Source: Alphaproteobacteria bacterium
GTDB taxonomy: Bacteria > Pseudomonadota > Alphaproteobacteria > MPNO01 > UBA830
DNA length: 64,000 nucleotides
Direction of reading: 5' to 3'
Assembly (NCBI GenBank): GCA_965243135.1
Contig: OZ251539.1
Coordinates: 4,352,001-4,416,000 of the forward strand
Every line of letters begins with the position of its first letter. Positions within the stretch are counted from its first letter, which is position 1. The notes under the pieces are model-generated. The model saw only the letters and a list, made by a program, of their open reading frames with translations. It made no database searches and was not told the origin of the DNA. Shown here one piece after another: positions 1 to 64,000 of this stretch. The translations under genes and the position numbers were made by a program.

Positions 1-48
1 CGGCTACCGGCTGGGCGGCGAACGCCTTTTCACGCACAACGCCCGGGA

Positions 49-534
49 TCAATGAGGCACGTCGGGATCCCCGTGAAGGGCGAACTGCTCGAGCCCGGCG
101 TCCTGCGCATCGATGGTGCGGAAACTTTCTTTCACGCCGGCGTCCGTCAGTTCCCGGGAAACCGTCAGCAGCGTGTTCGGCGCCAGCCCGTCGCATAGCG
201 CCGCCATCTGCTCCATCTCCTCGCGCGCGACGCCCGAAGCCGCCGCGGTCGACGGCGCGCCGTAGATCTCCACGAAATGCCCCGCAAGGCGCTCCGCCAG
301 GACGTCGAACTCCTGCGGTTCAATTCGGGTCACCGCGACGAAAGTGACGCGCCCGAAGGTTTCGACGCCCAGCCAGCCGTTGGCGAATGCCTGGCGCGCC
401 TTGCCGGCGAGGTCGGCCTCCGTCCAGTTGGAGAACTCGAACCCGCCCGAAATGCACCATTCGCCGGTGCGCGCCGGACTATAGAAGACGTTCAGGTCGC
501 TTTCGTCGAAATGAATCGCGCGCGCCAGGTTCAC
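49..534 (-). CDS. DUF6505-like hypothetical protein, FDH-cluster associated
   Basis: C-terminal part of ORF 49..1146. GTG start at 534 overlaps the upstream stop (GTGA). Sequence NLARAIHFDESDLNVF...GEWCISGGFEF...RQAFANGWLG resembles a family found in FDH accessory clusters. Confidence 0.75.
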   Translation of the reverse strand: MNLARAIHFDESDLNVFYSPARTGEWCISGGFEFSNWTEADLAGKARQAFANGWLGVETFGRVTFVAVTRIEPQEFDVLAERLAGHFVEIYGAPSTAAASGVAREEMEQMAALCDGLAPNTLLTVSRELTDAGVKESFRTIDAQDAGLEQFALHGDPDVPH

Positions 535-1241
535 GGCCAGATCTCCCGGTCCAGCAATTCGGTCAGCGGCAGCAGCCGCGTGGTTCCGCCGTGCCGCAAC
601 AGCATGCCGAAACGTTCGTCGATCCCGACGAACGTGCCGGAGAGCGGCGGCCGGCGCCGGTCGAGCGAAACGTCCTCCCCCATGCGGTGCGCCAGTCCGC
701 GCCACTCCGCGTGCAGCGGCTCCGGCCCCTCGTCCAGCCAGCGGTTGACCCACGACAGGGTGTGGCGCGACCAGCTTTCCAACAGGCGAAGCGGCGCGAC
801 CTCGGCGCAACCCTCCTCGTAAAGCGACGTTCGATCCGGCGCGGCGCCCGGCGCCTCGGGATCCTCCGGCAGCAGCGGCACCTCGATTCCGACCACGAGC
901 CAACCGGGATCCGACGCGGCGGCGCGCAGCCGCCCGCAACTCGCTCCGTTGACCAGGACGCCGCCGTCCCAGGTCAGGTGCACGGCGACCTCGGGCGGCG
1001 CCAGCGCCCCGAGCGCGTTCTGGAATCCGACGCCGCAGGCGGGCAACATCGCGACCGCGTCCTCGAGCGGCACCTCGGGCGCGAATACGACGGCGGCCGC
1101 CAGCCGGTCGGCGCCGACGTTGTGGACGATCAGCCCGGAGTCGCACCCCAGCGCCGCCTCGGCGCAGGCCTTGTCGAAAGGATCCGTCCTGCCCTCGACG
1201 GCCTGTCCGTGGAACAGGGGCGGGAAGACCGGAGCGCTCAT
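531..1241 (-). CDS. Biotin/lipoate-protein-ligase-like protein (BPL_LplA_LipB_2 + DUF4444-type)
   Basis: MSAPVFPPLFHG...AAVVFAPEVPL...HLTWDGGVLVNGASCG...GTFVGIDERFGMLL follows the BirA catalytic + SH3-like layout but lacks the canonical KWPND motif. ATGA overlap with mrp. Confidence 0.8.
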   Translation of the reverse strand: MSAPVFPPLFHGQAVEGRTDPFDKACAEAALGCDSGLIVHNVGADRLAAAVVFAPEVPLEDAVAMLPACGVGFQNALGALAPPEVAVHLTWDGGVLVNGASCGRLRAAASDPGWLVVGIEVPLLPEDPEAPGAAPDRTSLYEEGCAEVAPLRLLESWSRHTLSWVNRWLDEGPEPLHAEWRGLAHRMGEDVSLDRRRPPLSGTFVGIDERFGMLLRHGGTTRLLPLTELLDREIWP

Positions 1242-2299
1242 GCGTGCCCGTTCTCGATCAGAGAGCGCGCGACCCGCCGGAACGTTTCGGCCGGCGGCGA
1301 GGACGGCTTCGAAACGACGATCGGGGCGCCGCCGTCGGCGCCGAGGCGGATGTCCGCGTGGATGGGGATTTCGGCGAGCAGCGGAACGCCCAGCTTCGCC
1401 GCCTCGGCGGCGACGCCGCCATGGCCGAACACGTGCTCCTCGTGGCCGCAGTTCGAGCAGACGTGAGTCGACATGTTCTCGATCATGCCGAGGATCGGCG
1501 TCGACATCCGCCGGAACATGTCGATGCTCTTGCGCGTGTCGAGAAGCGCCACGTCCTGGGGCGTCGAGACCACGACCGCCCCGGTCACCTCGGCCTTCTG
1601 CGTCAGGGTCATCTGCACGTCGCCCGTGCCCGGCGGCAGGTCCGCCACCAGCACGTCCAGCGCGCCCCACTGCACCTGCTCGAGCATCTGCTGGAGCGCG
1701 CCCATCAGCATCGGCCCGCGCCAGACCACCGCCTCGTCCTCGCGCGTCATCAGGCCGATCGACATCATGGTCACGCCGTGGTTGCGCATCGGCAGGATGG
1801 TCTTGCCGTCGGGCGAGGCCGGACGGCCCGAGACGCCGAGCATCCGCGGCTGGGAGGGACCGTAGACGTCGGCGTCGAGCAAGCCGGTGCGGCGGCCTTC
1901 GGCGGCGAAAGCCACCGCGAGATTGGAGGCGACCGTGGACTTGCCGACTCCGCCCTTGCCCGACGCGACGGCGAGGATGCGGTCGATGCCCGGAATCTTC
2001 TGCGGTCCCTGCGGCTCGGCCCGGCGGCCGAGATCGAGCGGCGGCGGCGCCGCCCGGTGCGCCGACATGACGACCGAAACCGATTCGACCCCGGGAACCG
2101 CCCGGACGGCGTCCTCGGCCGCCGCGCGTACCGGCTCCATGGCTTCGGCGCGCTTGGGGTCGATCTCGATTACGAGTCGGACCGCGCCGTTCTCCACCGC
2201 AAGTGCGCGTCCCAGGCCGGCCGACACGAAATCCTGGCCGCTGACGGGATCGGCGACCGTCCGAAGCGCCGCCAGCACGGTCTCGCGCGTCGCGGTCAT
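1238..2299 (-). CDS. apbC: Mrp/NBP35 (ApbC) Fe-S cluster carrier ATPase
   Basis: ASGKGGVGKST, DADVYGPS, WRGPM, DLPPGTGD, ENMS..CSNCG motifs, with an N-terminal DUF59-like domain. Confidence 0.93.
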   Translation of the reverse strand: MTATRETVLAALRTVADPVSGQDFVSAGLGRALAVENGAVRLVIEIDPKRAEAMEPVRAAAEDAVRAVPGVESVSVVMSAHRAAPPPLDLGRRAEPQGPQKIPGIDRILAVASGKGGVGKSTVASNLAVAFAAEGRRTGLLDADVYGPSQPRMLGVSGRPASPDGKTILPMRNHGVTMMSIGLMTREDEAVVWRGPMLMGALQQMLEQVQWGALDVLVADLPPGTGDVQMTLTQKAEVTGAVVVSTPQDVALLDTRKSIDMFRRMSTPILGMIENMSTHVCSNCGHEEHVFGHGGVAAEAAKLGVPLLAEIPIHADIRLGADGGAPIVVSKPSSPPAETFRRVARSLIENGHA

Positions 2300-2499
2300 T
2301 CGGCCTTTCCGCCGATCCGCCCCTCCACCGTGTGCGTGAGATCGAGCTCGTCGATCGTCAGGACCACCCGCGCGGCGAAGGTCCTGCCGTCCGTCTTCTC
2401 CGGCCCGGCCTCGCGCACGGCTTTCTCTATCGCCTGCTGCGAGGTCACGCCGACCTGCTTCAGGAACCTGCGCATCGTCATGTTGAGTTCGTCGTTCAT
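2296..2499 (-). CDS. DUF6494-like small protein (67 aa)
   Basis: MNDELNMTMRRFLKQVGVTSQQAIEKAVR; AGGGAG RBS upstream; stop overlaps the mrp start. Confidence 0.75.
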   Translation of the reverse strand: MNDELNMTMRRFLKQVGVTSQQAIEKAVREAGPEKTDGRTFAARVVLTIDELDLTHTVEGRIGGKAE

Positions 2500-2573
2500 G
2501 GCGCTCCCTTTCTTCCGCTTCCCGTCCGCGGGACGGTTTGTTAGGCTGCTCCGGCAAATCGGGAGGATCGCCC

Positions 2574-3350
2574 ATGCGGTTGAAGCACGGGCTGGCCGCA
2601 ATCTGCGTCGCGCTGTCGGTCGACGCGGCCGTCGCGCAGGACCGCCGCGTCACGCTCGCCGCCCCCGCCGAGCTGGCGGCGGACGGCTTTCTCAAATACG
2701 TCTTGCCGCGATTTTCGCTGAAGACCGGCATCCGCGTGGCCCCGGTCGGTTTCGACGAAGGCGGCGACGTCCTCCTCGGACCCGCGGTCGCGGACGGCCG
2801 GCCCGCCTTCGAGCGGGCGGGCGTCCTTTATCGCGTCGCCGCGCCGAACGGCGAATTCGCCCGGCGCTTCGCGGATTGGCTGGTTTCGGACGTCGGCCGG
2901 CGCACCGTCGAGGCGTTCGCGGCCGAAGGCGCGCCGCGCTACAGGGCGACGACCGCCGAGGACGCGGCGCGCGGCGAGACCGGGATCGCCGGCGACGCCG
3001 CGGTCGGCATGCGGCTCTCCTACGCGCGCTGCGGGCGCTGCCACGTGGTGGGACCGAAGAACCGCATGAAAGGTCTGGGATCGACCCCGTCCTTCGCCGT
3101 GCTGCGGACCCTGGAGGATTGGGAGGACAGATTCCATGCGTTCTACGCCCTCAATCCGCACCCCTCGTTCACGCAGGTCGAGGACGTGACCGAGCCGTTC
3201 GACGAAGCCCGGCCCCCGCCCATCGTGCCGCTCCGCCTCACCCTCGCCGACCTCGAGGCGATCGTGGCCTACGTGGCGACCGTGCGTCCGGCCGAACTGG
3301 CGGCGCCGCTCGTGCAGCCGCGCGCGCATCAGCAATCGTCGCCCAGGTAG
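2574..3350 (+). CDS. Exported c-type cytochrome with a TupA/ModA-like N-terminal segment
   Basis: GGGAGG RBS, signal peptide (AVA-Q), DGFLKYVLPRFSLKTGIRV segment, single CxxCH (CGRCH). Confidence 0.75.
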   Translation: MRLKHGLAAICVALSVDAAVAQDRRVTLAAPAELAADGFLKYVLPRFSLKTGIRVAPVGFDEGGDVLLGPAVADGRPAFERAGVLYRVAAPNGEFARRFADWLVSDVGRRTVEAFAAEGAPRYRATTAEDAARGETGIAGDAAVGMRLSYARCGRCHVVGPKNRMKGLGSTPSFAVLRTLEDWEDRFHAFYALNPHPSFTQVEDVTEPFDEARPPPIVPLRLTLADLEAIVAYVATVRPAELAAPLVQPRAHQQSSPR

Positions 3351-5278
3351 TCGGCGGTCCTGATCCGGGGGCGCTGGCCCTGCGCGAACGGGCTGTTCTG
3401 CGCGTGATGCTGCGTCCTGACGCGGCAGTCGTCGCACATCCGGATGAGGCGCGACGCGTCCTCGCCCGCGAACATCGGGTGGCGGCCGGCGAGCTGCGCG
3501 GCGATCTTCTCGATGGCGGATTTCACCCCGAACGGCTTGCCGCATTCGATGCACTCGAACGGCTCTTCCTCGTTCAGCACCCTCTGCTCGAAGGCCGCGT
3601 CGGACAGGTCGAGCCGCGGCTCGAGCGCGACCGCGTTCTCGGGACAGACCTGGCGGCAAAGGCCGCACTGCAGGCAGGCGTCCTCCTGAAATCGCAGCTG
3701 CGGCCTGTCCGGATTGTCCGCGAGCGCGCCGGAAGGGCACAGCGAGGCGCAGGCGAGGCAAAGCGTGCAGGCCTCGGCGTCCACGCGCACCGCCCCGTAG
3801 GGCGCCGACGCGGGCAGCGGCAGAATCTCGTCGCTTCCCGGGTGCAGCGCCTTCGCCGCGAGCCGCGCCGCCTGGCGGCGCGAGCCCATCGGCAGCACCG
3901 GATCGCCGACGGGCGGCGCGGCGGACCGGCCGTAGAGCGCCTCGCACAGCGCGTCGGGATCGCCGACGTCCAGCAACCGCAGGCGCCCGGCTCCGCCGAG
4001 CGCCTCGGCCAGCTCCAGTTCCGAGTCGAGCGCCCCGCGCTCGGTTCGCGGCGAGACCAGAACGTCGACGGCCGCGAAGCCGCAGGCCAGGGCCGCCAGC
4101 ATTTCGGCGTGGCCGAATCCGGAAACCTCGCCGAGTTCGATCGGAACGACGTCGGCCGGCAGGCCGCGCCCGAACCGCGCCGACAGCGACACCATCTCGG
4201 CGCCGAAGCCGCCGTCGACGACCAGAAGGCGGGGCGACGCCCCCCCTGCCCGACGATAGGCGGACGCCAGCGTTTCGATTCGGCGAAAGAGGGCGGCCGG
4301 CGCCGGCGCGTCGTAGGAAACAGCGCCGGACGGACACAGCGCCGAGCACGCGCCGCATCCGGCGCAGACCATCGGATCGATCGCCACGTGGTCGCCGGCG
4401 GGCGCGATCGCTCCCGCCGGACAGGCGTCCACGCATTTGGCGCAGCCCGTCTGCCCGGCACGGGAATGCGCGCACAACGTTTCGTCGAGACGCACGTAGA
4501 GAGGCTTTTCGAAGGTGCCCACCGTCTGGCCGGCTTCGAAGACCGCGTCGGCGACCGCGTTGCGGTCGCCCGGGTCCGCGCGCAGATAGCCCTCTCGCGT
4601 TTCGTGCGCGGGAAAGAGCGGCGTCCCGCCGGACAGATCGAGTATGACGTCGCATTCCGTCGCCGCGCCGTCTCGCGGCTCGGAGAACGCGAACTCGCCG
4701 CGCCCTCCCGGCTCCACGCGGCGCAGGCCGTCGATGCCCAGGCTGAATCCCCCGAGCGCCCCGTTCGCTCGCGTCAGACGGCCGACGACCGTATCGAAAC
4801 GGCGGTCGAGCGGCGGATCTTCGGGCGGCTTCGGCAGCAGCGCGGTCACCGACAGCGCGTCGGCCAGCCGCGCCGCGGACGCCAGCGCGACTTCGGGATC
4901 GCCGAGGATCAGGCAACGCCCCTCGGACTCCACGTCGACGGTCCGGATTTCCTGCGGCGGCAGCAGGGCCTCCGCGACCAGCGCCGCCTGCTTCGGGCCG
5001 GCCTCGCCCGCCTCGTCCGACCAGCCCGCGCGGTCGCGGATGTCGATCAGCAAGGGCGGCGGCGCGCCGGCGTCGGCGGCGATCTCCTCGAAAAGGGCGG
5101 CCTCCTGCCGGCAGGCGATGGCGGCGCCCTCGGCGATGGCCGCCGCCGCCGCGTCCGCCTCGGCGGTGCAAAGGGCGCTGTGAATCCGCGAACAGGTCGC
5201 GCCCGCGCCAGCCTCGATGCTGCCGCGATCGACGCGCTGGCTGTTCAGACAATCGCAGACGACCAGCATGGCGCCCAA
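3329..5278 (-). CDS. Polyferredoxin / multi-4Fe-4S protein (FDH-associated)
   Basis: CAKCVDACP, CAGCGACSALCP, CTLCLACASLCP, CLQCGLCRQVCP, CIECG...CDDC. Start is either TTG 5278 (after a GGGGAGG RBS) or ATG 5269. Confidence 0.88.
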   Translation of the reverse strand: MGAMLVVCDCLNSQRVDRGSIEAGAGATCSRIHSALCTAEADAAAAAIAEGAAIACRQEAALFEEIAADAGAPPPLLIDIRDRAGWSDEAGEAGPKQAALVAEALLPPQEIRTVDVESEGRCLILGDPEVALASAARLADALSVTALLPKPPEDPPLDRRFDTVVGRLTRANGALGGFSLGIDGLRRVEPGGRGEFAFSEPRDGAATECDVILDLSGGTPLFPAHETREGYLRADPGDRNAVADAVFEAGQTVGTFEKPLYVRLDETLCAHSRAGQTGCAKCVDACPAGAIAPAGDHVAIDPMVCAGCGACSALCPSGAVSYDAPAPAALFRRIETLASAYRRAGGASPRLLVVDGGFGAEMVSLSARFGRGLPADVVPIELGEVSGFGHAEMLAALACGFAAVDVLVSPRTERGALDSELELAEALGGAGRLRLLDVGDPDALCEALYGRSAAPPVGDPVLPMGSRRQAARLAAKALHPGSDEILPLPASAPYGAVRVDAEACTLCLACASLCPSGALADNPDRPQLRFQEDACLQCGLCRQVCPENAVALEPRLDLSDAAFEQRVLNEEEPFECIECGKPFGVKSAIEKIAAQLAGRHPMFAGEDASRLIRMCDDCRVRTQHHAQNSPFAQGQRPRIRTADYLGDDC

Positions 5279-5396
5279 AATTCCCTCCCCGGAACCCCGA
5301 ATTATCGTTTCGAAGGATGCCGGTTTCGAGTATACTGCAAGTCGTTCGCGCTGGCTATCGCGCCGGCGCCGGCCCGAGGAGGGAGCATCGCCGGCC

Positions 5397-5945
5397 ATGC
5401 AACCGACCGTCATTTCCCTTGGCGTGGTGATCCGGAGGTCGCCGGGCGCCACTCGCTGGGCGCGCTGGGCGTGGAAGGTCGTCGCCGTGCTACCGGGGGC
5501 GGGACCGGCCGACTGGAAGGAGCTGCGGCGCGACGGGGACACGGTCGAGTACCACGCCGCGACGGTCCCGCTCGAGCTCTGGGCGTCCGACGTCGAAGCC
5601 TATCTGGCCGGCCTCGAAACCCGGGCTCCGGCCGTCTACGTGGTGTTGCGGGAGGCGGAGGAGGGTTCGCGCCAAATCGAGGTGACCCTCGCCACCGCGT
5701 CGCCTTTCGAGGCGCAGGACTACATGGACAGCGGCGAGGAAGTCGTCGAACAGGTGGCGATGCCCCGGCAGCTGGCGGAGGCGGTCCGCGAGTTCGTCCG
5801 GGCGCATCATCGGGAAGAGCCCTTCGTCAAGCGCCGGCGCGACAAGAAGCGGATCGACCTGGTCGAGGACGGCAAGGGCGACCCGCGCATCCGGCAGGAG
5901 TCCGACGTCTATCGCGCGCCGCGGCGCGGGGAGCGCGTCCATTGA
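5397..5945 (+). CDS. DUF3305 family protein
   Basis: LGVVIRRSPGATRWARWAWK...TASPFEAQDY...HHREEPFVKRRRDK; expected position ahead of DUF3306-torD-fdh. Confidence 0.85.
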   Translation: MQPTVISLGVVIRRSPGATRWARWAWKVVAVLPGAGPADWKELRRDGDTVEYHAATVPLELWASDVEAYLAGLETRAPAVYVVLREAEEGSRQIEVTLATASPFEAQDYMDSGEEVVEQVAMPRQLAEAVREFVRAHHREEPFVKRRRDKKRIDLVEDGKGDPRIRQESDVYRAPRRGERVH

Positions 5946-6583
5946 GCGGGCGGCAGGATTTGGCCCGGCGGCAGGATTTCTGGTCGCGCCGCAAGGCGGC
6001 GGCGGCGGCCGAGGCGCTCGCGGAAACGCAGGCCGCGGAGGACGCGCGGACGGAAGAGCTGCGGCGGGAGATCGAGGAGAAAACGGATTCCGAGGCGCTG
6101 GCGGAACTGAACCTGCCCGATCCCGACACGATGCGGCGCGGCGACGACTTCTCGGCGTTCATGGCGAAGGCGGTGCCGGAACGGCTGCGCCGCCGGGCGC
6201 TGCGGCGGCTGTGGACGTCCAATCCGGTGCTGGCGAATCTCGACGAATTGCTGGAGTACGGAGAGGATTACACCGACGCCGCCACCGTGGTCGAGAACAT
6301 GCAGACCGTCTACAAGCTGGGCAAGGGCATGCTGGCGCAGGAGCCGTCCGAAGAAGACGCCGCGCCGCCGGACCCCGCGGAGGCCGAATCGGCCGTCGTC
6401 GCCGAGAACGACGGCGAGGACGCCGAAGACGGGGACGAGGACGCGCTGGGCCGCCCGGAAGAATCGGCGGCGGACGGAACGCCGGCGGAAGGATCGGACG
6501 AACCGGTCGACGCCGACCCGCGGCCGCGGCGGCGCATGCGATTCGCGTTCGCCGACGACGCGGCCCGCAGGGAGGGCTCATGA
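5942..6583 (+). CDS. DUF3306 family protein
   Basis: TTG start overlapping the previous stop; FWSRRKA...LPDPD...DFSAFM...LRRRALRRLWTSNPVLANLDELLEYGEDYT; acidic tail. Confidence 0.85.
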   Translation: MSGRQDLARRQDFWSRRKAAAAAEALAETQAAEDARTEELRREIEEKTDSEALAELNLPDPDTMRRGDDFSAFMAKAVPERLRRRALRRLWTSNPVLANLDELLEYGEDYTDAATVVENMQTVYKLGKGMLAQEPSEEDAAPPDPAEAESAVVAENDGEDAEDGDEDALGRPEESAADGTPAEGSDEPVDADPRPRRRMRFAFADDAARREGS

Positions 6584-7170
6584 CGGACCTGGCGCCGGAG
6601 GACCGGATGCGCGCCGACCTCTACGATTTTCTCGGCGCGCTGCTCGCGGCCCCGCCCGACGCGGCGCTGCTGAAGAAGTCCGCCGCCCTGACGGGCGACG
6701 AGAGCGAGATGGGCCGCGCGGTCCACGCGCTCAGCCGGGTCGCGGCTGCCGCTTCCCCCGCGACGGTGGAAAGCGAATACAACACGCTCTTCATCGGCGT
6801 CGGGCGCGGAGAGCTCCTGCCCTACGGCAGCTATTACCTCACGGGCTTCCTGAACGAAAAGCCGCTGGCGGCGCTGCGCGACGACATGAAGGCGCTGGCG
6901 ATCGACCGCGCGCCCGGCGTGTCCGAATCGGAAGACCACATCGCGAGCCTGTTCGAGATGATGGCCGGCATGATCACGGGACGGTTCGGCCGCCCCGTTC
7001 CACTGGACCGGTCGCGGGACTTTTTCAACAGGCACATCGGCAATTGGGCAAATTATTTTTTTTCGGACTTGAAAGGAGCCAGAAATTCGGTATTCTATGC
7101 GCCGGTAGGCTCTGTCGGCCATGCGTTCATGGACATCGAAAAGGAAGCTTTTCGAATGATTGCGGGCTAG
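6580..7170 (+). CDS. TorD/DmsD-family molybdoenzyme maturation chaperone
   Basis: LFIGVGRGELLPYGSYYLTGFL and ESEDHIA motifs; ATGA coupling to the previous gene. Confidence 0.92.
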   Translation: MTDLAPEDRMRADLYDFLGALLAAPPDAALLKKSAALTGDESEMGRAVHALSRVAAAASPATVESEYNTLFIGVGRGELLPYGSYYLTGFLNEKPLAALRDDMKALAIDRAPGVSESEDHIASLFEMMAGMITGRFGRPVPLDRSRDFFNRHIGNWANYFFSDLKGARNSVFYAPVGSVGHAFMDIEKEAFRMIAG

Positions 7171-7222
7171 CCCGCACCACGGCCCGCCGCAGGGCGGGAC
7201 GCAAGAAGAGGAGGAAAAGTCG

Positions 7223-7402
7223 ATGGAAACCAAAGGCGAGAATCGCCGCGACTTCCTGAAGCTCGCGTCGGTTTCCGTTCCCGCGGCCGCCGCAGCGGCG
7301 TTGGCGGGGACGACGGCCGGGGCTGCGGTTCCCGACCGGAAGGGCGAGGGCATGCAGAACACCGCGCATACCCGCGCCTATTACGAAAGCGCCCGTTTCT
7401 GA
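7223..7402 (+). CDS. Small twin-arginine (Tat) motif protein, FDH-associated (59 aa)
   Basis: GAGGAGG RBS; NRRDFLK Tat motif; C-terminal TAHTRAYYESARF. Confidence 0.8.
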   Translation: METKGENRRDFLKLASVSVPAAAAAALAGTTAGAAVPDRKGEGMQNTAHTRAYYESARF

Positions 7403-7494
7403 CGGGCGTTCGATGCGGCCAACGGTTGCGAGACGCCCGGCGGCCGTCGTGAAACCGGCGGACCGGCCCCGGCCGGGACGCTTATCGGAGAAAC

Positions 7495-10386
7495 ATGATG
7501 CTTAGGAAAAAAACCAATGGGGTTGCGGGACGCCCCCATCGGGCTTCGCACCGCGTTTCGGAGAAATCCGTCGACCGGCGGACCTTCCTCCGCGGCTCGG
7601 GCCTCGCCATCGGCGGGCTGGCCGCGGTCGGCGCCACCGGCGGCATGGTGACCCAGGCGAAGGCGGCGAAGGCCGTTCAGGGCGCGGTGAAGACCGTCAA
7701 GTCGGTCTGCACCCACTGCTCGGTCGGCTGCTCCGTGATCGCCGAAGTCAGCAACGGCGTCTGGGTCGGGCAGGAGCCCGGCTGGGACAGCCCCTTCAAC
7801 CTCGGCGCCCATTGCGCCAAGGGCGCGGCCGTGCGCGAGCACGCCCACGGCGAACGCCGCCTCAAGTACCCGATGAAGAAGGAAGGCGGCGAGTGGAAGC
7901 GGATCAGCTGGGATCAGGCGATCGACGAGATCGGCGACGGCATGATGAAGATCCGCAAGGAGAGCGGCCCCGACAGCGTCTACTGGCTCGGCTCCGCCAA
8001 GTACAGCAACGAGCAGGCCTACCTGTTCCGCAAGTTCGCCGCCTACTGGGGCACGAACAACGTGGACCATCAGGCGCGCATCTGCCACTCGACCACCGTT
8101 GCGGGCGTCGCGAACACATGGGGCTACGGCGCCATGACCAACTCGTACAACGACATCCACAACTCCCGCGCGATCTTCCTCATCGGCGGCAACCCCGCCG
8201 AGGCGCATCCGGTCTCGCTTCTGCACGTGCTGAAGGCGAAGGAGCAGAACAACGCGCCGCTGATCGTCTGCGACCCGCGCTTCACGCGGACCGCCGCGCA
8301 CGCCGACGAGTACGTGCGGTTCCGTCCGGGCTCGGACGTGGCGCTGATCTGGGGAATTCTCTGGCACATCTTCGAGAACGGGTGGGAGGACAAGGAGTTC
8401 ATCCGCACCCGCGTCTGGGGGATGGACCAGATCCGCACCGAGGTGGCCAAGTGGACTCCCGACGAGGTGGAGCGGGTGACCGGCACTCCCGGCTCGCAGC
8501 TTCGCCGCGTGGCGCGCACCCTCGCGAACAACCGTCCCGGCACCGTGATCTGGTGCATGGGCGGCACCCAGCACACCAACGGCAACAACAACACGCGGGC
8601 CTACTGCGTGCTGCAGCTGGCGCTGGGCAACATGGGCACGTCGGGCGGCGGCACCAACATCTTCCGCGGCCACGACAACGTCCAGGGCGCGACCGACCTC
8701 GGCGTCCTGTCGCACACCCTGCCGGGCTATTACGGCCTCTCGGGCGGCGCCTGGGCCCATTGGGCGCGGGTGTGGGGCGAGGACCTGGGCTGGCTCAAGG
8801 GACAGTTCGCCAAGCTCAAGACCGGCGACGGCAAGGAAAAGGCCCTGATGAATCTGAGGGGCATTCCGGTGTCCCGCTGGATCGACGGCGTCCTCGAGAA
8901 CAAGGACAACATGGACCAGCCGGACAACCTGCGGGCCATGGTTCTGTGGGGGCACGCGCCGAACTCGCAGACGCGCCTCAAGGAAATGAAGACCGCGATG
9001 GAGAAGCTGGACATGCTGGTCGTGATCGACCCGTATCCCACCGTCTCCGCCGTGCTTCACGACCGGACCGACGGCGTCTACCTGCTGCCGGCCTCGACCC
9101 AGTTCGAGACTTACGGCTCGGTCACCGCGTCGAACCGCTCGATCCAGTGGCGCGACAGGGTCGTCGAACCGTTGTTCGAGAGCCTGCCGGACCAGGTCAT
9201 CATGGCCAAGTTCGCCAAAAAGTTCGGATGGGCCGACCGCTTCTTCCGCAACATCAAGATGGAAGCGCCCGACACGCCGAACGTGGAAGACATCACCCGC
9301 GAGATCAACGCGGGCATGTGGACCATCGGCTACACCGGCCAGTCTCCGGAGCGGATCAAGCTGCACATGGCCAACCAGCACACGTTCGACAAGACGACGC
9401 TGCAGGCGGTGGGCGGCCCGGCCGACGGCGACTATTACGGGATGCCCTGGCCTTCGTGGGGTCCGCCGGAAATGGGTCACCCCGGCACGCCGAACCTCTA
9501 CGACATGTCCAAGCCCGTGGCGGAGGGCGGCCTGACCTTCCGCGCCAGATTCGGCGTGGAGCGCGACGGCCAGAACCTGCTGGCGGAAGGCGTCTACTCG
9601 GCCGGCTCGGAAATCCAGGACGGATATCCCGAGTTCACCATGCAGATGCTGATGGACCTCGGCTGGGACAAGGACCTGACGGACAAGGAACGGGCGGCGA
9701 TCGACGCCGTGGCCGGACCCAAGACCAACTGGAAGACCGACCTCTCGGGCGGCATCCAGCGGGTCGCGATCAAGCACGGCTGCGCGCCCTTCGGCAACGC
9801 CAAGGCGCGGGCGGTGGTGTGGACGTTCCCGGATCCGGTGCCGCTGCACCGCGAGCCGCTCTACGCGCCCAATCGCGATCTGGTCAAGGACTATCCGACC
9901 TATTCGGACCGGAAGCTCTACCGTCTGCCCACTCTCTACGCCTCGATCCAGAAGAAGGACTTCTCGAAGGATTATCCGATGATCCTGACGTCCGGACGCC
10001 TGGTCGAGTACGAGGGCGGCGGGGACGAATCCCGCTCGAACCCGTGGCTCGCCGAACTTCAGCAAGACATGTTCGTCGAGATCAATCCGCGCGACGCCAA
10101 CGATCTCGGCGTCCGCAACGGTTCGCAGGTCTGGGTCGAAGGCGCGGAGGGCGCCAAGGTCAAGGTCATGGCCATGGTCACCGAACGCGTCGGCGCCGGA
10201 GTCGCTTTCATGCCCTTCCATTTCGGCGGGCATTTCGAGGGCAAGGACCTGAGGGACAAGTACCCCGAGGGAGCCGATCCCTACGTGTTGGGCGAGAGTT
10301 CCAATACCGCCCAGACTTACGGCTACGACTCGGTCACCCTGATGCAGGAGACGAAGACGACTCTCTGCAAGATCTACACGGCCTAG
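7495..10386 (+). CDS. fdhA: Formate dehydrogenase alpha subunit (Mo/W-bisPGD, Tat-exported)
   Basis: DRRTFLR Tat signal, CTHCSVGC...HCAKG 4Fe-4S motif, HQARICHS active-site Cys-His, RGHDNVQG. Confidence 0.96.
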   Translation: MMLRKKTNGVAGRPHRASHRVSEKSVDRRTFLRGSGLAIGGLAAVGATGGMVTQAKAAKAVQGAVKTVKSVCTHCSVGCSVIAEVSNGVWVGQEPGWDSPFNLGAHCAKGAAVREHAHGERRLKYPMKKEGGEWKRISWDQAIDEIGDGMMKIRKESGPDSVYWLGSAKYSNEQAYLFRKFAAYWGTNNVDHQARICHSTTVAGVANTWGYGAMTNSYNDIHNSRAIFLIGGNPAEAHPVSLLHVLKAKEQNNAPLIVCDPRFTRTAAHADEYVRFRPGSDVALIWGILWHIFENGWEDKEFIRTRVWGMDQIRTEVAKWTPDEVERVTGTPGSQLRRVARTLANNRPGTVIWCMGGTQHTNGNNNTRAYCVLQLALGNMGTSGGGTNIFRGHDNVQGATDLGVLSHTLPGYYGLSGGAWAHWARVWGEDLGWLKGQFAKLKTGDGKEKALMNLRGIPVSRWIDGVLENKDNMDQPDNLRAMVLWGHAPNSQTRLKEMKTAMEKLDMLVVIDPYPTVSAVLHDRTDGVYLLPASTQFETYGSVTASNRSIQWRDRVVEPLFESLPDQVIMAKFAKKFGWADRFFRNIKMEAPDTPNVEDITREINAGMWTIGYTGQSPERIKLHMANQHTFDKTTLQAVGGPADGDYYGMPWPSWGPPEMGHPGTPNLYDMSKPVAEGGLTFRARFGVERDGQNLLAEGVYSAGSEIQDGYPEFTMQMLMDLGWDKDLTDKERAAIDAVAGPKTNWKTDLSGGIQRVAIKHGCAPFGNAKARAVVWTFPDPVPLHREPLYAPNRDLVKDYPTYSDRKLYRLPTLYASIQKKDFSKDYPMILTSGRLVEYEGGGDESRSNPWLAELQQDMFVEINPRDANDLGVRNGSQVWVEGAEGAKVKVMAMVTERVGAGVAFMPFHFGGHFEGKDLRDKYPEGADPYVLGESSNTAQTYGYDSVTLMQETKTTLCKIYTA

Positions 10387-10399
10387 GGAGGAAACGGAG

Positions 10400-10993
10400 A
10401 TGGCGAGAGCTAAGTTTCTCTGCGACGCCGAGCGCTGCATCGAGTGCAACGCCTGCGTCACCGCCTGCAAGAACGAGCACGAAGTGCCGTGGGGCATCAA
10501 CCGGCGGAGGGTCGTGACGATCAACGACGGCTCGCCCGGCGAGCGCTCGATCTCGGTCGCGTGCATGCACTGTTCGGACGCGCCCTGCATGGCCGTCTGC
10601 CCGGTGGACTGCTTCTACCAGACCGACGACGGCGTGGTCCTGCACTCCAAGGACCTCTGCATCGGCTGCGGCTATTGCTTCTACGCGTGCCCCTTCGGCG
10701 CGCCGCAATTCCCGCAGGCGGGCAACTTCGGATCGCGCGGCAAGATGGACAAGTGCACCTTCTGCGCCGGCGGCCCGGAGGAGACGCACTCCACCGCCGA
10801 GTTCGCCAAGTACGGGCGCAACCGGATCGCGGAAGGCAAGCTGCCGATCTGCGCCGAGATGTGCTCGACGAAGGCGCTGCTGGCGGGCGACGGCGACGTC
10901 GTCGCGGGCATCTATCGCGAGCGCGTCGTGGCCCGCGGCTTCGGTTCGGGAGCCTGGGGCTGGGGCACGGCCTACGACCAGAAGGGCGGTTGA
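10400..10993 (+). CDS. fdhB: Formate dehydrogenase iron-sulfur (beta) subunit
   Basis: CIECNAC..C, CMHC...C...CP, CIGCGYC...CP, KCTFC...C...C motifs. Confidence 0.95.
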   Translation: MARAKFLCDAERCIECNACVTACKNEHEVPWGINRRRVVTINDGSPGERSISVACMHCSDAPCMAVCPVDCFYQTDDGVVLHSKDLCIGCGYCFYACPFGAPQFPQAGNFGSRGKMDKCTFCAGGPEETHSTAEFAKYGRNRIAEGKLPICAEMCSTKALLAGDGDVVAGIYRERVVARGFGSGAWGWGTAYDQKGG

Positions 10994-11000
10994 GCCTTTC

Positions 11001-11032
11001 GGGCAGGGGGAAACGTCCCCCTGCCCTTTTTT
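11001..11032 (+). terminator. Intrinsic terminator-like hairpin between fdhB and fdhC
   Basis: GGGCAGGGGGA-AACG-TCCCCCTGCCC (11-bp stem) followed by TTTTTT. Confidence 0.75.
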
Positions 11033-11066
11033 CCCGCGATGCCGGTCGATCCCGAGAGGACTTCCG

Positions 11067-12266
11067 ATGAAGATCTTGCGTGCGCTTCTGATTCTGGCGC
11101 TGTCCTTGTCGTGGCCCGGTTTCGCCGCGGCGCAGGAGAGCGGCGAACGCGCCGCGACGGGCGGCGCGCAAACTCTCGAAGACATCCTCGCCCGCCAGCG
11201 CGGCGAGCAAATCGACGACGCCTTTCGCCGGAACGCCACCGGCGACCCCGATTCCGCCGCCGGAATCGCGGCGCAGCTCGGCACGCTGGGCGGCGCCTCT
11301 GACGCCGACGTATTCCGCGCGCTGCGCTACGGCAGCGCGGACGTCGCGGTCTCGGCGCGAGGCCCGGCCGCCTCGGTCGTGATCCAGGACGGCGGCATGC
11401 GCTGGCTGAAGTGGCGGGACGGACCGCTTCGCGACTACGGCGGATACCTCCTGCTGGCGACGATCGCGGCGCTGGCGCTGTTTTTCGGACTGCGCGGACG
11501 CATCCGCGTCGAAGGCCAAAAGACGGGCCAGACCATCCTGCGCTTCAACGCGCTCGAACGCTTCGGCCACTGGCTGCTGGCCGGCTCCTTCATCCTGCTC
11601 GGGATCACCGGGCTGATCACCCTGTTCGGAAGGGTCGCGCTGATCCCGCTGTTCGGCAAGGACGGCTTCGCGGTCGTGGCGCTGGCCTCCAAATGGGTGC
11701 ACAACAACGTCGCATGGGCCTTCATGCTGGCGCTGGTCTGGGTTTTCGCGACATGGATCGCGCACAACTTCCCGACCCGCGCCGATCTGGTCTGGCTCGC
11801 CCGCGGCGGCGGGCTGTTTTCCAGGCACAGCCATCCTCCCGCGCGGAAATTCAACGCGGGGCAGAAGATCGTCTTCTGGGCCGTCATTCTGCTCGGGATC
11901 TCGATCTCCGCTTCGGGGCTGTCGCTGCTGTTCCCGTTCGAACTGCCGATGTTCGCGAAGACCTTCGAAATTCTGAACGCGCTCGGCCTGCCGCAGGCAT
12001 TCGGCTTCGGCGAACTGCGCACGGCGCTGCAGCCTCACGAAGAAATGCAGTACGCCCAGCTTTGGCATTCCATCGTCGCCTTCGTCTTCATGGCGATCAT
12101 CCTCGCTCACATCTACATCGGCTCGGTCGGAATGGAGGGCTCGTTCGACGCGATGGAATCGGGCGAGGTCGAAAAGCAGTGGGCGAAGGAGCACCACTCG
12201 ATCTGGTACGAAGAGGCGACCGGAGAAGCGCCGGCCGATCACGCCCCGCGCGCGCCGGCGGAGTGA
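11067..12266 (+). CDS. fdhC: Formate dehydrogenase gamma subunit (cytochrome b) with periplasmic N-terminal extension
   Basis: RFNALERFGHW, KWVHN, KFNAGQK, LWHSIVA..LAHIYIG..GMEG..WAKEHH haem b histidines; signal peptide. Confidence 0.93.
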   Translation: MKILRALLILALSLSWPGFAAAQESGERAATGGAQTLEDILARQRGEQIDDAFRRNATGDPDSAAGIAAQLGTLGGASDADVFRALRYGSADVAVSARGPAASVVIQDGGMRWLKWRDGPLRDYGGYLLLATIAALALFFGLRGRIRVEGQKTGQTILRFNALERFGHWLLAGSFILLGITGLITLFGRVALIPLFGKDGFAVVALASKWVHNNVAWAFMLALVWVFATWIAHNFPTRADLVWLARGGGLFSRHSHPPARKFNAGQKIVFWAVILLGISISASGLSLLFPFELPMFAKTFEILNALGLPQAFGFGELRTALQPHEEMQYAQLWHSIVAFVFMAIILAHIYIGSVGMEGSFDAMESGEVEKQWAKEHHSIWYEEATGEAPADHAPRAPAE

Positions 12267-12267
12267 G

Positions 12268-13566
12268 ATGACGCGGCGCCTGGCGTCCGTCGCGGCCCTG
12301 CTTCTGTTCCCCTCTCTCGCCGCCGCGGACGGTTTCTTCACGCTCGAGGGCCATGGCGGCCCGGTTCGGGGAATCGACGTTTCCGGCGACCGCATTCTGA
12401 CGGCGAGTTTCGACAACTCGGCCGGGCTCTGGCGAAACGGAGCGCCGGTCTGGCTCGAAGCGCATCGAGCCGCGGTCAACGCCGTTCGCTTCGTGGACGA
12501 CGACCGCGCGGTCACCGGGGGAGACGATTTCGACATCCATCTCTGGAATCTTTCCGACGGAACGGCGCGGCGCCTCGGAAGCCATCAGAACCGCGTGGTC
12601 GCGCTCGCCGTCTCGCCCGACGGGCGGACGGTCGCGTCGGCGGGATGGGACGGCGCGATCGGGTTGTGGACTCTCGACGGCCGCCCGGGCCGGCTGCTGA
12701 GAGGGCACGGCTCGAGCGTGAACGACGTCGCCTTTTCCTCGGACGGCAGCCGCCTCTATTCCGCGTCGGCTGACGGGACGATCCGGTTTTGGGATCCATC
12801 CAGCGGCGCGGAAACGCGCGTCCTCGTGAAAGGAGGATTGGGGATCAACGCGATCGTCCCGAACGACGAGGGAGGCTGGCTGGCTTACGGATCCACCGAC
12901 GGCGCCGTTCGCGTCGTGGCGCTTTCGAGCGGCCGGAGAATCGCGGGTTTCGCCCCCTCGCGGCGGCCCGTTCTCGCTCTGGCGGCCGACGCCGGGTTCG
13001 GCGCTCTGGCGGCGGGGGACGGCGACGGCTTCGTCAAGATCATCGACTGCGCGAACTGGTCGGTCATCCGCAGTTTCCGGGCGGCGGCGCGTGGACCGGT
13101 CTGGGCGCTGCGGTTTTCCGCGGACGGAAAGAACATCCACGCCGGCGGGCTGGACGACGCCATGTACAGCTGGCCGACGGCGACTCTCGGCGAGCACCGG
13201 CGGATGACCGTGGCCACGCGGTCGTTTCTGCGCGACCCCGCGAGCATGAGCAACGGCGAGCGGCAGTTTCAGCGCAAGTGTTCCGTCTGCCACGAGCTGA
13301 GCGCCGACGGGCGCCGGCGGGCGGGCCCGACCCTGCTCGGGCTTTTCGGCCGGCCGGCCGGCAGTCTGGCGGACTACCGCTATTCCCGGACGCTCCGCGA
13401 TTCCTCCATCGTCTGGAACGACGACACCATCAACGCGCTGTTCGATCTCGGTCCCGACCGCTATATTCCCGGCTCCAAGATGCCGATGCAGCGGATCGTG
13501 GATCCCGCGGACAGGGACGACCTGATTTCGTTCCTGAGGCGCGCAACGACAGGAGATGACCGATGA
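12268..13566 (+). CDS. Exported WD40-repeat protein with C-terminal cytochrome c
   Basis: Signal peptide; repeated GH...W-x/WD units (LTASFDNSAGLW, SAGWDGAIGLW, SASADGTIRFWD); CSVCH...GPTL...PGSKM class I cytochrome c. Confidence 0.9.
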   Translation: MTRRLASVAALLLFPSLAAADGFFTLEGHGGPVRGIDVSGDRILTASFDNSAGLWRNGAPVWLEAHRAAVNAVRFVDDDRAVTGGDDFDIHLWNLSDGTARRLGSHQNRVVALAVSPDGRTVASAGWDGAIGLWTLDGRPGRLLRGHGSSVNDVAFSSDGSRLYSASADGTIRFWDPSSGAETRVLVKGGLGINAIVPNDEGGWLAYGSTDGAVRVVALSSGRRIAGFAPSRRPVLALAADAGFGALAAGDGDGFVKIIDCANWSVIRSFRAAARGPVWALRFSADGKNIHAGGLDDAMYSWPTATLGEHRRMTVATRSFLRDPASMSNGERQFQRKCSVCHELSADGRRRAGPTLLGLFGRPAGSLADYRYSRTLRDSSIVWNDDTINALFDLGPDRYIPGSKMPMQRIVDPADRDDLISFLRRATTGDDR

Positions 13567-13688
13567 AGACCATGCTGCTCGCCTTCCTCGCCATGTTCGT
13601 GATCGCCGTGGTCGCCGACGTCGCATTCGACCTGATCGGCTTCTCGACTCAGGACGCAACGTCGGGAGCGGCGGTGCGGACTCGCTGA
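13563..13688 (+). CDS. 41-aa single-TM micro-protein (absent from the ORF track)
   Basis: MKTMLLAFLAMFVIAVVADVAFDLIGFSTQDATSGAAVRTR; AGGAG RBS; ATGA overlap with the WD40-cyt c stop. Confidence 0.65.
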   Translation: MKTMLLAFLAMFVIAVVADVAFDLIGFSTQDATSGAAVRTR

Positions 13689-13921
13689 CGAACGGCGCGA
13701 CGGTTTCTCTTGCGCGCGCCCTGTCGCCTGAACGAACGTGGACAGCAGACAAGATTTGCGCTTGTCGCGAGCGGCCAATGGCAACGTGAGCCAAGGCCAG
13801 ACACCTCGAAAATTTCGGCTTGCGGACGATCGGGGGCGGAAGACGGCGAGAAGCGTCGCGATCCCGCAAAACCCGGCTGCCGAAGCCTGAGGCAACGTGA
13901 AATGCAGCGGGACACGAAACG

Positions 13922-14167
13922 ATGACTGGACTGAAGAAGAAAATTGCCGCCTACGAAACCATGCGCAGCGACCTCGAGGCAGAGCACCTTGGCGAATGGG
14001 CTGTCGTACACGACGAAAAACTTGTCGGAACCTATGAATCTCTCCAGTCAGCGGCGGAAACAGCCGTGGAACGGTTTGGCAGGGGGCCATACCTGATCAG
14101 ACGCATCGGCGCGGCTCCGCTGACGTTGCCGCCCTCCGTTCCGTATCGACCGTCGGTCGATGTTTGA
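13922..14167 (+). CDS. DUF5678-like small protein
   Basis: AYETMRSDLEAEHLGEWAVVHDEKLVGTY...AVERFGRGPYLIRRIG pattern. Confidence 0.7.
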   Translation: MTGLKKKIAAYETMRSDLEAEHLGEWAVVHDEKLVGTYESLQSAAETAVERFGRGPYLIRRIGAAPLTLPPSVPYRPSVDV

Positions 14168-14235
14168 TTGCGGGTTCGCCGACAAGCCGGAGGCTCCTGG
14201 CAGGTATACTTCACTCGCAACCTGCAGGAAGAAGC

Positions 14236-15051
14236 ATGAAGACTCCAAAGCTCCTGAGCCCCGCACCGGTGACCGAGGTGCACTTGCCCCGGGCACCCCT
14301 TGCCCGGGTCATCGCCGAGGTACGGTTTCCTCCTATCCATGCAATCCGCAGCCCGGACGGAGCGGACAGATTCCAGAAAGCGCTTCGCGATCCCTATCTG
14401 AACCAGATTTCGCGGACCGAACTCGAGGCGGAGCAAACCCCGAACAGTCGCGAGGAGCGCGTCTGGCGCCTTGCCGATCAGGAACGCGCCTCTCCGTGGC
14501 GGGTCTCTCTGGGGGTGGAGTTCGTCGCCCTTGAAACCTCCAGCTACGAAAACCACCAGCATTTTCTCGATCGCCTGCATGCCGTTGTCGGTGCGGTCGA
14601 AGAGAGTTTCGGACCGGCGAATGTCCAGCGTCTTGGGCTGAGATACGTCGCCCGGATGACCGGTGACGCAGTGGAGCGTATCCACGATCTGCTTCAACCC
14701 GAGGTTCTCGGCATAGCGCACGCTGGAGAGACTAGCGGAAACGGAGCTTCCGGTCTCGGAAATTCAGCGCATCATCTGATGACCGAAGCTCGATTCCTCG
14801 TAGAGAACGGACATCGCGTTCTGGGGCGCTGGGGCCGGCTGCGCGATAATGCGACCTACGACCCCGAGGTGCTTGAACCCCTCGAAATTCCAAGCTGGGT
14901 GCTCGACCTGAGCATGTTCACATCCGAGGCGTTTCCCTTTTCTGGCGCGCACACGTCGACGAAAGCGCGCGAATTCGCCGATTCTCTCTATTGGCTTTTT
15001 CGCCAGATGGTTACGGATGAATTCCTGAAATTCTACGGAGGGAACCCATGA
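14236..15051 (+). CDS. TIGR04255-like protein of unknown function
   Basis: LPRAPLARVIAEVRFP...ALETSSY...RLGLRYV...WVLDL...FRQMVTDEFLKFY pattern. Confidence 0.8.
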   Translation: MKTPKLLSPAPVTEVHLPRAPLARVIAEVRFPPIHAIRSPDGADRFQKALRDPYLNQISRTELEAEQTPNSREERVWRLADQERASPWRVSLGVEFVALETSSYENHQHFLDRLHAVVGAVEESFGPANVQRLGLRYVARMTGDAVERIHDLLQPEVLGIAHAGETSGNGASGLGNSAHHLMTEARFLVENGHRVLGRWGRLRDNATYDPEVLEPLEIPSWVLDLSMFTSEAFPFSGAHTSTKAREFADSLYWLFRQMVTDEFLKFYGGNP

Positions 15052-15782
15052 CCGCGCAGATTATGTACGACAATCTGCAGACTTCCGCGTACGGCCCCAT
15101 GCACAGTGCCGAAGCCGATCTCAAGGTCGCCCCTCTCCGGTTGGTGTCGGAGACGAGCAGCGGTTACGAAATTTCGCGAGCGGTGGAACGAACAAGCGCC
15201 GATCCGGTCGAACAGATCGAAATCACGGCCCCCATTTCGCAAATCGTTCTGGAGATCAGACGCCGCTCCGGACTGACGTGGGACGAGCTCGGCGGTCTGT
15301 TCGGCGTCTCCCGCCGGAGCGTCCATTATTGGGCGAACGGCAAGCCTGTATCCGCCGACCGCGAGCTGATGCTTCACCGATGCCTTGCCGTCGTCCGGCA
15401 TCTCGACCCCGGCGAACAAAACATCACGCGTTCCCGATTATTCGCTGTAGAGAGCGCTGCAACCTCTTCGATTTTCGATCTGTTGAAAAACGGTTTTTTC
15501 GCGGAAGCAACGACGCGCGCGGAGGACGCTTCGCTATCTGAACGTCGCCCTCTCTCGAAACCACGGCGACCTCCCGCTCCGCGATTCCTCCTTGAGGCCG
15601 AACAGGAACGACCGGACTTTCCGTCGAAAGGCCGTATCGCGCGGGCGATCCGGATCTCCGAAACGGCAGAGCCCTTGATCGACGTCGAAGGCCGACAGCA
15701 GCGCATCGTCCGCGACCATGCGCGCCAGGGTCGCGACAGAAAGTCGACGAGGAAGGTCGGCGTCCCGGTCTCGAACCAGTAG
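15048..15782 (+). CDS. XRE-type HTH protein; last ~35 aa read through antisense pseudogene DNA
   Basis: EIRRRSGLTWDELGGLFGVSRRSVHYWANG HTH; ATGA coupling to the TIGR04255-like gene. Confidence 0.75.
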   Translation: MTAQIMYDNLQTSAYGPMHSAEADLKVAPLRLVSETSSGYEISRAVERTSADPVEQIEITAPISQIVLEIRRRSGLTWDELGGLFGVSRRSVHYWANGKPVSADRELMLHRCLAVVRHLDPGEQNITRSRLFAVESAATSSIFDLLKNGFFAEATTRAEDASLSERRPLSKPRRPPAPRFLLEAEQERPDFPSKGRIARAIRISETAEPLIDVEGRQQRIVRDHARQGRDRKSTRKVGVPVSNQ

Positions 15783-16050
15783 TTGTCGAACAGCAACAGG
15801 ATGTCGAACGGACCCTCTCCGGACCGAACCAGCCGTAGCCGTCAGCGCCGGATCTCCTCGCGGTCCAAGCCCTTGAGTTCCGGGGCGAAGACCTTTCCAA
15901 GTCATTGTCCGCGTAGCCGCAGACGTCGCCATAGCGCTCGTCCGGCGCGATGCAGCGCAGGTTGTTCCGGCCCGAGAAGAGGTCAACCTTCGAGAACCTG
16001 CTCTCCCCTGTCAGGAAAACGAAACGGAGATGTCTGTCGCAGTCCGTCTG
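15675..16050 (-). pseudogene. Internal remnant of an AAA-ATPase-like / PD-(D/E)XK nuclease gene
   Basis: Reading across frames: DCDRHLRFVFLTGESRFSKVDLFSGRNNL..YGDVCGY / VFAPELKGLDREEIRR* / NYWFETGTPTFL / LLSAFDVD, with frameshifts and a stop. Confidence 0.8.
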
Positions 16051-16445
16051 GAACAGCGTCGGCTGATCCCAAGCGCTCCCGAAAGTTCGGCACCCTCGAT
16101 CGATCTCGCATCAGGGGGGGCCATCCCAGTTTTTTTGCCGGACGGCGGCGTGACCGGCGCGGAGAGGCGGGCGGTGACGTCCGTTGGTTAACGCGCTTCG
16201 CGAAACCGGTGGACGCCGCCACGCTTGGCTCAACCTGTCGGCACTAAAACTGCCGCGAGCCGGAGAGACCTGCGCGCGTCGCCCGCCGAGACGCACCGCA
16301 GACGCCGAAACGGCGGGAAATGCGAGGAGCCTTCCAGACGGTCGCGGCGCGACGGGACCGTCCCGCTTCCCGACCGGAAAATCTTGACTTCCGGCTTGGA
16401 CAGTTGTTTGAATCGGTCGATAAATTCAAGGCTTGGGAGAAAATC

Positions 16446-17513
16446 ATGCCGGTTCACGGATTCAAGGTGTTCGACGGAGACGGACACGTCCTCGAAAACG
16501 ACGGAGAGCTCGCCGAATACTACGAAGGTCGATACAAGGGACTTCGCCTCTTCGAAACCTTCGGCATATGGCCGAGCCTGGACGGCTGGGCGAGGGGATT
16601 CGTCATGGCCTCCGAGGATCGGGGCCGCAAATACACCCACACCGACGCCGCGGTCTGGGGCGAAATGCTGGAACTGATCGGCGCCGAAGGCACCGTCCTC
16701 TATCCGACCGCCGGCCTCGCCTGCGGCCTGATTTCCGATGTCGAATGGGCCGGCGCCACGGCGACCGCCTACAACAACTGGCTGGAAGACCGCTATACCA
16801 AGAAGGACGAACGTCTGTACGGCGTGGGCCTGCTGGCGGTTCAGAACCCCGAGGCGGCGGTAAGGGAAGTCGAACGCTGCGCGACCGAGCGGGTGCGCTT
16901 TCCGGCCCTGCTGATGCCGACCCAGACCTACACCGGCAAGACCTACGGCGACGAGTTCTTCTGGCCGATTTACGAAGCGGCGGAAAAGCATAACCTGCCC
17001 ATCGCCCTGCACGGTGCCCCGAGTCGCGGCCTGGGCTTCGACCACTTCGCCGAATTCGCGAAGGTGCACGCGCTCGAACACCCGTTCCCGCTGATGATCC
17101 AGCTTACCGACATCATTTTTTCGGGCGTGTTCGACCGCTTCCCAGGTCTCCGCATCGCGTTCCTCGAAGGCGGCTGCGGCTGGGTGCCGTTCATGATGGA
17201 TCGGCTCGACTACGAGTACGATTCCATTTTCGGAGCCGCCGCCCGCAAGCGCCTCAAGAAGCGGCCGTCGGATTACATTCGCGAAGGCGACAATTTCTGG
17301 GTCGCGATGGAGCTCGGCGAGAGCGCGCTCAAATACGCGATCGACGCGATGGGCCCCGATCGCATTCTCTACGCGTCGGACTACCCGCACGAGCCTACCG
17401 AGGAAGATCTGACGACCGAACTGCCGGAATTCCTCGAAAGCAACGAGTATTCGGACGAAATCAAGCGCAAGCTGGTCCACGACAACATGATCAGCTTCTA
17501 CAACCTCAACTGA
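16446..17513 (+). CDS. Amidohydrolase_2 family metal-dependent hydrolase/decarboxylase
   Basis: DGDGHVLE, AYNNWL, FWPIYEAA..LH, GVFDRFPGLRIAFLEGGCGW, YASDYPH. Confidence 0.9.
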   Translation: MPVHGFKVFDGDGHVLENDGELAEYYEGRYKGLRLFETFGIWPSLDGWARGFVMASEDRGRKYTHTDAAVWGEMLELIGAEGTVLYPTAGLACGLISDVEWAGATATAYNNWLEDRYTKKDERLYGVGLLAVQNPEAAVREVERCATERVRFPALLMPTQTYTGKTYGDEFFWPIYEAAEKHNLPIALHGAPSRGLGFDHFAEFAKVHALEHPFPLMIQLTDIIFSGVFDRFPGLRIAFLEGGCGWVPFMMDRLDYEYDSIFGAAARKRLKKRPSDYIREGDNFWVAMELGESALKYAIDAMGPDRILYASDYPHEPTEEDLTTELPEFLESNEYSDEIKRKLVHDNMISFYNLN

Positions 17514-17653
17514 ACGAAGCGCCGCGCCCGCCGGTTACGGCCGGCGCGGCGCCGTTCCCCCTGCTCCGCCCGCGAGCGGCCCCGCGCTTGACGGAGCCTT
17601 TTCCCGAACCCTAGAATCCATGCGCTGCCCCGCCGCCCGACAAGGAGACCGCC

Positions 17654-18778
17654 ATGAACCCCAAATTCATCGACCGGACGGGTTACGAAGCTCCCCAAAA
17701 GCTGGACTTGTGGGAACCGATTGTCATCACCCGAGAAGAAATCGACGAGGAGGCGGAACGGCTGGCCTCGCTGCCGAGACCGGGCAACGGACGCCGCCAG
17801 TCCCTGATCGTGCACCCCAGATGGCGCGACCTCGGGGTCGGGCCCGGGCTCAACCCGGGCGTGCGCGTGACGCTGGAAGTTCTCAAACCCGGCGAACAGA
17901 CGGCGCCGGTCCGCCACAACTCCACCCAGGTCAATTTCTGCATCCGCGGCGAGGGCCACTCCATCGTCAACGGCAAGAAGATCGGGTTCGCCGAATACGA
18001 CGTCTACAACTTCCCGTCGATGGGCACCTACTGGCACGTCAACAACTCGAAGGATCTTCATGTCCGCCTGACCTATTCGAACGCGCCGCTGCTGGAGAAG
18101 ATGAACGTTCACATCGTCGACGAGAATCCGCCGCCGGCGATGGAGCTGGTGGAGCAGGCGGAACGCGCCCGGACCGCGGAATCCGAACCCGACCCAGCCG
18201 GCAAGAGTCCCTACGGCACGTTCCAGCTCAACGACGACGGCGCATGGCTCATGCCCTACGAAACGCTGATCAACCCGGAATCGGTCGAATCGAAGGCGCT
18301 GCACTGGCCGTGGAAGGACGTGAAGCAGGAACTCGACAAGTTGACGGCGCTCGGCCCCAAATACCGCGGCCGCCGCCTCTACCTGCTGTTCAACCCGATG
18401 ACCACGCGCTTCAACGGCACGACCCCGAGTTTCTTCGCGACCATGACCGTGCGTCCGCCGAAGATCGTGGACCGGCCGCACCGGCACGTATCCTCGGCGA
18501 TCAACTACTACTTCCACGGCAGCGGACGGTCGACGGTCGAAGGCAAGGTCTACGAGTGGAAGGCCGGCGACCTGATGCTGTCGGCGCCGGGCTGGGGCGT
18601 GCACAACCACGCCTCCTACGACGAAGCCGTCTACGAGCTGACCATTCAGGACCAGCCTCTCAACATCTTCATGGAAAGCCTGCTCTGGCAGGAGGACCTC
18701 AAGCACCCCTGGTCGGTTCTCGGCGCCGATTCCGGCTTCGAGACCAACGCTGAAGAACTTCGCCAGGCGGGCGAGTAG
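17654..18778 (+). CDS. Bicupin, gentisate 1,2-dioxygenase-like
   Basis: Two cupin domains (RHNS..NFCIRGEG..YWH; HRHVSSAINY..GSG..PGWGVHNH). Confidence 0.8.
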   Translation: MNPKFIDRTGYEAPQKLDLWEPIVITREEIDEEAERLASLPRPGNGRRQSLIVHPRWRDLGVGPGLNPGVRVTLEVLKPGEQTAPVRHNSTQVNFCIRGEGHSIVNGKKIGFAEYDVYNFPSMGTYWHVNNSKDLHVRLTYSNAPLLEKMNVHIVDENPPPAMELVEQAERARTAESEPDPAGKSPYGTFQLNDDGAWLMPYETLINPESVESKALHWPWKDVKQELDKLTALGPKYRGRRLYLLFNPMTTRFNGTTPSFFATMTVRPPKIVDRPHRHVSSAINYYFHGSGRSTVEGKVYEWKAGDLMLSAPGWGVHNHASYDEAVYELTIQDQPLNIFMESLLWQEDLKHPWSVLGADSGFETNAEELRQAGE

Positions 18779-18814
18779 ACCGCCTCCGCCCAACGACTCC
18801 GGGAGACGGCCGAC

Positions 18815-19741
18815 ATGATGAAACTGCCGAAAGATTTCCTGCGCGGATCCGTCCCGCCGCTGATCACCCCCCTCCGCAACGGAAAGATCGATTACGATGC
18901 CTATGCCGGGATGGTGGAGTTCCAGGTTCGAAACGGCTCGCACGGCATTCTCGTCAACGGCACCACTTCGGAGCCCGCGACTCTGACGCTCGAGGAACGC
19001 AACCGCATCGTCGATGTCGCGGTCGAAGCCTGCACAGGCAAGCTGCCCGTCGTCGCGGCCACCGGCTCGCAATCGCTCGCCGAGACCCAGGCACTGACGG
19101 CGCATGCCGAAAAGGCGGGAGCCGACGCGCTTCTGATCGTAACTCCGTATTACACGCGCCCGCCGCAGCGCGGCCTGGTCGAATACTACAAAACGCTCGG
19201 CCGGGAGACCTCCCTGCCGTGGCTGATCTATCACATTCCCGGCCGGGCGGCCGTGTCGGTGACCCTCGATACGCTGCGGCGGATTTCCGAGGCGTGCCCT
19301 AATTTCGTGGGAATGAAGCATGCCGTGGACGATCTCGGCTACGCGTCGACCTGCCTCGACGCCTTCGGCATGGAGTTCCGCATCTTCGTCGGCCTCGAGG
19401 ATCTCAGCTATCCGATGATGGCGGTCGGCGCCTGCGGGTTAATGAACGCGGTGGGGAACCTGCAGCCCAAGAAGCTGGCGCGCATGTGCGAGGCGGTGTG
19501 GTCGGGCGACCTCAAGAAGGCGCGGAAGCTGCATTACGAACTGTTCGAGATCAATCAGGCGGTGTTCTTCGACACCAACCCCGTCCCCATCAAATACATG
19601 ATGAAGAAGCTGGGAATCATCCCCAGAAACGAACATCGCCTGCCCATGTCCCCGGCGACGCGGGAGCTGGCGAAACGCCTTGACGGCGTGCTCGAACGCG
19701 CGGGCCTTGCCGGAGGCGGCAAGACGAGGAAAGCTGCCTGA
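18815..19741 (+). CDS. DHDPS/NAL-family class I aldolase (DapA/HpaI-like)
   Basis: GTTSE, VTPYY, IYHIPGR, GMKHA (Schiff-base Lys), TNPVPIK. The context suggests a catabolic aldolase. Confidence 0.85.
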   Translation: MMKLPKDFLRGSVPPLITPLRNGKIDYDAYAGMVEFQVRNGSHGILVNGTTSEPATLTLEERNRIVDVAVEACTGKLPVVAATGSQSLAETQALTAHAEKAGADALLIVTPYYTRPPQRGLVEYYKTLGRETSLPWLIYHIPGRAAVSVTLDTLRRISEACPNFVGMKHAVDDLGYASTCLDAFGMEFRIFVGLEDLSYPMMAVGACGLMNAVGNLQPKKLARMCEAVWSGDLKKARKLHYELFEINQAVFFDTNPVPIKYMMKKLGIIPRNEHRLPMSPATRELAKRLDGVLERAGLAGGGKTRKAA

Positions 19742-19807
19742 CCGGCCCGACAAAAACGGCGCAGCGCAAACGGCTCGATTTCATTGCGGCTTCGCGAAGG
19801 AAACAGG

Positions 19808-20278
19808 ATGGATGTCCTTGTCGCCGATGAAGTTTGGATCGCTACCGCGCTGCTCCACCGCCGCTATCCGGAGAGGGAAGACTTCGCCGTTTCCAAGATC
19901 ATCCGGCAGGCGGAAGCGGAAAGCGTCACCGGTCGCCACTCCCTGCGCCCCAGTTTTCGGGACTACGCCTATCTTCACTGCGTCGCCAACAAGGAGCCTG
20001 GAACCGTAAGGCATCGGATGCTTCTGGAGACGGCGAAGGGACGCCGACGCTTGTTCAAGCCAAGGGATCCGTGCCATCGCCGCCGCCTTTCGGGCAAGGA
20101 CGCTCTGCACGTCGACGACGTCCCGGCAGCCTATCGGAAGTTCATCGAGTGGTACCGCAAAGAATACGCGGGCGCGAGCGGCGAGACGGATCCAATCCTG
20201 TCCCTGCGCGGGCTCGGCAAGAAGATCCGGACGGATGAAAACGCCGACGCCTATGTCGAGCGGCTTAGGGGGACATAG
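19808..20278 (+). CDS. Hypothetical protein, probable antitoxin partner of the downstream PIN gene
   Basis: VADEVWIATALLH...HCVAN...RML...RRLF; C-terminal DPILSLRGLGK..ADAYVERLR is VapB-like; directly upstream of the PIN remnant. Confidence 0.65.
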   Translation: MDVLVADEVWIATALLHRRYPEREDFAVSKIIRQAEAESVTGRHSLRPSFRDYAYLHCVANKEPGTVRHRMLLETAKGRRRLFKPRDPCHRRRLSGKDALHVDDVPAAYRKFIEWYRKEYAGASGETDPILSLRGLGKKIRTDENADAYVERLRGT

Positions 20279-20280
20279 AG

Positions 20281-20689
20281 GTAAGCAAGATCTTCCAGAA
20301 CACGAACCTTTTCGTGTATCTGGTGGAAGGCGGCGCAGAGGCGGACAGGGTCGCAACGCTGCGCCGCCGGATGCTCAAGCGCGGCGACGAATTGTTGACG
20401 TCGGCGCTCACGCTCGGCGAACTTCTCGTCAAACTCGCGGAAGAGGGAGATACGACCCTGGTGCGCCGCTACGAACAGGCCATCAGCCGCAACGGTTTTG
20501 CCATTCGATCTCCGCGCCGCTCCACGGTTCTCGGAGATCCGGCGGGCAATTCGGGCACCGGACGCCATCCAACTCGCCTGCGCTGCGGTGGCCGGCACGG
20601 ACATGTTCGTGACCAACGACCAGCGCCTGAGCAGGAAGATCGTCGCCGGAATCCATTTCATCCAGTCTCTTGAGCAAGCGACGCTGTGA
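20281..20689 (+). pseudogene. VapC/PIN toxin, frameshifted
   Basis: SKIFQNTNLFVYLVE..TSALTLGELLVK in one frame, then PFD..PDAIQLACA..FVTNDQRL in the +1 frame (shift near 20495). Start codon reads GTA and the first catalytic Asp reads Asn. Confidence 0.8.
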
Positions 20690-20902
20690 GGAGAGCGGGC
20701 TCGTGCGGCTTGCACTTTGAGATTCGTCGCCAGTCCCGTCCGGACGGACCGGCTTTTGCAACGAAGAAACCTCGGACGCGCCGGCCTCGGTTACGGCAAG
20801 TCCGCTCGTAAAGGGCGCGAACCGGGCGAAAATTTTTGGAAGGCGGCGCGGCCCGCGGCCGCCCCGCGTCTGCTTCCGCCCTGTTCCTTTGGCATGCCGA
20901 AA

Positions 20903-23197
20903 TCAATCCGCAGTCGCGCAACGGTCGCGCGAGGCGAGCGTCCGGCGAACCAGATCCGGCGCGACAGGCAGGCAAGCGACCGCGCCGGGCAATCCGATCG
21001 CGTCGTCGACCGCAGCGGCGATCGCAGCGCCGGCCGCATTGATGCCGCCCTCGCCCGCCCCCTTCACGCCGAGAGGGTTGAGCGGACTCGGCGCGTCTTC
21101 GGTCACGAACGCCTCGATCTTGGGGATCTCGCCGACCGTCGGGATCAGGTAGTCCATGAAAGTGGCCGCCAGCGGCTGGCCTGAGGAATCGTAAACGAAC
21201 CGTTCGTAGAGCGCGCCGCCGATGCCCTGGGCGGCGCCTCCGACCAATTGTCCTTCGACGAGCATCGGGTTGACCGCCTTACCGACGTCGTAACCGACGA
21301 AAAACCGTTCGACGTCGATGCCGGCGGTTTCCGGATCGACGCGGACGACCGCGACATGGACCCCGTATGGGTAAGCCATATGATCCGCCTCGAACGTCCC
21401 TTCGACCGAAAGCGGCTGGTCGCAGGTCGCGTAGTGGTGACGCGCCACCTCGGCCAGATTCGCGGAAGGTCCCGCGTTGGTCCCTGACATGCGAACGACG
21501 CCGTCCTGGATATCGAGGGCTTCCGCCCGCAGTTGCAAAAGGCCGGCGGCGATCCGGAGGAGCTTTTCCTTCATTTTCGCCGCGGCGACATGAACGGCGG
21601 AACCGGTCATTACCGTGACGCGGGACGCGAACGCCCCCAGCCCGCGATCGATCCGGTCGGTGCGGCCGTGCACAACGCGAACCTTGGACAGATCCGTGCC
21701 CAGCGTGTCCGCGCATACCTGCGCCAAGGCGGTTTCTACGCCCTGACCGACGGACGCCGCTCCGGTGACGATTTCGAGAACGCCCGACGCGTCCATCTCC
21801 AGCCGGGCGGTATCGGAAGGACCGAGCCCGCTTTTCTCCACGAAAAAAGCCGCGCCGGCACCGACCAGTTCGCCCGTCGCGCGGCGCTCGGAGAGCTGCT
21901 TCCTGATCGCGTCGTAATCGATCGCGTCGAGCGTCTTGTCGAGAAGACGGGCATAGTCGCCGGAATCGTACTCGACCTCGGTTCCGATGGCGTCGAGACC
22001 GCGCGCGAAGGGCATCCTGTCGACCGGCACGAAATTGAGGCGGCGCACTTCCAGGGGATCCATGCTCAGCCTGTGCGCCACGGCATCCATCAGCCGTTCC
22101 CTGACGAAGGTGCTTTCGTAGCGGCCGGGCGCGCGGTAAGTGCCGGCCGGCGTCTTGTTGGTCAGCCTGATATGCCCCCGCGCGCGATAGGCGGGATAGA
22201 GGTAAGGCCCGGGCAGGAACGCGGCAGTGAGATCGGACACGGTAGCGGCATGGGTGCGGACGTAAGCGCCCTGATCCACCCAGAACTCGCAGTCGACCGC
22301 CGTCACGAAGCCGGTTTCGTCGACGGCGGCGCGAACGCTGTGCACCTGATCCCTTGAATGATTGGCGGCGATCAAATGCTCCAGACGGTCTTCGATCCAC
22401 TTGATCGGCCGCTCCAGGCGACGCGCCGCCAGGCACAGCAACACGTCCTCGGGATAGAGTTCGCCGCGCACCCCGAAACCGCCGCCGACATGACTCTCGT
22501 AAAGATGAAGGTTCTCCGGTTTCAGATCGAGTAGCGCGATCAGCGCCAGACGGTTCAGATGGGGAATCTTGGATGCGCCGTAGACCTCCAGAAGATCCTT
22601 TTCCGCATCCCAGGTCGCCACCCCGCCTCGCGTCTCGAGCGGCACGCCCGTGTGGCGACCGACTTCGAGTTCGAGCGAAACGATTTGCGCGGCGCGGTCG
22701 AACGCGCCGTCGACATCGCCGCAGCCTTTTTCGATCACCGCGGCTTCGGTGGTCAGCCCGGGCCCGAAAGTCCCCGGCGGATCCGTCGACCGGACGGTCG
22801 GCGGAAGCTCCTCGATCCGAGCGGTCACCAGCTCCGCCGCGTCCTCCGCCAGATAGGCGTCCTCGGCGAAAACCGCGGCGATCGGCTCGCCCACATAGCG
22901 CACGTCTTGCTCCGCCAGTATCGGTTGCCGGTAGGGTTCCAGACCCTCGACCCTGACCTGCCGGAAGTCGATCGGAGGTATTCCGGCGGTGTCGGCAGCC
23001 GTCCAGACAGCCGCAACGCCCGGCATCCGCGCCGCCTCGTCCGTATCGATTCCAAGGACGCGTCCTCGAGCCACGGGCGCGCGCACCACGCGCATGTGGA
23101 GTTGGTCGGGAAAGGAGATGTCGCCCGCGAACTTCGCGGTTCCTCGAAGAAGCGGCAGGTCTTCCAGACGCTTTTCCGGCCTGCCGATCCGGTTCAA
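20903..23197 (-). CDS. Xanthine-dehydrogenase/CoxL-like molybdopterin large subunit (L2)
   Basis: VGGGFG, TYRAPGR, SVGQG, AFASR, GQLVGGAAQGIG, KGAGEGG. Confidence 0.92.
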   Translation of the reverse strand: MNRIGRPEKRLEDLPLLRGTAKFAGDISFPDQLHMRVVRAPVARGRVLGIDTDEAARMPGVAAVWTAADTAGIPPIDFRQVRVEGLEPYRQPILAEQDVRYVGEPIAAVFAEDAYLAEDAAELVTARIEELPPTVRSTDPPGTFGPGLTTEAAVIEKGCGDVDGAFDRAAQIVSLELEVGRHTGVPLETRGGVATWDAEKDLLEVYGASKIPHLNRLALIALLDLKPENLHLYESHVGGGFGVRGELYPEDVLLCLAARRLERPIKWIEDRLEHLIAANHSRDQVHSVRAAVDETGFVTAVDCEFWVDQGAYVRTHAATVSDLTAAFLPGPYLYPAYRARGHIRLTNKTPAGTYRAPGRYESTFVRERLMDAVAHRLSMDPLEVRRLNFVPVDRMPFARGLDAIGTEVEYDSGDYARLLDKTLDAIDYDAIRKQLSERRATGELVGAGAAFFVEKSGLGPSDTARLEMDASGVLEIVTGAASVGQGVETALAQVCADTLGTDLSKVRVVHGRTDRIDRGLGAFASRVTVMTGSAVHVAAAKMKEKLLRIAAGLLQLRAEALDIQDGVVRMSGTNAGPSANLAEVARHHYATCDQPLSVEGTFEADHMAYPYGVHVAVVRVDPETAGIDVERFFVGYDVGKAVNPMLVEGQLVGGAAQGIGGALYERFVYDSSGQPLAATFMDYLIPTVGEIPKIEAFVTEDAPSPLNPLGVKGAGEGGINAAGAAIAAAVDDAIGLPGAVACLPVAPDLVRRTLASRDRCATAD

Positions 23198-23201
23198 TGC
23201 C

Positions 23202-23669
23202 TCATTGCTCCATCACGGCGCGCACTGCCTTGAAAATATTCTGGTAACCCGTGCAGCGGCATAAATTGGACGAAAGGGCCCGGCGCAGGCCCGCATCGTC
23301 CAGACGTTCATTCTTCTCGAAAAGGGCGACCGCCAGCATGAGGAAACCCGGAGTGCAGAAACCGCATTGCAAAGCATGATGATCCCGGAACGCCTGCTGC
23401 AGCGGATGCAGTTCGTCCCCGTCGGCCAACCCTTCGACCGTGCGAATTGCGCGTCCGCCTGCTTGGACGGCGAACATCAGGCAAGACCTCACCGGTTCTC
23501 CATCTAGCAGCACCGTGCATGCGCCGCAGACGCCATGCTCGCAGCCCAGATGCGTGCCGGTCAACCCGCAATCGTCGCGCAGCGCATCGGCCAGCGTACG
23601 GCGCGGCTCGACGCTTATCGGGCGGGTCTCGCCGTTAACCGTCAGCGTTATGTCGATCTTTTCCGCCAT
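23202..23669 (-). CDS. (2Fe-2S) small subunit, CoxS-like
   Basis: GCEHGVCGAC..SC, QCGFCTPG, NLCRCTGY. Confidence 0.95.
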   Translation of the reverse strand: MAEKIDITLTVNGETRPISVEPRRTLADALRDDCGLTGTHLGCEHGVCGACTVLLDGEPVRSCLMFAVQAGGRAIRTVEGLADGDELHPLQQAFRDHHALQCGFCTPGFLMLAVALFEKNERLDDAGLRRALSSNLCRCTGYQNIFKAVRAVMEQ

Positions 23670-25980
23670 GGCCGCTCGCCGCGCTGTTTCTGATCAGTTT
23701 CCGAATCCGCTGCGGAGTCGCAGGCATCTCGAACAATCTTGCGCCGAACGGAGCCAAAGCGTCGTTGATCGCGTTGATCACGGCCGCGGGCGCCCCGATC
23801 AGCCCGCCTTCGCCCAAACCCTTTGCGCCGCTCACGGAAGCGTCCGTGACCGTTTCGAGATGATGTATTTCGAGTTCGGGTATTTCCGCCATCGTGGGAG
23901 GAAGAAAATCCGCAAGCGTCGTCGTCAGAATTTCCCCCGCGTCGTCGTAAACGATCTCCTCGAACAGGGCAGCGGCGATTCCCTGAGCGACCCCGCCGTG
24001 GATCTGACCCTCGGCGATCGTCGGGTTGATCAGCCGGCCGGCATCCTCCACGACCACGAAACGTTCGAGCTCGACGCCCCCTGTTTCCGGATCGACCTCG
24101 ACGACGGCCGCATGGCAGGCGTTCGAGAAAGTCCCGGCGGGATCGTACGTCGCGGCGGCGGCCAGTCCGGCGGCCGCGTCTTCCCCGAACTGGTGCGACT
24201 GGTGATGCGCCTGACGGGCGATTTCGGAGATCGTCACGGTCGCCCCCGAGCCCGCGGCGCGCGCCCGCCCGCTCTCAAGAACGACATCGCCGGGATCCGT
24301 CTGCAGGAGCTTTGCGCCGAACCGCTTCAGCCTTTCCCCAAGCCGCGCGGCCGCCAGCTTGCAGGCACCTCCGGAAATGACGATCGAGCGGCTGGCGAAC
24401 GTGCCCCAACCGTAAGGCGTCCTGTCGGTATCGCCATGGACGATACGCACGTCTTCGATATCCATCCCCAGTTCGTCCGCGACGATCTGGGAAAGCGCGG
24501 TCCGGAGTCCCTGGCCGTGAGGCGACGCGCCGATCCGCGCCTCTACGAAACCGGAGGGGTCCATGACGATATCCACGCGCTCGTACCCCGGCGTGATCTC
24601 CATGGAACGCGCGGCGAAAGCGGGCGTGCCGTAACCGGTTCGTTCGGAAAACACCGAAAAGCCGATCCCCCTGTAGCGGCCGGCGGCGCGCGCCGCTTCC
24701 TGTTCGCGACGGAACGCTTCCAGATCGATCGACCGCTCCGCCAGTTCGAGCGACTCGCGATAGGAACCTTCGTCGTAAACCAGCCCTGTCGCGGAGCGAT
24801 ACGGAAAGGTCGAAATCAGGTTGCGGCGCCTGATCTCGGGCTTTTCGATTCCGAAGCGGCTCGCCGCTTCGTCCATCAATCTTTCCATGGCCAGAGTGAG
24901 CACCGGCCGCGAGACGCCGCGATACGGCGCCATGGGACAGGTATGAGTGGCGACGCCGCGCGCCCTCACCTTGTACTCCCTGAAATCGTAGGGACCGGGC
25001 AGTTCCGCCATCGCCATCAGGGGTTCGACCCCGCAAGTGACCGGATAACAGGAATAGGCTCCCACATTGCAGCGCAGATCCGCGTCCACGGCGAGCAACC
25101 GCGCCTCCGCGTCGAAGGCGCCGCGGATCAGATAGTGCTGATCGCGCGAGTGAAACGACGCCATCAGGTTCTCGTGGCGATCCTCGATCCACGAGAAAGC
25201 GTCCTTGAACCGCAACGCGGCCCACACCGTTAAGACATGTTCCGGCGCCAGCGACATTTTCTGTCCGAACGCGCCTCCGACGTCCGGCGCGACGACGCGC
25301 AGATCGGCCTCGGGAATGCCAAGCGAATCGGCGATACCGGTCCGCAGCATGTGCGGCATCTGGTGGGAAGCGTGCAGAGTCACCCGGCGGGCGGACGGAT
25401 CCCAGGCCGCAACGGCGGCGCGCGCTTCGAGCGGCAACGCCGCCTGCCGACGGGAGCGAACGTCGATGTCGACGATTTCCGCCGCCTGCCCGAAAGCGGC
25501 ACCAACGCCGTCGGTTTCGATGCGGCCGTCGACGAGCACGTTTTCCGGCGCCTGCGCATGCACTGTCGGCGCATCCCGTTCGAGAGCGCGGTCGACATCG
25601 ACGACGGCTTCCGCCGACTCGATGTCGACGAACACTTCGTCGGCGACGTCCTCGGCCTGTTCGGGCGTGTCCGCGATCACTGCGGCGACAGGTTCGCCGA
25701 CGTACCTGACCCGCTCGCCGGCGAGGATCGGTTGGCGGACCGGGACGTAGTCACGCCGGTGCAGCACCGGGCAGATCGGATCGACTCCGTCAAGATCGGC
25801 CGCCGTCACGACGGTCGCGCCCCGAGGCGTTCCAATCTTCTTGATGCGGCCGCAGGCCACCGGGCTGCGGACGAACCGAATCGTTTTGGCCGAATGCGCG
25901 ACGTCGGCGACAAACGCGCCTTCGCCGCGAACCAGCACGGGATCCTCGAGCCTCGGGATCGGGCGTCCGATCCAGCTCAT
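23635..25980 (-). CDS. Xanthine-dehydrogenase/CoxL-like molybdopterin large subunit (L1)
   Basis: SHQMPH, VGGAFGQK, PYRGVSRP, PHGQG, TFASRS, GQIHGGVAQG, KGLGEGG. Confidence 0.92.
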   Translation of the reverse strand: MSWIGRPIPRLEDPVLVRGEGAFVADVAHSAKTIRFVRSPVACGRIKKIGTPRGATVVTAADLDGVDPICPVLHRRDYVPVRQPILAGERVRYVGEPVAAVIADTPEQAEDVADEVFVDIESAEAVVDVDRALERDAPTVHAQAPENVLVDGRIETDGVGAAFGQAAEIVDIDVRSRRQAALPLEARAAVAAWDPSARRVTLHASHQMPHMLRTGIADSLGIPEADLRVVAPDVGGAFGQKMSLAPEHVLTVWAALRFKDAFSWIEDRHENLMASFHSRDQHYLIRGAFDAEARLLAVDADLRCNVGAYSCYPVTCGVEPLMAMAELPGPYDFREYKVRARGVATHTCPMAPYRGVSRPVLTLAMERLMDEAASRFGIEKPEIRRRNLISTFPYRSATGLVYDEGSYRESLELAERSIDLEAFRREQEAARAAGRYRGIGFSVFSERTGYGTPAFAARSMEITPGYERVDIVMDPSGFVEARIGASPHGQGLRTALSQIVADELGMDIEDVRIVHGDTDRTPYGWGTFASRSIVISGGACKLAAARLGERLKRFGAKLLQTDPGDVVLESGRARAAGSGATVTISEIARQAHHQSHQFGEDAAAGLAAAATYDPAGTFSNACHAAVVEVDPETGGVELERFVVVEDAGRLINPTIAEGQIHGGVAQGIAAALFEEIVYDDAGEILTTTLADFLPPTMAEIPELEIHHLETVTDASVSGAKGLGEGGLIGAPAAVINAINDALAPFGARLFEMPATPQRIRKLIRNSAASGHGGKDRHNADG

Positions 25981-26834
25981 TGCGCGAACGCCGACATCAA
26001 TGCCCGCCGGGTCATGGCGGCGGCGAGATCGCGACGATATTCGGCCGAACCGTGAATGTCCTCGGTCGGCTCGATGCTTTCGGATACCATCCCTGCCGCG
26101 ATGCGGGCAGTCTCGGGGCCGGCTTCCATTCCCTCGAGGCTTCCTTCGACCTCGCGCATCCGGCAGGGTTTTTCGGTTGCGCCGCCGATGCCGAGGCGAA
26201 CCTCGGAGATGCGCCGCCCGTCGATACCGACCGTCGCGCAGGCCATGGCGAGCGCGAAATCTCCGGAACGGCGCGAGAATTCCGCAAAGCCTCCCCGGAT
26301 GCCCGGGGCAAGCGCCGGGAGCCGGACTTCCGAGACGAACTCGTCGGGCTGCAGGTCCGTGGTCAGCGGCCCCGTGAAGAAACCGGAAGCGGGAACGATC
26401 CGTTCTCCGCCGACGCTGCGGGCCACGATGTCCGCATCCACGGTGACCGCGAGAAGGCACCACTCCGATGCCGGATCGGCGTGGGCGACGCTGCCGCAGA
26501 AGGTTCCGCGCACCCGGATCGGAAGATGAGCGATATGGGCCGCGATCTCCGGCAGAAGAGTCTCGAAGAGTCCGGACGCGACCGGTTTCTCGAATGCCGC
26601 GTGACGAGCGAGCGCGCCGATAGCGAGGGCACCGTCCCGTTCCCTGACGTAGTCGAGTTCGGCAACTCCATTGATATCGATCAGGTGAGCCGGCCGAGCG
26701 AGACGGAAGTTCATCGCGGGAACCAACGTCTGGCCGCCTGCAAGAATTCTGGCTTCGTCGCCGCGTTCGGCCAACAACGCAACGATCTCCGGCACGGAGC
26801 CGGGCGCATGATATATGAAGGGTGGCGGCTTCAT
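25977..26834 (-). CDS. FAD-binding medium subunit, CoxM-like
   Basis: MKPPPF.Y, LAGGQTL, RGTFCGSVAHADPASE, RRSGDFA, DIHGSAEYR. Confidence 0.93.
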   Translation of the reverse strand: MKPPPFIYHAPGSVPEIVALLAERGDEARILAGGQTLVPAMNFRLARPAHLIDINGVAELDYVRERDGALAIGALARHAAFEKPVASGLFETLLPEIAAHIAHLPIRVRGTFCGSVAHADPASEWCLLAVTVDADIVARSVGGERIVPASGFFTGPLTTDLQPDEFVSEVRLPALAPGIRGGFAEFSRRSGDFALAMACATVGIDGRRISEVRLGIGGATEKPCRMREVEGSLEGMEAGPETARIAAGMVSESIEPTEDIHGSAEYRRDLAAAMTRRALMSAFAQ

Positions 26835-27165
26835 CCCGATCCCAAGCCTACACGAACCTGCATGCGCCGCAAGCCGAACGATCCTCCACCGCCGGTTTTC
26901 GGATTTTCGCGCGTCCGCGCTCGATCCGGACGTCACCCGCTCCCCTGTCCAGCCACGGCAGACGGCCCATTTCCAGCAAACCCAAAGGGCGCGTCGAACT
27001 TCCGGAGAAAACGCATCTGACGGCCGACATCCGGCTAAAATTTCCCGCCAGGAAATCCAAGACAGCGACCCTGCTTTTGCGCGCAGATTTCGGGGCGACA
27101 GGACGTTCCGAGACGCCTTGCAGCTACGGCTTCATAATGTCCCTCGCAATAAAAACTCGCCTTCG

Positions 27166-28149
27166 TCAGAAAAGATCCGCTTGATCAGCGCCGCTGCCGC
27201 CAAACTTTCCAGTTTCCCTTCGTCGTTCAATATTGGAATTTCTTTCCCAGAATATGCCGTCTTCATAGCCCTGTATCTTCGGATCCTCTCGGGCAGCAGC
27301 TACTCGCTTGAGAGCCCAACACAAATACTCCTCGTCGATCTCCACCCCAGACCATCGCCTGCCTAATTTTTCGGCAACGACAACAGTGGTTCCGCTCCCA
27401 AGAAAAGGGTCGAATACGAAGCCTTCTCTTTCGGAACTGGCGAGAATAAGTTTCGCAATTAGCTTTTCCGGTTTTTGAGTGGGATGATCCGTATTCTCCG
27501 GCATGGACCAAAATGGAATCGTTAAATCCGTCCAGATGTTCGACGGATACGTCAGACGATAATTGCCCGTCTCCTCTTGATCCCAGTCCTTCGGTTGCCC
27601 CATGATTCGATACGGGGCAAGAACGCGGCGTTTCAGCTTGACTGCATCCACGTCAAAATGATACCTCTCGGACTTCGTGCAAAACCACACGTCTTCCGTA
27701 TTGTTTTTCCAATTCGACTTCGCGCCGCGGCCTTTCTCGCGTTCCCATGTGATTCTGTTTCTAACGAAGAATTTATCTTCTAGTATCGGTTGGATTATTG
27801 CAGAAGTCATCCAATCCGAACATGCATAAATCGTGGCATCGGGTTTAAGCATATGGTCCAAAGATTTCAGCAGGTCGGCGAACCAGCGTCGATACTCTTC
27901 ATTTTCCTTTCTTCTGAACGCCTTTCCGTTGAACTTCTTCGACAAATTATACGGAGGATCCAGTATCAGCAGATCGACGAAGGATTTCGGAAAGTATTTG
28001 GCGACTTTGAACATATCCCCCGCCATGACCCGGCTTTCTATGTCTTTGCGGGAAACCGGGGAATTGACTTTGAGGATTTCGCACGACAACCGCGCGATTT
28101 CTTCCTCGGTGCACGACAGGGTTCGATTCCTGGAAGCGCGGTCCGGCAT
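27166..28149 (-). CDS. Site-specific DNA amino-methyltransferase (N6A/N4C, beta class), orphan
   Basis: DPPY motif IV precedes HPTQKP and DPFLGSGTT motif I; visibly lower GC than the flanks. Confidence 0.92.
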   Translation of the reverse strand: MPDRASRNRTLSCTEEEIARLSCEILKVNSPVSRKDIESRVMAGDMFKVAKYFPKSFVDLLILDPPYNLSKKFNGKAFRRKENEEYRRWFADLLKSLDHMLKPDATIYACSDWMTSAIIQPILEDKFFVRNRITWEREKGRGAKSNWKNNTEDVWFCTKSERYHFDVDAVKLKRRVLAPYRIMGQPKDWDQEETGNYRLTYPSNIWTDLTIPFWSMPENTDHPTQKPEKLIAKLILASSEREGFVFDPFLGSGTTVVVAEKLGRRWSGVEIDEEYLCWALKRVAAAREDPKIQGYEDGIFWERNSNIERRRETGKFGGSGADQADLF

Positions 28150-28521
28150 ATGAATTCCTGCGTCGTGAAAAACCGGCGGCGATTGTCGGAGGCGGCTAAA
28201 CCAGTATAACTCGCCCGGTCACGGATTTCTACGGATCTACCGCTCCGGGCGGCGCCAGCCTGCCGGGTCGAGAGTCGGCGAAGCTGTCCGCTCCCGAACG
28301 GGCCGCGATTCGTTCTCGAAACGGGTGTCGCGCTCCTGAAGGAGCAACGTCGGCCTGGAGCTTTCAGCGCCGCCTGGACGGCTGGCGTATCGAACCCGAA
28401 TCCTGCATCGTCGCGCCGGTCAGCTGACGAGACGCGACTTGCGGAGATTGACGAGTCGAAGGGGCATGCAATGGCTATCAATTTGGGCGACTTGGCGATC
28501 GTAGACAGCAGCGCGGACGGC

Positions 28522-28668
28522 ACGATCAGGCATAGTGACGGCTCCAACAGCGGCACGTTCTACGATGTACGTCTGACGGGAGCGGGCGGGAACTTTCCTG
28601 CCGCTCGCGTACGATCAGGCATAGTGACGGCTCCAACAGCGGCGATGTACGTCTGACGGGAGCGGGCG
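28522..28668. repeat. Two-copy direct repeat (67 and 58 bp; copy 2 lacks ACGTTCTAC)
   Basis: ACGATCAGGCATAGTGACGGCTCCAACAGCGGC[ACGTTCTAC]GATGTACGTCTGACGGGAGCGGGCG at 28522-28588 and 28611-28668. Confidence 0.9.
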
Positions 28669-28871
28669 TCCGGGCGGAAACGGACGCAAGCTATCCGCAC
28701 GGCCATTGCGGCGAAGATGGGTGCTGCCGACCGCGCCCGTGGCGGTAGGGCCGCCCCATTAGGGTAAACTCATGGATGACATGCGGCCGTTTCGTCCACG
28801 AGAACGCTCGGCGCTGCCGGGGGCTTTTCGGGGCGATTTCCAGAGATGAACCAAACGGAAGGTCCCGGCAA

Positions 28872-29735
28872 ATGAAAATCGTCGATCTCTCCCACAAGAT
28901 GAACATCCATACCCCCGGCTGGGTCGGCTACGCCGGAAACAAGATGTACTACGAGCAGAACCTCCAGACGAAGAGCATCGTCGCCCAGAGAATCGAAACC
29001 GCCCTCCACGTCGGCACTCACATCGATGCGGCTCTTCACGCCACGGACGGACGCGAGGACATCGCCTCCTACGCGATGTCGTTTCTGGTCAACCACGGCG
29101 CGGTGGTCGACATCTCCGGCAAGGTGAGCGACTGGGACGTCATCACCCCCGACATGCTCGAGGCCGCCCCCGTCGAGATCAGGGACGGCGACATCCTGAT
29201 CCTGCATACGGGCTGGCACCGCTACTACGAAGGCCAGCCGCAACAGGATCTCGTGCGTTATTTCTGCATGCACCCGGGCGGCAAGGTCGAACTCCTGGAA
29301 TGGATGATGGACCGGAAGATCAAGTGGTTCGGCATCGACGCCGGCTCGGGCGACCACCCCATGAACACGACCATCCGCTACATGCGGCCCGACCTCGCGA
29401 AACGCTTCGAAAAGAAGGTCGGCATGAGCTGCAAGGAATTCTTTCCAGACTACACTTACGAGCACAAGCTGTCGGGCCGGCTCGTCGAAAACAACCTCTT
29501 TCCGCTCCACAACTACGCCTTTCAGGAAGGGCTGATCCATGCGGAAAACGTCGGAGGCGACATCGGAATGGTGCTCGACCGGCGCGGCATCATCGGCGCG
29601 TTTCCCTGGAAATACGAAGGTCTGGAGGCGTGTCCCTGCCGGATCCTCTTCATCACCGAAGCGGGAGACGGAGATATAGAGGCTCTCGGCAGCGCCGCGC
29701 CGGGACCCGACGGACGGCTGGTCTCCGAGCGATAG
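28872..29735 (+). CDS. Cyclase family (kynurenine formamidase / isatin hydrolase-like) metal hydrolase
   Basis: IVDLSH, HVGTHIDA, GDILILHTGW, GIDAGSGDHP, IHAEN. Confidence 0.9.
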   Translation: MKIVDLSHKMNIHTPGWVGYAGNKMYYEQNLQTKSIVAQRIETALHVGTHIDAALHATDGREDIASYAMSFLVNHGAVVDISGKVSDWDVITPDMLEAAPVEIRDGDILILHTGWHRYYEGQPQQDLVRYFCMHPGGKVELLEWMMDRKIKWFGIDAGSGDHPMNTTIRYMRPDLAKRFEKKVGMSCKEFFPDYTYEHKLSGRLVENNLFPLHNYAFQEGLIHAENVGGDIGMVLDRRGIIGAFPWKYEGLEACPCRILFITEAGDGDIEALGSAAPGPDGRLVSER

Positions 29736-29764
29736 GCTCGTCGCCGGTCGGGATATCGTCCCGC

Positions 29765-30310
29765 TCTCCGGAGCCTCGACCGCCCGCGGCGCCCGGACAC
29801 GCTGTACGCCGCGGCCGTGGCTCTTACCGGTCAGGACCGCCAGGCGATTCCCTCCGGTCGCGCCCGCGTAGAGCTGATTCCTTTTCGGCGCGCCGCTGCG
29901 TCGGAACGACGACCGCAGGACGTCCCCGGCTCCGGCGACTGCGCAGGCCGACATATCCGCCAAAACGATGGACGGCCCCGCGCACTCCGCCGTCGCCTCG
30001 CCGAATTCGGCGAGGCAGCCGATATCGCCGTTGCGGGCACCCCTGTCGTTCTCGGTCCGCAGGACCTTGTCGCCGGACGCGAACGTTCACCTGAAACGCT
30101 CCGTCTTGGAGTCGCCGGCAGGGGCGGCCTGCAGCTCGACGTCGAGCGAGCGGACTCGCCGCGGTTCCCGGGACGCAGGACCCGAGATCTCGCGCACGGG
30201 GTCGAAAACGCCGCGATTGCGGACGAGGACCCTCGACTCCGCAGCGTCCGGATTTTCCGCCGACGCGAAAGAAAGGCCGCTCGCCCGACGGCCCGGCTGA
30301 TCGTTCCAAA
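29765..30310 (-). pseudogene. recD2: Decayed C-terminal fragment of a RecD2-like helicase
   Basis: Across frames: FDPVREI..RSLDVELQAA..TERFR*TFASGDKVLRTEND..NGDIG / PAVVVP / RNQLYAGATGGNRLAVLTG / VSGRRGRSRL. Confidence 0.75.
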
Positions 30311-30457
30311 CCGCGCCAACCCGGCGGGCGCGTTCCAACCGTCCGCCGCCCGACCCGCGCGGCATCCGGAATTTTTGACAACGGACGGCCACTCCTGCAA
30401 TCATCGGCGATCCGCCGCGACCTGGCGGGAGCGGCGGCTCTGTCAGGGAGGGAAATC

Positions 30458-31528
30458 ATGAAACGCCTGTTTGCAATCGCGCTGGCGGTCGGCCTCGCGG
30501 CCGGCGCGCCGCCGTTTTCCGCCGCGGCCGACGATCTTTCGGCCGCCTTCATCTATGTCGGACCGGTCGGCGATGCCGGATGGACCTATCGTCATGACCA
30601 GGGGCGTCAATGCCTGGAGAAGAAGACCGGCATCAAGACGTCCTTCGTGGAATCGGTGCCGCAGGCAGCCGATGTCGCCAACGTCGAGAAGGACTTCCTG
30701 GCCCAGGGATACGACTTGATCTTCGCGACGGCCTTCGGCTACCAACCGTTCACCCAGCAGGTCGCACAGCAGAATCCCGACAAGCATTTCTTCGGGATCA
30801 CGCCGACGATCGCGCCTGCGGACAACATCCTGAACTATTACGGCAAGCTCTGGGACGGTCGTTACCTCACGGGCATCGTGGCCGGGCGGATGACCAAGTC
30901 GAACGTCGTCGGCTTCGTGGCCGCCGTCCCGATTCCCACCGTCATCGCGGGAATCAACGCGTTCGCTCTTGGCGTCCGTTCGGTCAACCCGAAAGCCACG
31001 GTGCGCGTCGTCTGGACCCTTTCGTGGTACGACCCGCCCGCGGAAAAACAGGCCGCCGTAGCCCTCGTCGAAGGCGGTGCCGACGTGGTGGCACAGCATC
31101 AGGACACGCCGTCTCCCGTTCAGGGCGCGGCGGAGAAAGGCGCCTGGGCGATCGGTTCCGAATCCGACATGACGCGGTTCGCGCCCGGCAAGTACCTTAC
31201 CGGCACGGTCTGGAACTGGTGTCCGTTCTATCTGAAAGCCCTCGAAATGGTGAAGGCGGGGACTTTCAAGCCCGGCGAGTTCTACGGAGGACTGAACGAC
31301 GGCACGGTATCGCTTGCGCCAATGAACGAGGCCGTTCCCGAAGAAGTCGTAAAGCTCGTGGAAAGCAGGAAGCAGGGCTTGATGGACGGAAGCTTCGATT
31401 ACTGGAAAGGACCGATCAAGGACAACAAGGGCAATATCGCGGTCGCCAAGGGCAAGACCCTCGGGATTTCCGACATCAACGGCATGAAGTGGCTGGCGGA
31501 GGGAGTCGTCGGAAGCCTTCCGAAGTGA
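30458..31528 (+). CDS. BMP-family ABC transporter substrate-binding protein (purine/nucleoside type)
   Basis: FIYVGPVGDAGWTYRH, YLTGIVAG, INAFALG, SWYDP, DVVAQHQD. Confidence 0.92.
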   Translation: MKRLFAIALAVGLAAGAPPFSAAADDLSAAFIYVGPVGDAGWTYRHDQGRQCLEKKTGIKTSFVESVPQAADVANVEKDFLAQGYDLIFATAFGYQPFTQQVAQQNPDKHFFGITPTIAPADNILNYYGKLWDGRYLTGIVAGRMTKSNVVGFVAAVPIPTVIAGINAFALGVRSVNPKATVRVVWTLSWYDPPAEKQAAVALVEGGADVVAQHQDTPSPVQGAAEKGAWAIGSESDMTRFAPGKYLTGTVWNWCPFYLKALEMVKAGTFKPGEFYGGLNDGTVSLAPMNEAVPEEVVKLVESRKQGLMDGSFDYWKGPIKDNKGNIAVAKGKTLGISDINGMKWLAEGVVGSLPK

Positions 31529-32992
31529 ATGGCCGCTGCGGCGGAACGCCGTGACGCCCTCGTCGAGATACGGGGCGTCACCAAGCGTTTCGGACGACTG
31601 CTCGCCAACGACGACGTATCGATCACGCTGCCTGCCGGCCGCGTGATCGGACTTGTCGGAGAGAACGGCGCCGGCAAGTCCACGATCATGAACGTACTGG
31701 CAGGCATCTATCTGCCCGATGTCGGCGCCGTCGCCGTGGCGGGCCGCGCGCTGCCGCCGGGCCGGCCAAAAGCCTCGATTCATGCCGGCATCGGAATGGT
31801 GCACCAGCAATTCAAACTGGTGCCCACCCTGACCGGCCTCGAAAACATCCGGCTTGCCCTGCGGGGAGCCGATGCGCGCGGACTGCCCGAGCGCATCGGC
31901 CGCGACATGTCGGAACTCGGCTTCGATGTCGATCTCGCGCGCCCGATCTGGCAGCTGACGCTCGCGAACCGGCAACAACTGGAAATCCTGCGGACGCTGG
32001 CGACGGGCGCGACCGTGCTCATTCTCGACGAGCCCACGTCCGTGCTGTCTCCGCCGGAAACCGTGCGGCTGATGGGCATCGTCCGGCGCGTCGCGGAGGC
32101 CGGCCGATGCGTCGTCCTGATAAGCCACAAGCTCAGGGAAGTGTTCGGCGTCGCGGACGACGTGATCGTAATGCGCGCCGGCCGCGTGGTTCACGAAAGC
32201 GCCGTGGCGCGGACGGATCCCGAGACCCTGGCGCGGCATATCGTCGGCGACCGGAAAATGCCCGGCCGGCACCGGCCGCCGGACGCAGCCGGCGAAAGAG
32301 CGTTGCAGGTGGATAATCTGTCGGTCGACGGCGACCATGGAGCGCCCGCGGTGCGCAACGTTTCGTTTTCGGTTCGAAAAGGGGAGATCGTGTCGATCGC
32401 CGGCGTTACGGGCAACGGTCAGAGCGAACTGATGGAAACCTTGGGCGGCCTGCGTCCGCATCGTTCCGGCAGCATCGCCGGACCGGGCAGCGGCTACGCC
32501 TATATTCCGGCCCAGCATCTCGGCACGGCCCTGGCGCCAAGCCTTTCCGTCGCGGACAACGCGCTTCTGGGCCATCACCGCGGGCCGCCCTTCGGCCGGT
32601 GGATGAAGCCCCGCCGGGTGCGAGACCACGCGAGGCGGGTGATCGAGGCCTACGACGTATCCGCCGATCTCGACTCGGTCGTCCGAAGACTGTCAGGCGG
32701 CAACCTGCAACGAGTCGTGCTGGGCCGCGAACTGCTGAACGATCCCGATCTGATCGTCGCCGATTATCCAACGCGCGGACTCGACATTGCCTCCGCCGCG
32801 CAAATCCGGTCCGCCCTCGTGGCGCGCGCCGCCGCCGGCGCCGCGGTCCTCGTGTCGAGCGAAGAAATCGAGGAGTCGCTGGAAATCGCCAACCGCATCC
32901 TGGTGTTCCACGGAGGCGGCATCGTCGCCGAACGCGACGCCGGCGAACTGAGCGCCGAAGAACTCGGCCAATTGATGACGATCGGCGCATGA
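31529..32992 (+). CDS. ABC transporter ATP-binding protein (two domains, CUT2 type)
   Basis: GENGAGKST, ILDEPT, SHKL, LSGGNLQ, PTRGLD. Confidence 0.95.
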   Translation: MAAAAERRDALVEIRGVTKRFGRLLANDDVSITLPAGRVIGLVGENGAGKSTIMNVLAGIYLPDVGAVAVAGRALPPGRPKASIHAGIGMVHQQFKLVPTLTGLENIRLALRGADARGLPERIGRDMSELGFDVDLARPIWQLTLANRQQLEILRTLATGATVLILDEPTSVLSPPETVRLMGIVRRVAEAGRCVVLISHKLREVFGVADDVIVMRAGRVVHESAVARTDPETLARHIVGDRKMPGRHRPPDAAGERALQVDNLSVDGDHGAPAVRNVSFSVRKGEIVSIAGVTGNGQSELMETLGGLRPHRSGSIAGPGSGYAYIPAQHLGTALAPSLSVADNALLGHHRGPPFGRWMKPRRVRDHARRVIEAYDVSADLDSVVRRLSGGNLQRVVLGRELLNDPDLIVADYPTRGLDIASAAQIRSALVARAAAGAAVLVSSEEIEESLEIANRILVFHGGGIVAERDAGELSAEELGQLMTIGA

Positions 32993-34065
32993 AGATCCCC
33001 CGCCTGCGTCTCGAGCCCCGGTTCGACGAAATGGAGTCGCTCGAGCGGGCGCTGCGTACGGCGGTCGGCATATTGCTGGCCCTCGCCGCGGGCGCCCTGT
33101 TGCTGTGGGTTTCCGGATACGATCCGGCAGTCGCCTACCAGGCTCTGTTCCGGGGATCGTTCGGTTCGCTCCGGGCGGCGTCCGCGACCCTGAACAAGTC
33201 CGTGCCGATCGCGCTTTGCGCCTACGGCATCGCGCTGGCCTATCGCGCCAACCTGTGGAACGTGGGAGCCGAGGGGCAATTGTATTTCGGGGCGTTCGCC
33301 GCAGCGGGAGTCGGTCTGCACCTTCCGGGCGACACGCCCTCCCATATCGCCATGCCGCTCTACTTCGCAGCCGCCATGGCGGGCGGAGGCGTCTGGGCGG
33401 GAATCGCAGGCATGCTTCGCGCGCATCTCGGCATGAACGAGATCCTGTCGACGCTGATGCTGACCTACGTCGCCATTCTCTGGGTCGACTATCTCGTCAT
33501 AGGCCCCTGGGTGGATCCGCTCGCCTTCTCGTTTCCTTTCTCTCCTCCGGTCATCGAGGGCGTCCGGTTGGGAACTCTCTGGAACGCCGTGCATTACGGC
33601 CTCCTGTTCTCGTTGTCGGGCGCGGTTCTTCTCCATCTCGTCGACCGCGGTTCCCGGTGGGGCTACGAGCTGCGAGTGACCGGCAGCAGCCGCCGTGCGG
33701 CGCGGTACGGCGGCATTCGCGAAACGCGGATCACCGTCGCCGCCTTGGTCGCGGCGGGCATGGCCGCCGGCCTGGCCGGAGCCGTGGAGGTGTCCGCATC
33801 CACCTCGCGGCTGCAATCGGGCCTGTCGCCCGGCTACGGCTTCATGGCCATTCTGGTCGCCTGGCTGGCGAACGGCAGGGCGTTCGGAATTCTGATCGCC
33901 TCGGTGTTCTACGCCGGCCTTCTCAACGGCGGCTTCGCGTTGCAGGTGTCGAAGATCCCGCCGGCGATCGGCACCATCCTGCAGGCGGGCCTGCTCATCG
34001 CCGTCCTGAGCGTGGTCGGGCTGGCCAGCTACCGGCTGCGCCCCGTGCGGGAAGGCGCTCCATGA
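32989..34065 (+). CDS. ABC transporter permease
   Basis: WNVGAEGQ, NEILSTLML, GYGFMAILVAWL; hydrophobic; ATGA coupling. Confidence 0.92.
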   Translation: MKIPRLRLEPRFDEMESLERALRTAVGILLALAAGALLLWVSGYDPAVAYQALFRGSFGSLRAASATLNKSVPIALCAYGIALAYRANLWNVGAEGQLYFGAFAAAGVGLHLPGDTPSHIAMPLYFAAAMAGGGVWAGIAGMLRAHLGMNEILSTLMLTYVAILWVDYLVIGPWVDPLAFSFPFSPPVIEGVRLGTLWNAVHYGLLFSLSGAVLLHLVDRGSRWGYELRVTGSSRRAARYGGIRETRITVAALVAAGMAAGLAGAVEVSASTSRLQSGLSPGYGFMAILVAWLANGRAFGILIASVFYAGLLNGGFALQVSKIPPAIGTILQAGLLIAVLSVVGLASYRLRPVREGAP

Positions 34066-34988
34066 GCGTCGAACTGCTCCTCGCGGCGGCGCTGGTGTCG
34101 GCGACGCCCGTACTGTTCGCCGCCCTGGGCGAACTCCTGACCGAGCGGGCCGGCGTTCTCAACCTGGGACTCGAAGGAACCATGTTGGTAGGCGCGGTCT
34201 CCGGGTTCGCCGTCGCGACGGTCACGGCGTCGGCGGCGCTCGGAGCGCTCGGCGCGATGGCCGCCGGAGCTGCGTTCGGACTGCTTTTCGCCGTGCTGGC
34301 GATCACCCTGCGCCTCAATCAGGTGGTCACGGGACTTTCCCTCACGATCCTCGGAACCGGCCTGTCCGCCTTCGCAGGAAAACCTTTCATCGGAGTCCCG
34401 CCGAAGGCGACGGTGCAGAAACTGGACCTCGGCATCCTCTCCGATCTTCCCTTCGTCGGCCCCATCCTGTTCGCGCAGGATCCGCTGGTCTATCTCGCCA
34501 TCGCGTTGACGGCCGCGATCGCCGTTTTCCTGAACAGGACCCGAGCGGGACTCGTTCTCAGAACGCTCGGCGAGAGCCCCGACGTGGCGGACGCGCTGGG
34601 CCATCCCGTCGCCGCGTTGCGCTATCTCTACGTCATGGCCGGCACGGCGCTGGCGGGGCTTGGCGGCGCCTATCTGTCCCTTGCCTTTACGCCGTCATGG
34701 ATCGAGATGATGACGGCGGGGCGCGGCTGGATCGCGATCGCCCTCGTCGTCTTCGCCGTATGGCGGCCGTGGTGGGTTTTCGCGGGCGCTCTTTGCTTCG
34801 GCGCAGTGGACGCGTTGCGCTTCCGCGCCCAAGTCAGCGACGAATTGTTCCTCGACGTCCATTTCTTGAGCATGCTACCCTATCTTGCGACGATCGCGGT
34901 GCTGGCGTTCGTCAGCCGGGGAAGCGTGCGCCGCCGGCTCGGCGTGCCGTCGGCCTTGGGAATCGCGTTCGATCGCGAACGGCGCTAG
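34062..34988 (+). CDS. ABC transporter permease
   Basis: GELLTERAGVLNLGLEG, GRGWIAIALV, LPYLAT. Confidence 0.92.
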   Translation: MSVELLLAAALVSATPVLFAALGELLTERAGVLNLGLEGTMLVGAVSGFAVATVTASAALGALGAMAAGAAFGLLFAVLAITLRLNQVVTGLSLTILGTGLSAFAGKPFIGVPPKATVQKLDLGILSDLPFVGPILFAQDPLVYLAIALTAAIAVFLNRTRAGLVLRTLGESPDVADALGHPVAALRYLYVMAGTALAGLGGAYLSLAFTPSWIEMMTAGRGWIAIALVVFAVWRPWWVFAGALCFGAVDALRFRAQVSDELFLDVHFLSMLPYLATIAVLAFVSRGSVRRRLGVPSALGIAFDRERR

Positions 34989-34996
34989 GAGGCGTC

Positions 34997-35764
34997 ATGC
35001 GGGCATACGTTTACGGAGAGCCCAGAGAGCTTCCCGGCGGATTCGAGGAGTTCGTCGATCCGTCGCGTTCCGTCGTCGTGTCCATCGACATGCATCAGGG
35101 GCACCTCGCTGACACCCCCGATTGCCCCTGCCCCGCGCCCCGGGCGCGGGCGATCGTTGCTCCCATCGACCGGTTTCACGCCGCCGCGCGCCAGCTGGGC
35201 GTTCCCGTAATTCATGTCAGGTCGGTGCTCCGCAAGGGAGGAGTCGACGACATCAACGGCGTGAAATCGGCATGGCGGATGGTCTTTCCGTTGTTCGTCG
35301 GAGATATCCCGAATTCCGACGAGCACGCCATCGAGGGTACGCGCTGGACGGAATTCGCGACCGAGGTGAAAGAAGACGACCTCGTCGTCCAGACCAAGAA
35401 ACGGCTTACGGCCTTCTACCCGTCGGATCTCGATTTTCTGCTGCGCAACATGGGCGCGCGCACGATCGCGATCAACGGCGGCATGACCGATTGCTGCGTG
35501 CTCAACACGGCCTTCGACGGCAGCAATCTCGGCTACCGGGTCGTGGCCCTGCGGGATCTCGTTCGCGGAACGAACGAGGAGATGGAGGAAGCGGCGCTGA
35601 AAATGCTGTCCATTCACCTGGGTCTGGTAATGGAGAGCGAGGATCTGCTGTCGGAATGGCGCGCCGGGAGAGGCGGACTTTCGGCCCGAGGAGACCGTGA
35701 ACCGTCAGCGCGAATCTCCGGCTCCGCCCGGCAACGGAAAGGCGCGATTCGCGGCGAAGCCTGA
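34997..35764 (+). CDS. Cysteine hydrolase (isochorismatase/nicotinamidase family)
   Basis: SIDMH, KKRLTAFY, GGMTDCCVLNTA (D-K-C triad). Confidence 0.9.
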   Translation: MRAYVYGEPRELPGGFEEFVDPSRSVVVSIDMHQGHLADTPDCPCPAPRARAIVAPIDRFHAAARQLGVPVIHVRSVLRKGGVDDINGVKSAWRMVFPLFVGDIPNSDEHAIEGTRWTEFATEVKEDDLVVQTKKRLTAFYPSDLDFLLRNMGARTIAINGGMTDCCVLNTAFDGSNLGYRVVALRDLVRGTNEEMEEAALKMLSIHLGLVMESEDLLSEWRAGRGGLSARGDREPSARISGSARQRKGAIRGEA

Positions 35765-35869
35765 AACCTCGCTCGCGGTCGCAAGCGCGACCGAACTTCT
35801 TGGAGGCCGAGCGAGCTGTCCGAACGGCGATGCGTCGGCGCGATTCCCGACTAAAACCGCGGACACCCG

Positions 35870-35910
35870 GCAACGACATTGACGTTGCTTAGCAACGTGG
35901 TTGTCGATGC
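35870..35910. other. Palindrome / imperfect hairpin in an intergenic region
   Basis: ACGTTGCT-T-AGCAACGT perfect 8-1-8 core (35882-35898), extended imperfectly to about 41 bp. Confidence 0.55.
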
Positions 35911-36131
35911 AGCGTCCTGAAGGCGAACGCGCAACCACCGCAATGTCCAAGCGCCGAGGGAACGATTTCAAGCGTCGCATCGTCAGCGGGAACGGGCATG
36001 AATTCGGACGTCGCGAATCAATCGAGCGCGGAGACGACTTGCCGACTTCGTCGCTGACGCTCGACGAACTTCTCGTCAAGCCCGCGGAAGCGGGTCTATG
36101 GAGGGGAAACGCTGAATAAAAGGAGCTCGAT

Positions 36132-36752
36132 ATGCTTCCGGTCAACAGTCTGGATCAGGCGATCGAGAACATTTCCCGCTACCAAACCGAAATCCGGGAG
36201 TCGCCAGCACTCGCCGGACGGATGAGATTCGTGCGGGCATGGTACGCCATCGGAGACGGAACGTGGCTCTTCGCGCCGTCGAAATTCATCGGGTACACGA
36301 AGAACACCGCCGATGCCTATCTGTTGAAAGCCCGCAGCGATATGGACGGCCGGGATACCGAGCGCGTTCTTCAGGAATGGTTTGCGCCGGCCGATCGCAC
36401 AGCCGAGCTCGACGAGGCGCTGCAGAAGTTTCTCCAAAGCCGCGGACATTCCGCTCCGAACGCAAAGGCGCGAATTTGCGTTCTCAAGGAGAGCGGCAGG
36501 GAACGGCCGATCGACGCTTCCATCGACCCGGAGCTCAGGAAACGCATTCATTCGGACGCCGCGATCTGCGGCGGACGTCCGCTTATCCGGGGCACCCGGA
36601 TCCGGGTTTGCGACATTCTCGGCATGCTGGCCAATGGAGTGTCCGCGTCCGAGATGCTTGCCGACTATCCCTATCTGACCGAAGCGGATTTGAAAGCGGC
36701 TCTGGCCTTCGGCGCGGCGGCGACCGAGCGCCCCGCCGTCATCGCCTCCTGA
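36132..36752 (+). CDS. Fusion of an unknown N-terminal domain and a C-terminal DUF433 antitoxin domain
   Basis: AAGGAG RBS; N-terminal RAWYA..FAPSKFIGY..DGRDTE..L..WF; C-terminal ICGGRPLIRGTRIRV.DIL..LA.G....E.LADYPYL...D..AAL. Confidence 0.85.
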   Translation: MLPVNSLDQAIENISRYQTEIRESPALAGRMRFVRAWYAIGDGTWLFAPSKFIGYTKNTADAYLLKARSDMDGRDTERVLQEWFAPADRTAELDEALQKFLQSRGHSAPNAKARICVLKESGRERPIDASIDPELRKRIHSDAAICGGRPLIRGTRIRVCDILGMLANGVSASEMLADYPYLTEADLKAALAFGAAATERPAVIAS

Positions 36753-36855
36753 ACGAGGCTGGGCCCATGAGACGGAGCCGGGACGGTCCGGTAGTTCTCC
36801 AATATTCCGGGGGCAAGACCATATATGGACTGCGACGACCGACTCCCGCGAGCAC

Positions 36856-36963
36856 CTGCGCTTCCTGATGGATGCGCAACTGTCGCCAAGCTTGTCCCGG
36901 TGGCTCGCCCGGAAAGGTTATCCGTCGGAGCGCGTTAACCGTCTGGGTCTCGCGCGGCCATCG
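36856..36963 (+). pseudogene. Truncated DUF5615 PIN-like toxin (N-terminus only)
   Basis: LRFLMDAQLSPSLSRWLARKGYPSERVNRLGL matches the N-terminus of the usual DUF433 partner; similarity stops at the convergent gene. Confidence 0.7.
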
Positions 36964-37695
36964 TCAACGCGACAGCAACGCCGCCAGCTCCCGGTCGATC
37001 GCCGCGGCGAAAACGTACGCCTGCCTCGATTTGAGCGCGGCGGGCGAATCCGGACCGCCCGCCGCGCAGGCGTCGCAGGCGTTGAAACTGCTGAACGGCA
37101 CCGGCGCGACCTTCGTGGTCTCCTCCAGGCGCCGTTTTTCCTCTTCGGTCTCGGGTGCGATTTTTTCTCCGGAGCCGAGCAGTCGCGCGGCGGCCTCCTC
37201 GTCGCCGCCCGCCCTGCTCCGCGCCATGTCCATCCAGACGCGCTGATGCGCCGCCGCAGCGCGGTAATAGCCGCGCACGCAGCATTCGGGATAGCCGAGC
37301 AGCCGCGCCTCCTGCTCGACGCTGACGGCCCCGTTCTCGGGAATGCCCGCGACTTCCGCGGCCACGGCGCGGGCGCGGCAGACGTAGTAGGCGCGAAGCC
37401 CGGCAAGGGACTGGCGGGCGTGCGCCAGATACCAGTCGGGCAGGCCGGCGTCGGCGCCCGCGTCCCAGTACGGACCCTGCACGACGTGCAGGCCGGCTTC
37501 GCCGGCGATCCCCAGAAGGCCCTCCAGCCATTCCGCGGAGCCGTAGCCGCGGCCCAGCAGCGTGACCGGCTTGATCCCGGCCATCGTGGACAGCAGATCC
37601 AGCGCCTCCTGGGCCGCGGCGACGGGATCGGGCGCCGGTATGCGGCGCATCTTTTTCAGCGCGTTGCGTAGTTTCGCCTTGTTTGGAACGGCCAT
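36964..37695 (-). CDS. Hypothetical Cys-rich protein (DUF483-like LLGYPxCC motif)
   Basis: EARLLGYPECCV and FNACDAC; starts 6 bp after the emrB stop. Confidence 0.7.
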   Translation of the reverse strand: MAVPNKAKLRNALKKMRRIPAPDPVAAAQEALDLLSTMAGIKPVTLLGRGYGSAEWLEGLLGIAGEAGLHVVQGPYWDAGADAGLPDWYLAHARQSLAGLRAYYVCRARAVAAEVAGIPENGAVSVEQEARLLGYPECCVRGYYRAAAAHQRVWMDMARSRAGGDEEAAARLLGSGEKIAPETEEEKRRLEETTKVAPVPFSSFNACDACAAGGPDSPAALKSRQAYVFAAAIDRELAALLSR

Positions 37696-37701
37696 GTCCG
37701 C

Positions 37702-39213
37702 CTACCCGCCGGCCCCGGCCTCGCCGTCCCGAGACAGTAGAAGCACCATCGGGACGGCGGCCAGAGCGCCGATCGTTATCAGGTGAAAATCGTTGACGAA
37801 GCCGATGGCCATCGCCTGCCGCGATATCTCGCGTTGCAGGGCGGCCAGCCCCTCGACGGTCGAAAGATCCCAGGCGCCGGGCAACCACGGCGCGAGTTCG
37901 CCGTAGGGAACCGCGCGTTCCGACAGGTGCGCCTGCACGTTGGACTGGGTGCGCGACAACACGGCGATCACGACGGAGACCCCGATCCCGCTGCCGTAGT
38001 TGCGCATCAAACTGGTCAGGGTCGATGCCTCCGTGCGGAGGCGCACGGGCAGCGTCCAGAACGAGACCGCCGTCAACGGCACGAAAATCAGGCCGATGCC
38101 GATGCCGTTGAAGAACGCCGCGAAGACGAGCGGCCATATTCCGACCTCGGTCGTGAAAGTCGAAAAGAGCCAGGCCGAATAGGCGGTCGAGCCGAAACCG
38201 AGCGCGATCTGGATGCGCGGATCGACGATGCCGGACAGGCGGCCGGCGAGAACGAGCCCGAACAGCGTGCCCACGCCTCTCGGCATCATCACGATCGCCG
38301 CGGTGAGCACCGGCATGCCTCGCAGGTTCTGGAGGAACAGGGGCATGATCACGTTGAGCGACAGAACCAGCACGCCGAGCAGAAACATGAACGCGAGGCC
38401 CACGACGTAGTTGCGGTCGGCGAGGATGCCGCGGCTGATGAACGGGTTTTCCGTGGTCGCGCTGTGCGCGACGAAGAGATAGAACGACAAGGCGGCGACG
38501 GCGGCGGTCGCGACGATCAGCCCGGAATCGAACCATCCCTCGATCTCGCCCCGATCCAGCAGAAACTGGATCGAGGCCAGCGCGAGGCCGATGGCGGCGA
38601 AGCCGAACCAGTCGAAGCGCCGCTCGAGATCGCGCGGCGCCTCGCGGATGAAGAGCATGACGCCCGCTATGGCCGCCATTGCGAACGGAGTCGAAACGTA
38701 GAACACCCAGCGCCAGCTGTACTCGTCGGTCAGCCAGCCGCCGATCACGGGGCCCATGACCGGCGCGAAGGTCACGCCGGCTCCCCAGAGCGCAAGCGCC
38801 CGGCCGTGCAGTCGGCGCGGATAGGCGTCGAGCATCACCGCCTGGCTGACGGGAACCACGGGCGCGGAGAACATGCCCTGAAGCGCGCGGTAGACGAGGA
38901 TCTCCTCGATCGAGGACGCGTTGCCCGAGAGAACCGAACACGCCGCGAAACCGAACAGCGAAATCACGAACAGGCGCTTGCGGCCGATGCGGCCGGCAAG
39001 AAATCCGGTCGCCGACATCGTCACGGCCTGCATCATGAAATACGTCGTCATCACCCAGGAAATCTGGTCCTGATTGGCGCTCAGCCCGCCTTGCATATGA
39101 GGCAGGGCGATGGTGGCGATGGTCATGTCCATGATCACGACCGTCGTCGCCACCATCACCGACACCGTGATCATCGCGCGGTTGCCGTCCCGGGTCGGCG
39201 AGAGTCCGTTCAC
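37702..39213 (-). CDS. emrB: DHA2-family MFS multidrug efflux permease
   Basis: DMTIATIALPHMQG, SWVMTTY, RALQG, APVMGPVIGGW..WRWVFY, LDRGE..WF.S; 14-TM pattern. Confidence 0.92.
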   Translation of the reverse strand: MNGLSPTRDGNRAMITVSVMVATTVVIMDMTIATIALPHMQGGLSANQDQISWVMTTYFMMQAVTMSATGFLAGRIGRKRLFVISLFGFAACSVLSGNASSIEEILVYRALQGMFSAPVVPVSQAVMLDAYPRRLHGRALALWGAGVTFAPVMGPVIGGWLTDEYSWRWVFYVSTPFAMAAIAGVMLFIREAPRDLERRFDWFGFAAIGLALASIQFLLDRGEIEGWFDSGLIVATAAVAALSFYLFVAHSATTENPFISRGILADRNYVVGLAFMFLLGVLVLSLNVIMPLFLQNLRGMPVLTAAIVMMPRGVGTLFGLVLAGRLSGIVDPRIQIALGFGSTAYSAWLFSTFTTEVGIWPLVFAAFFNGIGIGLIFVPLTAVSFWTLPVRLRTEASTLTSLMRNYGSGIGVSVVIAVLSRTQSNVQAHLSERAVPYGELAPWLPGAWDLSTVEGLAALQREISRQAMAIGFVNDFHLITIGALAAVPMVLLLSRDGEAGAGG

Positions 39214-39250
39214 CGGCGCTCTCCGCCGGCAAGTCTCGCGAACGCCGCGT

Positions 39251-40267
39251 TCACCAGACGAACAGGGAGCGTTCGCGACCGGTATCGATCCTGACGCTCA
39301 CCGTCATGCCGGCCCGGAGCCGCAGATCCGGGTGAAGATCCTCGAAGACCAGGCGCACGGGTACGCGCTGAACCACCTTTACCCAATTGCCGGTCGCGTT
39401 CTGGGGCGGCAGCACGGAAAGCTCGGCCCCGGTGGACGGGCTGATCGATGCGACCCGCGCCGTCCAGCGGCGATCGGGATAGGCGTCGACAACCACGCGG
39501 GCGGGCTGGCCCGGCGAGACGTGGGCGAGCTGCGTCTCCTTGAGATTCGCCTCGATCCAGACGTCGTCGGTGCGGACGATGGGGATCACCGCCCTGCCCT
39601 TCGTGACGTATTCGCCCGCCTGCAGCGAGACCTTGCCGACGATGCCGCTGGCCGGCGCCGAGATCTTCGTTCGGCGCAGATCGAGCGCGGCGCGGGCGCG
39701 GCGGGCCATGGCCCGCCGGTAAAGCGGGTGATCTTCGACCTTCGTGTCGTGGCGGCCGCCGAGGCGCGCGACCGCGCTGGACATCTTCCCCCTGAGAGCG
39801 CGGGCCGCGATCCGCGCACGAGCCAGTTCGCCGGATCTCGCCTGCGAGACGGCGTCGAGCGCGGAAAGGAGACGCCGCCGCTCGAAGGCGTCCTCGAGGC
39901 GAGCGATTTTCCGCTCGGTCTCCGTCAGTTCGGCCCGCGCCGTTTGATATTCGACGCGCAACGCGGCCAGGCGGCTGCGGACGTTCGCCAGTTCCGCGTC
40001 CGCCCTGGCGATCTCGATGCGATGCGGTTCGGGATCGAGCTCGAACAGCAGATCGCCGCGGGAAACCCTGTCGTTTTCCCCGACCGGCACGCGGACGGCG
40101 CGGCCGTCGATGTCGGCGCTGACCGCGACGTGCTGCGCCTTCACGTAAGCGTTCTCCGTGCTCACGTAGCGGGTGCCCTTGATCCAGTAATGTCCGCCGG
40201 CGAGAAGCGCGCAGGCCGGCGCCGCGACCAGCAGCGCGATACGGACGAGCGCGCGCCGCATCGTCAC
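39251..40267 (-). CDS. emrA: HlyD/EmrA membrane fusion protein
   Basis: STENAYV, ANLKETQL, LPPQNATGNWVKVVQRVPVR. GTG start overlaps the MarR stop (alternative ATG at 40261). Confidence 0.92.
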   Translation of the reverse strand: MTMRRALVRIALLVAAPACALLAGGHYWIKGTRYVSTENAYVKAQHVAVSADIDGRAVRVPVGENDRVSRGDLLFELDPEPHRIEIARADAELANVRSRLAALRVEYQTARAELTETERKIARLEDAFERRRLLSALDAVSQARSGELARARIAARALRGKMSSAVARLGGRHDTKVEDHPLYRRAMARRARAALDLRRTKISAPASGIVGKVSLQAGEYVTKGRAVIPIVRTDDVWIEANLKETQLAHVSPGQPARVVVDAYPDRRWTARVASISPSTGAELSVLPPQNATGNWVKVVQRVPVRLVFEDLHPDLRLRAGMTVSVRIDTGRERSLFVW

Positions 40268-40719
40268 GCCTCCGCCGGCCCCGCCATCGACGCGAGGTTG
40301 CCCTTTATGCGGCTGAGCAGCGCGTGCAGGCGATCCGCGTCCTCTCCCGAGAGGCCGTCGAGCATGCCTTCCAGCACGTCGCCGGCATGACCGTACATGC
40401 GGTCGAGAATCGGCTTCGCCCGGCCGGTCAGGAACAGGCGCCGGGTTCGCGCGTCGCCGGGATCCGTCCGGCGTTCCACCCAACCCTTGGCTTCCAGCCG
40501 CTCGACGAGCTTGCCGAGGGTCGGCTTGCGGATTTCGAGTTCGGACGCGAGTTCGGTCTGGGTGCAGCCCTCGCGGCGGCTGAGCCGGATCATCACCCGC
40601 CACTGCGAACGCGTCATTCCGAGCGGCTCGACGCGCCGGTCGTAGACGACGCGGATCATCCGCGAGAGATCGCCGATCAGGTATCCCAGATTGTCGGGCG
40701 GTACGGGTCTTGTCGCCAT
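40264..40719 (-). CDS. MarR/SlyA-family transcriptional regulator
   Basis: LGMTRSQWRV..TQTELA..LE...PTLGKLVERLEAKGWVER..DAR..RLFLT. Confidence 0.92.
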   Translation of the reverse strand: MATRPVPPDNLGYLIGDLSRMIRVVYDRRVEPLGMTRSQWRVMIRLSRREGCTQTELASELEIRKPTLGKLVERLEAKGWVERRTDPGDARTRRLFLTGRAKPILDRMYGHAGDVLEGMLDGLSGEDADRLHALLSRIKGNLASMAGPAEA

Positions 40720-40739
40720 GCGCTTTCCCGGACGGATAG

Positions 40740-40788
40740 TAAGCCGGCTTATCGTCATCTATACCGCAGCTCCCTCCGCATGTATAAT
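40740..40788. promoter_or_regulatory. Divergent promoter region: palindrome TAAGCCGGCTTA (probable MarR operator) and TATAAT -10 box for the TauD operon
   Basis: Perfect 12-bp palindrome at 40740-40751; TATAAT at 40783-40788. Confidence 0.6.
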
Positions 40789-40814
40789 CGGAGCCCGGCT
40801 GTCAGACGGATGCC

Positions 40815-41681
40815 ATGATGGAAGTCGTACCGCTGTCCGAGGCGCTGGGCGCCGAAATCCGGGGCGTCGACCTGCGCGATCCCCTGGACGACGAAACCCG
40901 CCGGTCGCTCGTCGACGCCTGGCGCAAGCATATCGTCCTGCTTTTCCGCGGCCAGGAGCTCGACATCGGCCGCCAGACCGCGTTCGCCGCCCTTTTCGGC
41001 GAGGTCGGGCGTCATTTCCGGCCGAAGGAGATCAGGAACGAGGCGGAAGAACTCGGCCCCAACGTCATGCTGGTCTCGAACGTCCGCAAGAACGGCAAGC
41101 CGATCGGCTCGATACCCGACGGCGAAATGATGTTTCATTCCGACACGCCCTATGTCGAGCGCCCCCACAAGGCGACCGTGCTGTACGCTGTCGAGATCCC
41201 CTCGACGGGAGGGAACACGCTTGTCGCCAACAGCTACGCGGCCGCCGAAACCCTGCCCGCGGACGTCAAGCGGCGCCTCGCCGGACGCAAGGCGGTCCAT
41301 GCGTTCGAGTACGGCGCGACCCTGAAGTCCGGCAGGTTCGATCGCAGCGCTGCGCCGCACCATGCGCACCCGGTGTTCCGCAAGCATCCGGCGACCGGAC
41401 GGTCGGCGCTCTTCGTCAGCGAGTTGATGACGGAGGAAATCGTCGGCCTGCCGGAGGAGGAAAGCCGCGATCTTCTCGATCTGCTGTTCGCCCACCAGCG
41501 CCGGCCTGAATTCGTCCACGAGCACGTCTGGCGCCCCGGCGACCTGCTGATCTGGGACAACCGTTGCAGCATTCACGCCCGCACGGATTTCCCGCGCGAG
41601 GAGCGCCGCCTGCTGCGCCGCCTGACGGTGCTCGACGAGCATCCGGTCCTCATGGGCGAACCGCCCGGACTGCCGGCATGA
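40815..41681 (+). CDS. TauD/TfdA Fe(II)/2-oxoglutarate dioxygenase 1
   Basis: FHSD, GGNT, WDNRCSIHAR, RLLRR. Confidence 0.93.
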   Translation: MMEVVPLSEALGAEIRGVDLRDPLDDETRRSLVDAWRKHIVLLFRGQELDIGRQTAFAALFGEVGRHFRPKEIRNEAEELGPNVMLVSNVRKNGKPIGSIPDGEMMFHSDTPYVERPHKATVLYAVEIPSTGGNTLVANSYAAAETLPADVKRRLAGRKAVHAFEYGATLKSGRFDRSAAPHHAHPVFRKHPATGRSALFVSELMTEEIVGLPEEESRDLLDLLFAHQRRPEFVHEHVWRPGDLLIWDNRCSIHARTDFPREERRLLRRLTVLDEHPVLMGEPPGLPA

Positions 41682-42532
41682 CCTTCGAGACCGTTCCGCT
41701 CTCGGACGCGCTCGGCGCCGAGATAAAAGGGCTCGACCTGTCGCGACCGATCGACGAAGCGACCGCCGCGGCGATCGAAAACGCCTGGGCCGAGCATATC
41801 GTGCTTCTGTTCCGCGATCAGCGCCTCGACGAGGACCGCCAGCTCGCGTTCGCCGCGCGCTTCGGCGAACTCGGCGCGCGCGCCCGTCCGCCGGAGCGCC
41901 GTCCCGAAGGGGCGGACTACAACGACGCCGTCATGCTGGTCTCGAACGTCAAGAGGAACGGCGCCTACATCGGCTCGCTCCAGGACGGCGAGATGTGGTT
42001 CCACCACGACATGTGCTACGACCCCGCGCCCTACAAGGGAACCTTTCTCTACGCGATCGAGCTTCCGTCGACGGGAGGCAACACGCTGTTCGCCAACATG
42101 TACAAGGCCTACGAACGGCTCCCGGCGGCGACGCGAGAACGCATCCGCGGGCGGCGCGCCTTGCAGGTCTACGATTTCGCGATGCGCGAGCGAGTCGACA
42201 TCTCGGAAGACATCCGGAAGTACAAGCACTGCGTGCAACCGGTGTCGATCTCGCATCCGGTCACCGGGCGGCGGGCGCTATACGTCAACCCGCTGATCAC
42301 CGCGCGCATCGAGGGCCTTCCCGAGCGCGAGAGCGACGAACTGCTCGAAGAGCTCTTCGCGTTCACGCAGGACCGGGAGATCATCTACGAGCACGAATGG
42401 CGGATCGGAGACCTGACGATGTGGGACAATTGGAGTTCGTGTCACGCGCGGACGGATTTTCCCGCCGCCGAGCGGCGGATGCTGCGGCGTTGCATCATCA
42501 AGGGACAGCCGCTTTACGAGGAGGCGACATGA
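41678..42532 (+). CDS. TauD/TfdA dioxygenase 2
   Basis: FHHD, GGNTLFANMY, WDNWSSCHAR; ATGA coupling. Confidence 0.93.
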   Translation: MTFETVPLSDALGAEIKGLDLSRPIDEATAAAIENAWAEHIVLLFRDQRLDEDRQLAFAARFGELGARARPPERRPEGADYNDAVMLVSNVKRNGAYIGSLQDGEMWFHHDMCYDPAPYKGTFLYAIELPSTGGNTLFANMYKAYERLPAATRERIRGRRALQVYDFAMRERVDISEDIRKYKHCVQPVSISHPVTGRRALYVNPLITARIEGLPERESDELLEELFAFTQDREIIYEHEWRIGDLTMWDNWSSCHARTDFPAAERRMLRRCIIKGQPLYEEAT

Positions 42533-43374
42533 CGTTCGACATCGCCAAGCTGGCGCCCGCCATCGGGGCCGAGATCCGCGGCATCGACCTCAACAGGGAC
42601 CAGTCCCCGGAGACGGTCGCGGCGATCAACCGGATCTGGCTGGAGCACGTCATCCTGCTGTTCCGCGGCCAGAACCTGACGCCGGAACGTCAGGTCCACG
42701 TCACCCGCTGGTTCGGCGAGCTCGGGTATCTGGCGCGTCCCAAGGAATTCCGCACCAGCGGACACGACGAACTGCCGGACGGCGTGATGCTGATCTCCAA
42801 CATCCGCGAGAACGGCGAGCCGATCGGGGCCTTGCCCGACGGCGAGATGATGTTCCATCACGACATGATGCACGCGGAAGTCCCGCACAAGGCGACCATG
42901 CTGTATGCGGTCGAGATTCCGTCGACCGGCGGGAATACGCTGTTCGCCAACGGATACGCCGCCTACGACACGCTGCCGGACGAAATCCGCCGACCGCTGG
43001 AAGGGCGACGCGCCTTTCACCATTACAATTACGGCTCGGTGAAGAAGGGCGACGGCAAGGGAACGCCCGCGTTCGCGCAGTCCGATCATCCGGTCTTCCG
43101 CACCCATGACCAGACCGGAAAGAAGGCGATCTACGTCAACCGCCTGATGACCGAAGGCATCCTCGACATGGATCAGGAGGAAGCCGACGGGCTGCTCGCC
43201 GTGGTGTTCGATCATTCGGAAAGGCGGGAGTTCGTCTACGAGCACGAATGGCGGGTGGGAGATCTGCTGTTGTGGGACAACCGGTGCTCCATGCACGCGC
43301 GCACGGATTTCCCGGAGAACGAACGCCGGCTGCTCTGGAGAACCACGGTGTCCGGCGACGGCCCGCCGGCATAG
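42529..43374 (+). CDS. TauD/TfdA dioxygenase 3
   Basis: FHHD, GGNTLFAN, WDNRCSMHAR; ATGA coupling. Confidence 0.93.
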   Translation: MTFDIAKLAPAIGAEIRGIDLNRDQSPETVAAINRIWLEHVILLFRGQNLTPERQVHVTRWFGELGYLARPKEFRTSGHDELPDGVMLISNIRENGEPIGALPDGEMMFHHDMMHAEVPHKATMLYAVEIPSTGGNTLFANGYAAYDTLPDEIRRPLEGRRAFHHYNYGSVKKGDGKGTPAFAQSDHPVFRTHDQTGKKAIYVNRLMTEGILDMDQEEADGLLAVVFDHSERREFVYEHEWRVGDLLLWDNRCSMHARTDFPENERRLLWRTTVSGDGPPA

Positions 43375-43378
43375 GCGT

Positions 43379-44191
43379 ATGGGCAAGCTTCTCACGGACG
43401 AACAGGTTGCCGCGTACCGAGAGGACGGCTGCGTTTTTCCCTTTCGCGCCGACGGGCCGGAAGAGGCCGCGGCGAATTACCGACGTTACGCCGCGCTGGA
43501 AGCCGCGACCGGCGCGGAGCCGCAATCCCGATACAAGATCAAGGCGCATCTGCCTTTCCCGTGGATGTGGAACATCGTGCGCAACCGCAACATCCTCGAC
43601 GCGGTGGAGGATTTGATCGGTTCGGACATCCTGTGCTGGGGCTCGTCGTTCTTCACGAAGAAGGCCGGAGACCGCCGCTTCGTTTCGTGGCATCAGGACT
43701 CGACCTATTACGGACTTTCCGAGCCCGAAACCGTCACCGTCTGGTACGCCTTCACGAAGTCCGACGCGGAGGCGGGCTGCATGAGATTCATCCCGGGATC
43801 GCACCGGGACGGCATCCTCGAGCACGACGAGACCTGGGCGAAGGACAATCTCCTCATGCGCGGCCAGACCGTCCGCGGCATCGACGAGGCGGCGGCGGTC
43901 GACGTGCAGCTCGAACCGGGCGAGTTCTCGATCCATCATGAATCCGTGGTGCACGGATCGGGGCCCAACGACGCCGGTCACGAGCGCATCGGCCTTTCCA
44001 TCCATTACGTCGCGCCCCGAATTCGCCAGACCCGCCTCGGCCACGCCGCCGCGACCCTGGTGCGGGGCGCCGACACGCACGGTCACTGGCTCGAAGATCC
44101 GGAACCGGCCGGGGATTTCGACCCGGCCTGCCTCGCGGCCCTCGACGCCACCTACGGCGAGTACCGATCGGGCGTAGGCAAGCGGAACTGA
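43379..44191 (+). CDS. PhyH-family Fe(II)/2-oxoglutarate dioxygenase
   Basis: WHQD, GCMRFIPGSH, VHGSGPN...RIG. Confidence 0.92.
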   Translation: MGKLLTDEQVAAYREDGCVFPFRADGPEEAAANYRRYAALEAATGAEPQSRYKIKAHLPFPWMWNIVRNRNILDAVEDLIGSDILCWGSSFFTKKAGDRRFVSWHQDSTYYGLSEPETVTVWYAFTKSDAEAGCMRFIPGSHRDGILEHDETWAKDNLLMRGQTVRGIDEAAAVDVQLEPGEFSIHHESVVHGSGPNDAGHERIGLSIHYVAPRIRQTRLGHAAATLVRGADTHGHWLEDPEPAGDFDPACLAALDATYGEYRSGVGKRN

Positions 44192-44523
44192 TGCCGAAGG
44201 TTCCGACCGGGGAGCAGCCGAACCGCGGCGCCGCGACGGCGGCCGGTCGGCCTGCCGTCCGCAAGCGGAGACGCCGCTGGAATCGGGGCGGGCGTCGTTC
44301 CGCGAGACCATGCGCTCGTCCGACGACGCTTTGCTATCCATCTCGCGCCCGCCGCGCGGACGCATTTCGAGAACGCGGCGGCGTCCGTGCGGCCAAGACC
44401 GACGCGGCCGCCGGATCGAAGAGCCGGATTGCGAAATGCCGCCGGAGAGCCTGCGCGCGGCCGACGAGCGCCTGCGCCGCTGCGAGACCGCGACGCCGAT
44501 ACCCAACAGCCCGGGAGCGCGAC

Positions 44524-45000
44524 ATGACAGAAACGAAAACCGCGGGCTTCGATCCGCTGCAGTTGCCCGCCACGATCCGAAATCCCTACCCGCCGCCCTA
44601 CGACGACGTCCTGTCCGGACGCCGCCGCCGGGGGATCGGCGACCCGCACGGACTCACGGCGTTTGGGGTCAATCTCACGGACCTCGATCCGGGCGGCGTT
44701 TCCGCGCTGCGCCACTGGCACACGAAGGAGGACGAGTTCGTCTACGTCGTGGAGGGAACGCCGACGCTGGTCACCGACTCCGGGGAGCAGCTTCTGGAAC
44801 CGGGCATGTGCGCCTGTTTCCCTGCGAATTCCGGCGACGGGCACCGGCTCGAAAACCGCACCGACGGCGTCGTCCGCTATCTCGAAATCGGCAACCGGTC
44901 GAACGGCGAGGAAGTTCATTACCCGGATTCGGACATGATCCTAGAGAAATCGGAAGACGGCGAGCGGCGTTTCCGGCGCATGGACGGCACTCCCTATTGA
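44524..45000 (+). CDS. Cupin_2 domain protein
   Basis: GLTAFGVNL..L.PG..SALRHWH..EDEFVYV.EG...GH.LEN. Confidence 0.88.
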   Translation: MTETKTAGFDPLQLPATIRNPYPPPYDDVLSGRRRRGIGDPHGLTAFGVNLTDLDPGGVSALRHWHTKEDEFVYVVEGTPTLVTDSGEQLLEPGMCACFPANSGDGHRLENRTDGVVRYLEIGNRSNGEEVHYPDSDMILEKSEDGERRFRRMDGTPY

Positions 45001-45917
45001 TCCGGCGCGGCCTCGAGGCGATCGCCGACAGGGCCGCGCCGCTCATGGCCGGCGCGTTGATCGCCGGCTTCGCGATACCGGCGGTCTCGGATTTTTTCCG
45101 TTCCGTCATCCTGCACGCCATCGTCGTCGTTCTCACGGTGGCGATGATCCGTCTGGACGTGAACCGCTTCCGGGCCTACGCCCGGCGGCCCGCGACGCTC
45201 GCCGCGATCGCGGCCGTCAACATGGTCGCGGCGCCGTTGTTCGTCTGGGCCGCGCTGCGCCAGTTCCAGGCGCCGTCAGCCCTCGAACAGGGGCTGATCC
45301 TGATGGCGGCGGCTCCCATGATCAGCTCGGCGATCGCGCTGGCGGCCATTCTCGAACTCGACACGGCGCTCGCCGTCGCGGTCATGGTCGCGACCTATGC
45401 CGTGGCGCCGCTGACGCTGCCGGTCCTTTCCCTGTGGCTGATCGATCTCGACATCGACGCGGGCGAAATTTTCGTTCGTCTTTTCGGGCTGGTCGCCGGT
45501 CCGGCGCTCGCGGCCTTCCTTTTGCGGCGATGGCGGCCGGCGCGGAGCGCGCGCTACGCCCGCGCGATCGACGGGATCGGCGTTCTCGCGGTGGTCGCGT
45601 TCTGCCTCGGGATCATGTCGGGCCTCCAGGAATTCGCGCTGGATAATCCCGGCTACGTCGGGCTGACGCTGGCGGCCGCCTTCGCGGCCAATATCGGCCT
45701 TCAGGCGTTCGGCACGGCGCTCTTTCTGCGCATAGGGCGGCGCGAGGCTTTGACGGTCGGGCTCGTGACCGGCAACACCAATCTCGGCTTGGTCATGGTG
45801 ACGCTGGCCGACAGGGCCTCGCCGGAACTAGTGGCTTATTTCGTGCTCGGGCAGGTGCCGATGTATTTCCTGCCGGTCTTCGCGCTTCCCGTCTACCGCC
45901 GATTGATGCGCGAATGA
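44997..45917 (+). CDS. BASS/SBF-like (sodium:solute symporter) membrane transporter 1
   Basis: About 10 hydrophobic segments, AAAPMISS, GLVTGNTNLGL, GQVPMYFLP; TTG start overlaps the cupin stop. Confidence 0.75.
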   Translation: MIRRGLEAIADRAAPLMAGALIAGFAIPAVSDFFRSVILHAIVVVLTVAMIRLDVNRFRAYARRPATLAAIAAVNMVAAPLFVWAALRQFQAPSALEQGLILMAAAPMISSAIALAAILELDTALAVAVMVATYAVAPLTLPVLSLWLIDLDIDAGEIFVRLFGLVAGPALAAFLLRRWRPARSARYARAIDGIGVLAVVAFCLGIMSGLQEFALDNPGYVGLTLAAAFAANIGLQAFGTALFLRIGRREALTVGLVTGNTNLGLVMVTLADRASPELVAYFVLGQVPMYFLPVFALPVYRRLMRE

Positions 45918-46846
45918 TCGCGCTGCGCGCGCTCGACCTGATCGGCGTTCGGGCGACCTGGATGCTGGCGGGCGGCGTTTTCCTCGGCATCGCGTGGCAA
46001 CCGCTGGCGGACGCGCTCGCGCCCTGGCTGGAGGCGATGATCGTCCTCAACCTGTCGCTGTCGATGATGCGGATCGAGCCCTCGAGGTTCGTTTCCCATC
46101 TGAAGCGCCCCGGCCCGGCCGCGGCCGCGTTCGGATTCTCGATGATCGGCGCGCCGTTGCTGGTCTGGGGCCTGGCGGAGTCGACGGGAACGGGCGGCGC
46201 GCTCGGCGCCGGCATCGTTTTTCATGCGTTGACGACGCCGATCATGTCGGCGCCGGCGCTCTGCCTTCTGTTCGGCCTCGACGCGGCGCTGGCGCTGGCG
46301 GTCACCGTTCTTTCCTACGCGCTGGTGCCGTTCACCCTTCCGCCCATGGCGCTGTGGCTGCTGGGAATCGAGCTCGACCTGACGGCGCTCGAACTGGCAT
46401 GGCGCCTCGGCCGCATCGTCGGGATCAGCTTCGCGATCGCGCTGATCGCCCGGCGCTTCGCCGCGACCCGCGGGCTGATCGAAACGCACGCTTCGCGCAT
46501 CGACGGGGTTCTGGTGATCGTCATGGTCGGCGTCGCGGTGTCGCTGATGTCGGGATTGCCGGAATACGCGGCGGCGAGGCCCGGCTACACGGCGGTCGCG
46601 ACGGCCATGGCGTTCGCGACGAACGTCGCGCTGCAGGCGGCCGGCGCGGCGGCGTTCTGGCGGCTCGGGCGCCGCGCCGCCGTCACCGTCGGACTGATCA
46701 CCGGCAACACCAATGTCGCGCTCGTTCTGGCGGCGGTCTCGGAAAGCGCGTCCTACGACCTGCTGGTTTATTTCGTGGTCGGGCAGTTTCCGATCTATAC
46801 GCTGCCGCTGGTCGCGGTGCCGATCTACCGGAAGATCGCGCGATAG
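45914..46846 (+). CDS. BASS/SBF-like membrane transporter 2 (paralog)
   Basis: TTPIMSAP, GLITGNTNVAL, GQFPIYTLP. Confidence 0.75.
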   Translation: MIALRALDLIGVRATWMLAGGVFLGIAWQPLADALAPWLEAMIVLNLSLSMMRIEPSRFVSHLKRPGPAAAAFGFSMIGAPLLVWGLAESTGTGGALGAGIVFHALTTPIMSAPALCLLFGLDAALALAVTVLSYALVPFTLPPMALWLLGIELDLTALELAWRLGRIVGISFAIALIARRFAATRGLIETHASRIDGVLVIVMVGVAVSLMSGLPEYAAARPGYTAVATAMAFATNVALQAAGAAAFWRLGRRAAVTVGLITGNTNVALVLAAVSESASYDLLVYFVVGQFPIYTLPLVAVPIYRKIAR

Positions 46847-47080
46847 CCGCGACCGGCGGACATCGCCGCGCCCTTGGCCGGGACGCTTCCAAGCCGCGGC
46901 CGCTCCGGGGCCGAAGCCGGCCGAAACGAACCGGGAGCGCGAATTCGTTCCGCGCCGCGATCTCTCCCTGGAGCCGTCGAACGCAGGCGACCGCATTCCC
47001 GTATTTCGCCGAGCCTTGGCAGCCCTCTTCGCCTTTGCCCATCGCCGCGTTCCGGTCGGCACGGCGCCGTCGCGAGGCGG

Positions 47081-50047
47081 TCATGGAAGCCCTTGCGAAG
47101 GGTCCGGGACGAACGAAACGCCCGCCTTTCTTTCTTCGATCAGCCGATCGACTTCGGCTGCGACGGCCATGATTTCGGCCGGCGCGCGCACGGGCTCGCC
47201 GACACGGCGGCGCAGAGCAACCAGCAGTGGCGCAAGCCTGGCGGATCCGTCCTCGTCCGCGGCGAGCGCCTCCGCCAGACCGCGCTCCGGCGCGCCGCAT
47301 GCGACTAGTTCGATCGCGAGCACGAGAAACTCCCGCAACTCTGCCGCATTGTCGGCGTCGTACATGGCCCAAGCGGCCCGGAAAGCGTCGAGCACCGACG
47401 CGTACTCTTTCCGAACGGCCAGCGCCATCATTCGCGGCCATGCCGCGCGGCGGCGCCACTGTTCGTTTTCCTTCAGCTCGTTCAGCTTGAGATCGAGTTC
47501 GTCGCACGTGCGCAAGGCGGCGTCCGCACGTCCGATCCCAGCCTCTACCCAAGCCTTCTGCCACAACGCTCCGACGACCCACGGCCGGAAGTCATGGTGG
47601 TCATTGGCGTCAAACCGCCGCACGAGCCTGTCCCAAGTCGCGATCGCGTCCTCCGATCGGCCGGCCAGTGCTTGCGCCGCCGCTTTGGCGGCCAACGCAG
47701 TAGCGATGTGCGGCTGAACACTTCCTTCGCGTTCCGCTCCGAATCGCCCGTCGATCTCTTCGGCAACCGCGATGGCTTCCGGAGCCCGCCCCAGCTGCAC
47801 CAACGCGGACGCCCTAGTCGCCAGCGCCATCGCAACGGCGTCGCGCAAAACCGGATCGTTCGAAACTCCGAATCGCCCGTCGATCTCGACGCAGAGATCA
47901 ATCGCGTCCGAGCTCCGCTCAAGCTGCACCAGCTCGCACGCCTTCGCCGCCAACGCTCGAGCAACCGCTTCGCGGAAAATCGGCTCGCTCGCGGATTCGA
48001 AACGCCTCGCGATCTCGTCGCAAGCCGAAATCGCAGCCTCATGATTCTCGCGCCACACCAGCCATTCGACCACGGACGACAGCGCCGCGCACACGATTTC
48101 CCGAAGCTCCGAACTTTCGTCGCCTCCAAATTCGTCGACCAGCGCGTCGCAGGTTGCAATGGCGGCATCAATGTCGCCGATCCCGTTCTGAAGGATGCCC
48201 TTGCTGTAAAGCGTCCGTGCAACGACCTCGCGACGCTCGGCATCTTCGTCCGCTCCGAGACAGCGGTCGACCTCGTTCCAGGCAGCAATCGCCGCTTCGG
48301 CATCGCCGATTTGGTCCAGCATAACCCCCTTGTTGTACAAGGCTTTGGCAGCCGTCAGCCGAAGCGGTGGCGCGGCATCGTCGCCGCAATATCCGATTGC
48401 CTCATCAAAGGTTGCTATCGCCGCCGCCGAATCTCCAAGCATGTGTTCCGAAGCGCCCTTGGCGAGGCAGGCCATAGCGACCTGTTCCCGCAGCGCAACG
48501 CGCCCGGCGAAACGTTCGATCGCATCGGCGCAGACGGCAATGGCGGCCGGGTGATCGTCCAGTGCCGCGTGTGCTCTTCCCTTCATCACCATCGCCCGCA
48601 CGACATCCGTCCCGGTTCCCGGGCGCTCGTCCCGGAGGACACGGTTGGCCAGTTCCACGACGCGCTCGTAATCCTCGCCTTCGAACGCGGCCGCGACCCG
48701 CGCAAAAAGATCCGCGCGTTCGTCCGTTCCGGCTCGACGGTCCGAAGCGGCGTGCGCTTCGTGAAAGATCAAACCGGCGAGTCGGGGTTCCATGGCCACG
48801 GCCAAGCGGACGCCTTCCTGAACCGCCGCGGAGGCTCCCGCCTGCGAAGCGGCGAGAATCCGCCGCAGATCCGTGTCGGCGAAACAGGCCGACATGAACA
48901 GAACGAGACTCCGCACGACGAACGCCTGTCCATGTTCTCGGCGGAGCTTGTAGTAGAAGCAATAAAGGCCCTCGGCGGCCGAATAGAGCCGCTTCCTGCG
49001 GGAGCCTTCCGTCAGAACGGCGCCCCGGTCGACAAGCCTGCCGAGCATGGTCGAAACCGTTCGGACGTCCAGCGAGGCGCGAGCCGCTATCTCCCCCGCG
49101 GTCGACGGTTGCCAGAGATCGACCAGAGCCAGAAAGACGCGGCGCTCGATCCTGGGCATTCCATCCAGGTAACTTCGGAAATACTCGGTGTGAACGTCGA
49201 TCAGGGTCGCCAGCTCTTCCATCAGGCGGTCCAGGGAAAGATGGCGGGCGAAACGGGCGACGATGACCAGCAACCTGGGGCTGCCGCCGGTGAGGATTCG
49301 GATGGGTTCGATTTCGCGCTCGGACCTCTCGTCCCCTCCGACGGCCCGCCACAGGCGCTGGCAGGATCCGGCATCGAGAGGTTTCAGACACAGCGTGCGG
49401 AAGAGTTCGAAGAAGGCGTGCCCGGCATCGTCGAGCGCCTCGAAGCGGCTCGTAGCGGTGGCGATCAGGGTTAGGCGCGGTTCGGTTTGCAACGCCTGGC
49501 GCAACCCCCACCCGAAGTCGTCGTCGACGGCATCGGAAAGGGCGTGCAGGTTTTCCACCATGAGGACGAGATGCCGATCAAGCGACTCGCCCGCGCCCAT
49601 AACGGCCGCGCGCGCCCTATCGGCGAGTTCGCGCTCGCGCCAGCGGGACTTCAGATCCGCATGCGATGCGCGGAGTTCGCGAGACAGTTCGGGTTCGACC
49701 GCGGCGAGTTCGTTCGCAAGATAGAACAGCGCTTCGAGCCAGAAATCGGCGAGGGAGAAGACCTCATGACTCTCCTCCATGAACCTCACCGGCAGGAAGC
49801 GCCGGGAGCGTTCCTCGTCGACCCGGAGTTCGGCTGCGAGACGCGCCAGCAACATGGTCTTGCCGCGGCCGCGAGGCGCGACAACCAGGACGTGCTGGCA
49901 CGATGGCGAGTCGAGGTTTTCCTGCACGATCCGGAGCACGGTCTCCAGTTCGACGTTCCGGACCGCGTACTGCGCGATCACTTCGTTGTCGGACTGAAAG
50001 AGTCCGGGGTTGAATTCGCGGACCGTCGGCGGCTGCGGTTCGTTCAT
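47081..50047 (-). CDS. P-loop ATPase (STAND-like) + winged-HTH + TPR-repeat protein
   Basis: APRGRGKT Walker A, LMVENLH atypical Walker B, LTGGSPRL, STAGEIAARASLDVRTVSTMLGRL HTH, about 8 TPR-like repeats of ~45 aa. Confidence 0.88.
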   Translation of the reverse strand: MNEPQPPTVREFNPGLFQSDNEVIAQYAVRNVELETVLRIVQENLDSPSCQHVLVVAPRGRGKTMLLARLAAELRVDEERSRRFLPVRFMEESHEVFSLADFWLEALFYLANELAAVEPELSRELRASHADLKSRWRERELADRARAAVMGAGESLDRHLVLMVENLHALSDAVDDDFGWGLRQALQTEPRLTLIATATSRFEALDDAGHAFFELFRTLCLKPLDAGSCQRLWRAVGGDERSEREIEPIRILTGGSPRLLVIVARFARHLSLDRLMEELATLIDVHTEYFRSYLDGMPRIERRVFLALVDLWQPSTAGEIAARASLDVRTVSTMLGRLVDRGAVLTEGSRRKRLYSAAEGLYCFYYKLRREHGQAFVVRSLVLFMSACFADTDLRRILAASQAGASAAVQEGVRLAVAMEPRLAGLIFHEAHAASDRRAGTDERADLFARVAAAFEGEDYERVVELANRVLRDERPGTGTDVVRAMVMKGRAHAALDDHPAAIAVCADAIERFAGRVALREQVAMACLAKGASEHMLGDSAAAIATFDEAIGYCGDDAAPPLRLTAAKALYNKGVMLDQIGDAEAAIAAWNEVDRCLGADEDAERREVVARTLYSKGILQNGIGDIDAAIATCDALVDEFGGDESSELREIVCAALSSVVEWLVWRENHEAAISACDEIARRFESASEPIFREAVARALAAKACELVQLERSSDAIDLCVEIDGRFGVSNDPVLRDAVAMALATRASALVQLGRAPEAIAVAEEIDGRFGAEREGSVQPHIATALAAKAAAQALAGRSEDAIATWDRLVRRFDANDHHDFRPWVVGALWQKAWVEAGIGRADAALRTCDELDLKLNELKENEQWRRRAAWPRMMALAVRKEYASVLDAFRAAWAMYDADNAAELREFLVLAIELVACGAPERGLAEALAADEDGSARLAPLLVALRRRVGEPVRAPAEIMAVAAEVDRLIEERKAGVSFVPDPSQGLP

Positions 50048-51270
50048 CAGGAGGCTTTCCGAACGGCGTTGCGCTTCGCCAAGGGCGCATGGTGGCCGCG
50101 GAAGCGGCCCGCCCACCAATCCCGAAGCAAGCGGAAGGAGAAACGGTAGCCGCCAAGGCTCGGCTCGAGATAGCCGTCATGTTCGAGCACGCCGAGCGCC
50201 TCCCTGACGCGCTCGGGCGCGTCGTCGACGGCGTATTTCCGCTCGAGCTCGCGCTGCGCATCGGGCGAGAAAACTTTCCAAACGGCAGCTTCGGCGAGGA
50301 TCTCCATGGCGATGCAGTAGGTGTCGTCGTCGAGCGCCTCGCGCAGGCGCGTCTCGTAGTGCATGAGGTTGCCATGTCCCGGAGGACCGAGAAGTCCGGT
50401 GCGATAGGTTTCCTCGACGTCGGCCACGAATACGGCGGAGCCGTCCCGCATTCTGGAAAGGTCCCACAGGTGAGCGAAATGCCGCTGCACGAAGTGGGGG
50501 ATGCCAAGGCCGAGCGCGTCGTAGACGGCGCAGGCGACATCTTCCCCGGCTTCCAGTCCATTGCTTTCCGCAAGTCGGCGAAAGCAGGCGACGCTGGTGT
50601 CGCGATCCCACGGTTCGAGTCGAAACGGAGCCAGATGGTTGATGCGGTCGGACATGCCGAGCCGGTCGACAAGAGGAGCGAGTCCGATGCTGCCCGAAAG
50701 AATCGCCACGAGGGAACCGGCCTCAAGCGTCTGAAACGCATGGCGCATCCAGCTCAGAAATTCGTCGACCCGCCGCTCTCCTTCGGGGTCTCGCAGCAAG
50801 CGCGACAGGAAGACCGGCAGTTCGTCGACGACGAGGAAGACCGGCCGCTCGTGGCCGGCGCAGGTTGCAAACAGTCCGTCACCGACGCGGCGCCAATTGC
50901 CGGCGTTCAGTTCGGCGCGGAATTTCACGCGGAAGTCGGCGGCGGAAATTTCCTCGACGTTCCGCAGTATCGAGCTCATGCCATCGGCAAGGCGTTTCAC
51001 GATGGAACGCGCGAGATGGGCGGCCCGCGCCAGTTCGGCGATGGCGTCCTCGGGGCACGCGGCGTGCTCGACATCGGCGAACAAGGACACCCAGCCATCG
51101 GCCTCCAGTCTTCGTCCGATCTCGCGGGCGATGCTGGTCTTGCCCATGCGGCGTTGCCCGGACAGCAGGACATGATTGCCGTTGCAGATCCGATTTTCAA
51201 GGATCTTGAGTTCGGCTTCGCGTCCGTGGAAGTCATCCCCGACCACCCACCGACCGGTAGCGGATTTCAT
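50047..51270 (-). CDS. AAA/STAND-like ATP-binding protein
   Basis: DFHGREAE, GQRRMGKTS Walker A, LVVDELP Walker B, SGSIGL, GIPHFVQ, LEHDGYL..F...LLRDWW; TGATG coupling to the next gene. Confidence 0.88.
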   Translation of the reverse strand: MKSATGRWVVGDDFHGREAELKILENRICNGNHVLLSGQRRMGKTSIAREIGRRLEADGWVSLFADVEHAACPEDAIAELARAAHLARSIVKRLADGMSSILRNVEEISAADFRVKFRAELNAGNWRRVGDGLFATCAGHERPVFLVVDELPVFLSRLLRDPEGERRVDEFLSWMRHAFQTLEAGSLVAILSGSIGLAPLVDRLGMSDRINHLAPFRLEPWDRDTSVACFRRLAESNGLEAGEDVACAVYDALGLGIPHFVQRHFAHLWDLSRMRDGSAVFVADVEETYRTGLLGPPGHGNLMHYETRLREALDDDTYCIAMEILAEAAVWKVFSPDAQRELERKYAVDDAPERVREALGVLEHDGYLEPSLGGYRFSFRLLRDWWAGRFRGHHAPLAKRNAVRKAS

Positions 51271-51300
51271 GGCGCATCCTTTCTTCAACCTTTCGGATGC

Positions 51301-51342
51301 ATATTGGGATACAACAAACAAGTTGTCAACTATTTTGTTGAC
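51301..51342 (-). promoter_or_regulatory. Sigma70 promoter overlapped by two CAAC-N6-GTTG palindromes
   Basis: Minus strand TTGACA (51329-51324), 17 nt, CAATAT (51306-51301); palindromes at 51312-51325 and 51327-51340. Confidence 0.7.
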
Positions 51343-51538
51343 TACAATCCGGTGGATTTAATTGGAAGGCTGCCCGGTCTTCGCGTACCTGTCCCGTCCG
51401 GCCGCGGTTCGGAACGCCTCGACGCGCGGCCGGGAGCTTTCCGAGCGACGAGCGCGCAGCAGCTGTGGCCGGCGCCAGAGAAAGGAATGCAAGCAGTTCG
51501 CCTGGCAGAAACTCCGCTGCGCGCCTGCACCGCGAGCG

Positions 51539-52483
51539 TCAAGCGGCCGGCAGTTGCGTATCGAGTATCAGCCGGCCTCGCGAATTCCGCCCCGCTTCCA
51601 GAATGCGGTGAGCGTCGGCGGCCTGACCGAGCGGCAGCACCCGGCTCACGAGCGGCCTGACATGTCCAGCATTCGCCAACGCGACGACGGCTTTCAGGAT
51701 CTGCGGACTGTCCTCGATCACCGCTTGCCGCACGTCGATATCCCGCTCGGTCGCATCGTCTTCGAACGGAAGGGCGATCAGCCAGACCAGCACGCCGCCG
51801 GGACGAAGAACGGCGCGGGAACGCACGTGGACGTCGCCGCCGACGAGGTCCACGACCGCATCCTGGTCCGACACGACCTCGCCGAAGTCCGTCCTGTCGT
51901 ACGCGATTATCCGGTCCGCGCCGAGCGAACGCACGTGGTCGGCGTTGCGCGCGCTGCAGGTTCCCGTCACTTCGGCTCCCAGATGCTTGCAGATCTGGAC
52001 GGCCATGCCGCCGATGGCGCCCGCCGCCGCATGCACCAGCACCCTGTCGCCGGACTTCACGGCCGCCGTTTCGACGACCGCGATGTAGGCGCAAACTCCC
52101 GCATGCATGATCGCGGCAGCTTCAACGAAATCGAGGCCATCAGGCATATCGACGACGTCACGTTCGGGTCGGCAGGCCAGCTGGGCGTAAGAACCCTGGT
52201 CGACGTGCCGGCACGTAAAGCAGACCCGGTCGCCGGGCGAGAAATCGGCGACGTCCGCGCCGACGGCCTTGACGATTCCAGCGCCGTCGCGGCCCGGCAC
52301 TTTCGGCGGCGCAACCGGGAAGTAGCCGGTCAAAAGCCCCTGCCGAAGCTTGCAGTCGCCGGGCACCACGCTGACGGCGCGAACCTCGATCAATACCTCT
52401 CCAAGCCCCGGCGCTGGGTCGGGCAGATCGACCAACCGCAGTTCCTCCGGCCCGCCGAACTTGTCGAAGCGAACTGCCTTCAT
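51539..52483 (-). CDS. NADP-dependent oxidoreductase (MDR / quinone-reductase-like)
   Basis: MKAVRFDKFGGPE, PGRDGAG, LVHAAAGAIG, AHRILE...RGRLIL. Confidence 0.9.
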   Translation of the reverse strand: MKAVRFDKFGGPEELRLVDLPDPAPGLGEVLIEVRAVSVVPGDCKLRQGLLTGYFPVAPPKVPGRDGAGIVKAVGADVADFSPGDRVCFTCRHVDQGSYAQLACRPERDVVDMPDGLDFVEAAAIMHAGVCAYIAVVETAAVKSGDRVLVHAAAGAIGGMAVQICKHLGAEVTGTCSARNADHVRSLGADRIIAYDRTDFGEVVSDQDAVVDLVGGDVHVRSRAVLRPGGVLVWLIALPFEDDATERDIDVRQAVIEDSPQILKAVVALANAGHVRPLVSRVLPLGQAADAHRILEAGRNSRGRLILDTQLPAA

Positions 52484-52723
52484 AGCATCCCCGTCCTGCC
52501 GCCGATGCGCGATTTCCCGAACCTGCAGATTGCGCCGAAGCGCGGCAGGAGGTCAACGACCCGCCGTTTCGGCTCGAGGCGTTGCGCCATTTTTTGCCAT
52601 CTGTCTGTCGGGCGCCTCGCGGTTCGTTCCGGCCCTCCGCCGGCAGGGTCGCGAGGATCTCACAGCGGTAGGCCGCAGGAAGACGGCCGTTGACGAAGCA
52701 AGCCTGCAGATTCTGCCGCCCCC

Positions 52724-52759
52724 GAAAAAGGAGAAGACCCCGCCAGCGGCAGAGCCTTC
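52724..52759 (-). terminator. Intrinsic terminator after the zinc-ribbon gene
   Basis: RNA GAAGGCUCUGCC-GCU-GGCGGGGUCUUC 12-bp stem (with G-U pairs) followed by UCCUUUUU. Confidence 0.65.
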
Positions 52760-52780
52760 GTTCGTCCGGACGGAGCCCGG

Positions 52781-53041
52781 TCAGAGGACAGCGATGGCGA
52801 CAGCGACGGCGAAGAGGGCAGCAACGACCACCGCAGACACGACCAACGCCTGAAGCGCGAACGCAGCAACGATCAACAGCGGAGCGAACACGACCGCCAG
52901 CAGAACGAACACGACCGACAGCACGCCGACGCCCAGATCGCCCCACGTCGCCTCCTTCGGGTCGGGCGCGCCGCAGTGGGGGCACGCCTTCGCCGACCGG
53001 GCGACCCGGCCGGAGCACTCGCGGCAATCGACCAGCGTCAT
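52781..53041 (-). CDS. Zinc-ribbon membrane micro-protein (86 aa)
   Basis: MTLVDCRECSGRVARSAKACPHCGAP plus a long hydrophobic tail; AAGGGG RBS. Confidence 0.75.
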   Translation of the reverse strand: MTLVDCRECSGRVARSAKACPHCGAPDPKEATWGDLGVGVLSVVFVLLAVVFAPLLIVAAFALQALVVSAVVVAALFAVAVAIAVL

Positions 53042-53836
53042 TTCCCCTTTCCCCGCCCGTCCGCGTCCAGAATCGCGAGCATGACCGAATCCGCGACAAT
53101 GCTCGCGGCCGCGGCCAAGTCGGCTGCGCACTCGTTGCGGTAGACCGGGATCTGGCGGCTGGTAACGCGGGCCGTGACCCTCCAGCCGTCCGACCCTCGC
53201 TCGGAGGTTGATCGCGTAGTCGGGCATTCCATGCTCCGCGATGCGTACATGCAACGTATATGTGCGCGGCATGCGCGCGGCGCAACAGAGTCGAGAAAAT
53301 TTTCTCGCCCCCACCTCGCCGATGGTCCGCGTCTCCAGGCAGCCCGGCTGCGGGTGGCCGCGGTCGCGAGGGCTCAGGCGCCCGAAGTCGGGAACGAAAG
53401 AAGAGGTTGCCGCGGCGCAGCGCCGTGCCGTCCTTCGACCGCCGGCCTTGCAAACGGAAATAACGCAGCCGCAAATGATGGCGCGACTGACGGCGCGGTA
53501 TGTCAGCGACGAGGCAGCCGCGCGTTCAACCGCAGGGCGGCCGCCTACGACCGGTCCGCCGAAGCCGAGCATGGAAACATTCTCCGGACTGCGCTGGCGG
53601 AGGAGGATTTCGCAGCAAGAGCCGAAGCGTCGCGGCAGCGGAGCGGCATCTCCGGCGAGGACGCGGCGACAGCGGCGGATGCGCTGCGGCGCCGCGCCCC
53701 CTTCTCCATGCTCTAGCTTCCCCCTGCCGCACGATGGGCGGGGTAACCGCCGGCAAAATAGCGCGGCAGTGCAGACGCCTGCTTGCAATCATCCGCATTG
53801 AGATTATATACACTCCAAATCTGGAGAGCGCCTTTC

Positions 53837-54268
53837 GTGCACGCCTATCATCCTGCGACGCGCTACGAGGTCGCGCCCCTTATCGATCTTTCCGACCGCA
53901 GGGAACGCGAGCGGCTCAGCCCGGACGCAGCGCGCACTTTCTTCAATATCATGGCTCGGTGGAAGATCCGTGACGCCGATGGCCGCCAGCTGCTCGGAGG
54001 AATTTCGAACGGCGCCTACTACGCCCTGAAGAAAGGATCCGACCGCACGCTCGACGAGGACAAGCTTCGCCGGATTTCGTATCTCGTCGGCATCTTCAAG
54101 GCCCTGAACCTGCTCTACAGCGAGGATCTGGCGGATCGCTGGATGCAGCTGCCGAATAAAAACAGGATCTTCCGCGGAACGACGCCGCGCGCCTATCTCA
54201 TGCAGGGCGGTCTGCCGGCGTTCGCCACGGTGCGAAAGCTCCTGGATGCGCGACGGGGCGGCCATTGA
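53837..54268 (+). CDS. Xre/MbcA/ParS-family antitoxin
   Basis: RLSPDAARTFFNI..RW...LLGG, RISYLVGIFKAL, W..LPN.N..F.G.TP, VR.LLDARRG; GGAGAG RBS; palindrome CTCCA-AATC-TGGAG at 53813-53826. Confidence 0.88.
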   Translation: MHAYHPATRYEVAPLIDLSDRRERERLSPDAARTFFNIMARWKIRDADGRQLLGGISNGAYYALKKGSDRTLDEDKLRRISYLVGIFKALNLLYSEDLADRWMQLPNKNRIFRGTTPRAYLMQGGLPAFATVRKLLDARRGGH

Positions 54269-54951
54269 ACGACCCCGCCGTCGCGCGCATCCGGCGACTC
54301 GACACGCATCGGCTCATTCCCTCGAACGAAGGCGCAGACAGCGTGCTCGTCAGAATCGCCGACGACGACGAACACCTTCGCGGCATCTTCGATCTGGATC
54401 ACGCGACCAACGATCGCCTGCTTGCGGAGAACGACCTGTCGCCGGGCATCGGCACCGACGAACTCGTGTTCAACATTCCTCATTGCCGCATCGTCAATGC
54501 GGCCTTCACGCACGCCCATCCCCTCGGCGCCCGGTTCAGCGGGCCGGACCGCGGCGCCTGGTACGCCGCGTTCGAACTGGAAACCTCGCAGACCGAGGTC
54601 GCTTGGCACAAGTCCGTCGAGCTCGCCGAAATAGACTGGCCGGAGGAAAGCATCACCTATGACGACTATCTCGCGGATTTCGGCGGGGATTATCACGACC
54701 TCCGGGGAGACGCGGGTTTCCGGCCATGCCTCGCCCCCGACAGTTACGTCGAAGCGCAGTCGCTCGCGGAGAACCTTCTCGCAAAACGGTCGCCGGGAAT
54801 CGTCTACCCAAGCGTACGCCGCAACGACGGCACCTGCCTTGCGTGCTTCCAACCATCGCTTGTCGGCAACGTTCGCAAGAACGCACGCTATCGCTTTACT
54901 TGGTCGGAACCATTCAGCCCGGAAATCGAGCTTGAAGTGCTCTACGCGTGA
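54265..54951 (+). CDS. RES-domain toxin (NAD+-consuming family)
   Basis: THRLI, RFSGPDRGAWYAA..ET...E, SY..AQ, GIVYPSVR..G.CLA.F; overlaps the antitoxin stop. Confidence 0.9.
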   Translation: MNDPAVARIRRLDTHRLIPSNEGADSVLVRIADDDEHLRGIFDLDHATNDRLLAENDLSPGIGTDELVFNIPHCRIVNAAFTHAHPLGARFSGPDRGAWYAAFELETSQTEVAWHKSVELAEIDWPEESITYDDYLADFGGDYHDLRGDAGFRPCLAPDSYVEAQSLAENLLAKRSPGIVYPSVRRNDGTCLACFQPSLVGNVRKNARYRFTWSEPFSPEIELEVLYA

Positions 54952-55157
54952 GGATCCCGCAACGGTCCCGCTGGCGCGGACTTTCGCTTCGCTCAAGCTC
55001 CCCATTCTTTCGGAGGCTGCGAGGCCGCAAGCCACGCGATCAAACAGAGCCGGCGCCGCCGGCGCCATGGCCTCGAGCGACGCCTCGCCGCATCGTCTGC
55101 CTCGATCTGGGAGACGGCGCGCTCTTTGATCGAATTGCTGACGGTCGGAACGCGCAT

Positions 55158-55742
55158 TCAGTCTTCAAGTTCTACGACACGACCCATGTCGGCCCGTCGC
55201 GCCGCATAAATTTCTTCGATCATCGCATCCACTTCATGATCTTCAAGCGGACTCCAGGCGCCCTGAAGTTCGGCAAGTCTCCCGCGAGCAAGCCATCCTT
55301 CCGTCAGGGGACGGATCGCGCCGACCAGCGCCTCCATGTCCGTCACATGGCCCTCCTCATCGAGGTATTCGTCCTTGGCCAAAGGCAGAATGTCGACAGG
55401 CTTGGTCACGCCCTCGAGGCGACAGAGAAATTTCCGGAGCGCGGGCGCTTGGTCGGGATATCTGGTCCACAATAGGAGCAGGTACGGACCGGAGGGCTTT
55501 ATCTGATTCTCGATCAGATTCCCGATGACCGAAAAATCCCGGGCATGGTCGCCCGGCGGTCCATCAAGAAAGTCGGCGAAAATCAGCCTGACGCGCGGAC
55601 ATTCCGGCAAATGCGCCCGTTCTCCGGTGAAGTGAAACGTCAGGAAGGGATCCTCGAAACGTTCGAGCGCCTTGGACAAGCCGTCGAGATGGTCCCGCTC
55701 GCGGTCGATGACGATGATGGATGGAATCGATGATTGCGTCAT
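55158..55742 (-). CDS. Receiver-like domain protein with an antitoxin-like C-terminal tail
   Basis: IIVIDRE..HL..L, RLIFAD, GPYLLLLWT, LAK pattern of a degenerate REC fold; tail LQGAWSPLED..VDAMIEEIYAARR; AAGGAGG RBS. Confidence 0.6.
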   Translation of the reverse strand: MTQSSIPSIIVIDRERDHLDGLSKALERFEDPFLTFHFTGERAHLPECPRVRLIFADFLDGPPGDHARDFSVIGNLIENQIKPSGPYLLLLWTRYPDQAPALRKFLCRLEGVTKPVDILPLAKDEYLDEEGHVTDMEALVGAIRPLTEGWLARGRLAELQGAWSPLEDHEVDAMIEEIYAARRADMGRVVELED

Positions 55743-56176
55743 TGCGCCTCCTTCTCGAAATCGCGGGAGAGGCCGATGTACAGCATTCGTTCGGGCGCGT
55801 CATCCGCAGCCAGTAGACGGCATTGTCCGAAAGGTTTCCCAAAGCCCCCCGGCGCACGATCGAACGCAAACCGGCCGTCGCCGTCGTCCAACGGTCAGAC
55901 AAGTCGGATCCGTTGGAAACGCAGACGCGCGGCACCGGAGCGCGGCCATGCTTTTTCCGCGAAGCTTGAATTCCCGAAGACGCGATAGCCGGCCGACGGC
56001 ATTTCGCGAGCGTCTTGCGGCGAACGTTCGACGTTGCGTCCGGCCGGAGCTTGGACACGCGGGACCGAAGATCGCAGACTGGCGCCTGCAAGATGGCGCG
56101 CCCCGCATCGAGCGATGGTTCCGAGCCGGCAACGGGATGATGCGACGCCGCCCTCCACCGGCAACAGGAGAACGCC

Positions 56177-56962
56177 ATGGCGGAGACGGACAGCATGATT
56201 GTCACCCGCGACGACGGCATGGTTCGCTGGCTGACGTTCAACCGCCCCGAAAAGCGCAACGCGCTGTCGCTGGATATGCTCGAACGGGCGCTCGAAGAAG
56301 TCCGTCGCTTCGGCGACGACGACGCCTCGCGCGTCCTGATCTTGACCGGCGGCGGCGACCGAGCGTTCGTTTCCGGCGCCGACATTTCCGAGTTCGGTCG
56401 CGGATCCGGCTCCGAGCGGCGCTATTTGGACCTCGGCGCCCGCCTGTTCCACGAAATTCACCGCCTGCCGAAACCTACGATCGCCATGATCCGGGGATAC
56501 TGCTTCGGCGGCGGCGTCGCCCTAGCGACGGCGTGCGACCTGCGCTACGCCTCCGACGACGCCCTGTTCTCCATACCGGCCGCCAGGCTGGGAATCGCCT
56601 ACGACCTCGACCTCGCCAAAAGGCTGCTCGATCTCGCCGGTCCCGCCGCGGCGAAGGAAATGCTCTTTGCCGGACGCCGCTACGACGCGGCGCAAGCCGA
56701 GCGGATGGGTCTCGTCAACCGGATCTGCGCCGGCGACGGCCTCGCGCGGGAAACCGCCGGCCTTGCCGCGGAAATCGCGCGGAACGCTCCCCTTTCCGTC
56801 CGCAGCGCCAAGTTCGCGATAGCCCATCTTTTGGCCGAACCGTCCGGCCGCGACCGCAGCGAATGCGAGCGAATGATCGCGGCCTGCGCCGAAAGCGAGG
56901 ATTTCGCCGAGGGGCGCGCCGCCTTCGCCGAAAAGCGAAAACCCGCGTTCCGGGGTCGATGA
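56177..56962 (+). CDS. Enoyl-CoA hydratase/isomerase family protein
   Basis: NRPEKRNAL, AFVSGADISEF, PTIAMIRGYCFGGG, EDFAEGRAAFAEKRKP. Confidence 0.93.
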   Translation: MAETDSMIVTRDDGMVRWLTFNRPEKRNALSLDMLERALEEVRRFGDDDASRVLILTGGGDRAFVSGADISEFGRGSGSERRYLDLGARLFHEIHRLPKPTIAMIRGYCFGGGVALATACDLRYASDDALFSIPAARLGIAYDLDLAKRLLDLAGPAAAKEMLFAGRRYDAAQAERMGLVNRICAGDGLARETAGLAAEIARNAPLSVRSAKFAIAHLLAEPSGRDRSECERMIAACAESEDFAEGRAAFAEKRKPAFRGR

Positions 56963-57277
56963 CCTGCGCTGTCGCCCGGCCGGGCATTCAACTCCGAAAC
57001 GCTTTCGTCGAGCGCGACCGTCTCCCGTTCGACGCCGCGGCACGATAAAGGTCGCCTACGCGGCGGCAAACATCCCTGCAGTCGACGAGCGGCCCGTGCC
57101 ATCCGCAGCGAGGAAGCCGCCCGGCAACTACGGTCGCGCGCTCGGGATTTGACTTGCTTTGGTTATCCAGAAGAGAACTTCATGAGCGAAGATGCAGAAT
57201 GCAACGAAGCCTTGGAAGCATGCTGCCCCCTCGCTTCCAGCGTACAGTTTGAGGACTTTGCGAAGCCTCCGAGACGA

Positions 57278-57558
57278 TTACGCGCCGGTCCATCCCTTCC
57301 ATGGCGCGCCGGGCAGACGAGCGATGAGCCGGGAGGAAACGGTTCGAGCCGCCCCTTCCATGTCCCACCGGTAGTTGTGCGCGAGCAACGGGCCGATATC
57401 GGCGCTAAACTGCCGGTCGTGCAGCTTGGCCGCCAAGTTTCGTTCGAAGTCGCGGCGGCGGAAACGCCGAGCGCGGATCGCATGTCCGCCGTGCTGAAGT
57501 GGTATCGGCCGTCGGCGGCAAACTCGGCGATGACATTGCTGGCTCTGAGCGTTTTCAT
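57278..57558 (-). pseudogene. Deletion-collapsed AbiEi/AbiEii (type IV TA) remnant
   Basis: AbiEi-like N-terminus (GRYHFSTADMRSALGVS) joined out of frame to an AbiEii-like C-terminus (DFERNLAAKL.D..F.ADI.PLL....LIARLPGAPWKG). Confidence 0.7.
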
Positions 57559-58102
57559 ATGCGCAAAGTATCAATATTCGATACATTCGGAAAGAGATTT
57601 CGTGCACTGTGCGTTGTCGTCGGCCAGACTGTCCAGAACTCTCCACAACGCTTTCCGAAGAAAAGGGCGCGCTCTGAATTCCAGCCGCGATCAGCCGCCC
57701 GGCATCGGATCCGCCGGGAATTTCGGCCGTCGCAACCCGGGTCCGTTTCGGCTCCGCAGCGATTTCCGGCCTTCTCCCGTGCGGGCGGTCTCTCTCTGCC
57801 TCCGTATCGACCTCTTCGAGCGCCCGCTCGTCGCCGACGGTTCGCTTCGCTTGCGCCGCCAGGCCATCTTCGCCGAACTCGATGCAGCCCATGCAGCGGC
57901 ACGGCCCGCCAAGGATAACGGCGGCGGCGTCCTAAAATTTTCCGGAGTTCGGCGCCGAACTTCAATGTCGCGGCAATGCGCCTACAATGAGAAAATTGCG
58001 TCGGCGGCACAGAGCAAGCGTCCTGCTTGCCGTCGCCGTCAACGCGTCGCGCCGATGAATTTCCTCACGTGCAGCCGAACAAGACAAAACGCCATTGAGA
58101 TT

Positions 58103-60463
58103 ATGGACGACAGATTCCCAACGACAGCGACGATCGGCACGATCGGCGAGCCGCGATTGCGCGCGGAAGATCTGCCCTTGCTTCGAGGCGAAGCCCGGTT
58201 CGTCGAAGATATCGCATTGCCCGGCGAACTCCGGGCCGTGTTTCTGCGTTCGCCTCATGCCCATGCCCGCATCCTCGCCGTCAGGACCGGCGCCGCGGAA
58301 AGATCCTCCGCCGTCCGCCTCGTGGCGACCGGCTCCGATATCCAGGACCTCGGCGGCATTCCTTGGGAAGTGAGACCTCCGGCGGACGCCGCGGAAGACG
58401 AGCTGCCGCCTGTCGGCTCGCCCGACGTGGCCGCGCCGCAACCTCTCATGGCCGCTCCCGTCGCGCGCTTCGCAGGCGAGATCGTCGCCATGGTCGTCGC
58501 CGACGGCGAGAACGAGGCGCGCGATGCGGCCGAGTTGATCGATGCCGACTTCGAGGCTCTCGACGCGTCCGCGAACCCGCGCGAAGCCGGCGCTCAGGCG
58601 TCCTTGTGGCCGCAAGCGCCCGGCAATCTCGCATTCGCCATCCGGATGGGAGACGCGGAAGCGGTCGAGGAAGCCTTTGCCCGCGCGGCGCATGTCGTGA
58701 GCGTCGACTGCGCCAGCAACCGCGTCGCCGGCGTTCCCCTCGAAACCCGAGGCTGCATCGGCGAACCTTCCGGCGACCGCATGATCCTGCACGCTCCCAT
58801 CGGCAAGCCCCACGGCGTTCGCAGGACGATGGCGGAGCATGTATTCCGCGTTGCGCCGGAGCGGATCGCCGTGAAGGTGCCGGACATCGGCGGCGGCTTC
58901 GGCATCAAGAACGTCCTGTATCCGGAGCATTGCCTGACGCTGTGGGCGGCGCGACGGCTCGGCCGTCCCGTAAAGTGGATCGGCCGCCGCGACGAGTGCT
59001 TTCTTAGCGACGTCGGATGCCGGGAACAATCCGGTCGCGGCGAACTGGCTCTCGACCGCGACGGCAATATCCTGGCGGTCCGGGTGCGCTCGCAGGGCAA
59101 TCTCGGCGCCTATCTGGCTCCCCGCGGCGTCGTCTCGCTGCGCAACTCCGGTTACGTGGCTTCGAACGTCTATGCCGTTCCGCATATCGATTTCGAGATG
59201 CGCGCCTTCCATTCCAACACGGCTCCGACGTGCAATTTCAGGGGCGCAGGCGAGCCGGAAGGCGTCAACGTCGCCGAACGGCTGGCGGCGCGCGCCGCCC
59301 GATCCCTGAAAATCGATCCGGTTGCGTTCCGGCGGCGCAATCTGCTGGCGGCGTCGGCGTTGCCAAGGACCAATCCCGCCGGGCTCGTTCAGGATGCCGG
59401 CGACTACGAAGCGGTTCTGGACCGCACGATGGAAGCGGCGGACCGCGACGGCTTCGCGGCGCGGCGGCAACTGTCGGAAACCAACGGCAGGCTGCGCGGT
59501 TGGGGCATGGCCATGCATCTCTACATGTCCGGCTTCAATTTCACCGAAACGACGACGCTCGCAGTCCGGCCGGACGGCCGCGTCGACCTCTTCATCGGCG
59601 CGCAGTCGAGCGGTCAGGGGCACGCTACCGTTTTTGCGCAGATCGCCAGCGCGCGGCTCGGAATCGATCCCGGCGCGATCCGCGTCGTTCAGGGCGACAC
59701 CGATCTCATTCCCGCAGGATCCGGCACCGGCGCCAGCCGGTCGTTGACCATCGGCGGTTCCTCGGCGGCCCTGGCGGCGGACGCCCTCGTGGAAACCGGC
59801 CGCAGACTCGCCGCGCAGGCGCTCGAAGCCGCCCCCGAAGACATCAGCTACCGGTTCGGCCGGTTCGGCGTCGCAGGCACGGATCGCGGACTCGACCTTG
59901 GCCGCCTGGCCGAACACGCGGAACGGAACGACCCGGACGGACGATTTTCCGCCTCCGCGAGCTACCGCCCCCGGAACGGCACCTCGGCGGCCGGATGCCA
60001 GATCTGCGAGGCGGAAGTCGACCCGGAAACCGGCGCGGTCGATATCGACCGGTTCGCGATCGTTCAGGATGCGGGGCGCGCGATCAATCCCTTGATCGTG
60101 GAAGGCCAGATTCACGGCGGCGTCGCCACCGGCCTCGGTCAATCGCTGTGCGAACACGCGATCTACGAGCGCGGCACCGCGCAACTCCTCACCGGAAGCT
60201 TCATGGACTACGGCTTTCCGCGCGCCGACCAGACGCCGTCCATCGAAGTTCACCTGCAGGAAGTTCCGTCGGTCGCCAATCCGCTGGGAGCGAAGGGGAT
60301 CGGCGAAGCCGGCGGGGTCGGCGCCATGCCGGCTATCGTCGAGGCGATCCTCGACGCCCTGTCGCCCTTGGGCGTGGAGGCGATCGACACCCCCGCCACG
60401 CCGCAGCGAGTCTGGCAAGCTATCGGAAGGGCGCGGCCGGATCGGGAGAAAGCGCGTGTATGA
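58103..60463 (+). CDS. Xanthine-dehydrogenase/CoxL-like molybdopterin large subunit (orphan, L3)
   Basis: RAEDLPLLRG, IGGGFGIK, NFRGAGEPE, SGQGHAT, GQIHGG, KGIGEAG. Confidence 0.9.
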   Translation: MDDRFPTTATIGTIGEPRLRAEDLPLLRGEARFVEDIALPGELRAVFLRSPHAHARILAVRTGAAERSSAVRLVATGSDIQDLGGIPWEVRPPADAAEDELPPVGSPDVAAPQPLMAAPVARFAGEIVAMVVADGENEARDAAELIDADFEALDASANPREAGAQASLWPQAPGNLAFAIRMGDAEAVEEAFARAAHVVSVDCASNRVAGVPLETRGCIGEPSGDRMILHAPIGKPHGVRRTMAEHVFRVAPERIAVKVPDIGGGFGIKNVLYPEHCLTLWAARRLGRPVKWIGRRDECFLSDVGCREQSGRGELALDRDGNILAVRVRSQGNLGAYLAPRGVVSLRNSGYVASNVYAVPHIDFEMRAFHSNTAPTCNFRGAGEPEGVNVAERLAARAARSLKIDPVAFRRRNLLAASALPRTNPAGLVQDAGDYEAVLDRTMEAADRDGFAARRQLSETNGRLRGWGMAMHLYMSGFNFTETTTLAVRPDGRVDLFIGAQSSGQGHATVFAQIASARLGIDPGAIRVVQGDTDLIPAGSGTGASRSLTIGGSSAALAADALVETGRRLAAQALEAAPEDISYRFGRFGVAGTDRGLDLGRLAEHAERNDPDGRFSASASYRPRNGTSAAGCQICEAEVDPETGAVDIDRFAIVQDAGRAINPLIVEGQIHGGVATGLGQSLCEHAIYERGTAQLLTGSFMDYGFPRADQTPSIEVHLQEVPSVANPLGAKGIGEAGGVGAMPAIVEAILDALSPLGVEAIDTPATPQRVWQAIGRARPDREKARV

Positions 60464-61628
60464 AGGCATGATTCAGGACTGGCCCAAGCGGGTCCGCTAC
60501 GGGCCGGGAAGCGTGCAACATCTTCCGGCGCTAATGTCCGAACTTGATCGAAGCCGCGCGTTCATCGTCTGCGGGCGCACCGTGGCGTCCGGCCCCATTT
60601 TGCAATCGGTGCGCAACGCCCTCGAAGACCGGATCGTCGGGGCGTTCGACCGGATCACGGCGCATGCGCCGAGCGGCGAGGTCTCGGAAGCCGCCGAACT
60701 GTTCGACGCAAGCGGCGCGGACGCGATCGTGAGCGTCGGCGGCGGCAGCGCCATCGACTGCGGGAAGGGAATCGCATTGCTGAAGGCGACGGGCGGCGCT
60801 TTCGATCCCTACGAGATCGACTTCGCCGCGAAAGGCATGCAACGAGCGGCGATGCCGCCGCCGGGCGTCGGCCATATCGCCGTCCCGACCACGGCGGGAT
60901 CCTCCAGCGACGTAATGCCGACCGCCGGACTGCGCGATCCCGTCCGTCGGAGGAAGATGTTGTTCTGGGACCGGCACATGGTTCCCGACGCGACCGTCCT
61001 GGATCCGGAGCTGGCGATACACGCGGCCCCGGAACTGACTGCGGCCACCGGCATGACCGCAATGGCGCGCTGCATCGAATCCTTTTACGCGCGAACCCGG
61101 CAGCCCGTCACGACCGGGCTCGCCCTGCACGGCGCAAGACTGCTTCGGTCGGCGCTGCCGCGCGCGGTCGCGGCGCCCGACGATCTGCAGGCCCGGGCGG
61201 ATTGCCAGATGGCCTGCTTGATGTCCGGAGTCGCCGGCATCAACACCATGGTCTGCGTCGTCCACGCGCTTGGGCACGTCTTCGGCGGGCGGTACGGCCT
61301 GAGGCACGGAATCGCCCATTCCATCCTCCTCGCTCCGGCGATGCGGCGGCTGTTGCCTGCGCTGGGCGACAGCCAGCGCTGGATCGCGGAAGCCATGGGC
61401 GTCGGCGCTCGCGGCCTCACGCCGGACGAGGCAGGGAACCGCGCGGCCGGCGCGGTCGCGCGGATGGTCGCATCGCTGCCCCTGCCCCGGCGGCTCGCGG
61501 ATACCGGTCTGACCGAGGCCAACATTCCCGCCGTCGCCGCCGAGGCAATGGGCGATTACATGATGCCCCACGCGCCGCGCCCGATAACGGTCGAGGAAAT
61601 CGAGGATCTCCTCCGCGAGGCGTTGTGA
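60456..61628 (+). CDS. Iron-containing alcohol dehydrogenase family protein
   Basis: VGGGSAIDCGK, VPTTAG, LDPEL, VHALGH, HGIAH. Confidence 0.9.
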   Translation: MYEGMIQDWPKRVRYGPGSVQHLPALMSELDRSRAFIVCGRTVASGPILQSVRNALEDRIVGAFDRITAHAPSGEVSEAAELFDASGADAIVSVGGGSAIDCGKGIALLKATGGAFDPYEIDFAAKGMQRAAMPPPGVGHIAVPTTAGSSSDVMPTAGLRDPVRRRKMLFWDRHMVPDATVLDPELAIHAAPELTAATGMTAMARCIESFYARTRQPVTTGLALHGARLLRSALPRAVAAPDDLQARADCQMACLMSGVAGINTMVCVVHALGHVFGGRYGLRHGIAHSILLAPAMRRLLPALGDSQRWIAEAMGVGARGLTPDEAGNRAAGAVARMVASLPLPRRLADTGLTEANIPAVAAEAMGDYMMPHAPRPITVEEIEDLLREAL

Positions 61629-62989
61629 CGGTCCCGGCGGCGAAACGGCTGGCGGGCTGGGCCGCCGGACTCGCCTGGGCGGACGTGCCGCAGGAACAGC
61701 GTCCTCTGACGGGCTTGCGCGTTCTCGATACGCTCGGCCTCGTTCTCGCCGGTTCGAGCACCCCTGCGGCCGACGCCGCCATGGCGATCGCGGAAAGCCA
61801 CGGCAAGACCATGGACGCCGGCGCACTGCCTGCGGGCGGAACGCCGGCGGCGTGGGCGGCGTTCGCGCACGCGGTGATGGCGCATTGCCGGGACTTCGAC
61901 GACACGTTCCCGGACTCGGTCGTGCATCCCGGATCGGTCGTAGTGCCGACGGCGATCGCGGTCGGGACGGAGACCGGAGCGGAAAACGAAGATATCGCCG
62001 CCGCCGTGACGGCCGGCTACGAAGTCGCGGCTCGGCTGGGCGGCGTCGCCGAAAGGCGGTTTCACCGGCGTGGCTTCCACGCGACGGGCATCGCCGGTCC
62101 TTTCGCCGCCGCCGCGGCGGCAGGCCGAACGATGCGGCTGAACGGCGAGGCGATGGCGAACGCCTTCGGCCTGGCGGGCAGCATGGCCGGCGGCCTGATG
62201 GCGTTCCTCGACGACGGTTCCTGGTCGAAATGGCTGCATGCCGGCTGGGCGGCGCACGGCGGCATCGTCGCGGCGCAACTGGCCGGGCGCGGGTTTCGGG
62301 GACCGGCGGGCGTACTGGACGGCCGGCACAATCTGTACGACGCGTTCCTTTCGGGCGAAACGGTCGACAGGGACGCGCTCACGGCAGGGCTGGGCCGCGC
62401 GTGGCGCGGCGCGGAGGCGCATTTCAAGTACTACCCCTGCGCCCACGTCATCCAGCCCTATCTGGAAGCGGCCATCGACATCGCGGAAACGGAGGGACTG
62501 GACGCAGGCCGGATCGCCGGAGCGGAATGCAGGATCGCTCCATGGGCGGCGCAGATCGTGGCCGTCCCGAGAGAGATCAAGATCCGGCCGGCAAGCGAAA
62601 TGGACGCCATCGCCAGCCTTCCCTATCTGCTGGCGGTCGCGCTGCGGGATCGCCGCGTCACGCTCGACGCCCTCGACCGGAAGACGCGCGAAGAGTCGAC
62701 GTTGCTCGACCTCGCGGCCCGTATCGTACATGCCGAGGATCCGGCGCTTGGAAAAGGATTCGACGGTGCGCTGCGCCTGGATCTCGACGACGGACGGCGC
62801 ATCGAGCGGTCGGTATCCTCGACGCCGCCCAACCGGGAAAGGGTGGTCGCGAAATTCCGCGACAACGCGCGCCGCGCGATCACGGAGGGGCAGGCGGAAG
62901 CTCTCGAGCGCGCAGTCCTGAACGGAAGCATTCCGGAATTCGGAGAGATTCTGAAGTTCCAGCCGCCCGCTTCGCCGCCCAAACCTTGA
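61625..62989 (+). CDS. MmgE/PrpD family protein
   Basis: HCRDFDDT..SVVHPG, GYE, GFHATG, KWLHAGWAA, KYYPCAH. Confidence 0.92.
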   Translation: MTVPAAKRLAGWAAGLAWADVPQEQRPLTGLRVLDTLGLVLAGSSTPAADAAMAIAESHGKTMDAGALPAGGTPAAWAAFAHAVMAHCRDFDDTFPDSVVHPGSVVVPTAIAVGTETGAENEDIAAAVTAGYEVAARLGGVAERRFHRRGFHATGIAGPFAAAAAAGRTMRLNGEAMANAFGLAGSMAGGLMAFLDDGSWSKWLHAGWAAHGGIVAAQLAGRGFRGPAGVLDGRHNLYDAFLSGETVDRDALTAGLGRAWRGAEAHFKYYPCAHVIQPYLEAAIDIAETEGLDAGRIAGAECRIAPWAAQIVAVPREIKIRPASEMDAIASLPYLLAVALRDRRVTLDALDRKTREESTLLDLAARIVHAEDPALGKGFDGALRLDLDDGRRIERSVSSTPPNRERVVAKFRDNARRAITEGQAEALERAVLNGSIPEFGEILKFQPPASPPKP

Positions 62990-63079
62990 CGTCTGCACGA
63001 CGCCCCGAAGGAAACAAGGTCAGGAACGAAACGCAGATTTTCCGTAGCCCAACCGGCATCCCGACAGTCCCGACGCCTT

Positions 63080-63590
63080 GACGCACAAGCTAATTCCACT
63101 ACTTCTACCAACCATATGTTACTTGATGGGAAACATGACAAAAAACGCGGCCGCGCAATTCAAAATTTTCTTGCGAATGGCATACCTTCTGGACTATCTA
63201 TCGTCGCAATCCATGGCTGGACCGGTCTAATCGCCCGTAATGCAACGCCATAAACGCTTTGCCGTCGTAATGAAGAAAAGCGCACCGGCATATGCATTCT
63301 TGACGACAAATCTGGTAGAGGCTACGAACATTCAAAAGCGGCTTACCGAATAGCGCTGAGGAACGTGATTTTTGGGAGTTAGCAGGCGTCGTTACTACAA
63401 GCGATGAAAGTCCAAATAAAGCTCATGTACTTGAAAGCACGACTAATTCAAATTGTTGACGGAACAGGGCGCGTAGTTTTGGAAAACAAAACTAAACCCT
63501 ACACGAACGAGCATTTGCCGGAAGTCGACTTGGCCAGAGGCGTCCTCCAAAACGCATCGTTGATTCTTCCCGTTGTTGTTGCATAACCTA
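63080..63590. other. AT-rich segment of probable foreign origin with only short ORFs
   Basis: Abrupt fall in GC; longest ORF is 63404..63586 (60 aa); no recognisable motif. Confidence 0.45.
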
Positions 63591-63852
63591 CCCCGAGCTG
63601 CCGGCCGCAAAAAACCGTTCCGCGAATAGAAGAATTTTTCGCGGCGGCGCTCGCCGTTCGAGAGTTCAGAAGTGCGGCGCCGAGGGCCGCCCGCCTGTCT
63701 TCACGACGCAACGCCCGAACTCGGAACGGTTATGTCGAAGAGCGACGCGACGCCGGGAAAACCATACCCAAAGTTACACGGGCGAGCAGGCCATGAGACT
63801 TTGATCTTACGAATCTGCATCAGCAAGAAATAGTGCACAATAGGAAGGCACC

Positions 63853-63999
63853 TCAGCTTATGACGTTCAACAAAAAGCGGCCGTTCACCATGCGCACCTT
63901 CGCCTCGCGATCCGCCTTTGAATGTTCGCACTCATCCTCCAGGACGGCGAGCACCCACTGCGGCCGCGGGGACCGCTCGACGGAGGCGCTGCGCATCAG
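63853..63999 (-). CDS. Possible 3' end of a CDS entering from beyond the window
   Basis: Open frame LMRSASVERSPRPQWVLAVLEDECEH...NVIS* running from the window edge; no motif recognised. Confidence 0.3.
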   Translation of the reverse strand: MMRSASVERSPRPQWVLAVLEDECEHSKADREAKVRMVNGRFLLNVIS

Positions 64000-64000
64000 G

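Follow-up and report, generated by a model that had tools for sequence, protein, structure and literature searches.

Introduction

The STAND NTPase superfamily was reportedly defined by Leipe et al. in 2004. Proteins of this architecture generally have one or more effector domains at an end of the chain; in the archaeal STAND-TPR protein PH0952 (6mfv), this is an ArsR-type DNA-binding effector at the N-terminus. A motif of the G-x-P type is a family-defining feature of STAND proteins. Avs (AVAST) proteins bind phage proteins through a TPR-like sensor that lies behind a STAND ATPase; all parts, including an N-terminal effector (for instance a nuclease), belong to one polypeptide. Other ATPases relevant here are the archaeal PF01637 proteins SSO1545 (2fna) and PABY2304 (2qen), in which an NBD is combined with a lid and a winged helix. 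To our knowledge, these two proteins have no assigned function and no known obligate STAND-TPR partner. Orc1/Cdc6 proteins combine an AAA+ domain with a winged helix and have been seen as a heterodimer on DNA (2qby). In plants and animals, the NRC networks and NAIP-NLRC4 link a variable sensor NOD to a conserved helper NOD.

Here we describe two adjacent ATPase genes, A and B, found in a 64-kb window (the whole stretch of DNA analysed) of an alphaproteobacterial genome. The pair looks like an undescribed immune-receptor-type system with a putative role in defence. New here are the 43-aa repeat sensor array of B, the palindrome at the promoter and the inter-phylum transfer of the pair.

Results

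Gene organisation

Both ORFs of the two P-loop ATPase genes that the original prediction had described as coupled by TGATG are present and, read from their ATG starts, have the predicted lengths (Table 1); at 50045-50049 the stop codon of A overlaps the start codon of B in this sequence. The longest ORFs of the pair extend over 47081-50119 (B) and 50047-51321 (A) on the minus strand. The pair had also been called inserted, which agrees with a comparison with four genomes of the same genus. Their synteny spans positions 41692-46830 of the window; for the ADH and ECH genes it picks up again at another place in these genomes, so that A-B lies at a synteny break.

Table 1. Positions of the features of the A-B locus in the window.
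Feature	Position	Strand	Description or evidence
Gene A	50047..51270	-	407-aa NOD-only ATPase from ATG start: NBD, helical domain, C-terminal winged helix
A Walker A GQRRMGKTS	51133-51159	-	invariant in 27 relatives
A canonical Walker B VVDELP (D149 E150)	within 50815-50838	-	invariant in 27 relatives
A winged helix, C-terminal	about 50137-50265	-	seen in structure model
Gene B	47081..50047	-	988-aa STAND-like ATPase: wHTH, 43-aa repeat array, conserved C-terminal cap
B nucleotide-binding domain, residues about 30-220	49388..49960	-	motifs invariant in 29/29 aligned sequences
B Walker A PRGRGKT	49856-49876	-	invariant, 29/29 aligned
B atypical Walker B V161-N166 (LVLMVEN; motif LVLMVENL)	49550-49567	-	V164, E165, N166 invariant in 29/29 aligned relatives
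B winged helix-turn-helix, residues 296-358	48974..49162	-	TrmB/MarR-like with basic wing; Pfam and secondary structure
B sensor array, 9 units of 43-aa TPR-like repeat, residues 482-851	47495..48604	-	repeat-HMM matches
B conserved C-terminal helices, residues 932-976	47120..47254	-	motif LAPLLVALRxRxGExVRAPAE
Operator-like region	51312..51342	-	two overlapping palindromes at promoter of A
Palindrome GTCAAC-N6-GTTGAC	CAAC-N6-GTTG core 51327-51340	-	starts 70 nt upstream of A ATG
Palindrome ACAAC-N6-GTTGT	core 51312-51325	-	starts 55 nt upstream of A ATG

Protein A

The canonical Walker motifs and the helical and winged tail predicted for A were both found: the motifs do not vary among its relatives, and secondary structure places a helical domain and the winged helix of the model (pLDDT 84.4) behind the NBD. 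Only about 14 residues precede the NBD, there is no repeat sensor in A, and G254, G256 and P258, which form a G-x-P type motif, are invariant among the relatives. AAA_16 (Pfam) matches A at 37.6 bits, over its cut-off. The folds closest to the model are 2fna and 2qen (TM 0.58-0.68), followed by Orc1/Cdc6, and the ZAR1 resistosome also aligns. With the A family profile, 2qen was the best sequence match (E 1.7e-4). A shares its layout with SSO1545 and PABY2304, but scores 15 bits with PF01637 (ATPase_2), against a gathering cut-off of 33.2; its distant relatives P0289 and P0297 exceed this cut-off with 39.0 and 39.4 bits.

Protein B

For B, the Walker A, the atypical Walker B (VENL) and the winged HTH had been proposed, and all three were recovered, with the E-N pair unchanged throughout the alignment. 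PF01978 (TrmB) reaches 26.2 bits over residues 300-358 of the winged helix, the cut-off being 25.6, and R329, V331, S332, L335, G336, R337 and L338 are invariant in this domain. The same is true of G254, G255 and P257 (G-x-P type motif) and, in the C-terminal helices, of L938, P940, A944, L945, P956, E958 and I970. Short forms of B which are devoid of most repeats still keep these helices. About 30 residues stand ahead of the NBD. A Foldseek search with the predicted model (pLDDT 81.3) returned 6mfv (PH0952, E 1.5e-8) as top match and Avs3 with terminase (8dgc, E 1.6e-7) as the second; the fold matches of both models back the NLR-like, STAND architecture that was originally assigned.

At the level of motifs, the notion of an active ATPase joined to an atypical one also holds, since the Walker B is canonical in A and E-N in B, and invariant in both. 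With E-N in place of D-E, nucleotide binding is expected to be possible and hydrolysis to be poor. On this general ground, B is predicted to bind nucleotide and to hydrolyse it poorly, because its Walker B reads E-N and not D-E.

Among the features of STAND proteins, a P-loop NBD with Walker A and B, followed by a helical domain and a winged helix, is present in A and B, and a C-terminal repeat sensor in B only. In line with the predicted absence of a nuclease, TIR or other effector, Pfam, PADLOC and NCBIfam revealed no effector domain, terminal or otherwise, in either protein.

Repeat sensor

Of the "about 8 TPR-like repeats" first noted, the array itself stands and Pfam TPR matches also occur in B, but the units are 43 aa long instead of the 34 aa of a TPR and number nine. 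Autocorrelation of the sequence of B peaks at lag 43. Among 120 homologues, the repeat HMM counted 4-16 units per protein, and the length of the B ORF ranges from 513 to 1275 aa across loci. Repeat identity within a protein has a median of 0.63 across homologues and a maximum of 0.87, and one homologue (P0045) carries nine almost identical units. Within-protein entropy is highest at repeat positions 5, 6, 9, 12, 13, 16, 17, 19, 20 and 24, which map to one face of the first helix. The survey thus bears out the variability expected of the TPR part, in unit number as well as in surface positions. The B of the window falls in a subclade whose repeats are degenerate (identity 0.28), and it therefore gives no sign of recent repeat turnover.

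Pairing and distribution

In every one of the 80 related loci, which come from at least 10 phyla, A is immediately followed by B. The five paralogue loci, at about 40% identity, all have this order too, so the two genes co-occur strictly, as the proposed survey of pair conservation was meant to establish. When the ORFs flanking the pair were clustered over the 80 loci, A and B were the only conserved clusters, the next non-overlapping one being found in 11 loci; no third conserved gene, including an effector gene, was detected around the pair. Five loci have an A-B-B2 arrangement, in which one A is accompanied by two sensors.

A search of 40 relatives yielded no close orthologue of the pair, only paralogues at about 40% identity, in 3 genomes. 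A proteins reach 86% identity between phyla, and A and the NOD of B each show about 60% identity across phyla. The A tree requires 24 phylum changes, compared with a minimum of 9 and with 45-50 in the five shuffles listed. By these comparisons, the pair has spread by transfer between many bacterial phyla. A search of 72,556 plasmid records gave 2 distant matches only (24-28% identity). Several of the carrier genomes are named sponge-symbiont MAGs, and when words sampled from the locus were looked up, 26% occurred in a run labelled "sponge metagenome". At least one carrier, the MFD-labelled MAG of locus L017, has a name that falls outside the sponge naming schemes.

Operator-like palindromes

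Upstream of A we found two palindromes, both of which overlap the -35-like hexamer TTGACA (51324-51329). The form TCAAC-N6-GTTGA occurs once in the window, in this very region, and GTCAAC-N6-GTTGAC is a single occurrence in the 6.1-Mb genome. Of the 80 related loci, 70 have CAAC-N6-GTTG in the 150 nt ahead of A; these 154 sites peak near -72, -57 and -32, and the palindrome is repeated two to four times in a locus. Outside these upstream regions, 1.29 Mb of the same loci hold 30 sites. Their position at the promoter makes the palindromes a putative operator and hints that the pair regulates itself by way of one of its winged helices. The "DNA binding" output of the original prediction gains indirect support from this conserved operator-like site.

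Neighbourhood

Strong PADLOC defence matches were located within 4.5 kb of the pair in 8 of 17 loci surveyed, a count made without a matched control. In the other nine, the neighbours are solely metabolic, housekeeping or regulatory genes. The anticipated defence-island enrichment is therefore suggestive only, with defence genes near about half of the loci. Transposases or conjugation genes are near the pair in 4 of the 17 loci, and one locus adjoins a TrwB/TrwC conjugation module. Nearby toxin-antitoxin and defence genes were said to have decayed. This is not so for the one pair looked at, Xre/ParS-RES at 53783-54268 and 54265-54951, 2.5 kb from A-B, whose ORFs are intact and have Pfam matches.

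Comparison with known systems

PADLOC-DB v2.0.0, which dates from 2023 and covers systems described up to then, gave no significant system-protein match to A or B, the result that had been named beforehand as favouring novelty. The best hits were mad8 for A (1.9e-4, P-loop only) and a CARF-wHTH model for B (1e-4). No defence model of Pfam or NCBIfam scored over noise for either protein.

B resembles Avs proteins in the order of ATPase and sensor, while the present locus has two ATPase genes and no effector. Membership in Avs/AVAST was rejected, as no Avs model matched at E <= 0.1 (PADLOC) and no effector domain was found, the one link being the fold likeness to Avs3. Likewise, no NACHT family was among the Pfam hits of A or B at E <= 0.1, and we rejected bNACHT/NACHT. 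With PH0952, B shares the order of NBD, helical domain, winged helix, arm and TPR-like sensor; this likeness is one of fold, no significant sequence match between the two proteins having been found. B differs in its constant pairing with a second NOD-only ATPase, in its E-N Walker B and in its short stretch ahead of the NBD. The class of MalT/LAL- or PH0952-type STAND transcription factors was discarded as well, since Pfam detected neither a C-terminal LuxR-type nor an N-terminal ArsR-type domain; the only HTH that Pfam shows in B, the TrmB-like winged helix, lies within the NOD. The Orc1/Cdc6 fold is common to A and B. Sequence membership in this family was rejected, given the absence of Cdc6/ORC hits in Pfam and NCBIfam, and the repeat sensor and promoter-proximal palindromes favour regulation over origin firing.

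Discussion

Our data put the chances at about even that the two genes form a self-contained and horizontally mobile operon under an operator of their own and, jointly with this, that A-B is a mobile, autoregulated conflict system in which an NLR-like sensor (B) works with a helper ATPase (A), predicted to act against phages or mobile elements. We count in its favour the strict pairing, the folds and motifs, the diversification of the sensor, the A-B-B2 loci, the operator, the mobility and the neighbourhood. By analogy, the pair may be likened to the NRC networks and NAIP-NLRC4, with a variable sensor NOD and a conserved helper NOD; A-B-B2 would recall paired NLRs with duplicated sensors beside one helper, and the near-identical repeats with few hypervariable positions would recall fungal NLRs with internally conserved TPR, ANK or WD repeats. 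Homology in the comparison with paired and helper NLRs is limited to the STAND fold, and the plant and animal helpers carry effector domains (CC, CARD), whereas A has none. Against a conflict system, A and the NOD of B are unusually conserved for arms-race genes, about half of the surveyed loci are free of defence neighbours, no PADLOC, NCBIfam or Pfam defence match was obtained, and the repeats of B in the window are degenerate.

As a conflict system, the pair could work as follows. At rest, a dimer of B (or A) on the palindromes would repress the operon, with B autoinhibited. A macromolecular ligand in the repeat groove would open B, and B, once open, may nucleate an ATP-driven oligomer in which it assembles together with A. 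Because there is no separate effector gene or domain, this oligomer, probably acting on DNA, would be the output itself; for the same reason, the killing or blocking step is conjectural.

Alternatively, the pair could regulate transcription in response to a ligand, like regulators of the MalT/PH0952/IniR kind; B would then sense a small molecule or protein through its repeats, A would be a co-factor, and the targets would be the own operon and perhaps unlinked genes, in a physiological or host-association role and not in defence. The Pfam-significant TrmB-type winged helix, the conserved operator-like site and the nine loci among metabolic or housekeeping genes agree with such a role, and STAND-TPR regulators are known, for instance IniR. 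We nevertheless consider it unlikely. The neighbours are unconserved, which leaves the operon itself as the only conserved target, and no regulon is visible in the own genome, as it holds only five TCAAC-N6-GTTGA sites where about two are expected by chance, and only one full GTCAAC-N6-GTTGAC. Housekeeping regulators do not typically show homogenised repeats that are hypervariable at the surface, a repeat number anywhere between about 0 and 16, or transfer between phyla, and the role of a second, catalytically competent ATPase would stay unexplained.

The patchy distribution and the transfer between phyla, together with the repeated palindromes and the TrwB/TrwC neighbour, would also suit an unrecognised mobile element that is replicated, partitioned or stabilised by two Orc1/Cdc6-like AAA+ winged-helix proteins on iteron-like palindromes; Orc1/Cdc6 structures, including the DNA-bound heterodimer, are indeed among the top fold matches of A and B. 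This is quite improbable in our view, given that over the 80 loci no integrase, replication or partition gene was conserved beside the pair, that the palindromes lie exactly at promoter distance from A and not in a separate origin-like region, and that plasmid records were nearly devoid of matches. A hypervariable repeat sensor is also foreign to initiators. Least of all do we expect B to be a symbiosis factor, that is, an "eukaryote-like" TPR repeat protein as enriched in sponge symbionts, acting on host proteins. Sponge-symbiont carriers and the sponge metagenome run speak for it, and TPR repeats are among those that are followed in sponge symbionts as eukaryote-like proteins. The build of A and B is, however, like that of nucleotide switches of the cytoplasm: their winged helices are of the DNA-binding type, and the pair comes with an operator. 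Pfam reported no secretion-related domain, and the name of the MFD-labelled carrier departs from the sponge naming schemes.

A bolder form of the conflict-system reading, which we put forward tentatively and as rather doubtful, is a new bacterial immune class, an effector-less paired NLR. Here a diversifying TPR sensor B, nucleotide-locked by E-N, would recruit the conserved helper A, and an ATP-driven, DNA-associated co-oligomer would be the effector; the module would have its own operator and be exchanged among at least ten phyla, many of which belong to sponge microbiomes.

If A-B is a defence system, it would bring the logic of paired NLRs, with a helper and a sensor, to the STAND immunity of bacteria, and it would provide a NOD oligomer able to act without a separate effector domain; both are open questions in NLR biology. 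The 43-aa array, with homogenised units and a hypervariable stripe, is a natural system for studying the diversification of repeat sensors, and the conserved operator-like site offers an experimental entry point by binding assays and reporter fusions. Moreover, the spread of one gene pair over several phyla, at up to 86% identity and with named sponge symbionts among its carriers, gives a tangible example of a putative immune module shared within a habitat.

Two coupled ATPase genes

Genes A and B lie head to tail, and the stop codon of A and the start codon of B share a TGATG overlap. Both open reading frames and the overlap were confirmed as the original prediction had described them. The window is GC-rich, with a GC content of 0.62-0.67 across the two genes that rises to as much as 0.70 in their flanks.

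Positions of the genes and segments discussed, in window coordinates unless a locus or contig is named
Feature	Position	Strand	Remarks
Gene A	50047-51270	-	407 aa from ATG start
Gene B	47081-50047	-	988 aa from ATG start
Xre/MbcA/ParS-type antitoxin	53783-54268	+	intact-looking
RES-domain toxin	54265-54951	+	intact-looking; 4-nt ORF overlap with the antitoxin
Three TauD-family dioxygenase genes, PhyH dioxygenase, cupin, SBF-family transporter	40815-45917	+	
Segment syntenic in four same-genus genomes	41692-46830		most of the TauD-PhyH run; 69-77% DNA identity
Transporter gene to end of B	45893-47172	both	long overlapping ORFs without Pfam match
Second pair, A' and B' (L095)	G000:C1 ~4443540-4447085	-	same genome, ~42 kb away
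Pair and neighbours in locus L009	L009:2539-7636 and 14094-16656		
Split B homologue in locus L017	L017:9243-11140		two tblastn segments in different frames, meeting at 9944-9947

At E <= 1e-3 we found 1,223 relatives of A and 3,612 of B among 8,000 scored candidates, and an exhaustive search of 50%-identity representatives returned 213 relatives of A at E <= 1e-30 and 999 at E <= 1e-10. Many of the A and B hits lie on contigs of the same length. Scanning one genome per species for the pattern gave 376 stretches that encode an A relative, the best 80 of which were used as loci. In all 80 a B homologue follows A directly, within a few tens of bases and on the same strand, which bears out the expected conservation of the pair. 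When the 4,225 ORFs of these loci were clustered all against all, only A and B were found in every locus; the other large clusters were overlapping shadow ORFs, and the next independent cluster covered 11 loci. Five Latescibacterota loci (L005, L016, L030, L058 and L079) carry A with two full-length B paralogues in tandem (815-909 aa each), an arrangement that can be read as one helper with two sensors.

The genome of the window encodes a second, diverged pair, in which A' is 39% identical to A and has one in-frame TGA, while B' is 33% identical to B. No close orthologue was found among 40 relatives searched; three of them contain only a paralogue of about 40% identity, in each case with a B homologue after the A paralogue. 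The DNA on one side of the pair is syntenic with four same-genus genomes, and the ADH and ECH genes on its other side lie together at a different place in these four. Between phyla, A is up to 86% identical (Alphaproteobacteria and Binatia; Latescibacterota and Nitrospirales). A FastTree phylogeny of A with 71 tips in 10 groups requires 24 changes, where the minimum is 9 and the five values listed out of 200 shuffles are 45-50.

Protein A has canonical ATPase motifs

The sole Pfam match of A is AAA_16 (37.6 bits, above the cut-off), and two distant relatives pass the cut-off of PF01637 (ATPase_2). In an alignment of A with 26 relatives, Walker A (GQRRxGKTS) is invariant and Walker B (hhhhDELP) is canonical; the alignment also shows a G-x-G-x-P-H motif and conservation of the C-terminal segment LxVLxHDGYL. 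The AlphaFold model (pLDDT 84.4) consists of an NBD, a helical lid and a C-terminal winged helix, so that the canonical Walker motifs and winged tail originally ascribed to A are upheld by alignment and model. Profile comparison with solved structures placed A nearest to 2qen (E 1.7e-4), then 2fna; by fold, 2fna and 2qen were nearest (TM 0.58-0.68), followed by Orc1/Cdc6, RuvB and the ZAR1 resistosome.

A search for longer, fused forms of A gave none at E <= 1e-20, a result for which the search tool rated the evidence as weak. In the exhaustive search, an A-like NBD runs straight into ordinary 34-aa TPRs in P0343, a distant relative of 700 aa and a single-chain counterpart of the split A/B layout; two other distant relatives, with N-terminal extensions, showed no extra Pfam domain. 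A recent duplication as the origin of the pair was rejected, because BLASTP of A against B (E 0.65) gave nothing significant outside the P-loop. The complex prediction for A with residues 1-440 of B scored 0.00, which speaks neither for nor against binding.

Protein B carries an atypical Walker B and a variable repeat array

Pfam matches on B comprise AAA_16/AAA_22 at residues 30-176 (under the cut-offs), a winged helix of TrmB type at residues 300-358 (26.2 bits; cut-off 25.6) and TPRs. Conserved across 29 B sequences are an N-terminal peptide (RKFNPGxFQSD), Walker A (PRGRGKT), a GGxPR motif, the recognition helix and basic wing of the wHTH, and a C-terminal motif, LAPLLVALRxRxGExVRAPAE. The same sequences share the Walker B LVLMVEN, in which Glu takes the first acidic position and Asn the catalytic one; the atypical Walker B and winged HTH noted earlier are confirmed. 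From general Walker B chemistry, A is predicted to hydrolyse ATP and B to bind nucleotide with little hydrolysis.

The full-length model of B (pLDDT 81.3, pTM 0.51) shows an NBD, lid, wHTH, arm, long alpha-solenoid and capping helices. By fold it matches 6mfv, the STAND-TPR protein PH0952, best, followed by Avs3 with phage terminase, and 2qby and 2qen rank lower.

Self-BLAST of B revealed no repeat pairs, and the repeats were defined by autocorrelation and a repeat HMM. About eight TPR-like repeats had been proposed: TPR matches and a repeat array are indeed present, but the period is 43 residues, not 34, and the HMM counts nine units (residues 482-851). As anticipated, the array is variable, with 4-16 units in 120 homologues. 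Repeats of one protein are often close to identical, with a median identity of 0.63 and a maximum of 0.87; P0045 has nine nearly identical units that differ at few positions, and the subclade of the window's B (P0003, P0005, P0006, P0010, P0013) has degenerate units with identities of 0.28-0.36. Within proteins, entropy is highest at repeat positions 5, 6, 9, 12, 13, 16, 17, 19, 20 and 24, within a fixed framework of P1, A8, A10, L11, K14, G15, G22, R37, F38 and G39. Spaced as i, i+1, i+4, i+7, i+8, i+11, the variable residues line one face of the first repeat helix, and this face is a candidate ligand groove of the solenoid.

The B ORF measures 513-1275 aa across the 80 loci, with four exceptions: one frameshifted ORF of 235 aa, two truncated where the contig stops (482 and 614 aa) and one of 1745 aa. 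Short forms retain the NOD and the C-terminal cap; in those of 513-627 aa (L014, L020, L006, L026, L036, L046) most or all 43-aa repeats are gone. In L017 a frameshift splits the B homologue.

An operator-like palindrome accompanies the pair

Upstream of A, in a spacer of 268 bp, lies GTCAAC-aaaata-GTTGAC, which overlaps a TTGACA hexamer, and after it comes ACAAC-ttgttt-GTTGT. In 48 of the 80 loci, TCAAC-N6-GTTGA lies no more than 150 nt upstream of A, compared with 12 occurrences in 1.29 Mb elsewhere in the loci and one in the whole window. The core CAAC-N6-GTTG was found upstream of A in 70 loci (154 sites, at least two in 53 loci), with peaks near -72, -57 and -32, and at 30 sites in the 1.29 Mb outside these regions; the exact core is absent upstream of A in the other 10. 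The consensus reads TG(T/A)CAAC-AAA(A/T)TT-GTTGACA. The core also occurs just upstream of A'. Genome-wide (6.1 Mb), TCAAC-N6-GTTGA occurs five times, with about 2 sites expected, and GTCAAC-N6-GTTGAC occurs once, at the site upstream of A; no wider regulon is visible from these palindromes. A consensus promoter and terminator scan was uninformative: its one promoter-like site fell within A, and terminator-like sites were as frequent as in shuffled sequence.

Since the palindrome is kept across phyla and there is no third conserved gene, binding by A or B is suggested. The TrmB-like wHTH of B, with its invariant recognition helix, would be the first candidate.

Relation to known systems

STAND-TPR proteins are a known kind. 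PADLOC gave only noise-level matches on A and B (A's P-loop against mad8, 1.9e-4; B's wHTH against a CARF-wHTH model, 1e-4), in line with the view that the pair is not a described system, and nothing in NCBIfam came near any cut-off. The ESM Atlas returned only generic 'ATP-binding protein' clusters. No paper on this gene pair was found in full-text literature drawn mainly from journals outside subscription. Three features are without a matching model in PADLOC v2.0.0, Pfam and NCBIfam: a NOD-only ATPase obligately paired with a NOD-wHTH-repeat protein that lacks an effector, the E-N Walker B of B, and the operator that travels with the pair.

Genomic neighbourhoods and possible roles

We surveyed the 122 ORFs lying up to 4.5 kb from the pair in L001-L017, the first 17 of the 80 loci in list order, leaving out generic PADLOC matches (the ABC ATPases of UvrA and of a transporter, sigma-54 activators, ComEC). 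Strong, specific PADLOC defence matches were found in eight: NsnC (L002), Type I R-M subunits (L003), PDC-M05A (L004), Type IIG R-M with PsyrA-like and AbiJ-domain proteins (L006), QatC and an RmrA-like protein adjoining a TrwB/TrwC conjugation module (L009), DruA, PDC-S01 and a HerA-like protein (L011), Type IIG R-M (L012), and a Type IIG/I-like enzyme with an Argonaute-associated Cas4-like nuclease (L015). Because the survey had no matched control, this defence-gene neighbourhood is suggestive only.

In L009 the pair lies directly 3' of the TrwB coupling protein and TrwC relaxase, with QatC-like and ImmA/IrrE-HTH genes after it, and probably travels as cargo on an integrative conjugative element. 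In the window, the Xre/ParS-RES pair 2.5 kb from A reads as intact, which is at odds with the claim that nearby TA genes have decayed. A real gene of a family not recognised probably lies between the transporter gene and B, because the DNA is conserved in the same-genus genomes up to 46830.

Transposases lie near the pair in L001, L003 and L007, and the loci of the 17 that remain have metabolic, housekeeping or regulatory neighbours. A ligand-responsive regulator outside defence is a possible, if rather unlikely, reading of the pair. A role in initiating or maintaining a mobile element appears improbable to us. Only two distant matches to A (24-28% identity) came from 72,556 plasmid records. 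That B is a host-directed repeat protein seems very improbable. All 80 locus records are MAGs, nine of them with the prefixes RHO, COS, IRC, APA or SB066x, and the first three of these we take to be sponge-symbiont MAG names. Published work confirms that names in APA_bin and SB066x_bin stand for MAGs of symbionts from two sponges, Aplysina aerophoba and Ircinia ramosa. A run with the label 'sponge metagenome' contained 26% of the locus's sampled words; three further such runs contained 14-18%, too little to count. No RNA run was listed among those matching the locus.

Overall, our data show an ancient and mobile STAND module of two strictly coupled genes with its own operator, which combines one catalytically canonical and one atypical NOD with a diversifying repeat sensor and has no effector. 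We give roughly even credence to the following role for this module. B would act as sensor and switch and also as repressor of the operon, A would be the shared helper ATPase, and ligand binding would trigger their co-assembly, probably on DNA, and the biological role would be conflict or defence.
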